Source: Rhizaria sp. SCN 62-66
Taxonomy: Eukaryota
NCBI GenBank assembly: GCA_001724265.1
Contig: MEDY01000101.1
Span: 62,001-126,000, forward strand
DNA length: 64,000 nucleotides
Direction: 5' to 3'
Shown here: positions 1 to 64,000 of the stretch, in pieces
Layout: each line of letters opens with the position of its first letter
Numbering within the stretch: the first letter of the stretch is position 1
Notes under the pieces: generated by a model
Databases searched by the model: none
What the model saw: the letters and a program-made list of their open reading frames with translations, nothing else
Told to the model about the DNA's origin: nothing
Translations under genes and position numbers: made by a program

Positions 1-3000
1 AGGCAATACTGCGTTGTATGCAGTTGGCGACAACAGCCAAATCGGATGGAACCAAGGAGCAGCAACGTCCTCGCCCACCGCGCGCGCAACCGCGCTGTAG
101 CCCCACGCAAGCGCTGCTAAGACACCAAGGGCTAACCTTGCGTCCCGTGCGCACGCTTCGTTGCGCGGGATCGGCGAGCCAGTCGTATGTGGCAGCGCGA
201 TGAGAGCGCGAAGCAGAGCGGCCTCGGTGGCGGAGTGTTCGCTCGACAGCATGTGGCCCGTGATGTGCAGCACACGCAGCGACTCGAGCGCCCACACTGC
301 AACCACACTGGGTGCCGGTACCACCAAGGGGCAAGACCGTGGTGGCATCGTCGGTGACGCCCATCCATCGAGCACTGCAAATGCAGTAGATGAGCCACTC
401 TGACTGTTGTTAGCGCTGAAAGCGGCCAGCGCGGGCACCGCAGTGGCCCAAGACGGTGGACACAGCAATGCGAGCGACGTAGGGTGCCTCCAGAGGCTTG
501 AAGCGGCTGAGACAGCGACGCAGAACTCAACAAGATCATGCTGACGCTTCGCTAAGATGTCGGCCGAGCACGGCGGTGAGTGAACAATCGCAAGAAAAGC
601 GCCAGCGGTTCCTGTAGCGCCAGGCGAGAGTGTGGCAACGCGCGGTGCCCACGCAGTAGCGATTGCTGCGACCGCAGAGTGCAGCGCAGGAGAAACATTC
701 AAATCCGGGGCGCGAGCGGCAAGCGACGACATGATGAGCGCACAGTCAGCGGCGGTGTCCGCAACAGAGGCAGTCGCGCACTTCGATGTGTAGTGCGCGC
801 AGGAAAGTGGGTCAGCGCATGTCAGAATATGAGATGCCTCAGCAAATATTAGTGCAGCAGAGCGCGCAATCGCCGCCGCTTCTGCTGCTGGGCCAGCGCG
901 CGCAGCCTCGGAGAGGTGATCAGCACGACAAGCGGCGAATATGGTCGATGGTTCATGTCCAGAGTGCACAGGAACTGCACGAAGTGCTGTTGTTAAGAAC
1001 AACGCATCTGCTTGCTTAATGACGCCATGTGAAACCAAAACGGCACACAACTGAACAAGAGAGCGCGACTGGGGATCCGTCAAAGAGCAATCAGTGTCTG
1101 TAGCAGAGAAAACAACGCTAGCACTGACAGCAGACGCAGACGAGGAACTCATACTACTATTCGCGGAGCTACTCATCGACAGCCCGTCTGAGTTCAAGGC
1201 CGCAAAAGGCCAGCCAGCCTCGCGCCGCCGCTGTTGCAGCGCATTATCGTCAGCCTCTGTGATCTGCTTGCTGTCGCCGCGCCATTGAGCCACAGGCGCA
1301 CTAGCCCACAGCGTACCTGCAGCTTTGGTCGCTCGGGGGTACTCGGAGCCAAACAGCGCCGCAGTGCCAGCAGCAGACGCCACGCAGTGCAGCGCAGTGT
1401 CCCAGAATCTGTCGGCTGCGGCAGTGAGCGGCTCAGTGACTGCAGAGGATGACGCAGAATGCTCGAACGTAGCCCAGGCAGTGCGCAGTGCCACATCGCC
1501 AGAAAGCGCGAGGAGCTCAAGTGTCTCGACCTCCGAGCGTGAAAGCACGGGCACGCCGCGCACGCCAGCACAGAGACCGGCGCCGAGTTGCAATGCCGCA
1601 GCGGACGCAGCAAGAGAGCGGGGACGCATTACCTCAGACGCAGTGGGCACGACTGAGGCTGCAACGTTGGCGACAGCGGTGGAAGTGCGAGACGGCCAGC
1701 AGCAAACGACGTCAGCACTTTGCGCGGCAGCGTGATGCAAAAAGCGCAGCAGCCGTTGAGTTTCCGCAGCGACGTTCTTCGACGTAGTCCCAAAAATTAA
1801 ACCACCAGTGTTTGTGCTCGTGTTGGGGTTGCAAACGTCATCGGTACGCCAACGCGCGCCGAGCGCTGTCAAAGCCCGCTCAAATGCAGCCGCATCTCCG
1901 GTTGCGTCAAAGGCTTCGCACGCGGACATGAGCACAGGATCACGACCCCGCAGCGCGAGAAGCGGCGTGCCTTGTGCCGTGAGAGCGCCGAGTGCAGTCA
2001 AAGCAGCAGTAGCCGACTCCCACATCGCGGTCACAGCAGCAACACGGTCGGGGTCTGATGGCGGCTGCGCCATCAAAGCCTCCAGAACACTGGGCTCCTG
2101 AGCGGACGTGAGGGCGCTGCCGTAGACGGCGGTTAACGGCAGCCGAATCGCGTTGCTTGCACTGCTTCTCGAGTCACCGCGGGCATTACTGCCGATAAAT
2201 AGCGATTGCGCCTCGGAAACAGCGACTGCAAGTGTATGTGCGTGTGTGCGCGCGTGGGCCCACTGAGCGGATGCGACTGTAGCCAGCGGTTGCGCGGAAT
2301 TGCAGTCGTCACTTTCGCTGTCTGATACAGACTGCACATGCACAGGGGAATGGGTACGGTGATACTTCCGCAGCAACTGTGCGCGCTCACGTTGGAACGC
2401 ATCCTCAGCAGCCTTGGCATTGGCATTACCGTTGTTGTTATGCTGTGAAGTGAAAGAGAGACTAGACCGGCGCTCTCCCGCCATTGATGCGGTGCCACCG
2501 ACAGCGCTGCCGCGCCGCAGTATCATGCCACCGCTACCGCTGTTGCGACGTGCACCAGGTCCAGCACCGATAACTACGCTGGAGCGCCGGGGCTGCGCGA
2601 ACGACACCTCGTCCTCCGAGCCTTCCTCCGTGAACACTGCCAGCGGTGGCGGCACAAAACGAACGCCGAGGCCGCCCTGGTCCCCCGAGAACGACGTGCG
2701 CTTACCATCGTTGCCCCGCAGGTCCCCAGTGTGCTGCTGGAAAGTCGACGTGAGCGACAGCGGTGAAGGCAAGTAGCCATTAAGAGCGCTGTGTGGGGAA
2801 GGGTTTTCCTCGGTTGCGATGGTGAGGGTGAGGCGGTGCGGGGCGCGCGGGTTAAACCGGGCGTTCTCAAAGGGGCGGGGGGATGCGTCCACGTTGTTGC
2901 CACCAGCAGTCGCAGACGTTGGAGATGTGACAGAAATCGCCACTGGGCCGCGGCGAGGGGTGCCGTTGGCAATGACACTCCGGCGGCGACTCTGGCTGTA

Positions 3001-6000
3001 TCCGCCAGCAAAGCTATAGCTGTGGCTGTGGTTCGTTGTCACAGAGCTTGAATCAATCAGGGAACTATCGCGAGACGTCGCTGAATGAGGAGAGCCACCA
3101 TCACCAGCACCAGCGCCAGTGCCAGCGTCCGTCGCAGCTGCATAGGCACGCGCGCTCAACGGCGCATGCTGTTGCACGTGCATCAGAGGCGACCCGTTCT
3201 TGCCAGCAGAGCCGGAACCTGTCGTATTCAGGCACAATGAAGCAGGAAGCGCCAATGCGGTGCGCACGAAATGCTCAACAGCAGCGGCGATGTAACCATC
3301 GACGTTGATACCGCTCAGCACCGCCGGCGTTCCCCAGACCGTCCAGCCGACGGGGGACCCGAGCGCCGAGTGCGGGCCGCGGGGGCGGGTCGCGCCAACT
3401 GAGGGCGACGACGGAGGTGACCAGTCGACGACTTCGTTATCCTCGTTGTTCACCTGGCGCGAGTCGTGGGCATCGTCGTCTCCGGTCGGGTACCTGTCGA
3501 GCACCAGGGCGCGGAGCTCGGGGCTCGCGCCGGGCAGCTCGCTGAGGCAAGACGAGCCGGAGTGCGGCGAGCCCGTGCGCAGCAACGGAGACGCTGTGAA
3601 ACCGTCAGCGGCAAAGGGGCCCGCTGCAGAGGTTGGTGTCACGCTCGCACGCGCGGCGTTGGAGGAAGAGGGCTGCACTGCAGAGACACTGGAGCCGCGG
3701 GTGCGCGTTGCAGCAGTGATGTTCGCTGCGGTGGAGTCGCGCGGGCGAACGGAAGGGCCAAGCATGGGCGTGCGCGATACAGCCTTTGCACTCCCAGTCG
3801 CAGCGTTGGCGTTACGGTGCGCCGGGGACGAGCCGGCAAACGCAGTGGGGCCGACAAACGGCGAGAGCGATACGATACTGAACCCGCCACCACCAGCGCT
3901 AGCGGCCATAGCCGGAAACATGAGCTGGTTATCCGTCATGGCGTGATCGGCGTCGAGATGGAACACGTCGTCATCGTCGCCACCATCCGTGTATCGCTGC
4001 AGGCCCCAGTTGCTCACAGTCTCACCACTAGCAGCGGGGTTCATGAGAGACTCTGGGGGGTGACCGAGAAGCAACGAGCACAGATAAGCAATGTCTGCCG
4101 GTGGCGCAGAGTCTAGGTCGCGGAGACGGCAGATACCACCGACAGCAAGCGTCAAGAAGCGCTTACACTGTGCGTTTTCAGTCGCACGAGCGCGGCTTAA
4201 AAGCGCGAGCGATAGATGGCTCCAAGCACGCGCAAACGCGGTGCTATTGCCAAGATGCGGTGCGGCCTCAAGAGCTGCGGCGAGCGAGTACAAAGACGGA
4301 CAGTGCACGTAGACGGTGTCCTCAAGTCCCCTCGCCTGAGCTGATGACAGCACACGAGCAGCGCAAAGGGACTCAATGGCGCGACAGAGGGTGATGCGAA
4401 GCTGTGCGCGTGTGTATGGCAGAGAAGCCGCAAGCCACGCTCGCGGGTGCAGCGACGGCGGGAGACCGGAGGCCGCAGGCAGTGTCGGGAATAACAAAGC
4501 GCGCGCATCAAGCGCAGACGGCTTGCGGAACGACGCACCGAGACGTTGAAGAGTGTCTAACAGCTCGGCAACAGCAGAAGAGTCGTTGGGGGTCTCGGCC
4601 CAAACAGCCACAGCTGCAAACAGTACAGGCGTAAACACGAGCTGGTGCTGTTGGGAAGCAACTGAGGATGATGTTCCAGTGGAAGGATCGCGACGGCTAG
4701 CTTGCGGTGTGTTGCTCGTGCTATGAACACCAGGCTTACCTGTAACGTTGTCCGGCAGCGCGGCCGCAGCGAGCGCGGCAGTGCCGGTGATGCTTCCACG
4801 ACGCATCAGTCTTGCCAGCGCTGCGTCAGGCACCGCAGCCGCATGCGGGGGCACGAGTCCTGCGGGCGCAGCGGCGGGGCCGTGGGCAGGATCCAGCGGG
4901 TACACGGGGCGACCTTCGGCGAGGTCGACGAGGAACCTGCCGTCACTGGCCGAGACGGACACCGCCGCGGCCTCCTGCGCCCAGAGGCGCGCTGCAGGCT
5001 GCAGTGCGGTGCAGAGCGCGGTGTACTCGCGGTCAAGCGCGTGCGCCAGTGTGTCCCAGAGCTCGCGCGAGGGCTTCGCAGCTGTGAACGCACGGCGGGC
5101 AAGGGCGCGGGCAGGTTTAGCAATGGAGTCGTTCGAAGAGTTGCTGTTTTCGTCGTCGTCAGTTGTCGTGGCAAGCAAGGCATCAAGAGAAAAGTCAGTG
5201 AAATCGCTGCTGCTCGAACCACTGTAATTGCCTGTCTTGTTCCAGTTTGGTGCAACATGAGTTACAGTTTGTTGTTGTTGACTACCGTTCGACTGAGGTG
5301 GCTGAGGTGCGACAGTGCTATTAGCATATCCTGTGAAACGAGCCGTGGGTACAGCTGTTGAATAACGACCACGACCGTCGTGGTGACGCTTTCCACCATA
5401 CCCATCAACGTCGTCATCATCATCGCTGCTGCCATCATCAGAGCTCGCGCCGGGGCTACGATAACGGTTACGACCGTACTTGTGTCTGACAGCGTCATCA
5501 TTGCTGTCGCTGCCGCTGTTGCGCGCATAGCCGCGGTAACCAGGCCTGCGAACAGCATAGTGCCGACCCTGTGATGCCGCAGCGCCGGTTTTGTTGCTGC
5601 CAGCCGCTTCCTCCTCCTCCTCCTCGCTCTCATCGCTGTCGCCGGTGTCCTCTGCAGCGGGCCGCGGCGAGTGAAACACGGGTCCACGGGTGCGCGTCGA
5701 AGACTGTGGAGCGGCATCTTCGTTAGCACCAGAGTCGGCGTGCAGGTCAAGGTTGAACCGGAAATGCGAGGCAGATGTGCTCAGGCGCGGTGCTGAAGGA
5801 ATGTGCATCTCCTCAGACTTACTGCTCGAGGCGGAGAGGATGGTGGAAGAGTTCGCCTTAGATTCAGAGTCGAACTCTGAGTCAGATACTGAATCGTAAT
5901 CTGAGTCGGACTCTGTGTCGCTTTCGCTGTGGTCCATATCATTGGAATAAACGTCACCAAACATGACAGCATCGAACCCACTCACACGGGTGACATCGCC

Positions 6001-9000
6001 ACCGGCCACCTCAAATGCAGCGTTCACTGCGTTGTTGACCGTGGTAGCCGCAGCGACCGCATCTGCTGCCCAGAGGTCCGCGGCCGCCGCGACGGTTGAG
6101 TCACCTCGCTCTGCCATTGACTCGACAGCGTGAACTTCATCATACGACAGCCGGCCGCGGGCGTGGGCGAGCTCTAAAAACACACGCAGTGGCGCGCGCT
6201 CAGGAGCGAGCGTCGACGCGCTGGCGAGCGCAATGCGCCGCACAGTGTCGAGCAAGTCGCGCCACGCAGCAGGAGACACAGTGCCAGAGGGGTCTTCGCA
6301 GCGTGCGAGAGCGGGGAAAGGGGTTGCATCGTCGCCAGTGATGAGGGAAAGCTTGGGGCGTGGGGACTGGAGAGCTGCGTCAAGTGCAGCGGCCCAGGCG
6401 GCCTCAAGAGCAACGTTGCGACCAGTCGCGAGCGTTGCGCGGAGTCTGTCTGCGTCGGTGGGAGACACAGCGCGCGCCTGCTCGAGCTGAAGAATCGCCT
6501 CAAGCAACAGTGATCGCGACTCCGCACACTGACGCTGGCCAGCCCACAGCGTCACATCATCCTCGCCAAGCCCAACGCTGCTCAGCGATGCGGCAAAATG
6601 GCGCGAGTCGAGAGAAAGAGCGAAATCGGGTGGGGGCGTGGACACAAAGTGCGCCATGGAAAGCCCTACCGCGTGTAGAGGCGGCGACGCGTACGCCAGC
6701 GCTGCAAACGCTCTTGAGTCGGGCTCTGTCGCCGAGACAGAGCTTGACCCACCGGTCGAGCTCGAGTCGGAGTCAGAGTATAGACTAGCGTCATCGTCGT
6801 CTGAACTAATCTCAGACTCGGAGTTGGTGTCACTTCCACAATCAGACTCAGAATCCATCACACTCCACTGCTCCCGATGCAATAAGTGTTGCTGGTGCGC
6901 AGTGACCGAAGTGCTGGGCGAAGCAAGAATGCGATTGCGAGGATGAAGCAAGGAATAGCGACCCGCAGACGCAACATCAAACACTGCCTTCCCAGAGGTT
7001 TTGCCGTTCGCGGTTGCCGTGGCCGCTGTGATAGAGCGCACGCGCTGGCGCAACGGCAGCCTCTGCGCCAGGTAACGGCTGACTGAATCGATGAGTTCAG
7101 CCCACGCCACACGCGCGCGGCCCTGAATAAGCGCGAGCAGCCGAACGGGAACACGCTCGCTGGCACCGTTGTCAAAGTCGTCGTCGTCCTCAAGGCCTTG
7201 GTCAGGGCTGCCGTCTGCTGCCACGGCGCGGTGCCGTGACGCAGGGAAACGCTGGGAAGATGACGAAAACTGCGTGAACCCAAAGCCGTAGTTGCTGCTA
7301 AAAGCTGTCGCTGTCGGTGTGATGGGGCCGCGGCGTGGAAGTGCGTACTGTTTGCTGACGCCACTTGCGCTCGCACTGGAGCCCACAACAGAACCCGAGT
7401 CCGCGCGCAGACTAAAACTGCGCGCAGTGGGGTTGTAGCCAGTCAGAGCGTGCAGCAGCGGCAGTGGCGCAGCGGCCCAGTCCTCGACCGCACTGGGCGC
7501 AGACGCGATCGCAGCCACCGTCTCACACGCGGAGGCGGTGAGGAATTGCGACAGCGCGGCCGTCAGCGCGGGGTCGTTGAGGTACACGCCGAGCTGCAGC
7601 TGCGCGTGGCCGAGCGGCGAAATCACGCCGCGGTGCGCCAAGTACCCGCTGAGCAGCAGGTATAGCGTTGGCGTGCGCACGCGGCCCTGCAGCGGCTGCT
7701 GCGCCTCGCCGTCGTCTGCTACATCGCGGTCACTGCGTGAGAAGCGAAGACCACTGGCCTGGGGCGACAGGGAAGGCAGCGCGGAGCCGCGGAATCGAGA
7801 GAGGGCGGTTGGGGAGACCGTGAAAGGGCCGGCGTAATAAGAAGCGGCTACAGATACGGCTGCAGGAGGGTCAGGAAGAAGCAATGCAACGAGAATGTCT
7901 TCTGTAATGTTCGCGCTCTCAGCATCGGCGCCACTGTCAGAGTCGCCATCTTCAAGCTCATCGTCATCGCCGAACTCGCTCTGAGACGCGCGCGCGATGA
8001 CATTGCTGATTGTGGGACTGTTGCTAGATGTGGACGCCGCGGGGGGCGCAACCCAACTGCATGCGAGCCGTGTAAGCGTATCGCCAGCCTCTAACAGCGT
8101 AGATGTCAGGAACGCGGAGGCAGGGAGCGAATCAAGCGTCACGGCACCGTCTGCCAGGGTACGAGTCGTGCTGCTGCTCTCGCCGGCACTAGTATCGACA
8201 GGGGACGACGCCGTCGTCGCGCTAGGAAGCAGGGGCGACCGTATGTCATTACATCGAGTTGGCGGGACACACGTACCCGCCGAGGATCCATCGGGGCTCA
8301 GCGTAGCAGACTCCAGTGCGTCGCTCTTGGATGTGGCAACGTTCGCTGCCAGAGCAGAAACGGTAGTTAACGAAACTGGCGATGCGGCGGCAAACTCTTC
8401 TAAGCACGCCAGCAGCACGGGGTCATTCTTACGTGCCAAGGACCGTAAGTGAGCGACGTGAGCGGGAGCCAGCAGCGGTGGCGCAGTCCAGAAGCGCCTG
8501 CCCACAGGGCCGCCGGAACCGACGGCGACGCTCCACTGCGACATTGCGCTGCCGGGGCCGCTGCGGCTGTGGTAAGATATGCCGGAGCCCACGGCAGAGC
8601 CAGAGGCCAGGTCGACCGAGGTACTCGATTCGCCGGCGGCCGTGGGCGTCGGCGCGGCCGAGGCGGCTGCGGAGGCAGACACGGCAAGCGCGCGGGCCGC
8701 GGGGGAGCGGGGCGCGCGGCGCTTGCTGTGCTTGCTTCCACGCGGCAAAGGCAGCGAGTGGAGCAAACCGACAGGCTTCAGCGCGACGTGTTCTGTGCTG
8801 GCCGGCGTTGAATCAGGAGCGTGAGTCCTGTCATCAGTATATAGAGTAACAGTGAGCGACGTCAGTGACGGCGGCAGCGGCTCACGCCTCGCAACGGGCG
8901 CAGCGTCCTCGGCAGCGCCCACTGCGCAAGCGTCCGCGGCGCCGACGACGGCACCGAGCCGCAGGTGCGCATGCAAGCTGTCGCGCGGGGGGGCGACACC

Positions 9001-12000
9001 GAGGCGAGGCAGCTGCAGCGACGGGAGCGCGCCGGATGCGGCTGCCGCGGCCGTGGCGGCGATGGCAGCCGCGGTAGCGGCGCGGGCGGCAGCTGAAGCA
9101 TGCGCGGGCAGCACGTTCGCAGCTGCAACTGCGTGCTGGTGAACATACTCGAGAACGTACAGGGCAGCATCAAGCTGGGTGGTGAGAGCGCGCGCAGCAG
9201 TGTCTGCACGGAAGCGTAGAAGCGTGCGCAAGGAAGCTGAGAGCGCAGCCCAAGCCTGCGTACGTCGGGAGATGATAAATGAAGACATAGAGGCCGCAGG
9301 TGCGGATCGTGTGTTTGCGACAGATGCACTCACTCCAGAGCTCTTCAAGTCACGGTCTGATTCTGCGGAAGAGTTAAGCAAATCGTCGAGTTCAGAGTCG
9401 CTTGTGGAGCAGGAAGAGTGGCTGTCGCTCCTGGTCGGCACAGTGCGGTGCGACAGCAAACCAGCGGGCGACGCCACCGAGAGACGTTCGACAGCACCAG
9501 CACGAAGCCAATCCTCGCACACAGCCAGCAACTGCGAGTCCCTCGCGTAAACAAGCCAGTCAAGCAGATCAGCCTCAGTAGCGTCCAACGCGCCGCTGTG
9601 ACGAAGCCTGGCGACTGCGGCCAACAAGGTCAGCTCATCACTGGCGTAGAAAGCAGGTGCAGTCGACGCAAGCAGCGACGCGGCAGCGGCAGAGAAAGAG
9701 AGAGTGCCGTCGCGCGCTGGCGGGTGCAGCCACGAGCAGAGGATGCCGGCAGTCAATGCGCACTCTGACGGAGCCGCAAGCGCACGCCGCCAACGACGAC
9801 CGAGTGCGCAGAGTGTCTCCTCCGTCTCCATCTGCAACGCGTCTGCAACAGCACGCTCCTGCTTCGACACGGAACCATCCCGTGCAAACGTGCTGGAGAT
9901 TGGCAATGCGCCGGTATTGTTGCCGTGTGTGAACTCCGACTCCGCGGCGCATATGGCATGGGTGGACAGGGCCGCAAAGAGAGCTGAGTCGCGCGCGTCG
10001 ACAAGACAGCGCAAGTAGTGTGCGTCAGAAGAGGGGAGGCGGTGTGTGGTAATAAGGCGCGCGATGGTGACATGCGCGGTTGCGACAAGATCGAGATGCT
10101 GAGCCTGTGTGTCTGCGTCCTGGGCCGCTGTCACAGCATCGAAGTAGGCAGACAGAGAGCTGCGTGTAACTGCAAGCATCGAGAGCGGAACTGTCATAAA
10201 TCCGTCACCGTTGATGTTGTGATACTCTGCAGAGCTCATGGGCACGGGCAAACGGACCGCAAGCGGGGGCTCAATCCCAACCAGCATGACGTCATGGCCA
10301 AGCTCTGTCGCAGTGATATCGGTGCCGTTAAACGCCATCTCCGCGGTCAGTGCCGCGTTTACGCTGTCTCCTAACACAGCGTTCGCCGCGGTCGCAACAG
10401 CAGGGTCGCGAAGATACAGCAGAGCGTCAAGGGCCTCAGTCGCGGTGCGAGAACCGACACAGAGCGGCGCGGCGAGCGCGCGCGCTGCGCGGAAAAGTGG
10501 AGGTAAGCGTGACTCATCGCGCCACGACGCGGCCACGGTAAGCAGCGCAGACTGGAGCGCAGCGTTGGTCCAGCCGACAAGCGCGGTGCGCGTGGCGTCC
10601 GCGGCGACCGAGAGCACGCAGTGGCGCGGGTCGCTGAGAACGGTGCGCAGCACGGAGCAGTGCGGGCTCGGGGGCGCGCACGAGACGTAGTGCCACCAAA
10701 CGGTCCCGTTGTCTCTCTCTACATTGATTGTTGAGGAAATCGGGAAGAGAGCCAAAAAGCTCAAACGGTCGAAATCGTCGTCGGTGCACTCGGACTCGGG
10801 CTCAGTGTTACTGCGGGTGAACTGCTCAAGACGCTTCGCCGCAGCCAGTGCCTCACCTGCGTTCAAACACACGTCAGCGTCGACAGCACCGCCAAGAGCA
10901 ACTGAAAGAGCTTGCGGCGACAGCGGGACAGCAACAACGTGTAACTGATCAAGCGCATCGCCACCGAGCACGAGTGCACAAACACGGTTTTGTGCGGCCG
11001 CAAATCGGGCATCAAATGAAGCGTTGCACTCAGGCTCCGAAAGCATCGAGCGAAGGTGAACAAAGTCAACCTGTGACAGTGACTGAGAGCGCACCAGCTC
11101 GCCCAGCGCGGTCCGCGGGCACTGTAGCGCGAGAGCGGGTGCAGATGGGAAAGGCGGAGGCAAAGTAGGTTGCTCATGCGTAACCACGGGACCGCCGTCA
11201 GGGTCTGGGTCAGAAGAAAAGTTGGTGCGTGGGGAGTCTCGAACAGTAGGCACCACAGAAGCGTCGGAGTTTGTGATAGAGCTCTGCTGCGAGACGTCTT
11301 GAGTCACAAGTTCAGGCTCAAGCACGGCGCCGTCCTCATCCTGGATGGCCTGCTCAACAATCGCAGTCGCCGCCTCGGGGATTGCGGGCAGGACAGTGTT
11401 GCTGCGCATGTTATCAGTCGCGTCAAGGGCCTTCACAGACAGCATATCACTGTCGGCTTCAGCCTCAGTCGTCGTCAACAACATTGCAGCTTCGGTCTCA
11501 GCAACAAACCGTGCCTCTTCCGCGGCCTCCTCTTCCGCAGCCGCTACAGCCGCCGTGTCGTCGTTGGCGATGGCGCCTCTTGTGACGCCACAGCATCGCT
11601 CGCGCGCAGCAATATCTTCAGCAAACCACAGCTTCGCAAGCCGACGCACGCAGGCCACGAGACCAAGCGCGTCCATAGAAGCGCGCGCGCGCAGCCACAA
11701 CAGTGCCAGAGTCAGTGCACGCGCATCACGTGGCGCGGACGTGGTGAGTGCGGTGCGAACCGAGGGCGAGCAGGCGCACAGCGGGGCCGGGACAGGGGCC
11801 AGCGTGTTGGGGGGCGCGATTGTGTGTGAGAACACGACTTCAGCAAGTGACAACGACTCAGGCTCCGACTCCACGCAAGTCGCGACAGCATCGGTGCCGT
11901 TGGTGAAGCGGTCAGGAGTTGTTGCAGGCAGCCCAGCCCCAGCAGCCGCGGGCACGCGAAGGGCGCTGCGGCGGAGCGAAGTGGCTTCCAGTGGCGTGAG

Positions 12001-15000
12001 AGCAAAGCCGGCCTCAAGCTCGTCCACAAAAGATATCATCGCCTGTGGAACGTCAGCAGCTGCGGTCGACGCGGCCAGTGCGATGGCGTGGAAAACGCTT
12101 GAGGCAAATGTGGGCACAATCAGGCAAGAGGACGCAAGAGCAAGTGCCGGGATAGTAGCCGCAGGCAGGGGTGCGTCTGACTTGACAGCGCCATTGTGTA
12201 GCATAGTGAGAGAGCTTGACAGGATGACATCATCAGAGACTCCGGGAAAGCATTGGTGCACGAGCGGCCGCACTTCTGCGATACTGTTACAACAGTCTTT
12301 GCCCGCAACAGCAGAAGTGCATAGCGCGAGCTGACTCGCGAAGAGCTGCGTCAGCGCCGGCGGCTGTCCTGCGCACATCATCTGCTCCAGCGTCATGGCA
12401 TCGGCAAACCTGAGCCAGCGCGGGCGCGCCAGTGTGAGTGCGTAGATGGACCGCGCACACGCGCGCTGCGCGGTGGACCAGGCCTCCTCGACGCGGCGCG
12501 CGACGGCGGCGGACGCGGCGGCGAGGAACGGCAGTGGGTCGTCGGTGGCCACAGAGAGCGCGATAGCATCGTGCAGCGCGCGGCGCACAGGCACCGGCGC
12601 GCAGCGGAGGTCGAAGTGCAGCATCGGCGTCTCACTCCGCGTGATGAGGCCCAGCGCAGCCAGGTCGCAGACCGTGCGCGACGCAACTTGCGCGGCAGTG
12701 TCCTCGGTGCGGCATAGCGCGGTCAGCGTGGAGCAAAGCTCGTCCCAAGCGCGCAGACTCGCGTTCTGCTTCTCGGCGGTAAGGGGCGCTACTGCACTTG
12801 CGTTCGGATCAGACGCAGACTCTGATGTGTCGATGTTGCTGAGGTACATGTCAATCGCGGCAAGCGCGACCGAGTGCGCCGCAGTCACTGCAGATAGCAG
12901 GAATGCGTGGTCGCATGGCGAGATCGCGCCGGCGCAGCGCAGCACTGAGAGCACAGTCAACGGAGTCAGCGCGGGACGCACCAGCGCGGCAGACAGCGGG
13001 CGCAGGTGAGTGAGCGGAGTTGGGCTATAAGAGCTCAAAGCGAAGGGTGATGTGGCACACGCAGATGCCATAGCATTCTGATGGTCGCAACCGTTTGAGT
13101 GCAAGGCCGTGTCAATATTCGTTTTGACAGAGTCGCAGAGCCCACACAGCATGCAGCGCCCGTCACACGCCGCGTCATCGTGACACGCAGCGCTGGCGAC
13201 GAAGGGCGCGCAGAGCGTGGGGACCGAGAGGCCCGTGCGCGGGAGCGGCGCGTACGTGCGGGCGTGAGCGGGGCGCAGCGCGGCGTAGGTCGCAGCCAGG
13301 TCGAAGGTACCGAAGCTGTCGGTGCTCAAGTCAAGCACGGTGATGTCGAGCGCTGCAGTCGCATTCTGGGCGGCCTTCGCTTCGTCAGCTGTGTTGCAGA
13401 GTGAAGGCTCGCCAATAGAAGTGTTGAGGTCATTGTCTTCGGCGGTAACGCCATTATCAATCGCTGTCATATAAAGCGCTGAGTCTTGTTCAGAGTCAAC
13501 ACTGGCAGTATTATCGAGGTTGTGACTCGCGCCAGCAGCAAGCACGGGACCGGTGGCAAGAACCGAACCGTTGCAGTCGCTGTACACGGCGTCATGCTCC
13601 AGCACACAGCTGACATCGAGAACGCTGGACTCTGGCCATGCGTCAGAGTCTTTGCCCAGAGCCGCAGCGCTGGTGAAAGACGCGAGCGCAAGAACTGAGG
13701 CCGATAAAGCGGCAGTTTGCTCGGGGAACATGTTCGCAACAAGCGCAGTCCCGTCGACAGAGCTGACGTCGCTATCCGACCCTTGTGTTGGGGTGGCAGC
13801 TGCAGTAACAACAGTGCATGTGTCCGCGTGTGGCTTCGCGATTGCGCTATCAATCTCAAGACTGTCAACGTTCTTGTTGTCAGCAAACGCAGTGAAGCTT
13901 GAATACGCAGTGTTTCGTGCACTATCAACTGCAAAGTCATTCGAGGCTTTACTGTGGTTTTCGCAAATAGACGGGTGGCTTGTGTGGCGTCTAATGACCG
14001 AGCGCGCCGTGTCCGCAAACTCGGTCAAATCGAGCGTCTCGAAGTACACTGTTGCCGCGGACAACAGCGTCAAGTCACCGTTGAGCACGCGCACCGCAAG
14101 GTACAGCACTCGCGGACTCAGCGGCTCGCAGTCATCGTCATGCGCGCCTGCGGTAAGTGCACGTGCGCAGATCGGCGAGCTCAGCAGCGTGAGCGTGATG
14201 CCGGGCAGCGACGAGCCGTAAAAGTACGACAACAGCGCTACAACGCCGCGTAACGCACTCGCATACAGTGCAACCGCGGCGTCGGCATGCAAAGCGCCCG
14301 TACTAGAGCTGCGCAATGTGGAGGTGCTGGCCGTGGCTTCGGACGGGATGAGGGGGCGGAACGAGTCGGCACACGCGTCCACCGTGGCGGCGCCAGCGCC
14401 GGAGACGGGGGGGAAACTTGCAGCGCGGGGGATTTGCTCATCAGACAGCTCAGGCAGCACAATAGCTCCACTGTGACGGTACGCAGCGCCGACGTCCGCG
14501 CGCCCGTCACTAAGGTTGTGGGTGTGGCCAGCGGTCGCGACGGCGGTGTGGAGAGAGTCGAGCGCGACGCAGACCGCACGGTCGTTGTTCTTGAGGCAGT
14601 GCATGAGGACGACTGCGTCCAGAGACGAGATGTGGTCCGCGGCCACAAGGGCGCGCAGAAGTTTGATAACTTTGGCCGGGAAAGTAGCGTGGGGCGCGGT
14701 GGCGCGGCGTGCAGCAGTCGCACTCCCCGACTCAGCGTCAACAGTGGAAGACGAGGAGCTAGTGCTCGGGAGCAGAGAAGCGGGTGGTTGGCAGTACGGC
14801 GCGTCGAGTGCGGGTCCACTAACAACAGGCACGGTAGTATGCACCGAGTTCGAGTCTGCGAATGCCGGCAGAGGCGTCTTAGGCGGAGCGGAGCGGCGGC
14901 GTGCGATGGAGAGCAGAGTGTCGAGGAACTAGGGCACGTTGCCGTCTTCTTCGAACTGGAAGCACGCCGAGACAAGCACGGTGTCTTCGACAGAGCAAAG

Positions 15001-15214
15001 TTTATACAGGTTCAGTCGCTCATTCTGGAGGGGGCGTTAGTCAGGAAGTAAGAATATAGTCGTGAGAATTTGGGAGGCGTGTGGGAGTCGAGCAAGACAA
15101 TACATCGTGGGGAGAGAGAGCGCGTGGACGGACCAGAGTCATAAGAGAGCGGGATGTGGCGAGCAGCAGATCGATCGTTGTCACACTAAGACATTCGATC
15201 ATATTTGGCGCCAT
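1..15214 (-). CDS. Giant hypothetical protein (>5,035 codons, 3' end beyond window) with dispersed copies of a ~45-aa helical motif; one in-frame TAG at codon 59
   Basis: Exon 1 is 15214..15134 (MAPNMIECLSVTTIDLLLATSRSLMTL). The intron is 15133..15025 (GTCCGT...CTGACTAAC...CTCCAG, phase 0). Exon 2 starts at 15024 (NERLNLYKLCSVEDTVLVSACFQFEEDGNVP*FLDTLLSIARRR). After the TAG at 14931..14929 the frame appears open to position 1 (4,976 codons): the ORF track lists no terminated ORF in this frame, and spot translation gives Ala/Ser-rich protein-like sequence. No named domain recognised. Confidence 0.8.
14929..14931 (-). other. In-frame TAG inside a coding exon (candidate recoded/readthrough codon)
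   Basis: Minus strand reads AAC GTG CCC TAG TTC CTC GAC ACT. The position aligns with Glu in paralogous motif copies of the same protein. Confidence 0.65.
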
Positions 15215-15717
15215 TTTGCCTCGTAAAAGTGTTTTACTCTATATGGAAATGGGTCTTTGGAGGTGGACATAGGCACAGAGGGGAGCAAGCGTCAAGATAA
15301 GGTAAGGATTAGTTTGATGCAACACATGCAGTTGATGAAGAGCTGATGTTAAAGTATTATACATAAAAGTTAGATTCAAATACAAATAGCATGTGGTTAT
15401 GTGCATAGACGGAACAATTCCTGTTGCATTCAAATGCCTTTGGAGCCCGAGCCGAGCACACATTTTTCGATACAGCTTTTTATTTCTCTCCCGCTGCCGA
15501 TGCTGGTGGCGGAGGATGGGGGTCAAGCCGGCTTGCGCGGCATCAAACCCGTCATCAAACCTGTGCACCCCGTGCCCAAAAAGACAGTTGCAGGTAGAAA
15601 TAAATACTAGTATACGTTGACAGGCCAGCTTTATTTGAGCTCAGGCTTCATTCAATGAGGCGACTGCAAAGCTTATGTTCGCGAAGGCTGCCATTCAGCT
15701 CAGTAATGCTATTTAAT

Positions 15718-17290
15718 ATGACGGATGAAAGTCGTGCAAAGGACTCTATGACGAAAGAAGTTGTTAGCAGGCAGCAGCGCAGGTCAGCTATCGCAACAGC
15801 AAGGCGTTGTATGAGAAGACTTTTTGTCGGTAAAAACTGCTGAAGAGAAACTTTGTATTGCAATGAATAAGTTCGACCTTGCGAAGGCAGAGAGTGATGC
15901 AGCAAGATTTCAGTCCATTAAAACCGATGTTGGACTTGACATGCTGTGGGTGAATGAAGTAAGTCACCCGAAACGAGCGTTGGCGATACATGCTCACTCA
16001 AGTTACCGACTGGGCATTGTCAAAGCCTTGCTAGAAAAGTTCAAGCTGGGACAGTCGGATCCGGAAACGGAGCTTAAGACCTCAGAAGCGAGGCGTGGTA
16101 AGGCGTTCGCCGCCCTGGAGCCGCTAGGGTTTAAGAGAAGTTGGCTGAGCAAAGGTTCGCAAAATGTATTGATATATCTAAAGAAAACATGAGGTTTGCG
16201 CTTCAAGCAAACCTATGGAAGTATCTTAAGAGTCCTGCCAGCACTGGAAAATCGGCGGCACTGAACTATCTTGTGCAACTCGCGGCGAAGAACAAAGACG
16301 TAACTGTGCTCTGTCACTGGGGGGGCAGATGAAATGGCTCTTGCGCTGCATCCGAACAGCAACGCGAGCATTGTTCAGGTCGGTTCCGGCGATTTTTAGA
16401 TCCTCATTATGAGCTCCCGTACCTTGCATCTCTACGATCCTGTCTAGAACGGCCCCCAGAATCACAGCTACGTTCATGACAACGCCTCTATGTTTGTCAT
16501 GGCAACTACTCCAGATCGTAATAATCATGAATTGGTTTATTGTCAAAAAAGCAAAACTGGTTGCTGTTCGTTTGTCTACACCACCACCATGTGGACCGAA
16601 AACGAAATTCAAGAGGCCATGCCAATCATGAGTAAAGATCTCGGCTTAAAACCCGAAGATTGCATCGTCCCGTCTCAACATGACTGTTTTGCAACAGCAG
16701 TGAGTGAATACTACATGAAAGTCAGTGGGCATCTACGCATGCTTCAGTGGAAGCTACTGAGAAACAACCCAAACAGTGACAAAGATATTATTTACGCAAG
16801 CAATGCGGGTGAGTATGATCATATTTTTGACACGAAACGGTTTCGTGAACTGGCTAGAAACGTAACGACGAACGACTTTTTCATATTGAACCGCATTGTG
16901 ATTGGATTCACCGAGGCGCATCAAGACAAGATCATCATTACATCCCCTGCAACGGTACTCAACAGTGTGCTGAACTACGACAAAAGCTGTTCAGTCGAGA
17001 TGGACGGTGTCTGTGCCACTTCTGATGACGACACAATCGACTAGAGTTATGACAACGTGCATGTGCTGGACGCAAACATGTTCATCTCACCTCGCTTTAT
17101 CGACCACGTCAGCGATATGACGATTTGGAAGGAGCCGGCTTGTCGTCTCACATCACCGATGGTTCTTGATATTCTCCATGACATCGCGGGACAAAGCGGT
17201 GTTGAAAGGATGTTCTATGATTTGGTTAACTTCATTTACAGGCCATTCAGTTACAGGCCATTAACAAGGAAGTCTGACTCATACTTTTAA
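15718..17290 (+). pseudogene. Crinkler/RHS-type (CR) P-loop NTPase locus, frameshifted, with three in-frame TAGs
   Basis: Walker A-like YLKSPASTGKSAALNYL (SPASTGKS at 16231-16254). After removing one G from the G7 run at 16319-16325 the frame continues with a Walker B-like TLHLYDP, then FVMATTPDRNNH, YTTTMWTENEI and YYMKVSGHLRML. This order resembles the hhhD / hhhSP / YMPxWxxxE / GGxPR motifs of CRN/RHS NTPases. Further frameshifts occur near 15821-15825 and ~16140. The locus is less GC-rich than its neighbours. Confidence 0.6.
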
Positions 17291-18680
17291 AAATCAACGC
17301 AATAACATCAACATTTCATCCAATGTGCGCAAAATTTACATTCGGTATAAAAATAGGTGGATGTATGAGACGCAGTATGATCACACCATGAAGACAATTC
17401 TGGATGTTGCCAATTTCATGTCATAGCCGAGCAAGTGAGTCACTTGAGCTATAAGCTTAACAACAGAAAACGTATAACATACACATTGAGACATAAGGCC
17501 ATGAAGAAATAGAGCACATAAGCCATAAACTACCATTGATACTATTCAGCAACATCGTTGATCAAATAAGACAGCGTCTAAGTCATTTGAAGACAACGTG
17601 CAGCTGAAGCAGCAATTACAGTCACTGTCACTCTGGCAAGAACACATCCAGACTCACCCCAAAAAAATCAACAACAACGAAAAGAAAAATGAGTAGAATA
17701 AAGAAAATCAAATTAATAAACAGGATCACATCAGCCAAAGATATGGCCATCACGGATGATGTTGCGAAATCTTTTAAGCAAGATATATCGACAACATAAT
17801 CACTTCACTTCACATTGATTGTTCACATTGCTCACATCACATCACGTGTCGCGTGTCATATGCCACATTGAGCCTATAACATTAGTATGCGTTGCCTTGC
17901 AAGCACGCACACCTCACTTTGACTAAACGAAAACATCTAGACGTGGTAACTAAAACAAATAAGAATCCGAATTTGCGTCTGCCAACAATAGGCAGGTGCA
18001 AATACGTAAAATGGACTTTTGAATATGGTGTAAAATAACAAACAGAAACAAAACAAACAAGAACATGATACTTCTAAAAAGAAGTACAGTGTCGGGTTGC
18101 CATGTGAAAAACGAATAGTGTAGGCGGCATAAAGAAATGAAGCTTATGAAAGAGTTTCAAAAAGGGCAAAACATGGTGTGCCGCGAAAAGCTTTGCTAAG
18201 TTATTGTGCGGGAATCGGAGGTGATAGAATTGGAGGCGAGCACACATGTTAGTTTAGAACTTGAATCATTCAAGAAATGTTTAGAGTTGATGGTGGTGCT
18301 AAAAAAGTAAGAAACAACTCGATGGAGTTTGGGGATTTGATGTAGTATTATAAGACTTATGGTTGAATTGAATGGTAGTTAAGATTAACTGGAAGGAGGT
18401 CTTAGTGTGCACATCAAGAACATGAAATAACAACGGATGGTGATATTTCATGCAACTGATCAAGCTGGACATATCAGCAATCCACATATCGTCGTGATTC
18501 TGTGAAGCTAAAGTCTGCGTAACGTGCGTATGTTTTGAGAAACGAAGCACACATTTGTTAATACGACAGCCAAGAAACAACATGCTTACATGTTGATTGA
18601 TATGATACTGGGCAGCAAGATATTGCTTAGATAGCGAATGAACACAACTAATTTGGGAATAAACAAATCATACGCAGGAG

Positions 18681-18705
18681 AAAAAAAAAAAAAAAAAAAA
18701 AAAAA
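18681..18705 (+). repeat. A25 homopolymer (T25 on the minus strand, just downstream of the polycystin-like gene)
   Basis: 25 consecutive A's in AT-rich intergenic or 3'UTR sequence; a second, shorter A run lies near 18769-18777. Confidence 0.9.
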
Positions 18706-18872
18706 GCGCAACGAAGCTATGTAATCATGTACCGCTGCAGTTTGAAAAACAAAATAAAACGAACCAACAAAAAAAAACACGAATTAAAAGGAAAAATGAA
18801 TCAGTGGAATATATGTCCAAAAGCGAGGTAGTTTGGCGAGTTCGCAGGGGGGGACCAATAGTCGCGAATGGT

Positions 18873-21800
18873 TCAGAACCTGTACGTCTCATCACCAGCA
18901 CTACCGTTACAGCCGTTGTCATCGCCGTCATCATGCTCATAATCAACATGAAACTGAACATGTTCGACATCCGCAGACTCTTCGTGCGTGTCCCAACTCG
19001 CTCCAACGCGCGCAGCGGCACCGTCGGCACTGTGGAGAAACTGGGTGCTTGAGGAGGTATGACATAGGCCCGGTGCGAGCGTATGTCCATCACCATCACC
19101 ATCGTCACCGTCGTCGTCGTGACTATCAGCGTGTGTCGGGATATCCGCGTAGTCTTGGAAGAACACACGCGGTTGCACAGTCACAGCGTCCGTAAGATAG
19201 CGATTGCTCACACCAACAGGGCGAGTGCTGCTGTTGTTTGGCTGACTTGGAGATGGTGTGGAGTTCACTAATGCGGCGTTCGTCTGAGCATGAGTTGTTG
19301 CGACAGGGGCAGGATAGTGGGAAAGCTGATCATACGCAGTCTCAATCAAGTGAGTGTGAGCTTCATGGCTGTGACTGCTGCTACTATGGACTAATGCAAT
19401 CGGTGCGTACATTGAACCATAGCAGGAACCAGAACCAGATTCAGAGCCGGGCGCAGCGACAGAAAAGCCAAAGCCCGCAAACTGCGTGTTTGATGTCGAT
19501 GGAGACGGATCGACACAAACCGCGGCGCCGTCTCCACCAATGGTCGACGCTGCAACAGCACTCCCGACGACGCTCGCGCTCAAGCTTCCACCGTCGCCAT
19601 TGCTCGCAAGAGGGTCACGCACGTGCGGGATCAGGATAGGAGGTGGAACACGAGAGCGGAACGCTTGAAGCCGCGCTTCAGTTGTACGGTTGTCGATGCT
19701 ATCCGACGACATCTCGCGCTTTGCCAGCTGTGTAAGGTTGGAGAACGACCTAGGCACGAGCACTGCCGCGGGCGGGGGGGTAGACGCGGCAAGTTGAGAT
19801 GGCGGGGGCGTCACAGCTCTAGCTGGAATCAGCGTGGGCGAATCATCGACTGATGGTGACGAGGAAGCAAGTGCTGTGCCATGACCCGTAGTGGTAGTAA
19901 GTGACACAGGTCCCAGCAGAGGGGAAAAAGTTGGAAGCTCAAGAATACAGTCGTCGGAAGCAAGAACACTTCGGCGGTTCTTCCTCTGTTTCTCAAGCGG
20001 ATCTGGTTGGTGAGACAAAGTACTGCCCTCTGTCGAATCGCCAGCGTGCCTGCTCGGTTGTGTCGCGAAGAGGTTCAAGCTGCTCGCAGGAGCTGAGCGC
20101 ATCAGGCGGCGCATCGGAGTTCCACGGCTGACAGTCAGTGTCGCGCCTTCGGTTTTCTCACGGCGGTCAACACGCTGATCACGGTCAGGGCGGTCGGTGC
20201 GGTCGAGCTCACGCTCGCGGGGCGCGGCGGAAACAACGCGGCCGGCAAGTGGAGAAACCAGGGAACGCCCGGGTTGAACTGGGGTAGGCTCGAGGTAGCG
20301 CCGCCTAGTCTCAGGGGAAGCCTGTGAAGTGTTATCGAAACAAACATCTTTCTGAATCGTAAGTGTCGGCTTTGAGCTCGTAAAATACTCAGAGATCTTG
20401 GCATTTTCCACAATTGAAAAGCGACGGCTGGACTGAAGTTTCGGCATTGCAAGATAGCGAGTCGACTTGTTCTTACACCGATCGAGTAACAACAACTTGG
20501 CAAAAAAGATACAGCAAGAGCGCACAAATGCGAGGACAGGACCCGTGACAAGAGCGTCAAGCAAGCATGAGAGAAGCGTTGCGATCAGCCAATCACGTAT
20601 CGCACTAGAGTCCAAGCGCGAGATCTCCATGCCCATCAGGAATGTCACCAAAATAGCACCCATTGTGATAAACACAGCGAGGATAATACCGACCAGCCGC
20701 CAGCCGCGCGGGAAGCGCTGTGCAGTCGTGCGACGGTGGTATTGAGCTACAACAAGATCTGGTGATAGCGCAACGTGCGTGCGCAGCAAGAGCCGCAGCA
20801 CAGCTTCATCACGCTCCACGCACGACGGCTCTGTGTACGTGGGTGGAACACCCCAGGTGGGGTAACCGAGCATGCTCAGCATGCGCGGGTGCAAAACAGA
20901 GGTCGCAGCTGTGTTGGCGGTGCTCCCAGTACCTGAGGTTGACTCCGGTAACTGAAGCGTTGACGATTGCGCAGTCGCGATCTCATTGCCCGCAGTATGA
21001 TTGGACGATGACTGATGAGTGCCTTCGGGCGTTGTCGTGACGACAGCTGCGCAGTCCCAAAGAGCAATCTGCGAGATAAGCGGGATAAACTCGTCAAGTC
21101 CTGGGGATTTCTCTGCCGCAATGCTGCGCCAGTCGCAGCGTGAAATGAATCCAGAACGGCCAGTAGCATGAAAAAATGCGACGTGCTCAGCGTAGAAGTA
21201 TATAAACCGTTTGAGCCGGTCATTAGTCGCGGAGTCGAAAATGTAATTCATCAAAGAACCAACAAAGAACATCGCAACAGCGCATATACCAGAGACAACG
21301 TACAAAGCCTCAGGGTTCTGATCAGAGAAAAAGATAGCCGCCGTGGCGAGTGCAATGAGAATGTCGAGGAACGCGATGTAGGTACGCGCTTGAGAGTCGA
21401 AATTGTCGGTCGTGGGACGGAAGAAAATACTCAACCAATTATGGTCGCGGCGTTGTGCAACAAAGTAGCGACGCATAATAAAGCGGAACGTACTGGCATC
21501 AGCAGGGATTTGATATTCGTCCTCACGAGTAAGAAGAGCTTGTGATGACGGATGCCAGCCCTTCAGCAACTTGCGGATTCCCTTCTCGTCAAACTTACGG
21601 TCGATGATGTTTGCAAGCAGCACGCAGATGACGGTAACCGCGATCCAAGTCGACAACGCGATAACGGGTGCCGGGTAACGCGAGAGCTCGCTCCATGTGA
21701 TCTTTGTGAAAGAATCGCTGTCAAGCTTTGTGAACGACGGGGCAAAGTACTTCGGGGAGAAACGGATCGAAAAAAGTGTCAGATGGTTGCACTTGCACAC

Positions 21801-24800
21801 GGTGCTTAGAGCGGTAACTGCGTGCACGCCGCAACCGACACCGGACCACGCCTTCTTCTCAGGGTCATAAAATTGGCACACAGTCGTGTAATTAACTGGG
21901 GTCGTAGAATGGGGCAGATGGATGAAAACCAAGTCGGTAGACTCGACATCAGTCTCAGGTGAGAATGTGGCGTTCGTCGATACCCCAGAGCTATTAGTGC
22001 TGACAACAGGCGTCGCGAGAGCAACAGAAAGCGGTGAAGCGTCAGAGAACAGCGACAAACCCGCTGCTCCACTGGGGTGATAACCCAGAAGCGACGTGGT
22101 ATTATCCATGAATTGCGTGTCAGTGACGACAAGCGAGTCAGCACCAAAGAGGCTCGTCGCGCCGTCAGTTGCGGAGTCACTAAGTGTGACACTAACAGCA
22201 TCAATCGCCTCGAGGCCCGCCGCGAAGTGTGATTGTAACACGCTGCGGGGCAAGTAGAACTGAGGCAGAGTCGCATCATCAGTAGATTGCACGCCCCACT
22301 CAACTGTGTGGTGTGCCATTGCGTTGGGAATCACGGAGGAAGAGGATGTAGTCCGTGCAGACCACGTGAAGGTCGCACTGCGCAGACCTGCTGTACGACG
22401 AGCCTTAAGATCAAAGAACACTGCATCGGGACGAGTAGACAATGTGTTAAAGCCAACGACATTCTCCCCCTTAGCGTCATTGGTACCCGAAACAGCTGAA
22501 ACCTGCGGTGTGAGAGTAAAGAACGAGCTAAGGTCAGTCGCGACGCGGGTCGCAGTGTATGCGAGAGCGCCCGAAGCCACAGTGACAGGATCCTCTGAAG
22601 GCATAACACCATAGAGCGCCGATGCAGCAACGGCGCCTTCGCGCGAGGACGCAGCATCCGCAGGGCTGGTCTTGGTGAGCACAGCAGCAGCACGCTGAGA
22701 ATTTGCGGCTGCAAGGTGAACTGCGGCAGCAACTGATGCGGACATCACGCCGAGACGCGCGTCGACAAATGAGCTCAAATGGGCAAAACCCTGGCCAAAT
22801 GCAAGTGAGTACAGCTCCGTAGGTAGGTAATCAATCATCATTGCTGCAAGCAAAATAATGTTTTCGCTACCAACAGAGTAGACAACAGGATTGCGCACCT
22901 GCTTAGCAACCGCATCAGCGACAACAGCGCGGTCGGCGTGGCCAAGCAGAGCGTTCGCAGCACGATCTTCGTTTTCTGTGGCGACCATTGCGTTCTTAAC
23001 AGAGTCGGATACGAGTGCAGAGAAGGCGTCGGCCATGAGAGTCACATCATTCACACCGGCTGAGTCGGCACCGGGGCCAGCGCTCGCACTGGCCTCAGCG
23101 CGCGCAGCATGAGAGAAGGCAATGAAGTACTGCACGCAGGCAGGGCCATTGCCACGACTGGCGGCACGGGTAGCAAGCGCAAGATACTGTTGTGCTGTCA
23201 GAGACGCACCTTGAACAGTAATGGGAACAGTGATAAGAGAGGACGCGCCAAAAAGATCAACGATCTCAACTGACAGTGAAGTCGTTGTGTTATACACAGC
23301 AAGTGAAACTGTGTGCGTGACATCGATAGCAGCGAGCAGCATTTGTGACGGGAGCACGGCAGGTCCACTAATCGTGTCAAACATCCAACGATACCGCAAG
23401 GGCGCACCGTCCACATTTTCGGGTTCGTATCCAACGCAACGCACCAGAGTCAGCCCTTCAGCAATTGACTCAAGCAAGGACTCGTCATCACCCACGTCAG
23501 CCAAGGTGAGTTGCGTACACGCGCCGCCGGAGGGCCCACGTTCGGTTTCGACCACAAGCACGCGCGAACTAGTTTCACCAGGCAGTGGACCCGGAGTGCG
23601 CGTTGAAAGATACGCCGTGTCAAGCAGGTCAGCGGGTGGCAGAGCGTCAGGCGCAACTCCTGCGGTATCACCAAAGACTGAAAGACGGAACACAAGACGC
23701 GTGCCGGCGGGAATCGTTGCGGGCAGCTTCAGAGAGAGCGACGGACCAGTGAGCGCAGAGAGCAGAACGCCTGAAGCGAAGATGTCAAGCGCAGACTGCG
23801 ACTCACACGTCCACAGAAGAGCGTAGTGCTGCGTCGGTGAAGTGACACTCGCGTGGAGACGTAACGGAGAGCGCGTGGGGTCGCGAACCACGTGCACGGT
23901 CGTTACAGTACTAGTGATGGCGTCGCGTTCCACAGAGACATCAGCAACCGCTGACGCCACGGTGGGGAACGCAGCAAACGCTTGTGCAGACAGGATATCG
24001 ACACGCGCGCAGACAGACGACGTACGCGCAGAGCCTAACGGATCAGAAGGTGCAGTAACCGTCAGCGTGAACAGAAGCGACGACGTCTCAGCCGAGTCCA
24101 CCGTTGCTGCAAACGAAGCCAGGTCAGGCGCCGGGATGTGGAGCAGACCGTCAGCGGCAGAAGTCGCGGTGGTCATGGCAGACGTGATGGCAGTGCCGCA
24201 GCCTGTGGTCGTAGTAGCAACGAGATCAGTGTGCTTAACAGCGGCGCAGCTCCAGGAGAACGAGAGGCCATCAGTCGTCACATCAGTTGACCCAGTGATA
24301 ACAGCATCGGAGTCAGGATCGTTAGAAAGCGCACTATACAAGGCAAGAGAAGGCAGCGTTGTCGCTGTGCCACCAGCCACCGTCGCGAGAGCAGTGACAG
24401 GGATGTTCGCCGCAGCGTTCGCAGGCGTGGCGGTGTTGGTGGTCGCATAGACGGCCTGACCGACAGCAGCCCCGCTGCCAACGCGATACTTAGATGTACT
24501 GATCTGCGCCAACAGCGGAGTCGCAACAACGCTCAAAGTCACATCCGCCGTCGCAGTGGCCGTGGCACCGCCATCAACACGCTCAGTCGCAGTCAGACGG
24601 AGCACGTAGCGAGACGATGTTGCCAAAGTGCGCGCGGGCAGGGTAAGCCACTGCGCTGTGATCGTGGCGTTCGAAAGAGGTGACGCCAGAGCAGCAGGCT
24701 CAGTTGATACCAGGGACCACAGTGAAGTGACCGCAACAGCAGCATCTGCAGCAGCGCAGCCGCTCGGTGAAACCGTGGCTTGCACGCCAGTGGCTGCACT

Positions 24801-27800
24801 GCGGCGAGTGGACACGACGCGCACACCTAAAGCCGCATCGAACACGCCGGAGAGAACCGTGATGACGGGCGCGGCGGAGACAGAGAGGACAAGCGTCTCG
24901 GCAGTCGCGGTGCGGCCGAGCCAGTCTGTGGCAGTGACGCGCACGCGGTGCGGCTCCGCGGAGACGGGCAGCACATTCGCAACATTCGCACGCGGAATGC
25001 GTACACGCGCATGAGGTGCAGGCGAGAGCAGTGACGTAAAGGCCTGAGTGGTGTTCACGGCGGCAAGCGAATTCATTAATACGGCGAAAGCATTCGCAGC
25101 AGATTCATGGCCAGTGGCTGGAATCAATGTAAACGAATATGCGAGAATGTTACCAAAGCGCGCAAACGAAGCTGATGCATCTAAGACGACGTCTGCGCAC
25201 GCGCCGACTTGTGCAGGAGCAGTGAGACGGGCCTCAACAGCCGTGCGCACGGGGGGCGTAGCGGGTGCCGTCAGCAAGGCTGACGAAGTCTGCATCGGCG
25301 TGAGCTGTGCGGTGACGACAGCCAGTGGATACTCAGCGGTATCAAGCGCTGGAATGATCGCAGCGCTCTTAAAATTGATCACGTTTGAGTACTCATCAGC
25401 ACCAGCGGTGTACAGCCCCGCGACGGAGATGCGCAACAAGTGCGAGGTCGGCAGCGTGATGACGAACCGCGTGGCAGACGACCACATACACACAGCATCA
25501 GTACCAATGTGCGTCAAGAGATCATCAGCAGCAACCACAGCCGCGCAATTCTGGGTAGAAGCAGTGCTAGCAGTAGGCGTGGGCGCAACGATGGAAGTCG
25601 AGAAGATGACCTCGACAACGCGGCCCTGTGGGGTGAACCGCGCTACTGTGACCGCAGGCACGGGAGTGCAGTAAACGGCAGCGGGAGCAGACCAGATTCC
25701 GTCAGAACCACACTGGGGCAGCGTCGCGCCAACGTAGAGCGAGTAACCAGCACTACAAGTGACAGATGTAACCGTCGTGCCAACGAGGTAGCCGCCAAGA
25801 ACGGCATTAATAGGAGCGGAGTATGTCGCACTGTCACCATGTGGCAGTGTGAACTCGCCGCAAGACGGGCTCGCGGCACACGTAAAGCTGGTGGCGACCT
25901 CGGCACCGGTCAATGCCGCGCCAGCGAAGGTGCCGTCTTGCGCCGTAAAGCGCCACGCACCGCTGCTGCTCGCAGGATCGGTATGGTCGCACGTGTACCG
26001 CAGCGGGAGATTACCAGCATCAACGGCGACGCCGCCAACGTAGACGGAGTGTGTCGTCGCAGCACAGCCGACAGTCCAGGTGGCGCCGACACTCGCGAGT
26101 CTGCCAGCGGGCGCTGTGGTGTCGCCAAGATAGTTGTGTTGCTCAGTTGAGTTACCAACAGTAACAGCCGCCGTCGCGCAAGTAGCCGCAGCGCAGAGCA
26201 GCGAGTCGCCCGCAGTGACTTTCTGCCACACGGCAGTCGCGGAAGCGTCGTCGTAGGCGCACACGATGCGCTGCGAGCCGTCAGCGGAGAGCGACGAGTA
26301 GAAGCCCGCCTTGCACACGGCGCTATACGTGTTTCCGTAGGAGAACTCAGCACCCTGAAGCGGCGTCACTGCAAGCGTGACCGTGGGTGACGCGTTGACG
26401 TCGAGTAGTGTCGCTGTGTCAGGCGCGCCGCAGTCAGCGTTGAAACAGCCCAGTGATGACGTTGACCATTGAGCATCGACGGCACCGCATGTCGCCGTGA
26501 CGATACCGCCAATCGGGAAATCGCTCCCGTTGCTACAAGTGAGCGTGGCGACAACACCAGCCGTCGTCACAGAACCGTCGCCGCTGTACGTGATCGTACT
26601 GAGCAAAGGGTTACGGGGTGTGAATGGACCGCAGTCGGCCAGGCACAGAACCGCGTCTGCAGCAGTAAGGCTGCCACTGAACCAGTCCCAGTACGGCGCT
26701 GCAGCCGCATCAGTGGCGTTGGCAACGCACGTGGCCACACCGCCCGTGGGTGACAGTGCCACGTTCAGCGGGTGTGTTGCAGTGCAAGTAACGGCCGCTG
26801 TGGAGCCGATACGAGTAAAGCCATCGTCTGAGTAGACGACAGAACCCTGGGTCACATCAGCTCCAAGAGTTGCGAAGTCGGCGCATGGGAGAGCGCATGG
26901 CAGAGCGGTGTTGCCAGACACGAGCTGCCACGTCGGCAACTGGGTAACGGAGTCAGCAACGCACTCGTACTCGGTTTGTGCATCTGCAGCGTTGGGCAAG
27001 GCGGGGTACGAACCGCTACCGCACAGCATCGACGCAGAAGTGCCGATAGCGTAGCCGCCCACGGGAGCGGCGGACGCAAACTGCAGACCGGTGGGCGGGG
27101 TGACGCAGTTGAGCGCGACGCACGAGAGTGCGTAGTCAGCGGCAGGAACCCACGAGGGCTGGAAACCACTGGAGAGAGTGCACGTTGCAATACCGGTATC
27201 GATGCCGGCGTCCGCAGGCTCGTAGCCGGGCGCGCATGTGATCTCGAGATCCGTGGTACGGGGAATAGCTGGGTCCGCCGGAGTGATCAATGGCTCAGTG
27301 CCAGGGTACAGTGCAACGAAATCAGCCACTGTGCAACTGCCGTAGCAGGAGCCAGTATTGCTATCAGAGGAGCTTGGCAGAACCCATAGCGCGGGTCCAA
27401 CGCTGTCATCATCAAGACAAGTGAAATAAGATTCTAAAGGGTCATCAAATGTGTGTCCAGCTGTCACGCACCCGCAGGAGAGAGCAGTACCAAGAGGGTA
27501 GACCGCCACAGACGAGGGGTTCGCACCGGATGAGAGAACAGAGACCGTTGTGGCATCGTAGTCATCGCACGTCACGGTTTGCGCAGTATCACCGTCAACA
27601 GAGCGAGGAAGGCATGCCTTCTCGCATGTAAAGTTAGCAGCAGTCCACGTCAGGTCTGACTGGCAGCGTACCGTCGCAGGGCCGTTAAATACATAATAGT
27701 CTGTATCACATGCAAACGTTGCAGTCGCGCCAACGCCAAGGTCGCCGCGGCCGTTGTTTGTCAGCTCAAACTCTGCGAGCGTGTTCGTAGGAGGGGTAGG

Positions 27801-30800
27801 TTCAGTGCACGTGTCGTACTCGCAGACAGCGGCCTGACCGTTCCACACGCCAGACAAGCATTCGCGCGTCAGAGTCGCGCCCGCAGCAGGGGATGCGTAT
27901 GCGACGCACGCAAAGGTCGCAGTGGCGCCGTCAACAGCAAAGCCCGTGCCCGCTGTGAGACCAGCGTAGATGGGGGCGATGACGCGACGCGCAGTGCTGA
28001 TGAGAGTATCCGTGTTGCAGACAATGCGGCATTCAGGAGCAGTGCCAACCCAGTTGCCTGTAGCGTCGCACGTTGCGGTCAGGGCACCACCAACAAGTGT
28101 GGTGCCCGTCGCGCACGTGAATCGGATGACAGAGTTCGTAATAGCACTGTTGTCAACAAGAGACGGTGTGATACGCACATTGCTCGTGACACCGACTGCA
28201 CCTGCAGCAAACGCGACAGCATCGCAGGCCACACCGCAAACTGGGTTGTTGCCAGACCACACGCCAAGAGAGCTGCATGTGCGGACGAGGTTACCCGCAA
28301 CAAGAGAATCGCTGTTGCAAGTGAACGTTGCAACAGCGCCCGCGGCAAAGAAGGACCCCGTCAAACCAGAAAGCGTGTACGAGGCTCCGACAGATGACTG
28401 CAGCAGAGACTCGTCACAAAGGCCGGAGCAGACCGGGGGTGTTCCAGCCCACGTTCCATCCGCCTGGCATGTCAGCATCGCGTCGCCGAAGACATGGGTG
28501 AAGCCGTTGGCGCAGTCGTAGTACGCTTTCGTGCCGGTCACGGCGACGGTGGCATCGGCGCTGTACGCGTTGACAAGAAAGTAAGACGCGTCAGACACGG
28601 CGGTGACGTCGCACTTGCGCACGCACGACGCGGCGCTGACGTCAGCAAGCCCAGTCCAGCCGGCGGAGGCAGTGCATGTCACCGAAGTGAGGGTGGGCGC
28701 CGCAGGGTTCGGAACCCATCCGTCCGCGCAACTCATCGCCACGAGCGATCCGAGCGCGTTGTGCGCGGCGTTGCCGGCGTCGTAGGCAACGCCCGGGTTG
28801 AAATCCATGGCGATCCCATCGTACTGAGTGAGTGCAGGGCAGAGTTTATAGCGGCAGTGCGTCGCAGGCGCTGAGTTAGTCCAGCTCTCTTCACCGTCGC
28901 ACTCAGTGGCGTGCGAGGACGAGGCAAGATCAACAGCAGTGCTACTGAATGCTGTCATCAGAGCGGGGTCAAAGCAAGTGCAGGTCACAGTCGTGCCAGA
29001 CGGCACCGCATTCGCGCTCTTCTCATCGAGCAAAGCCGGCGCAGTCGACGCGGTGCATGTGCCGAGGGTGAACGCAGATAAAGCAAATCCGATCTCGCAG
29101 CTCTTGCGACGACAGGAGCTCGCTGCCGGCGGGCGCAGAGTCACATCAGATGTGGTAACAGCACATGTGAGCGTAAGCGAGCCAGCGACGGAGCTGGTGC
29201 GCTGCACGTAGAGTGCAGGATCAACGCAGTCGTACTGAATCACAGAGGTATCCTTCACGACCATCTCACCACCAGCCGTGGTCTCAAGAGCAGGGCCAGA
29301 GACTACCGCAAAGTTAGCCAAGTTGGCAGCTGCATAGTTAAACGTCTTATCAACAAAACACACAGATGCACACACGTCGTTACCACGCGGCTGACTAAGC
29401 CAGTCCCAGTCAACACCGGCAGCCACCGATACGCACTCAGCGACCGGCTCCACAGCGCCTCCACGCAGTCCGCGCCAGACAGGACACGATTCGGACGCCG
29501 TGGTCGCGAGCGCGTATCCGCCGTCCCCGGTCACAACAGTGCTGTACGTCGCGGACGCCTCGGGCAGCGACAAGGTGATCGGCGGACAGTCGACGTTGAT
29601 ACACTGCGAGGACGCGGACCAGCCGGACGCCGTGCACTGGTTAGACGACACGGAGCCAGCTTCAAGTGTCTGCGAGGTCGCAGCGCACTGGAAATCGGTG
29701 GGAACACCGTTATCGGGTGCGTAGTAGTCCAGCGGCGTCACCGGCACAGCTAGTGCGCCGGCAGCCGCGGGGTCGCAACCGCATAGAACGGTGCTCGTGT
29801 TCGACCACGCAGCGAGACCTGTGGCGACATTCTCCGTGCACGTGATCGACGCGAGCGTGGGAATCATCCCAGCCGCAGTGCAAGTGAAAGTCACAGCATC
29901 GCCGATGCTCTCCTTCAGCGTCAGGTGTGCCGCGGCATCGGACGCCGTAACTGCGCTGTCGAGTGCGCCGCCGATCGGGGCGCACACACCGACGCAGGGC
30001 GCGACGTTCCAGGTGTGGCCCGCCGTGCACGTGAGCGAGGCGTCGCTGTTGGGTGCGCCGACCGCGCCGCCGCCGGGCAAGCACGGCAGCGGCATGGAGG
30101 CGCCGACGGGCACGACGCGCGAGTTGGGCAGAAGCTGCGGTGCGGCCTCAACTGCGGCGGTGATCACGGCCGCCGTGTGCGCCAGCGCAACGGGCCCGCT
30201 GGGGACGTAAGTGGGCAGGAAGCGCTCCAGATCGCACGCAGCGGCGGCGCCCGTGCACGAGTGCGACCACGTCCCCGCGAGACAGCGCGCAGTAGCGGTG
30301 GAGATCGACAGCCCGTCGGCGGCGATGCAGCGGAAGTCGGCGTCGATACCGTGGAGCACCAGCCCCGCGGTGAGCGCGCCGACAGGGTCGTACACGGAGC
30401 TGTACGCGTCCGTGAGTGCGCGCGGCGTCGTCGTCCACAGCGACGAGCAGGGTGCGGACGCCGACGCGGCGGGGAACGCCCAGTCGGCGTGCGCGAACTC
30501 GTTGGCGACGTCGCCGGGTGCCAGCGCGACCGTGAGAGTGCGCACGCCGCCGCGGAAGTGCGGGGTCGCCGCGGTCGAGAACGCGGGCGACGCGGTGTTG
30601 AGCGCGACCGTGGTGGCCGCCACGGCGTTCGTGATCAGCGCGGTGGCCGCGGCGTCGACGGTGACAGTGGCGCCAGAGAGCGTGAGCCCCGTGGTGTCGA
30701 CCGTGCCGTCGGGCAACGCGGGCGCGAACACAAACGCGCTGAGCGCGAGCGTGGTGAAGACGTACGGGTACGCGGTGGCGAGCGCGGCGCCGTTGGTGCG

Positions 30801-33800
30801 GTACGTGCTAAGAGCGGACTCTGCAATGAGGCCGCGGAAGCGGCGGGACAGAAAAGCGGGCAGCGCGGCGGCGCCCGTGGTCGTGACCGCGCCTGTGGCG
30901 ACGGGGGCGAAAGACAGCACGGCAGTGAAGCCGGTGGGCACGTGCGCGGCCGGCAGCGGAAGCGTGGGGCAAGAGAATGAAACGCTGCAACTGCGTTCTT
31001 CGCAGCCGAGCGGGGTGTTGGCGGGCATGCTGCCCGCGACCGTGAGCACGTGCGCCGCGCTGATACTCGCGGTGACCGAGCCGGCGGAGACTGTGACGGG
31101 CGTCGCGGCCGCGGTCGTGACCGCGAGCGTGCAGTCTGACACCGCTGCCGCAGCGAAGACGTCGGGCAGGGTGACTGTGAGCGAGACCGGCAGCACCGCG
31201 GCGGCGTTGGCGACGGTGAAGGCAACGGGCGCGAGCGTCGCAGTGAACGCGGTCGTGGTGCGCGCAGCCATCAGTAGCCCGTCAGCAGCGTACGGGTAGT
31301 CTGCTGTAATTTTGGCGGTGAGCGCGGCCGAGCGCGCGTCGCTGGCGGGACTCACGGTGACGAGGCGGTCCTGACCCAGGCCAGTGTAAGTGACCGTGAG
31401 CTCGGAGGACGCGGTCATGCGCATCGAGTAAGCGAGCTTGTGCGACGCCGGTGTTGTTGTCGAGCGCGCAAAGGGCCCGATCTGATACGCGACGTACATG
31501 CAGGCGAGAGCGGACGGAATTGTCGCAGTAATCGTGGCCGTTGTACCCGCCACAGTCGTGCCAGTGACGGCAGACAGCGACGTCACGGCAAACCCGGTCG
31601 CGGAGGTCAGACACCACATTTTCGCCGTCGTGTCCGCGGTCACGAGCGCGTGCCCGGCCCACGCCGCCAGGTCAACAACGACCGTGAGGGCGGTGCCTAT
31701 GTGCCCCTTCGGGTACAGTGAGTTGAGCTGCAGCGCAACGGCCTCGGTCCCAGCCGGCGCAGAGGCGGAGGTCGTGGGGACGACGTGCGGGAAGACGGCG
31801 AGCTCGTCCAGCGGCCAATAGGCGGAGTTGATGGGCCAAATGTACGTCTCCGTGCCTAGCAGGCCGGTGATCTTCAGCGGGACTCTAAGTGGGTCATTCA
31901 GAGGGTCCACGACCAGCGGCACCGAGACCTTGCACGCAAGAATGCACGTTTCCCACGACGAGCGACTGGCCGAGGTGAAGGTGTTGCCCAGAAGCGTGAG
32001 CAGGTTGATCAGGCTGCCGAGAAGGTCGGGCCCGCTGTAGAAGTAGCACTGCAGGTTGGTCATGTTCCAGATCGATGGCAGGTAAAACGTCAAGGTCTCG
32101 ATGCCGCCGTCGCGGAACAGCATCACAAGCCCGGTCTGGCCCGCGGTGGCGTCGGGTCGCACGACGAACATGCGCGAGTCGTCCGATTCGCCGTCGATGG
32201 TGCCGGTGCCGGAGATGTCCGCGGCATAAACGACGCCCGCTGAGTCGGTAGCGGTGAGCTCGGCGACGCGCGCCGTGCTGGAGGACTTAGTGCCCGTGCA
32301 GCGCAGCACAAAGGGGAAGTACGCTGCCTCGGTGCTGAAGCTGAGGCCGGTCCAGGTGCCCGTCCAGATGGAGCTGCTGTAAGACATGCTGCCGTAGACG
32401 TAGGAGTTGTCGGCGGTCGAGGAGAGGCGACAGGTCGGATTCAGCAGGATGTTATAGACGTACACATTGGTGAGCACGATTTTAACAGACTTAAGGGTGC
32501 TCTGAGGCAGCGACACGGTAGAGTCGAGCAGGAAACTAATGTCAAACGCGCTCGATGCCATCGCAAGCTTCGTGATGCGCTTGAATCCTGACGAAAAGCG
32601 GGCCATATTCATGGTGCCGGTCACGGCGGGCGGGTTCAGCGCCAGCGGCACGGTGGACATAAGCTGCCTGCTGGCCTTGGAGCACAGCGCGGTGCCGCAG
32701 TCGTAGAAGTTGACCGAGAACTGCGCGCGACCCGGCCGGCGGTGCTCCGCGAGCGGGTCGATGGGGCACGACAACGTCAGCGGCTGGCCCACCAGGGCGG
32801 CGGCGTCGGCCAGGATGAACAGGTCCGTCGCGGCGCCCGCGGCCGCGTCGGAGAGCACGACGACGCCGCCGCTCGTGGTGGCAAAGCAGCCCGAGTAGTC
32901 AACGGTGTCTGTGTCGAGGCCGAGCAGCAGCCCCGTCTCCGTAAAGAGCTGCAGCGCCAGCCGGCCCGAGACCTGGACCGATGCAAGCGTGATCGTGGCC
33001 ACCAAGTGGCCCGGGTCGCCGCCCGCCGCAGGCACGCGCGTGTTGCGCGTGATCATGCCGTAGGACGCCGACGCGAACACGGACGGCGCGGCGCGAGTCG
33101 CGGCGGCGCAGGCCGAGGTGAGACCAATCGTCGCCCACTGCGTCAACAGCACGTTGCCCGTGTCGCCAAGCGAGGGACGCTGCTCCAGTAGCGCGGCCGA
33201 GAAAGACAGCGGCGGCGCGCGCGCGGCGGCGGCGGCGGCGGGCGCGGCGGTGGGGCGCGGCACGGTGCAGAGCAGACGCAGCGACCGCGTCATCGGGTCC
33301 GAGGACGCGGAAGACACGCGCAGAGAATACGCAAGAGTCGCCGCATCAACGTGGTTGCGCGAGATGGTGTAGATGAGCTCGCCGTTGCCGCCGGTAGATG
33401 GGGTCAACGTCGTGGCCGTGACGTCAGAACCAGCAGTAGGGCCGTCGACGACGTAGCAGCGGCGGAGGTCGAGGGCCTCGCCGAAAAGCACCGCGCCGGC
33501 TGGGAAAGTCAGTTGCAGACGCAGCGGGTTCTGTGGCGGTGGGAAAATACCCGGGAAGGCGTTAATGGTCACTGCGACGAGTTCCTCCGCGGCGACGACC
33601 GGGGTGGGCAGACGGATGTCGGTGAGAGCGTGGAAGGATAGAGAGCACCCGTTAGAGCCGATGTCCATGGGCGAGACTGACGGGAGCGCCCAGTTGGCCC
33701 CATCAGCAAAGACTATAGGGGGAAAAAAAGGTATTGGGAGACATAAAATGCATGGGTGGTAATACAATGATGAGCTAAAAGAGGATGGGGCAATCCTGGT

Positions 33801-33892
33801 TTGTGGAGTGAGGCTGTGGCGAAGAGCCGCGAGGATTACGAACCTGAGAAGAGCATAGTAGTGAAGCCAACTGCTCTGCAGAGCAGCCGCAT
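18873..33892 (-). CDS. Polycystin-1/PKDREJ-like membrane protein: signal peptide, Sushi (CCP) array, REJ-like region, GAIN/GPS site, ~5 TM helices, long cytoplasmic tail (~4,960 aa)
   Basis: Exon 1 is 33892..33844 (alternative ATG at 33901), the intron is 33843..33713 (GTTCGT...CTATAG), and exon 2 is 33712..18873, ending TGA. The spliced N-terminus MRLLCRAVGFTTMLFSVFA|DG is signal-peptide-like. Many C..G......TC...G.W....P.C repeats follow. REJ-like segments include VVLDASAS, LTLPARTL..SRYVLRLT and SNDPD...FSWSC. The GPS motif is CQFYDPEKKAWSGVGC...CKCNHL|TLF (~21771-21885). A PKD1-type HNWLSIFFRP motif follows TM1. Confidence 0.85.
25660..30450 (-). repeat. Tandem array of diverged Sushi/CCP-like Cys/Trp domains within the polycystin-like CDS
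   Basis: Recurrent ~60-75 aa units such as YYDCANGFTHVFGDAMLTCQADGTWAGTPPVC, TFTCNSDSLVAGNLVRTCSSLGVWSGNNPVC and RFTCATGTTLVGGALTATCDATGNWVGTAPEC. Boundaries approximate. Confidence 0.8.
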
Positions 33893-34478
33893 AGGTATCA
33901 TAAGAGAGTAGGCTGCGCGGCAGCGGTGGTTTTGAGTTACGGTACAGGTAGGGAGAGGTGGGGATGGCGCTCGGGCCGAAGTGCGAAGCGAGAGACGTTG
34001 TAGCTGCGGGGGGCGCGTATAAAAGAAGGAGAAGTGTACATATTGAGGGGAATTTTAACAGTTTAAGAAAGCTATACGGTATTATCTGGGGGTTTGATGC
34101 ATGAGCAAATTGAAATCAGACAAAAATACGATAACAGTGGAGCAGAAAATCATACCGCAAATTGGACTTTCGGAAGATGTCGGCTGGCGTCGTCCCCACT
34201 GCTCTCCTTTCTGACCCAAAACCTGATCTCTCTCGCGTTTTCAACACTTTAACTGCACACAAACAAGCGCTTGGAATGCATACTTTTGATAAAATGACGT
34301 TTACTCGCACCAATAAACTTATTTGTATTCTTAAGATACGCACCCGTGAATATCTTGATGTAGCGACAGCACTGGGTCAACTCTTATAATAATGTTCACA
34401 TTTTCTTCCACGTGTTAAATACGCTAAATACAACTCCCAAGCCGTTGTTTTTTTGCTTTTGCTGCTTGTTTCGCGCGC

Positions 34479-37400
34479 TTACGCGGAATCCTTGGCCTTG
34501 CGCGCGGCCTCGTAGGCCTCAGCCTCGGCGGCGGCCTTCTTGAGGAAGTCCTCCATCATCTGCTCCTGCGTCTTGGGGCTCACCTTGGCCGCCGCGGCCT
34601 TGCGCTCGCGCTCCGCCTGCTCCTCCAGCGTCTCCGCGCTCTTCTCCGACGCGCCGGCGCTCGCACTGGCGGCAGAGGTGGACGCGGGGAAGACGGTGGC
34701 GTCGGTGGCGGCGCCCGCGGTGCCGTTGAGCGCGGCCTCGAGCAGCGCGTGCATGCGCGGCAGCATCGTGCGCGGGTTGTCCAGGATATCGGCCGCCAGC
34801 AGCGCGTTATCAAACACCTGCTCCACGACCGCGTTCGCCACCAGCGGGTTCGCGGCGCGCGCGGCAATGACCTTCTTGAAGATCGGGTGGTTGGGGTTGA
34901 TCTCGAGCTTGAGTTTCTGCGCAGCCTGGTTCTCGAGCAGCGACTGGTCGATCATCTTGATCATCTTGCGCATGGCGCTCGACTCATGGTCCACGATCAG
35001 CGCCGGCGACGACACGAGGCGCGTCGACACGACGACTGACGCCACCTTGGGGCCCAGAACCTTCTTGACGTAGGCGATCAGGTCCTGGTTCTCGGCCTCC
35101 TTGGCCGCGCGCTCGGCCGCCGTCTCAGCCGAGTCGACCGGCTGCGGCATCGACTCGCACGACACGAGCTTGCGCTTGCCGTACGTCTTGAGGTTCTTCA
35201 TCACAAACTCGTCCATGCTGAGGTACAGGAACAGCACTTCGGTGCCGTTGGCGCGGTGCGCCTCGTAGTAGGGCGACGCCTCGCCGGACTCGCGCGTGGG
35301 CACGCACAGGTAGTAGATCTCCGTCTGGGTCGGCGGCATGCGCGCGATGTAGTCGTCGAGCGACACGAACTCGCCCTTCTTGCCGAACGACGATTCGAAG
35401 CGCAGCAGGCGCGCCAGCTCGTTCTTGTGCGCGTAGTCGGAGCACACGCCCTCCTTGAGGAACGAGTTGAACTCGCGGTACCACGTGTTGTACTTGTCCA
35501 CGTCGCGCACGGACTCGTCCTGGAAACACAGCGAGTGAAAACAAAAGAGTATAATACAATGGTGAGCAATCAGGCGTGAACAAAAATGAAAATGTGAATG
35601 TGTGTCTAGAAAATAAATTTGTCAATGATTATCGTTGATTGTTTTGAGACGGCGTACCTGGAAGAACTTGATGACGCGCTTGGTGAGGACGGCGGAGATG
35701 CGCGAGATAAGGAGCGAGTCCTGCATGTTCTCGCGGGAAATGTTCAGCGGCACGTCCTCGGAGTCGACCACACCCTGCACAAAGCGGAAGTAGTCGGGCA
35801 GCAGGCCCTGCGCCTTGGACTTAATCAGCACCTTGCGGCAGTACAGAGAGGTACCTGCGATGAGAACAAAGAGAAAAACAAATGAATTGAATCAAGAAAG
35901 GGCAAGAATTATATTCGCAGAATGAGCTATAGTAAGAACTCGTAAAAATAGTATATGGTGGCACAAAGTGGTTATTGTTCCGAGAAATCGATGGACAAAC
36001 GTACCGGGGTCCATGCGGCCCATGCCGAACTTCTCCATGTGGCGCTCGGGGAAGTAGAAGAGCGCATTGATCTGGATCGGCGCGTCGGTCGAGAAGTGCA
36101 TGCGGTAGGTCGGCGTGTCGAAGGCGTTGGCGTGATAGCGGTAGAACTCGTCGTGCATCTCGTCGGTGATGTCGCCCTTGTTCATCATCCAGATCGCCTG
36201 CACGACGTTGAGCCGCACGCCGTTAATGAAGATCGGGAACGAGACGTAGTTGGAGTACTTCTTGAGCACCGTCTCGATCGTCTTGGCCTTGGTGTAAGTG
36301 CGCTGTTCGGGACGCAGGTGGATGATGATCTTGGTACCGCGCTCCACGCCGCGCGCCTCGGCGACCGTGTACTTGCCCGTGCCGTCAGACACCCAGTGAT
36401 AGCCAATCGCCTCGCTGAAGGAGGGGGAAAGCAAAGCATAGAACAAAGACAAAAAGAAATATCAATGAGGAATAGATCCCATTTGCGGTGTAAAACATAC
36501 CACATTTCGAGTTGGAAATAATAGTATGACGCGTATATCAAGTTAATTTTTCAAGTTAAAACAAAGTAGAAACATCGTAAGCAGTGGCGATCGCCTACAC
36601 GTACCTGCCGTCCTTGTTGAGCTTAGCGGACTTAGTGTAGACCTCGATCTTGTGTCCGACCATGAAGGCGGAGTAGAAGCCGACGCCGAACTGGCCGATG
36701 ATGCCGGTCGCGCTCTCGCCGCGCTCGCGGGCCTCCTGTGCGGTGTGAGGCGCAAAGCAACGAGTTGCAAGGACACGAATGATGAAAAAACAGTGAGATC
36801 TGACGATACACAATCCAATGTTTACTCTGAATGATGGATAAACAAGATAAGTACACAAATAGTAATATTTTTGCATGCCATGAATGTCTCCGTACCTGTG
36901 CAAACTGCTTGGAACCGGACTTGGCGATGGTGCCGAGGTTGGTGACGAGCTCCTCCTTGGTCATGCCGATGCCCGTGTCCTGGATCGTCAGCGTGCGCGC
37001 GTTGTCGTCGGGGAAAATGCGGATCTCCATCGGCAGGTCGGGGTTCGCGAACGTGCTGGCGGTCTGCGTCTGCACGTAGCGCGCCTTCTCGAGCGCGTCC
37101 GAGGCGTTTGAGATGAGCTCGCGCAGGAAGACCTCCTTGTCGGTGTAGAGCGAGTTGGTCACGATGTCGAGCATCTGCTTCGTCTCGGTCTGGAATGAGT
37201 GCTCCTGCGCGTCCGAAATGACCTCCTCGGTCACCGTGTTGGCGGCGATGTCCGCGCGCGCGACGGCGGGCGCCTCGTCGGGGATGTGCAGCGAGGGGTC
37301 GCCGGCGCGCGGGGCGAAGTCCGTCTCCTGTGAGAGGCCCTGCTGCTCCATCATGCGCGCCACGTCCTCCGAGGTCAGCCCGGCCTTCTCCATCTGCTCC

Positions 37401-37765
37401 GCAAAGCTCGCCATCTGCGCCGCCACGTCGCCCGTGGGGGCCTCAAAGCCGGCAGCAGAGGGGGACATGTTGGCGGGGCCGGCCGTCGCAGCCGCAGGAT
37501 TGTCGTTCATCGACTTGAGCATGCGCTCGAATTCAGCCATATCGAACTTGGTGTCCGCGGGGGGTGCGCCCAGCACGTCCGCCTCGGGGATGTGCTTGCC
37601 GCCAGAGCCGGAAGAGCTCGACGAGGAGAACAGAGCCGTGCTGGCGCTGGAGGCAGGGAGTGAGGCGGAGACTGGGGCAACGAGAACATTCGAGACGCCA
37701 GTCTGGGCCGCACGGGCCGACATCGCCGTCGCGCGAATAACACCACGAGAAAGAGAGCCAAACAT
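34479..37765 (-). CDS. TRAP1: Mitochondrial Hsp90 (TRAP1/Hsp75), 5 exons, ~882 aa
   Basis: Exons 37765-36896, 36735-36605, 36414-36005, 35854-35658 and 35519-34479 (TAA) are phase-consistent. Motifs: [91 protein letters not shown]. There is an Arg/Ser-rich presequence and no MEEVD or KDEL tail. Confidence 0.93.
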
Positions 37766-38144
37766 CTTGGAAATAGCTATTTCAAAGAAATTCAACAGAC
37801 GTTAACATCCAGGATGCTTCATCACCGAGCGCCTTCCAGAAAGTTCGCTCGCTCGCTCGGTCGCCAGCAATTTTTGCGAACCGCTGTTGTGGCAACCACC
37901 GCCACTTCTATTGCTCTCTTTGAACGGTCTCCATTTCTGAAGCAGGTGTGGAGATGTCTATACTCGTTCATTTCTATAGTTATTTTGGAAATAGGCATGA
38001 AATGTGTTTTATTATTTTGTATTTAACTGGTATCTCGCCAGACGGACACTACATGCTGTATCACCTCGCTCAATATTCTCCAACGGCTCTGTCTTGTATC
38101 GCACACGCCCATTGACTTGCCCCTCTCGTAGACACCGGCTCCCA
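37766..38144. promoter_or_regulatory. Short head-to-head interval between TRAP1 and KAP3 (putative bidirectional promoter/5'UTRs)
   Basis: The divergent start codons are only 379 bp apart. A possible 5'UTR intron for KAP3 exists (GTGTGG near 37945 ... CTCGTAG at 38131). No promoter motif was positively identified. Confidence 0.5.
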
Positions 38145-41100
38145 ATGTCGTCGCCGCCTGGCTGGGCGCCTCCCAAGACCAAGCTCAAGCTGGACTGCGA
38201 GGTGGAGCCTGTGCCGACCCTCATCGTCATCCGCACATCCTTTGAAGTCAACACAGAGGTCCTGGGTACGCTTAACCCCCAAACTCCCATGTTGCTGCTC
38301 GCATCGCTCTGCAACCTCTGCCTCTCAATAGCGGCTCTTGTTATTGCTGTTTTGTGCTTTTTGACATACATCACATTGTACATGTCCTCATTCTTGTGCT
38401 TTTTTGCTTCTACAGACCCCGAGGGCAACCCTACGGTGACACCCCAGGAGACCACCAAGCGCTTCAAGATGAAGGGCTTCCACCCCGGTACGTCTCCCAT
38501 TCACATACAACACAGCAAGCTAAATTCAGGCAAGCACAAGCTCGACAGTAGCGCCCAATATATGTTCCCTTGCTCACTTTGTATCCTGTCTGTATGATAT
38601 TCTTTGTGTCAATGCATTGCTTTGCAGGCTCGAGCTCCGAGAAGTTTGCTGCCGCCATCATCCCCAAGACGGACGGCCTCGTACGTCATATCCACTATTT
38701 TTGACTATTCATCACCCTATGTTATCAATATGTTGACGCGTCACCTGTATCTATGGCGTTCATCCCACTCCCCTTTTGTTCTGCACTGTTTTATCTCTCC
38801 CGACCAGATCCCGGCCAAGGGCGAGGCCGCTGTCATCCAGGTCCTCAACCGCCTGAAGACCAAGCTTGAGGCCGCGGGCGTCACGGCCCCGGCCCCCGCG
38901 GGCGGTGCCGCCTCCATGGCCTCGCCCACCGCGCTAGTCTCCCCGGTCGCGCCGACCCATCAGCAGCTGCAGCAGCAGCAACAGATGGAGGAGCAGCTTC
39001 AAGGCTACTACGGCTCCGGCGCCAGCTCCAGCAGCGGCGGCGGCGCCACGGCTCCGGCGCGACCCGGCGAGCTCAACGCCGCGCGCGCCCCCGCGGCCGC
39101 GGCACCGCGCACGGCCTACGACGAACAGGTCGAGGAGGAGCGCAAGCGCGCCGCCGCCGCCGCGCAGGCCGCCAAGGCGCAAGCGCAGGCCGAGGCGCGC
39201 GCCGCCGCCGCTGCCGCCGCCGCCGCCGCCACTACCGCACAGGCCTCCGCTGCCGCGTCTACGCGCTCCGCCGCCCATAGTGCGGGGGCGGGGGGCAAGA
39301 AGGGTAGCGACCTGGGCCCCGCGCCGCCGGAGAACAACTTCCAGAACTACGACTACTCTAAGTACGCCACGGGCTCCGCGGCGGCCGCGGCCGCGGCGGC
39401 GGGCTCGCGGCTGAAGCGCGCGCCCCGCGCGGCGGCGACGGAGAAGGCCAAGATCGCGAAACTGGATAGCTACCTGGAGGACCTGTACGAGGAAGACGTG
39501 GACAAGAAGATCCGTGCGACGGGGCTCATCCTGCAGCTCGTGCAGATGCCGGACCACCTGGAGAAGCTCGCGGGAAACCAACAGCTGACGTCTGCGCTTG
39601 CGCGCGTGCTGGTGGACGACCGCAAGAAGAGCATCGCGCTGACGACGAACATCCTCGAAGTGTTCTTCTGCTTTTCGTCCATCTCGCAGCTGCACGGCGT
39701 GCTGACCGCGAACAAGATCGGCAACACCGCGCTCAACGTGATCGACTTCGAGCTGATGCGCTACGACGCGCGCGTGCGCGAGGTGCGCAGCGAGAGCGAC
39801 TACCAGCGTCTGCAGGGCTACCTGTTCAAGCAGGAGAAACTGCTCTTTGTGTGCTTCTACATCCTGCTCAACATGTCCGAAGACATCATGATCGAGCTGC
39901 GCATCAAGCAGCGCAAGATCATCCCCATGCTCGTCACAGTGCTGGGCAACCACGACAACAAGGATACGAGCTGCCTCACGCACCTGCGTCTGCTCTGCGT
40001 CGCCTTCCTCAAGAAGCTCTCGCTCATTGAGGCTAACACCATCGAGCTCCAGCAGGTACGCTTTCATCCGCTTTATTGTAAGATGTTAATTTCACTTTAT
40101 GCTTGATACTGCCGAGTATCATCTTAATGTTATCTGTTGCTGCTTGTTCATTTGGTTGATTATTTTGCTCAAACTCTCTCCTTACAATGGCTCTGTTTGT
40201 TCCCATCTGTGTATAGTTCGAGATGATGCGCGTGACCCTGCGCTACGTGGCCCCGTCGCCGACCCCTTCGGATGACACGCTGTGCTCGGCACTGTTCCGG
40301 CTCACGCAGAATCTCGTGTTCAACCGCGAGTGCCGCGTCACGGCCGCAAACACGCTAGTCGGCCCCGCGGTCGCAGCGCTCCAGTACGTACAAAAGGATT
40401 ATTCTCCCTTATTACTACTCTCCCATTTTGTTGAGTGAAAAGTGAAATCGTTGCTAAACTCACTCTTTCTGAACTACATTCAATGATACCTTTGAAACTG
40501 ACTCACCTTGTTGTATTCGTGACGAACTTCTTCGCTGAAATTCGCACCATAGGCGTCCCAATTGCGCGACGGCAGCGGCGCGTCTGCTGTACATGCTGAC
40601 CACGGACCCGGCGCTGATGCCGGTCATCCAGCCGCACCTGGCCAACGCAGCGGCCCCGGCCATCGCGCTTGTGCTCCAGGCGCCCGGCTCCGTGACTAAT
40701 ATTGACGCCACGGCGCTGGCGATCAACATGTCGTGCATCCGCGAGCTGGTGCCGCTGCTGCTGCACGGCGGCGCGCTGCCCGCGCTCTTCTCGCGCCTCG
40801 AACACACCAACGACGTGTACGTGGCCAAGCTCATTCGCGCGCTCTCGGAGCACCGCGAGAGCCACGACGTGCTGGAAAAGTACGCCATGCGGATCGCCGA
40901 GATGGTGCTGCGCGGCGAGAACCCGGAGGTGCGGATGGAGGCGCTCGGCATCTTCGCTAACACGCCGCTCAAGAAGGTACGCACAGAATGAAACTCCTTC
41001 GAAAACAGCATAGATTACAGTTAATTATCTTGAACATTTGCTCATGGGGTGAATTTTATGTGGTATCTTTTGTTTTCGCCTTCTATTTTGCTGCTTCAGG

Positions 41101-42477
41101 AGGCGTGCGCGGAGCTCATGACCAAGTACCAACTGTGGGACTTCCTGATGCAGAATCTTGTCCCGACCCAGGACAACGACGACATCGCGATACAGGTCAT
41201 CATGCTACTGGGCAATCTGGCCGTGGACAGCCGCACATCGGGCATCCTCACCACGCCCAAGCTCGTCAACCTGCTCGACGAAAATCTCGCCAGTACGTCG
41301 CTGTCAATCCACCGTCATTCTCATCCACCTGCTGATTTATGGAATGAATAGCTTCAAATCGAATGAAAACCAATATTATTAGTGTTTATTGTATATGTAC
41401 TGTATCTGAGATCATTTTTTTCACACATTTTATCTGCTTCATTTGATAATGGGTTTTCTTTGTGTCTTTCCCCCAAGTCGCGGCCAAGGAGGGCGACTCT
41501 GAGATGATCCAACAGATCCTCTTCACCATCTTCCGCCTCCTGCAGCACCGCAAGTCACGCGAAGTCGTGTGCCAGATCCCCGCCATTCACGACCTCATCA
41601 TCACGTGCATCGGCTGGCCGCACCCGCTCGTGCGCACCTACGCCAACTCGTGCATGGACGTCATCCTGGAGCACCCCGTCACGCAGCTCAAGGAGGAGCT
41701 CATGAAGTACGTCACTACGCGCGATTTCGGCGATATTGAACTTAAATTCCACAGAAATTTGCAAAGTCTGAAACATAATATTGAGAAAATATGTTATCAT
41801 TGCTCACTCACACACAATGCTTTATCCTTTGTTTGTTTGTGTTTTGTTTAGCCGTCGCTTCGAGGTGTACAACGAGGCGTACATGGCCATCATCAGCGAT
41901 GGCGGGCTTGCAGACCTGGTTGACGAGTACGAGGAGGGCGAGCGCGCGCAGCTCGAGGCCGAGGCGTTGGCCGCCGACGCCAACGCGGGCCTCCACGGCC
42001 ACGGCGGCGCGGGCGGCGACTACGGCGACGACGACGGCGACGGCGAAGGGTTCGACTCCTTCTACGGCGACGGCGGCGGCCGGCTCGGTGGCTGGGGCAA
42101 CAACAGCGCCACGGGCGGCGGCGCGGGGACGACGAACCGGCGCGGCGTCTACGGCAACGGCTACCGCGAGGAGGAGGACAGTGGTGAGGACGACGATACG
42201 CTCGGCAGCGGCGCCAACTACGGGGACGACGTCGCGCAGGTCAGGGTACGTTAAACAGCCGTCAATATAGTGTGTATATGGTATATCATTACGAGCGCCG
42301 TTATGAACATATTGACATTATTTGAATGTCCGTCGATTCTGTGTCAAAACGTGCATATCTGTATTTTACATCCGACTTAAAACTCACCCTTAACAACTTG
42401 CAAACTGTGCTCCTACTTCGTGTTATGTTTGCTTGTAGTCGCTTGGTGGTGACAGCCGTGTGTCTCGCCGCGCATAA
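38145..42477 (+). CDS. KIFAP3: Kinesin-associated protein 3 (kinesin-II non-motor subunit, KAP3/FLA3), 10 exons, ~979 aa
   Basis: Exons 38145-38265, 38416-38487, 38628-38680, 38808-40055, 40217-40383, 40553-40976, 41100-41292, 41478-41706, 41852-42245 and 42439-42477 (TAA) are all phase-consistent with GTACG donors. Signature segments: LDSYLEDLYEEDVDKKIRATGLILQL..PDHLEKL..NQQLTSALARVL.DD.KKSIAL.TNI..VFFCFSS, and KQEKLLFVCFYILLNMSED. The last small exon is less certain. Confidence 0.92.
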
Positions 42478-43088
42478 GGATGTTGGTGGTTGGTGTAATT
42501 AGGTCTACACACATTTAAGGCAGACAGCAGAAGTGCCGGATCAAAGAAGATGCCAGCGTAGTGTGGTACTGCGCGGAACGATATCGGCGTAAATTGCGCA
42601 GATTTAGGAATTAAACTATGAACAGCTTATATAGAATTGTATGAATAGTTGCAAATGCGAACAATAAATTTGAACAAAAAAGATTTAAGACTTGAAAATC
42701 TTTCGTAAAGTGAATTTCTGATATCCGTTGACTGGACCCAATGACTGTGGGCATCGCTTGTGCCCACGGTCACTAGACGAGGTTGGCTTCGGTCAACGCC
42801 CAGCTCTCTTGTCTGCCTCCTTTGGTATCTAAATGACACGACTACACATGCCATACTTGCTCTGATAGTGACGGAATTAAAAGAATAGAGTCTTTGTGAG
42901 TGCTCGTAAATTATATTCAAGCCTTGTTCCTGCATGATGGACTTGACCGCGCGCAGCTGCTATCGTATCCGGCATGTTAGCCTCATTCCCCTCGCACCGC
43001 CTACTTGCTCTCTTGCGCCCTGCACTCGACCTCTGACTCACTGTTTGCACTCCTTTGCTCCGACTTTTCTCAACAGCCGCTCTTCGCA

Positions 43089-46000
43089 ATGAGTGCGGAT
43101 GAGCCCCTTGGCTCGCCGCTCCCTGCGCTGGAGGTCTACAAGGTCCGTTTCGCTCCCGCTCCACTCGTCAATGCTATCTCCGTCCTCTCTTCTCTCGTAC
43201 TCCTGCCTGCACTCCTCTCACGTGCCCCTGCTCACACACCATACACTCCTGCGTCATTCACCTTATTGCCCCGGTACAGCGGCAAATTGTCGACCTCTTC
43301 GGCAAGACTCAGAACGAGGTCGTGATCCAGCTTGATGCCATCCTCAAGAAGCTCCGTTTCCAGCGTCAGCGCATCCCCAAGGAGAAGATTCACGACGAGG
43401 ACCGCTTCGACTACGCCCGCGCCGTTGCGCTTGTGTCGGCCGCCGTGCGCGACTCCTTTTTCGAGTGCCTCGAAACGCTCGTCGATCGCCAGTCGTCTGA
43501 CCTGGTCCGCACAAAGGTACTACAGATCTTCGTCGAGTTCGGCGCGATCGAGACGGCCGCGCAGGGCGAGCCGCCGTTCGGGCAGACGGCGCTGGCGTCG
43601 CTCGGCAATATCATGCGTTCATCGCCCGAGCTGCACACGCTCTTCATTTTCCAGTGCCTCAAGGAGCCCTTCACGGACATCGTGCTGAGCATGTCCGAGA
43701 CGTACCTGGGCTTCATCGCGCGCGAGCTGGCCGTCTGGACGCGCATGCGCCAGCACCAGCTCGAGCTTGCAGAGGGGCTCGGCGCGTGCGCGAAGAAGTT
43801 CGCCAAGGTGCATCAGGTGCTGCTGGACCGCGTGGAGCGGTTCTGGGAGCAGTCGAGCGAGAACGTCGAGGAGTGGCGCAACCACCGCGACAACAACGCC
43901 TTTAACGCGATCTCCCAGGTCATCACCTTCACGTGCAAGTCGCCCAATACGGCGCGCCGTTACCTGCCCGAGCTTCCGATCCGCCTCTACACCAAGATGG
44001 ACGAGTTCTCCCGTCTGCGCGGTGTGTACATCAAGAACCGGTGGATCTTCTCGCCCTTCCTCATGATGTCGCAGCTGGCAAACGCGTGCCCCGGCATCGC
44101 CGACTTCTTCGCCGGCCCCGTGTGGGACCGCAAGGTGGTCGAGCCCGAGCTCATGCGCTTCTACGAGCCCCTCGCGCCGGCGCTGATCAACCACCGGCTG
44201 ATGAAGCACCTGCTCGCGCAGCTCTCGCAGCTGCTCTGGGAAGAGCGTGAGTCGTTCGGTGAGCCCGCCGTGATGGCCTACTACGTGCAGACGCTCTTCT
44301 CCATCGTGCGCCACTCTGCCGCGGCCGCGAAGGAGTTCCTCACGGCCTACGGACAGCAGCGCGGTAAGATCATCGAGTCGCAGAACCGCAACGGCACGCT
44401 GTCCTTCTTCGCTGTGCAGATCCTGCAGCGCGCGCTTGAGTTCGCGCAGACGAGCGGCCCGCTCTGCAACGCCTGCGTGCAGGGCGTGGTGATGATTTGC
44501 GTGCCCACGCGCGGGCACGAGAAGATGTGGCAGGAGTTGCGCGAGGAGATGGAGAACTCGCTCTCGGACGTCGTGCGCATGCTGCAGGACATCTGCCAGA
44601 AGCTACTCACGACCACCGCGGACCAGCAGAGCGACGCGACGAAGGAGGCGTTGATCGGCGTGATCACCATCATGTCGACCTACAGCTCCAGCGCGCGTGG
44701 TCAGCTGTTCAACACGGAAATGGTCAAGAACTACTCCCGCGAGCAGATCATCTTCCGCGTGCTCTCGACCGAGGCCACGGCGACGGCGACCAACTTCATC
44801 GACGACGACGTGCGCCTCGCCGCCGCCAAGTGCCTCGTCGCGCTGTCCATCTCTAACTTCCAGCAGCACGGCATCCAGCACCTGCTCGACCTGTTCTCCT
44901 CGCTCCCGCTCGTCGTGTCGTCGACGCACTACGAAGTCATGTGTTACCTTACCTACTTCATGTTTAAGATGGCGCTGCACGAGGACTCTGGCGAGAGCGG
45001 CCGCGGCAACACCGTCGATAACAGCCCCGGTAAGGTTTTCCGCTCGCTGTACGCGCCCGAAATCTCCGCCACGATCTTCACGCTGCTGGAGCGGCTTGTG
45101 CTCGAGTCCGCGGCCGAACACGCCTCGTACTGGGAGCTCCGCTTCATGCAGGCCTGCGTCAAGTTCCTCATGGCCGGCGTACGTCTTTCTTTCATTCACA
45201 ATAATGGCATTGATATCTTCTTTTTTATGGTTTGCTTCTTATTATCATGTCAAATACTCTCACATCACATATTTCTTTAATCTTTTCTTTCATCCTCGCT
45301 CCTCCCCTACAGTGGGTCAAGATGGAGTTCCACGCTGACAACCTCGGTCTGCGCCCCATCGACATCTTGTCCGCGATCGTGGGCAAGGAGCAGAGCCGCG
45401 TGCAGCAGCTGGGCGTGATTTTCGAGGAGCGCAAGCAGCGCTACTACCGCCTCATCGAGCAGCGTCGCTGCGTTGTCTCCGAGGACGAGCTCATCGACCA
45501 CAGCGAGTTCGACAACAAGACCTACAAGCTGCCCGACATCCGCCTCAAGAAGTACGCCCACGTCAAGCTCTCGCGGCTTGACTACCAGCACGCCTTCCTG
45601 GAGCAGACCTCGCTGGGCGCGCGCGTATCGAACCTGCTGCCCGCGCTGGGCGAGCTGCGCCGCGTGGACATCGTGGCCTTCCGCCTGATCCATCAGCTGG
45701 CTAACGTCATCGAGAACGTCACTTTCGTCGGCTCCGTCACCACGCTGCTCGAGGCGGACTTCGCCGAGTGGAACAAGGTGGACCCCGGCAAGCCCGTCGC
45801 GCAGTGCGACGCCGACGAGCAGCCTAACTTCGGCGAGCGCTCGCTCACCGTCACGGCGCAGGGCAACTCGGAGCTGGTCGACATCCGGCCCTGCGCCAAC
45901 ACGCCCAGCGAAAACAAGGACATGTGCCAGCTCTTCGTCGCGTACCGCAATCTCAAGCTCGCGGACCCGTCGCCCGCGGACCTGGCCGCCGGCGTTATCA

Positions 46001-49000
46001 TGCCCGGCGTGGTCCTCTCCGAGCTCTGCAAGGACGACCGCAACGTCTTCCTCGTCGCGCGCGTGAACCGCACCGTGGTGGCGGCCGTCTTCGCGGGCCC
46101 ATACCTGACCCCGCAGCAGCAGATCGACTACACGCGCCGCAAGATCGCCGAGGCCGAGCGCCAGGGCCGCGCGTACGTCGAGGACCCGCACGACACGAGC
46201 GACCTGCGCAACGCGGCGCTAGTGACGGGCTACTTCCACAGCACTGAGCTCAAGGCCGAGCTGCGCATGGTGCAGGTCGAGCTCATGGCCGTGCTGTCGC
46301 ACCAGCTCTACACGCGCGGCTTTTTGCGCTGCTACTTTAAGGCCGACAAGGTCGAGCGCCAGATGCTCGGCGAGTCTGGCGCCGTGCTCGCCATGGCCGC
46401 CGACCCGCTGCTCAACGACGAGGAGGGCAAGAAGGGCGCCGTCGTCGCCAAGGATGCCGCCGCCACTGCGGCCGCCGCGGCCGGCGGCGCGGGCGACCTG
46501 GACGCCGCGCGCGCGCTGTTCCACTGGGACCTCAAGACCAACATCTGGCGCAAGAACAAGGAGCACATTTTCTTCATCAAGAACAAGATTCTCGAGTCGC
46601 TGCTGCAGCTGCTGCTTGACGACCAGAACAAGAACCGCGTCGATGACGCCAAGCGCGCGGGCAAGATCCCCTCTGTGCGCAGCATTGTGCAGCGCTTCAC
46701 GCCGCTGATCCGCATCAAGATGGAGGAGTACGGCGGCCAGCTCACCACCGAGTTCGAGGCCACCAACGCCGACGGCACCCTCCAGGCCTCGGCCTTCGCC
46801 AACGACGCTGACGACGACGCCGCGTCCTCCACCTCGGCCTCGGGCGCCGCGGGTCCCGGCGGCCGCCGCCGCGCCGAAGGCACCGCCGCTCGCAAACGCT
46901 TCCAGAACCTGGTCGAGCGCGAGTTCAAGAACGGGCTTGTGTCGGCTAACTTCCGCGTCGACGCGCCGGTCTGGGAGAAGGTGCTGGCGGGCTCCCGCGA
47001 GGAGACGCTGGTCGAGGCCATGACGCGCGTGTCGTCGTCGTCGTCCACGGCGCCGCAGCCGATGGTGGCGGCCGCGCTGCTGTCGCAGTTGCCACCCGAC
47101 CTTAACCCGCGCACGAACCCGGACCTGTGGCCCAACGAGTGGCTCGCGCGCGAGATGGAGGCCATCGCGCTCGACGGCATTGGCGCGGGCGCGGGCGCGA
47201 ACGCCAAGGGCGGTAAGCTGTCCAACATGACCCCCGAGGCGCGCCAGCAGCAGAAGGAAATTGAGGCCGAGATGCGGCGTCGGCGCGCGAACCTGCTGGA
47301 GCAGGAGGCGAACCGCGTTCGCGACGAGCGCGAGGCCGAGGCGCGGCGCAAGGAGTGGGACCTCCCGCCGCTGCTGCAGTCCTGGGTCGTGCCGTCGTCT
47401 GCCGCCGTGCTGCGCATGGTGCACGCGATGCTGACCAAGTCGCAGGGCGACGTCTTTCAGCAGGTGTGCACCGCGCTGCGCACTATCCCGGCGCAGGGCC
47501 TTGGGCTGCTCGAGGCCGTGCGCGCGACGCTGTCGTCGTTCCACTACCAGCTGCGCGCTAGCGTGCTCGACTCGCTGCCGCTGGCCAACTACAACGTCTG
47601 CATGAAGATTCTCCTCGTCATCGAGACCTCGCTCGTCGACGTCGCCGCCGGACTGGAGCCCGCGCTGGCATCGCTCGAGTACTTCGAGCTGTGCCTCGAG
47701 ATCGTCAAGGACATGGCGCGGCTGCTGCTCTCGCTGCTTGAGTCGCGCAACGCGGCCTACACGGCTGCGGCGACGCAGGGCGCGGCCACCGTGCCCAAGG
47801 CGCGCGTCAGCACCGTGGCGGCCAGCACCGACGGGCTCGACAACCTCGCCGACGCCGAGGCCGCCGCCGCCGCGGCCGCCGCCGCCGCGGGCACGGCCGA
47901 CGTCACGCTCGGCGGCGCCGGGTTCGAGTCCGTGGACAACGCGACGTCCGTGGTCGGCAAGGGCACGCTGGACCCCGCCGAGGAGCGGCTCATGTACGGC
48001 ATCTGCAAGACGCTCGTGGCGCTCATGTCGCAGGTCTCGCGCATCTGCCTCTTCAAGGGCTCGTCGTTCCTCATCGTCGAGGGCAACCGCAAGTGCCGCC
48101 AGCACGCGCAGCAGCAGCTCTTCACCAAGTGCCAGCTCATCTGCGACACCGTGCAGGCTATCCTGCTGTACGACCTCGAGAAGGAGAACGAGATGGACGA
48201 CACCAGCTCGGCCGCGACCGCCGCCGTGCTCGGCGTTGCCGCGGGCGCCAGCGCGGCCGGTGGCGACAAGGGCAACCGCACGCGTTCGAGCCACATCATC
48301 CGCGACAAGACGCGCGTGTATGCCGTCAACGTGCTGTCGTACTTTATCCACGTCGACCACGTGTTCCGCTACTCGTTCCTCAACGAGTACTCGGTCTCAT
48401 CGATCAAGGCCGAGCGCTCGCTGCGCGCGAGCATGATCCAGCAGGTGCTCGAGGGCGCCGACATGCTGCGTTTCCGCGACAAGCTCGAGCCGTACTTGCG
48501 CATCCAGCGCATCCTGCTGCAGGACGAGTTCATCATCCAGGTCCAGTTCTTCGAGCACTCGCTTGGCGCGCCCTACGGGGAGAACTACTCGGGCTCCAAG
48601 CTCGTGTTCGTGACCAACAAGGCCTATTATGTCTCCGCCACGGCTTTCCCTGAAGACACGGCGCAGAACATCAAGGACTTCACGACGCCGGACCGTCTGT
48701 CGCAATTCGTGCACCTGTCTCGCTACGACTTCTCCGACATCGTCCGCATCTACCGCGACATTTCGGGCCAGGTCATGGGCATCCGGCGTTTCTGCGACCC
48801 CGCGGCGGTGCGCATCCGCTCCACCACGATCCGCAAGCAGACTGACATCTTCCTGAACCGCACGCAGGGCGTGGTCGAGTCGTTCCTCACCGAGCTCTCG
48901 CGCCGCGCACGCGACGACGCGCACCGCGTGCACACGATCGCGCTCGACGAAGTCACGCCCGCGGCGCTGCCGTTCCTGTTCCAGGAGTGCCGCAGCGAGC

Positions 49001-49680
49001 TGTCGTCGTCGACGTACCCGAAGCTCATGACGCACGTGCATGTCATCAAGCGCGACAAGTCCGTGGTCAAGCGCGTCATGTCCTGGGTCTCAGTCGGCGA
49101 GGGCGGCGGCGACCAGTTCATCGTCATCACGCCCTACGACGCCAAGTCCTGGGAGCCGGCGCTGGCGGGCGAGGATGACGACGAGATCGTCGACGCCGGG
49201 CCCTGGGACCCGTCGCGCGTGCCGCGCCCGCCCGCGAACCGCGGCGGCAGCGGCGCGCGCGGCGTACGCGGCGGGCTCGACGACAAGGTCATCGACGCTA
49301 AGTCGGACCAGCTCAAGGCGATGTTCTCCGTCCCGGCGCCCAGCGCGCTGCCCGACTTCATGAACGCGCTGCCCTCGCTTCCCGTGGGCTCCTTCGGCGG
49401 CGCCACGCCCTTCTTCTTCCCAGTCACCGAGATCCAGTCCGTGGACTTTACCGAGGACTCCGAGGCCGAGATGATTATCCGCATCAAGCGTCTTGGTGGC
49501 AGCAACGACAAGGAGAAGCGCATCCCGTCCGTGTACATCAAGTTCGCCGACGACACGGGCCGCGAGATGTGGCGCCGCGAGCTCAAGAAACTCTTCTACT
49601 CCGGCTCCTTCGGCCGCTGGCAGGAGAACATCCTGCCCGACCTCTCCGACATGTCGCGCCGCAAGCAGGAGCTGCTGTGA
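43089..49680 (+). CDS. Large hypothetical protein (~2,106 aa): helical ARM/HEAT-like regions, possible GNAT-like insert, two C-terminal PH-like domains
   Basis: Exons 43089-43142, 43280-45178 and 45313-49680 (TGA); introns GTCCGT...TACAG and GTACGT...TACAG are both phase 0 and join the 652-aa and 1482-aa track ORFs. Third codon positions are strongly G/C. Domain calls are pattern-based only. Confidence 0.85.
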
Positions 49681-50416
49681 GCACGTGAGTGAGTGAAACA
49701 TTGAACGTTTCAAATCGTTTAGTAGTTGTTATATATGATGCTAGTTATCATATCAGTCCTAGCTATGGCCACCATGTTTGTTCTTTTAGTATATGAAGAT
49801 TTATTGAATCTGTTGAGAAGTATGTGTAGTATGTAAAAGTAAATAAACAAAGACCTTATTGAATCCATTCTACTGTGGCACATTTGCTGTTTGTTCCGTA
49901 TGTGCATTTGTCTGCCAAATGCAAACGTAACAGTCAAGCGACTCGTGGCAATTCGGTTGTGGTTGTCGGAGAAGGGTGTTGTCAGCCTTATTGGAGGAGG
50001 CATATCTGGGAGTTCAATCGACAGTTAGGGTAGGGTTGTCAATGTATAGTCTTGTCATAGACTGGATGTTCCATATCTCTTTTAAAAATCCCTCAGTGTG
50101 CTTTGCCAGCTCGTGCTCACCTCTTCATTATCACCACATAGACTTGAACCCGTCGGCCTCAGGGCAACAAAGTATCTCTGAGCCTATCCGTCGAAGCCAT
50201 TAAAATGCGTGATACCACCGTTTTCTAGCCCATAGCGTATGATATTACTAGTATATTTGCTCATATCTTCATATAATGAATTCTTTATGTCTGCAGCAGC
50301 CAAACCCAACCTCCCCCGTTCAGCACGAGGTCTTGGCTTCACAACTCTACACCAACACACAGCAATCCCCCCGCGCGCCCCGTACGCGCCTGCGTCAGTG
50401 CCGCAGTGTTTACCCA

Positions 50417-53400
50417 ATGTTGTGGTCGGTAATTTCTTTGGTGCTACCTCGCCTGGTCCACTTCTTCGGCCGGCGCGCCCTGAACAAGTACCTCGCCGCC
50501 CCGCTGCAGCCGGCACAGATCGCATGCTCCGTGACCGACGGCGTCCTCGCGCTGACGCTCACGCGCCTCGTCTTCGACCCTGACCGCATTAACGCGCTCC
50601 TGGCCGAGGAGAGCGCACAGGCGGGCCAGCCCCTGCGCCTGCGGCTGCTGTCCGCGGCCGTGGCGCGCCTCGCCCTCTCGCTCCCGCTGCCCGGCAGTGC
50701 GGCCCTCGCCGCCGGCACGCGCCCGCTGCTGACGCTCACGGGTGTGCGCTCGGAAGTCGAGCTGGCCACCGAGACGCCCGAGTCAAACCTTCTCGGGCTG
50801 GGCGCGGCGCGGCTGCTTGCGCGGCTGTCGCGGCCCGCGATGCGCCGCGCGCTGCAGAGCGCGCTGGCCGACATGCGCGGCGCCGACGATGAGGAGGGCC
50901 GCAAGATGATGACGGACCTCCTCAGCGTCATCCACACGGACTCCAACAGCAACTCCAGCGGCGGCGCGGGCGCTGGCAGCGGCAACAGCAGCGGCGCGAG
51001 TGCGGGTGAGGAAGACGAAGACGAAGACGAAGACGGCGACGGCGACGGCGTCAAGGCTGCGATGCGCAACAGCCGCCGCGGCGGCGACAGCGAAGCGGGC
51101 GTGCTGCCGCGCCTTGCCAAGGCTATCTTTAAGCAGGCCACACGCGCCACGTGCACTGTCAAGGACATCGTCGCTATTGTTCGTGTGCCCTCTCCTCGCG
51201 ATCTCGTTCCCGTCAACAACACTCCCAGTGGCCCCCAAGGTACGGCTGCGAAACCCGCGTCTGCCTCAGCCGCAACCGCTGCTCCGCAGCTGCTGCAGCA
51301 CGGCCCCGCGGCGCCGCTGCTCGGCGCTGGCGCCGCGCTGGCCGCGAGCGCGCCCGCGCCTAGCCAGTCTGCGCGCGCGCCCGACGGCTGCGCGGTGCGC
51401 GTCGCGCTAACCAGCGTGACCGTGCGCGACCCCAGTGCGCAGTCCAGGCGGCGCGGTCAGGCGCGCGGCAGCGGCGCGGACGACAACGGCGGCGACAGCG
51501 ACAGCGGCAGTGACGACGACGATGACGACGACGATACTGCGATTAGGTCGTATAGCAAGGCCCTGGAGCTGGGGCGCGTGACAGTGAGCATGGCGTCGCT
51601 GACGCGCACGCCGCACCGCGTGGTCTGGTGCTACAAACGCCGTCCGCAGCAACAGCAACCGCAGCAACAGTCTGCGGCAAATAGCAATGTGAACGCTGCA
51701 TCGGTAACTCCGATAGTCACACCTGTGCCCTCGGCGCCTGTAACACAGCAGGCTAACCTGAATGCAAGCGTGGGCGGTGGGATGCGCATTGGTAACAGGC
51801 CAAGTCTCTCTGCATCAACGGCCTATACCGCGAGTTCACCAGCAGCAGCTCCAGTCAGTGTTGTGACTTCGCCACCTGCCGTTGCTTCGACTAACAGTAG
51901 TGCCAGCGCCAGCACGACACAGACTCAGAGTCGCAGTGCGCTCGTTGTGTCGCGCCGCAGCGAGACCGTTGGCGGGCAGTGGGTGATGTCGCCGTTCCGC
52001 ACTGTTCTCGTGTTCGACAGCCCTCTGTCGCAACAGAAGCAGCAGCAGCATCCCGGCGCTGCGGTCAATGCAGACACTATCACGGTCGACTTAAGGCTTC
52101 CGAACCCGCACGTGATGCTTGCGCAGGACATCATCGCCGCGCACATTCGCAACAGCAGCAGTAACAACGGCAAGAGCAGCAAGACCAAGACGGACGGCGA
52201 GAGCGCGAACGCCGCTGTCATCGATGTTGTTGACAGCGACCCTGCTGCCGAGGGAGTCAACTCCACTGCGACCGACAACAACGGCAGCGCATTGCACGCC
52301 GCGCACGTCGCGGCCCGCAAGCGCGCGCAAGCCCAGTCTAAGCTGCGCTGGGCGCGCAAAGTGATGGCGCGCGCAGGCGACGACCCGCAGGCGTTCGAGG
52401 TGCGCATCGCGGCCGCGGTGCCTCCGGTGCTTGCGGTGCTCTCTCCACGCGAGGTCGAGCTCACCGTCGCGATGCTCGACAGGCTGAAGCCGCCGGCGAC
52501 GGCCGCCAACGTGGCCCACTCGCAGTCGTCGGACCCACATCAACACACAGGTGCTGCTGCGGCCAGTGTCACTCTCGCGAATGCCTTTGACGACGCGTTT
52601 TCCGATCCCGTGTCTGAGACCGATGCAATGACAGTAACAGCAGCGGCGTCCACGACCTTACCGAGTGCGCGTATCCTGCCTGTTGTGAACTTCTCGCTGG
52701 ATTTGCCGTGGCTTGAGGTTCGTCTGCTGCAAGAGAATGTGCCTCTTGCGGCGGAAGCAAAGTTGCGCCAGAATTCGAAGCAGGCAAAGCAGCAGCAGCG
52801 CCAGAGCGAGTTGCTGGCCAAGACCGCTCTCGCTCTCCCTAACATGGTATCGACTGCAGTCGCATCGCAGCGCCCTCTTGGAAATGGCAATAGTAGTGGC
52901 ACTGAGTCCAATGTAGGCCCGCTGAGTCAATTGCATGCGTTTGTACTCACCGCGTACAAGACCGCCACGACGTCTGTGCTTGCGCGTCATGTTTTTGCCG
53001 CGGCCGCGACAAACAAGACCAGCGCCGGCGGCGTCAAAGCCCAGGGAACTCGCCGTCACCGCGACGCTGCGTCAATCAACCTCATGCGTGCCACAGCCAG
53101 TGCCCGCGCTATTATGGGCGAGGCGGGGCACGCCTTAAGTGCGGCTGCGAACAACAGCGCAGTCATGACGACCGATAAGTTTCTCGCGCTATTTGCCGCC
53201 CGCTTCCCCTGGGCACCGTCTACCGACTATGTCGCTGTGTCGGTCGCGGGTGGTGCTGTGCTGTCACAACGCGTCGTTTGCCACCGCGCAAACGCCAACA
53301 CGGACGCGGCTAATCTGAATACGACCAGTGCGAAGGCTAGCGAGCCTGACATCATCGGTATCCGGTCTGCACTCACGTTGTCGCTCACTGCTCTCACGGT

Positions 53401-56400
53401 CACTGAGTCGCTTGCTGTCTCGTTCTACCCAGTTTACCCTGCTAAAGTTCCTGCAGCTACCAACAAGGCAAGCGCTGCGAACACAAATGCTGCAAATGGT
53501 GCGAAGCAGGGGCGTTTTTATGCTCGGTACCATGGGCTCACTGCAGCGATCACCAACAGTCACACCGTGAGCAATCCCGCGACCGCTGAGTTTGTCGGAG
53601 CGAAGACAGAGACTGCGCGTGTTTACCGCGTGCCCGGTCCTCGCCGCACTCTGTTCACGGTCGACTCGTCATACACTGCGGCCAACCGCGCGCGCTCGCA
53701 CTCACTTCTCTCTGCGGCCGCGCCCGCACACTTGCACAGCGCCGTCCCTGTCAGTGCCCACAGCAGCAGTGCGAATCAGGGCGAGGTTGCGACAGTCTAC
53801 GCGGCGTGGTTCTCTACCTCGGCTCTTGCTCTCGCGCTCGCCCCGCGCCTCGTGCTCACTCGCACCGCGGTCGACGCCACCGGCGTGAACGCGAGCGCCG
53901 CCGCGCTGTCTCTGGAGTGCCACCGCCCCGCCGGCGGTCTGGCCCGGACCGTCGCGCCCGCCGCGCCCCGCGCCGCGCACTGGCAGCCCGACCGCGGGCT
54001 TCCGGCCCCGACGCGCGCCGGCGCCGCGCTGATGACGCACGAGCACCCCGCGGACCGGCTCCCACTGGCGGCGCAGCGCGCGCCGCTCCGCAGCACCGTC
54101 GCCGTGCTGGTGCGGCCCGTGCGCGTCGAGTTCGACGTGGGGCTCGTGGACCGCATCGACAGCATCATCGCCGCCATGGACCCGGTGACGGACTCCGCTG
54201 AGCGTGAGGCCAATGCGAATATTGCCTAGTCGGCTGCTACGGCTGCGGCTGCGGGCCTCTCTGGTTATGCGTGCGGCGACGGTCAGTCTGTCGTGTTGGG
54301 GCTTGACTCGGCGGCGGTTAACAGCTCTGCCTCCACGGCAACAGGCCAAGCCGCTGCGAAGCTGAGTACGCTGGCGACTACGCAGTGGCGCAGCAGCAAT
54401 TACATTACTGGCGCTGACTCCGATGGCAGCAGCGTGATGAGTGAGATGACAGCGCTCATGTCGACCCTGCTCCCAAGCACGAGCGCAATTAATAACGTGA
54501 ACGTCGCTGCGAACCCGAGTAGCACTGACGCTAACGGACGCGCGCTGTTGCAGCCTGACGTCGCTGGTGTCCTGGCCTCAGACGCCACGGCGTTGGGCCA
54601 CGCAGTGCTCGCGCTTGCGCTCCCGCTCTCTGCGCTGCCCGCCACTGTGGCATCGCTCGCCGCCACCGACTCTGCCGCGCAGGCCCGCGCTGCTGCCGCG
54701 CTGTCCGCCGCCCGCAGCGCCCGCGCTCTCGCCAGTCACGGCCACCCCGGCTCCGCCCCTGCTGCGCGCGCGCCGGCGTGCGTGCCGTACAGCGCGCTGT
54801 CCGTGCACTGGGCGGTAACTATGGACGCGATCACCGCGCGCATCACCGCGCCGGCGACGCGCCTCACGGTTTCCCCCCCGGCCGCCGGCGAGGTGACGCC
54901 GCTGGAGCGCGCCATGCACGGCGCAGTGTGCGCCGGTGTGGCGATGTTGGACACGGCCGCCGCGGTGGATCTGGCCGCGAAGCACGTCTCCAAGGTTGCG
55001 CAAGCGCTCTCTGTGCAGCAGAACAATCACGCCAGCGCAAGTATGAGCGGGAACTGCTTGCCTTTGGACCGTGCGATGGCGCCGCTCTCTGTGCTTGAGT
55101 CTACGCTCCGCGACTCCTTCGGCGCCAACGCGCGCGATCGCAGTGGATTCAACTCCCTGTTCGGCTTTGCTGACGCGTTCACTGCGTACGACGCAGCGGG
55201 CACGCCGGTGCATCCGCCGCGCTCTGTGTGGGTGTCGCGCGACCCGCTCACCGCTCTCTCCGGCCCCAGCTCCTTGCTCGCGCTGACGGCTGCGCACGCT
55301 CCTGGCGATGTGAGTGTGAAGCCGCTGCTGCTGGTGGGCCTCGACCGCCGCGGTGTGCAGCGCGAGCGCGAGTGGCTCGAGGTCGAGCTGGCCGCGCTCA
55401 CGGTCACTTCACGCGTGCAGAAGGCCGATGACGCGCTGTGGGGCGATACGACCTCTTCTGTCAGTGCGTCGAACGCCCCGCTGTTCCCGCCTCTCGTGGC
55501 TGCTGTGAGCGCTGCGAGCTCCGAGAGCGCGCGCCGTACAAGTGGCGTTCACGCGTCCGGCCCCGCTGCTTCGCAGCCACAGCAACAATCGCATACGCTG
55601 CCGCCCGCTGCAGCTGCTGCCAAGGCTGTCTGCGACGCGCTGCTTGCCCGTGCGCCCCAGTTTGCGCCGTCCATTACGCTTGACGCCAACGCCGCTGCTG
55701 ACGCACTGCGCGCACAGTGGATCCAGGGCAACAGCGGTGCGGCCGGTGCGGGCACCGTCGTTGTGCTGCCGGACTCGGTCGCGACGCGCATGCCTGTCGC
55801 TGACTTTGGCACTGAAACCTCGTGGTCATTCCTTCAATCTCCCATGAATCCCGTCAGCGTCAAAAGCAGTAGCAGTGGTGAGACGCCCAGCTCAGCTGAC
55901 GCCGTGACCGCGGCGGACCTGGCCGAACGCTTTGACTGGGCCGCGCTCAGCGCTCTGCTCTACGCGCCGCTGGCCTCGGCGCCCGCCGCGCGCCCGCGCG
56001 CGGGCCCCTACGCCGCGCTGCTGGCGAGCGCGCGCCGCCTGTGCGCCACGGCCTCCATGCCTGCGCTGGCGAGCGAGTGGGCCTGCGACCGGCCCGCGCT
56101 GCCGCACGCCGCGCCCGCGGTTGTCAGCTCGCCGCCGCCGGTAATGGCGTCCGTCGTGCTGCGCTTTGCGACCGCGAAAGTGTACTTGGTGACGGACGCT
56201 GCGCTCGCGAAAGACACGCCCGCTGCCTTTACCTCTGCGTGGGCCTCAGCATCAACTGTTGCTGTTAGTGCGAGTGCGGCGAAGCAGCCTGTGTTGGTGC
56301 GCAAGTGCATTGCAACGGTTGCGTCCGTCCTTACAGTCAACGAGCTCAGTCGCCGCTCTAAGCAACAACAGCACAGCGCGCCTCCCGCGTCGGCCATGAG

Positions 56401-59400
56401 TAGTCGCGGCACCTCGAGCAGCGGCGTGAGCCATAGCGAGCTCGCCCTGCGCGCCGTCGCCGTCGACGACGAGGTCGCGAGCCCATCCATCGTCATCTCG
56501 CTGCCACCGCGCGCCGCCGTTGACCCCGCGGTCTGCGCGCAGTGGGCGGAGCATTCCCGCGAGCTCTGGGCCGGACTCGTCTGCGCCGCGGCCGCTGCGG
56601 CTGCGAGCGTCATTGTCAGTGGCAGTGCCGACGGCTGGGGCTGTTTTGTTCCTCTTAACACCGCAAACGCGGCGCCTCACGCGCACGGCCACGGTCACAG
56701 TCACGGTCAGCAGCAAAAGGCGCGTCGCAGTTCTGTGGCCGAGAGCTCACCCAACAAAAACACGGTGTCCAACATCAGCAGCAGCAGCAGCAACAGCAGC
56801 AGTACTAGCTCTGCGTCTGCTGCGGCGAGCGCTCTGACCGCCGCGTCGCTGGCGTGCGCGTCGGGCAGCCTGCTCCCTGTGCCCACGGCCAACGGCACCG
56901 GCGCCCCGGGCGTGCCCGTTGCGCTGCTGCCCTCCGACGAGTCTTCGCAGGACCCGCTGCCGCTGCCGCGGGACGGCCCCGCCGCGGCGGGCGTCTCGGG
57001 CGCCGCGCTGCGCCGCGTGACCGACGTCGTGCTCTTCTCCGAGGGCTACGATGCCGTCGCGCTCGCCGCCGCGGCCGCCGCTGCCGCCCCCGGGGCTGTC
57101 GCGCGGTCCGCTGCGCGCGCGGTGCTGGCGCAGCTCCCGCCGCCGCAAACCGCGGCGCGCGTGTTCCCGCGCCTGTTGCTCGCCGGCGCGCTGCGCAGGG
57201 ACGCCGCCCGCGCCGCCGCCGCCGCCTTGGACAGCGCCGCCGCCGTGGAGGCGCTGCGCACCGGCGCGGCCGCGAGTCTGCTGGCCCGCGCGCGCGCCGC
57301 CGCCGCGGGGGCGGAGACGCTCGTGACAGTGACGCTGTCGTCGTGCTTGGTGGACCTGTCGCAGCGCGAGATGGCGCTGGTGACCGAGCTCTCTGAGGCT
57401 ATCTCCGAGGGCAACGGGTACCTGATCACGGACCCCGCGCTCGCCGTGCACACGGCGGTCATTCGCGCACAAGGTCCCAGCTCGACTGGCAACTCTGGCT
57501 CGACCGTTGATGCAGATGTTGCGGCTGTGACTGCGCTGGCCACTGCGCACTTGGGTGTTGTTCGCTGGGCATCCTCCTCTTCAACCAACGGCGACGTGAA
57601 CACCAACAGCTCTGCTGCTCGCGACTCTGCTGCTACTGCTCCGGAGGGTGGGTTCCTGCGCAGCCGCGTGCAGGCGCAGTTTGCTGACTGGCTGTCGAGT
57701 GTCTTCCGTGAGCGCCAACGCGTCGCCCGCGCGTCCGCCGTTGCAGCAATTGTGGCCATGCTGTTCACGTCCAGCGAACGTGAATTCGAGTCGGCTGGAA
57801 TTGACGCCACGATCCACGCGCGCGCTCTTCTGCATCGCCTGCGGGTCGCGTTGGGGTCCGCCACGTCCTCTGACACCTTGAATGTCGACATCAGGACCGC
57901 GCTGCAGTCGGCGGTGTACGGCGTTGACATCGATCTCTCACAGCTCCCTCTGTTTGCCATCAACCCCCACATCGCAACATCTTCGAACGTCACGTATTTC
58001 ACCAAAGTGCCTGAGTCGGAATCTGTCGCACCTGCCCCGGTTCTTGCTGCGCCTACTCCTACTGTTGCAAGCTCCGACGTGTATGGAACCAGCGGTCAAA
58101 TTGGCGGCGATGATGAAGAAGACCCTGACGCGGCCATCATGGCGTTGCACCGCGCCACGAGCCCTGAAATCGGTCCCAACTCCCTCGCCGCGCTGCCTCT
58201 TGCCGCCCCTGCCCCTCTTCCCGCCGCGAGTGCACCTGTTACGATTGACTCCGCTTCTGTCTCTGCAGCTCCTATTCCCACTCGTGTCGTACTCCCAACT
58301 GTCACTCTAGCTCAGACCGTAGATGCGAGCGCGAGCGCCAGTCCGGAGAGCATTGCTGCGCTCGTCTCCCGCTTTCTGTCCGACTTCGCTCTGCCGCCCG
58401 CGCTCGCGCCCATTCTCGCCCGCTCCGCGACGCTGCCCCTGCGCGCGCCGCTGCATGCGCCGGCGCGCCCCGCGGCGCCGCTCACGGCGCAGTCCGCGCT
58501 CGCGGGCCCCGCATCGAGCCGCGCGGCCCTGGCGCTTACACCGCTAGCGGTCACCGCGCTGCTGGGCGACGCGGCCGCGGTCCGCGCTCTGCTGCAGGCC
58601 GGCGCGCGCCCCGGGCCCGCGCTGGCTCTGCTGGCTTCAGCGCTGCTGCCGTTCGCCGCCCCCTGGGCTGCCGCTGCGAGCGCTAGTAACAGTGCGGACA
58701 CCACCGTGCTGATGAGCGAGGCCGACGGTGCCGCGACGCTGCGCGCGTGGCTCGTCCGCGCCGATCAGGACCCCGTCGCCGCGGCCGCGGGCGTGGCGGG
58801 CGCCGAGGCCGCCGTGCCGGGCGCCGTCGCCGTCGCGCGCGAGCTGCTGCGATGGCTCACCGGCGCTGGGTTCGTCGACGTCGCTGATGACGAGGTCGGC
58901 ACTGTGTACGACAATGGCAGCGCGGGCAGCAGAGGCAAGGATAGCGATAGCAGTCAGGACGATGGTGACGACGACGAAGCCGATGATGGCGCGGAGGATT
59001 TGAGTCGGTCGTCGTGGGGCGGCAGCAGCTCGAATGACTTATTCAGCTCGATTGTCCCTGGTTACAACGACAATACTGATGCTGGAACCGGCGACGCCGA
59101 CAGCAGCGCTCAGGCGCCGACTTCAGTCACGAATGCATCGAGTACCAGCAGGAGCCGTCTTGAGCAGTCACTCTACATGAGCCTTGCAGATCCCTCCGCT
59201 TCTGCTTCAAACATCAACAATGACGGATCTCTTCAGACAGATATCACTTCTGACGCGCAATCATTGGTTGTGACGCCTGAACTCTCTGCTGCTGCGCTAG
59301 CAACCGCGTTCGTGCGCTCCTTAGGCTCCGCCGGCAGCAGTCTCGAGCAGACCCTACTGCTGATGGCTGCTGTCAGTGGGACGGACAGTGAGCGTGACGG

Positions 59401-62400
59401 CGTTGCTGCGAACAATGGTCATGAACGTAACGGCGCTCTAGCTGCTCTTCGTGCGCAAATTGAGGCCTCGCTGCAGCAACACACTGTGATTGACGTTTAC
59501 AACACCAACACCGACAACGACAATGCACGTGACATGTCCGCACTGCTGCACCGCATGGTTTTACGCCATCTTGATTCACCAAGCAAGATTGGTTCCGCTG
59601 CAGCGCTTGGGCCTGTCTTTGCGCCCTCGCTGTCGAATGCAGCCCCCTCCGGAGGTGACCGCATTGTGGAGTGGTCTTGTGTCGACTTGACGCTGCCATC
59701 CGCGATCACTTCGCTCTCCAGCACCGGTTCTCATGGTGGCGGTGCAAGCGATATCAGTGTTACTGCTACCCCCGGTGCGTCTCTGCTTTGCGACGTCGCG
59801 ATTGTCGCGCGCACCGCAGCTGCTGCCTCAATCCCTCTTGTGGCGAGCGCGGAGGGTGTAGATGCTGCGGCTGCTGCCGTGGAGTCCGCGGTGTCCGGCG
59901 TAATCAGTCTGTACTCACCGGCACCTGAGACGGGCGTGTTGGCGCTGCCCGAGTCTGACGCAGACGCTGGCTCTAACACTAGCACAGACTCCGTGAGCAA
60001 GAGTGATACTGACAGTGATAGTGATGAAAGCGACAACGGCAATGTGCTCGCAGTCAGCAGCTCCCGGGCCGACACGTTGTGGCTCGAACTCGCTCTCAGC
60101 GCCGCCACCGCCGCTGCGCACGGTGTATTCGCCTCGCTCACCGCGACTGCGCAACTCGCGATCGAGGCTGCGCGAAACGGCACCGTGCCCAATGATCTTG
60201 CTGACGCCGTTTTCACTGCAGCTGACAGCGAGCTCAACGCCACGACTGAGGGGTCGAGCAGTAGCGAGCAACAAAGCGAGAACATTGTTGAGTTCGTGCT
60301 GATGGCGAATCCTGGTATGAGTGCGACCGCGTTGCTCCGTCACGCGCACATTCCCTCTCACGCTCGCGGCAACATGCAATCAGGCTCGCAGGCACAGACG
60401 CAGACGCAGAGTGCACCGGTCGATTCAGTTTCTGCGCAGACGCAGTTCTCGCCGTCCCCTGCGCCGGTGCAAATCAAGCGCGGCGGCCGCCACAAGATGC
60501 ACCTGCGTCTGTTCTGCCACACCGGCCTCGTCGTCTTCCACCAGTCGCCGCAGGACCCGGCCTCGTTGGGCTCCCTTGGCAGCAAGAGCAAGGCCAAGGG
60601 CGGGGCCGGTGTCGGTGTAACAGAGCCGGCGCCGGTGCGTTCGTTCGCGCTCGATCTCGCACAGCTTCGTGTCGCAGTGACGTCCCGTGTTTACGGACTT
60701 TCCGGCAACACTTCTGCCGCCGCAGCCCCAGGGAACGCTTCGACGGCCGCCGCCACACCGACGGTGGGCAGCAGCAGCGCCGACGCGCACGCGCACCCTG
60801 GCGCGGACACCCCCGCGTCTGGTTCGACTGTCGAGGTCGCGATCTCGGCCGGTGACGCGGTGCTGCGCGAGTTCGTAGCGTGCCTGCACCAGGGCGCCAA
60901 GGCCTGGCGGCAGATGCAATCGCGCGTGCGCCGCAGCTCGGTCATCGCGCAGAGCAGCACAAACAGTGCGAGCTCTCGCCACAGCTCCGGTGCTGCGTCG
61001 AATGTTGTCACTATGTTGAATGTGCCGCCTGTCCCCTACAGCGAGCTGCTGTGCACGCCGTCATTCCCCGTCCTCGCGCGGCTCTCCGAGGCCACCGAGA
61101 CAACCGGGAGCCACAGCACGTCAGCGAGCACAGTCAGCGTCTCCGGCATTCACCTGCGCACCTCAGCGCGTCTTGCGGCCACCATCGCTTCTGCGACTCA
61201 CAACACCGTTGACGGCGCCGAGTCGCACCGCGGCACCGACCCCAGCGAGGCCGAGGTCAGTGCGCGCGTCACTTCCGCGGCCGCCGCCGCCGCTGGACTT
61301 GACTTCGCGAACTCCGGCGCGGGCGTGACCGTGCCGAACCCCGTTCTTGCGCTGTCGCCGCGCGCGTGGAGCCTGAGTCCCGTGCTCACGGTCACCATCG
61401 CCATGGGGCCCGGCTGGGGCAAGAAGTCGCTCGCCGTGCCCACGGTCATCTCGCTCACCCGCGACAACGCCAACGCCAGTGCAAGTGCGAGTCCCAATGC
61501 CGGTGCATCTGACGCGGTGACCGTGAGCACCCCGGCGGTGCTTGTGGCGACCGTGGCCGACGTCGTTGCCTCTGCCAACACCGCCGCTGCGGCCGCGGAC
61601 GCCGCTGCGACGGCCGTGGCCACCGGCGTGACGACCGTACTTGCCCCCGCGGACTCTGCAGGGGCCCCCGCTGCGGCGCCTGAGACGTACTCGCTGCAGC
61701 GCAGCATCCGCGTTCCTGTGGTGTCGTCCAAGATCCGCGTGTTCGCGAGCAACCTCGCGTACTCGCACCCCGAGCCCACCACGGACTGGCTGATGGCGCT
61801 CATCGACGTGCTCGCGCCTTCGCAGCCCGCCGCGCCCGCCTCCGCCGCGGCCGCGACCGCCGCGGCGCGCGCGTGGGGCCGCGCGCTCAGCGGCAACAGC
61901 ATCAGCAGCACGGTGGCGAACAGTCTGGTGGCGTGGCGTGTGGTGTTTGACGACTCCGCGCCCCTCGCCCGCAGCGACGACGCGGCGGTCGCGGTGGTCA
62001 AGCAAGGCTTTGCCTGGCCCCGCGCCGCGTCGGCCTGGGCCACAGTCGCCGCGACCGTTGTCCCTGCATCACAGTCTCATGACAGCGCTGCGCAGACGAG
62101 CGAGAGCACCTCGGGATCAGCGCCCGCTGCTGTTTCCTTGGCTGCCAGCGTTATCGGTATCTCTGGTAGCTCGAGTGCGCAGGCACAGCAGGCGGTTCAG
62201 CACCAGTCACATCTACAGTCGCAGCTCGCCTTCGCCACTGGTGACGCCTCGCGCCGCCTGCTTCCCTGGCTCCCGCCCCCCGCTCTGCCCTCGACGCTCG
62301 CGCCCAGCTCCACCATTAGTGGCCGCTTCGCGTCTGTGGCTAGCCCGCCTAGCGTGCGCTACACAGTCACCGAGATCGCGGTCCGCGTTTCCGACTCGCT

Positions 62401-64000
62401 GCTCGACTATAACCCCGCCAACGCGGCCGGCCGCGCCGCGCTGCGCGTCGGGCTCGTCACCGTAGACCTCGCCAAGCAGCGCCAGCGCGCCGCTTGGCGC
62501 CTGCCCCAGTTCGCCACCGCGGCCGCGCTCGCAGCCGCCAACGACAGCACAGCGCCCAACAGCAGCGCCAGCAGCGCTGCAGCCCTGGCGGGTGGTGCTG
62601 TGGCGGGCGCGCTCACCGCCGCGCTGCTGCCCGGCGGCGCGGGCGAGCTGACCGCGGCGACCTCTTTGGGCGGGCTCGCGCTCACGGTCACCGCGCGCGG
62701 GCTCGCGCTACACGTACTCGACAGGGCGCAGAAGACCGGCTTTGCCGCCGTCGCGCCTGTGCCGGACTACCTGCCATGGCGCAAGCACGGGCGCTTTACT
62801 TCACATAACATCGCAGGTGTCAACGCCGGTAGCAGCAGTAGCGCTGCACGCAGCGTGAACACTGCGGCGAAAACCGCCGAAACTGCTGTGAATAAGCCGT
62901 TCTTGAACCAATACCAGCAGCAACAGCAGCAATCCCAGCAGCAGACCCTCTCACCCGAGCCCTCGGCCCCGGACGCGTCTGCGTCAGCCCTCGCGGCAGA
63001 CGCCGCAGTCGCCGACGCCTTCGGCGGCCTCGCGTCCGGCCAGGAAGCGCTGGCCCGCGACGTGCGGCGCTCTCTGCCCGCGGCCGTCGTGTCCCGCGCC
63101 GGCGAGGACGAGGAGGCCGCGTCAGACCCGCTGCTGCGGCCGCCACGCGCGCGACAGGGTCCCGCGCCGGTGTACGTGCCGTGGGCGCTCGCGCTGCTGC
63201 GTGCACGCGCCGAGGCTGTCGCCGCCTGTGCTCCCACTGGCCTGTACGTGTCGTGCCTGACGTCGCCGTTCCTCGCAGCCGTGCCGCGCCCGCGCCTGCT
63301 GCTGCCCGTCAGCGACAACGATGCGGGCAGCGCGACGGCCGCGACTGCTGCTGCGGCCGAGGACGCGACGGTGAGCGACTTCGTGGGCGCGTTCCTGCGC
63401 TCGCACTGCTTCATCAAGGTGTTCACCGTCGCATCCCTCTCGGTCTCCGTCGACAGAGAGCCCGGATGCGACTGCAACGGGGCGGACTCGGGCGCCACCG
63501 CAAAGGACACAGGTAGTGCGAGTGCAAGTGCTGACGGTAAATGCGGGTGCAATGGCGCGTGTGATGAGCGTCGCTACGACGTCGAGTCCGGCTGGAACTA
63601 CGCGACTCAGGTTACAGACCGGCTGAACCGCTACATCTCCGCTCTGCAGCTCGCGCGCGTCACCTCCACCAGCGCGAATAACACCGCGCCCGCGCTTGTG
63701 CTGCCGCTGTGTCTGTACTCGCGCGACACCACCGCGGCGCTGACCCCGGCCGCGGAGAGGCTGTTCCCGCCCGCCGCGCCGCCCGCGCCCGTGACGGCGC
63801 TGTCGCGCGTGCTCGCGCTTGCCTCCGAGGCGGGCCTCTCTGCACCGATGGGAGCCGCGACGTCGGCGGCCGCGGCGCACTGCAACGCGGTAGCCGTGGG
63901 CGCGACCTGCGTCAGCGCCGCCGCGGTGCTGCTCGGAGACATGGCACGCGCTCTCGGCCTCAGCAGCAGCGCGGGCACTGCGACGGACTCCGCAGCAGTG
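50417..64000 (+). CDS. ATG2: ATG2-like (chorein-N/VPS13 superfamily) lipid-transfer protein, >4,528 codons, 3' end beyond window; one in-frame TAG at codon 1271
   Basis: The N-terminus (LPRLVHFFGRRALNKYLAAPLQPAQIACSVTDGVLALTLTRLVFDPDRINALL...AAVARLALSLP) resembles the ATG2 chorein-N domain. VRPVRVEFDVGLVDRIDSII just before the TAG resembles an ATG2 ELDxSxxDRLxSLL segment. After the TAG the same frame encodes DWLMALIDVL (~61784-61813), TEIAVRVSDSLLDYNP (~62369-62416), ARGLALHVLD and FIKVFTVASLSVSV, in the order recalled for central ATG2 blocks. No stop seen from 54230 to 64000. Confidence 0.75.
54227..54229 (+). other. In-frame TAG inside the ATG2-like CDS (candidate recoded/readthrough codon)
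   Basis: GCG AAT ATT GCC TAG TCG GCT GCT ACG: coding-like composition is unchanged across the codon and 3,257 further codons are open. Confidence 0.7.

Follow-up and report, generated by a model that had tools for sequence, protein, structure and literature searches.

Does a lone TAG in the middle of a very long reading frame stop translation, or is it read as an amino acid? The question arises in the window (the whole 64-kb stretch of DNA that was analysed), where a sequence-only reading had placed a single TAG inside an ATG2-like gene and concluded that it is translated. Counted from the ATG at 50417, the codon is found as described, splitting a long frame at codon 1271 (TAG 1). It closes the stop-to-stop frame 50252-54229, and the frame that follows opens directly after it. 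Six genes were modelled in the window, with 16 introns in four of them, and one further in-frame TAG (TAG 2) lies in a gene for a giant helical-repeat protein (Table 1). All in all, translation of TAG 1 is in our estimate the somewhat likelier outcome. This part of the earlier conclusion gains support from TAG 2 and from a degraded element in the window, whereas the argument from ATG2 homology on both sides of the codon fails. The strongest evidence for a translated TAG is at TAG 2, 39 kb away, where alignment points to glutamate.

Table 1. Features of the window and their coordinates.
Feature	Position	Strand	Remarks
Exon 2 of the repeat-protein gene; 4,976 open codons after TAG 2	1..15024	-	Runs past window start; 14 profile matches
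TAG 2, codon 59, context CCC-TAG-TTC	14929..14931	-	Inside repeat domain, Glu/Asp column
109-nt intron of the repeat-protein gene	15025..15133	-	GTCCG donor, CTAAC branch-like site, CCAG acceptor; gene model
Exon 1 of the giant helical-repeat protein gene, 27 codons	15134..15214	-	Homolog P0116 aligned across exon join
Degraded AT-rich element, frame of 328 codons	16304..17290	+	In-frame TAG at 16397, 16445 and 17042; no TAA/TGA before end; ends TAA
Control: Sushi/GPS membrane protein gene, 4,932 codons	18873..33668	-	No internal TAG; ends TGA
Control: TRAP1/Hsp90 gene	34479..37765	-	4 GTACG introns; ends TAA
Control: kinesin-associated protein (KAP) gene	38145..42477	+	9 GTACG introns; ends TAA
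Control: gene for 2,106-residue protein without Pfam family	43089..49680	+	2 introns; ends TGA
Gene for a putative bridge-like lipid-transfer protein (ATG2/VPS13 superfamily-like), at least 4,528 codons	50417..64000	+	Intronless; one internal TAG; runs past window end
Proposed 45-nt intron GTGACG...GCCTAG	54185..54229	+	Donor -10.6 bits, acceptor -9.1 bits, 58% GC; rejected
TAG 1, codon 1271, context GCC-TAG-TCG	54227..54229	+	Ala/Asn/Ser-rich linker
Open codons after TAG 1 (3,257)	54230..64000	+	Same frame, coding-like codon usage, spacer absent

TAG 1 is real and genomic. Among 13 runs listed, from bioreactor, wastewater and sludge samples, four contain at least half of the sequence words; runs X5-X11 hold small shares of these words and were left out as habitat evidence. 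Runs X3, X4, X5 and X8 were compared over positions 52500-56500. A contig of X3 (study P2; 53984-56367, depth 6.3) and one of X4 (study P3, library kind not given; 54151-54434, depth 3) both bridge the codon with zero differing letters. Contigs from two other studies thus give TAG at 54227, and not the CAG or GAG that would have refuted the sequence-only reading. The X4 contig spans TAG 1 unspliced, in a library that may be RNA or not. TAG 1 is uncovered in X5 and X8; in the polyA library X8, exact pieces flank it (53671-53844 and 56283-56500) at low depth, possibly from DNA. Contigs of RNA that bridge the codon were found in none of the runs compared. The sole substitution listed across 4 kb is an A>G change at 54064, in the third position of a CCA codon, and hence the samples are close to one clone. 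The presence of TAG 1 in three studies therefore shows no independent conservation. A sequencing or assembly error at 54227 could appeal to the low depth (3-6) in the independent runs. Nevertheless, the agreement of the two bridging contigs, together with an identical 1,270-residue product on a 29.7-kb contig in the protein collection, makes such an error hardly credible.

Splicing could remove TAG 1 from the message if each TAG were part of a 3′ splice site, with an intron of 45 nt or 105-126 nt at TAG 1 and of 205 nt at TAG 2, all in frame. Both TAGs indeed read CCTAG, in-frame GT donors lie upstream of TAG 1, and the frame would survive removal of the 205 nt that lead from the real donor at 15133 to TAG 2. 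The 16 modelled introns, however, are 109-193 nt long with GTACG (14) or GTCCG (2) donors and T-rich acceptors, and, scored leave-one-out, their donors span 6.3-14.2 bits and their acceptors 1.0-22.4 bits. The donors available to TAG 1 and the acceptors at both TAGs fall below the minima of these ranges. The best in-frame donor within 400 nt of TAG 1 reaches 1.8 bits, TAG 2 scores -21.4 bits as an acceptor, and splicing to TAG 2 would delete the core of a conserved domain. The 45-nt intron, which the earlier reading had named as a possible refuter, lies outside all 16 modelled introns in donor, length and acceptor, and its sequence scores are far below those of every one of them. By these scores TAG 1 is probably not removed by splicing, and splicing as an explanation of the two TAGs is very improbable.

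Just as improbable, in our view, is that TAG 1 ends a first gene, or the first part of a lipid-transfer protein that is split by nature, and that a second starts from the ATG at 54437. In-frame ATGs do occur 70, 73 and 77 codons past TAG 1, so the earlier statement that no new gene start follows is correct only in that no promoter-like spacer precedes them. Moreover, the 207 bases between TAG 1 and the first of these ATGs (54230-54436) are coding-like and have 64% GC, unlike the 42-47% of five measured intergenic stretches, which bears out the absence of an AT-rich spacer. Over the 600 bases on either side of TAG 1, codon usage scored 0.65 bits per codon before and 0.67 after, compared with -0.20 to +0.09 in the other frames. 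A split gene would also leave TAG 2 unexplained. No repeats or tRNA bearing on TAG 1 were seen.

The case for translation had rested on ATG2 homology bracketing TAG 1. The quoted blocks DWLMALIDVL, SLLDYNP and LALHVLD are present downstream in the same frame, and we take them to resemble ATG2, as a lead only. Homology of this kind received no support from Pfam, PDB or fold searches. The proposed HMM search for Chorein_N, ATG2_CAD and ATG_C gave zero Pfam families for either half or for the read-through translation, in a gene whose C-terminus lies beyond the window, and 43 sub-windows likewise returned no ATG2/VPS13 family (Chorein_N/VPS13_N, ATG2_CAD, ATG_C). Sequence searches of PDB gave no ATG2 or VPS13 chain, and NCBIfam was uninformative on ATG2 identity. 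Single-sequence folding reached a pLDDT of 51 for the N-terminal region, with no useful fold match, and 38 for the central region; Foldseek found nothing for the N-terminal model at E<=0.001, and the best VIA fold comparison (Z 6.0) fell on a helical hairpin. ESM-Atlas features placed the part before TAG 1 at 0.93-0.94 to VPS13_N/BLTP3/ATG2 clusters, with a low recognition value, and codons ~3200-4530 at 0.83-0.87, the level of a lead, to BLTP1/Hobbit/Csf1/VPS13 clusters, none of them ATG2. On account of these features of both parts, the protein looks like a member of the bridge-like lipid transfer superfamily on both sides of TAG 1, and they give the superfamily alone.

Proteins of this kind (ATG2, VPS13, SHIP164, Hobbit and Tweek) are described in the available text of PMC7613979 as bridges built of repeating beta-grooves. 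The window protein is like them in the features of its two halves and in its great length, which comes from low-complexity inserts; it differs from bridges of the ATG2/VPS13 type in the missing Pfam matches. It had also been argued that termination at codon 1271 must be non-functional, as the bridge works as one continuous rod. This argument is weakened by human ATG2A, since residues 1-345 rescue ATG2A/B knockout cells, in part at the endogenous level and almost in full when expressed ten-fold, according to the part of PMC6548141 that was available. A 1,270-residue N-terminal product therefore need not be dead, and TAG 1 alone proves little. Searches for relatives of the locus gave no match in the metagenome contigs searched. 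Around TAG 1, a set of 8,000 candidate proteins between 421 and 1,341 residues long gave a single match, the 1,270-residue product of the window itself. Because TAG 1 lies in a low-complexity linker, homology names no residue at this codon.

TAG 2 is a better test site than TAG 1, which the sequence-only reading had called the best single one, for it stands in an alignable column occupied mostly by Glu or Asp. The repeat-protein gene starts at 15214 and has 5,035 codons within the window. When 1.84 billion representatives were searched with a profile, 56 proteins with the helical repeat were found, and the profile rebuilt without the window protein recognized 354 repeat copies in 52 of them. 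Against this rebuilt profile, the copy containing TAG 2 scored E 7e-13, and the signal comes from before as well as after the codon. The column of TAG 2 has a residue in 347 of the 354 copies, and its composition is E 59%, D 30%, A 2%, V 2%, Q 1% and K 1%. Substituting residues at the codon gave 39.7 bits for Glu, 39.0 for Asp and 36.4 for Gln. Two other candidates scored poorly: Leu, the residue used by the rhizarian exLh (33.5 bits), and Trp, the product of A-to-I editing (32.4 bits). Pairwise alignments place Glu opposite TAG 2, for instance in P0107 (61% identity), and the alignment with P0116 spans both the exon join and the codon. In six other copies of the repeat within the window's own protein, the column is E in two, A in three and unaligned in one. 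We infer that the residue at TAG 2 is Glu, from this one column. GAG is one base away from TAG, and a nonsense mutation from GAG to TAG would account for a Glu column just as well. Among the five TAGs considered, only TAG 2 has an alignable column; homologs were found neither for TAG 1 nor for the three TAGs of the element.

The element is a degraded frame whose 328 codons exceed all 300 simulations (maximum 303). TAG would make up ~35-38% of random nonsense changes in it, and three TAGs with neither TAA nor TGA has p ~0.04-0.05. The element also carries frameshifts and is thus decaying anyway. We presume that it resembles OTU/Ulp1 proteases; nothing significant was found in Pfam, PHROGs, NCBIfam or PDB, and no match in the genome contigs or viral contigs searched.

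Sense use of TAG, if it exists, would have to be rare. The six gene models (18,461 codons) contain two TAG, no TAA and no TGA in frame and show no frameshift, and the corresponding numbers in the element are three, zero and zero. In-frame UAG thus occurs without in-frame UAA or UGA, in small numbers. TAG is the rarest codon by far, followed by ATA (13) and AGA (14). Two of the three giant genes carry one TAG each, which makes two in 14,495 codons, whereas a freely used synonym of Glu or Gln predicts about 85-230 when first-position synonyms are taken to occur in giant genes at 0.3-0.7 of their partner codon. Hence the deficit of TAG relative to a free synonym is 40- to 100-fold. In the host genes TAG would be the product of about 60% of random nonsense changes, so that the identity of both sites as TAG says nothing.

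Gene ends and the relatives bear on the same point. TAG ends none of the four genes that end in the window (TAA, TAA, TGA, TGA), nor the one gene end of L001, nor any of ten in L002; such a result has p=0.035 if the TAG share of stops is 20% and 0.21 if it is 10%. The base after the codon likewise separates the four true stops (a purine) from the two host-gene TAGs (T), in favour of a sense TAG. Searching metagenome contigs for TRAP1 turned up 80 loci; six were examined. L001 carries a TRAP1 that is 85% identical and sister in the tree, ending in TAA. In L002 (TRAP1 64%), where the gene names are our own reading, ten genes or last exons end in TAA (7) or TGA (3), and once two apparent TAGs are counted as parts of intron acceptors (CTCTAG), the 5,033 codons include no TAG. 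In L002 TAG seems to be absent both as stop and as sense codon, and the AT-rich relative L005 has no TAG in a TRAP1 frame of 741 codons. Without sense TAG in these two relatives, a code that uses it is not shared across the clade. Among named organisms TRAP1 and KAP have distant matches (brown algae, bacteria and insects), and KAP has no match in the genome contigs searched.

To explain these observations, we propose with even odds that TAG is a rare sense codon, probably for Glu, while TAA and TGA are still stops. In this lineage UAG would have dropped out of use as a terminator and would now be decoded as Glu by a putative tRNA with a CUA anticodon, either inefficiently or for a short time only. 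Such a tRNA-Glu(CUA) may out-compete release-factor recognition of UAG or replace it; the 64-kb window holds no tRNA genes. Great rarity of the codon is to be expected where reassignment is still young or inefficient; large genes of weak bias and mobile DNA would tolerate the codon, and the three genes of strong bias lack it. With TAG 1 read through, the lipid-transfer protein would be continuous and exceed 4,500 residues; with TAG 2 read through, the repeat protein would be complete. The stricter statement, a nuclear code at an early stage in an uncultured protist of wastewater and bioreactors, with UAG as Glu and UAA and UGA as stops, in which UAG is gone from gene ends (in L002 too) with few returns in sense positions, is more doubtful and falls somewhat short of an even chance. 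Such a code would work in the manner of a UAG-only reassignment, but we withhold membership among the known reassignments because widespread sense use was looked for in the six genes, and two TAG stand there against 720 GAA+GAG.

The most serious alternative keeps the standard code: both TAGs would be nonsense mutations that arose recently and became fixed in a clonal lineage. The lipid-transfer gene would then either be dead or make an N-terminal product of 1,270 residues, and the repeat gene would be dead too unless translation begins again at a later Met. This alternative is favoured by the rarity of TAG compared with a synonym, it agrees with TAG being the most reachable stop and with nearly identical sequences in three studies, and the lack of sense TAG in L002 and L005 also favours it, as does the rescue by ATG2A residues 1-345 (PMC6548141, available text). 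Single stops with intact flanks in near-identical strains are what nonsense alleles in clonal genomes look like. On the other hand, two independent knockouts among six neighbouring genes are needed, with the 8,233 codons downstream free of a second lesion and all six gene models free of frameshifts, and two such alleles per 64-kb window would presumably be a heavy load. Moreover, nonsense mutation leaves unexplained both the three TAGs of the element, with no TAA or TGA beside them, and the missing TAG gene ends. On these grounds we regard it as unlikely, though it retains appreciable weight.

Quite improbable is a local bypass, in which TAG is a normal stop genome-wide and the two sites are passed because readthrough there is leaky and depends on context, or because RNA editing changes the codon. 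Both host-gene TAGs are preceded by CC and followed by T (CC-TAG-T), a hexamer that occurs just three times in the window, whereas all four true stops in the window are followed by a purine. The chance of sharing two preceding and one following base is ~0.02, for a likeness that was noticed post hoc. Known stimulatory readthrough motifs 3′ of stops are CARYYA and CTAG, and the bases 3′ of the two codons, TCGG and TTCC, are neither. No stable RNA structure was found 3′ of either TAG relative to shuffles (z +1.5 and +2.0). Editing of A to I would insert Trp, which is near the bottom of the scores at TAG 2, and each of the three TAGs of the element is followed by A.

Comparison with known codes shows how a sense TAG of the kind proposed here would stand apart. 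UAA and UAG are almost always reassigned jointly. Nuclear reassignments of UAG alone, with UAA kept as stop, comprise in the available parts of PMC5304391 the rhizarian exLh (Leu) and Iotanema spirale (Gln), and in those of PMC11687900 phyllopharyngean ciliates (Leu, Gln) and Scotinosphaera (Ser). The window shares with these codes the restriction of in-frame stops to TAG and the gene ends in TAA or TGA. It differs from them in the residue, which would be Glu and not Leu, Gln or Ser, in a suppressor tRNA that is not seen in these 64 kb, and most of all in frequency. In UAG-only reassignments, TAG makes up 6.5-31.8% of the codons of its residue and occurs in 78-91% of genes (PMC11687900, available text), and exLh has 384 TAG in 71 genes (PMC5304391, available text), against two in 18,461 codons here.

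UAG at Glu columns is shared with a second group, namely Oligohymenophorea sp. PL0344, which has UAG as Glu and UAA as Lys (PMC10553269, available text), peritrich ciliates (UAR as Glu) and Blastocrithidia (UAR as Glu or stop). In those codes UAA is a sense codon too, whereas in the window TAA ends two of four genes and never occurs in frame; moreover, the window belongs to a GC-rich genome with GTACG introns of 109-193 nt. Where the available parts of PMC5304391, PMC11687900 and PMC10553269 list UAG as Glu, UAA is also sense. No report of nuclear UAG as Glu with UAA as stop was found in the literature searched, which includes a minor part of the subscription papers.

If TAG is indeed sense in the window and stands for Glu while UAA is a stop, one more code would join the Leu, Gln and Ser exceptions that the available text of PMC11687900 gives. 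It would also be a reassignment in progress, with a codon under-used 40-100 times, and would offer a test of the 'codon capture' and 'ambiguous intermediate' models, to which relatives seemingly without TAG altogether add a comparison. If nonsense mutation is the right explanation, these are simply two broken genes of an ordinary sort. Public runs from wastewater and bioreactors, dated 2015 to 2025, contain the organism repeatedly, and existing reads therefore suffice for the test.

The introns in the interval 34479-49680 have an unusually uniform donor site, which reads GTACG in 14 of 16 cases and GTCCG in the other two, both of them first introns. The TRAP1 gene has four introns in the window, whereas the TRAP1 gene of the closest relative, L001, a locus on a related protist metagenome contig, has none.

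In the genes read on L002, the contig of another related protist, no in-frame TAG was found, and all gene ends read (10/10) were TAA or TGA. A short tandem repeat of GGTTCCAAA type lies at about 465-530 of this contig.

Features on the window and on L002
Feature	Location	Strand	Remarks
Repeat protein, >5,000 residues	window 1-15214	-	~45-residue helical repeat as building unit
Degraded AT-rich coding element	window 15640-17290	+	two or three frameshifts
Membrane protein, 4,931 residues, intronless	window 18873-33668	-	Sushi repeats and GPS motif
2,106-residue protein, strong codon bias	window 43089-49680	+	adjoins kinesin-associated protein (KAP) gene
Related protist contig (L002), gene-dense	L002 1-20795		

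Pfam gave no family for the giant repeat protein and no significant family for the protein adjoining KAP. The core motif of the former is D-x-x-L-x-A-A...D-x-x-E-L-x-D-T-L, and some of its 56 relatives among cluster representatives weakly matched the death-effector domain profile. The domain layout of the membrane protein resembles that of polycystins and adhesion receptors. One frameshift of the degraded element falls in a G run near 16320. The motifs of the element, which we take to be reminiscent of OTU and Ulp1 proteases, had no significant match in the libraries searched.

Slight strain variation was observed at two sites: a synonymous A>G change from the window at 54064 in X4, a sequencing run, and a single residue of KAP exon 4 that differs in P0162.
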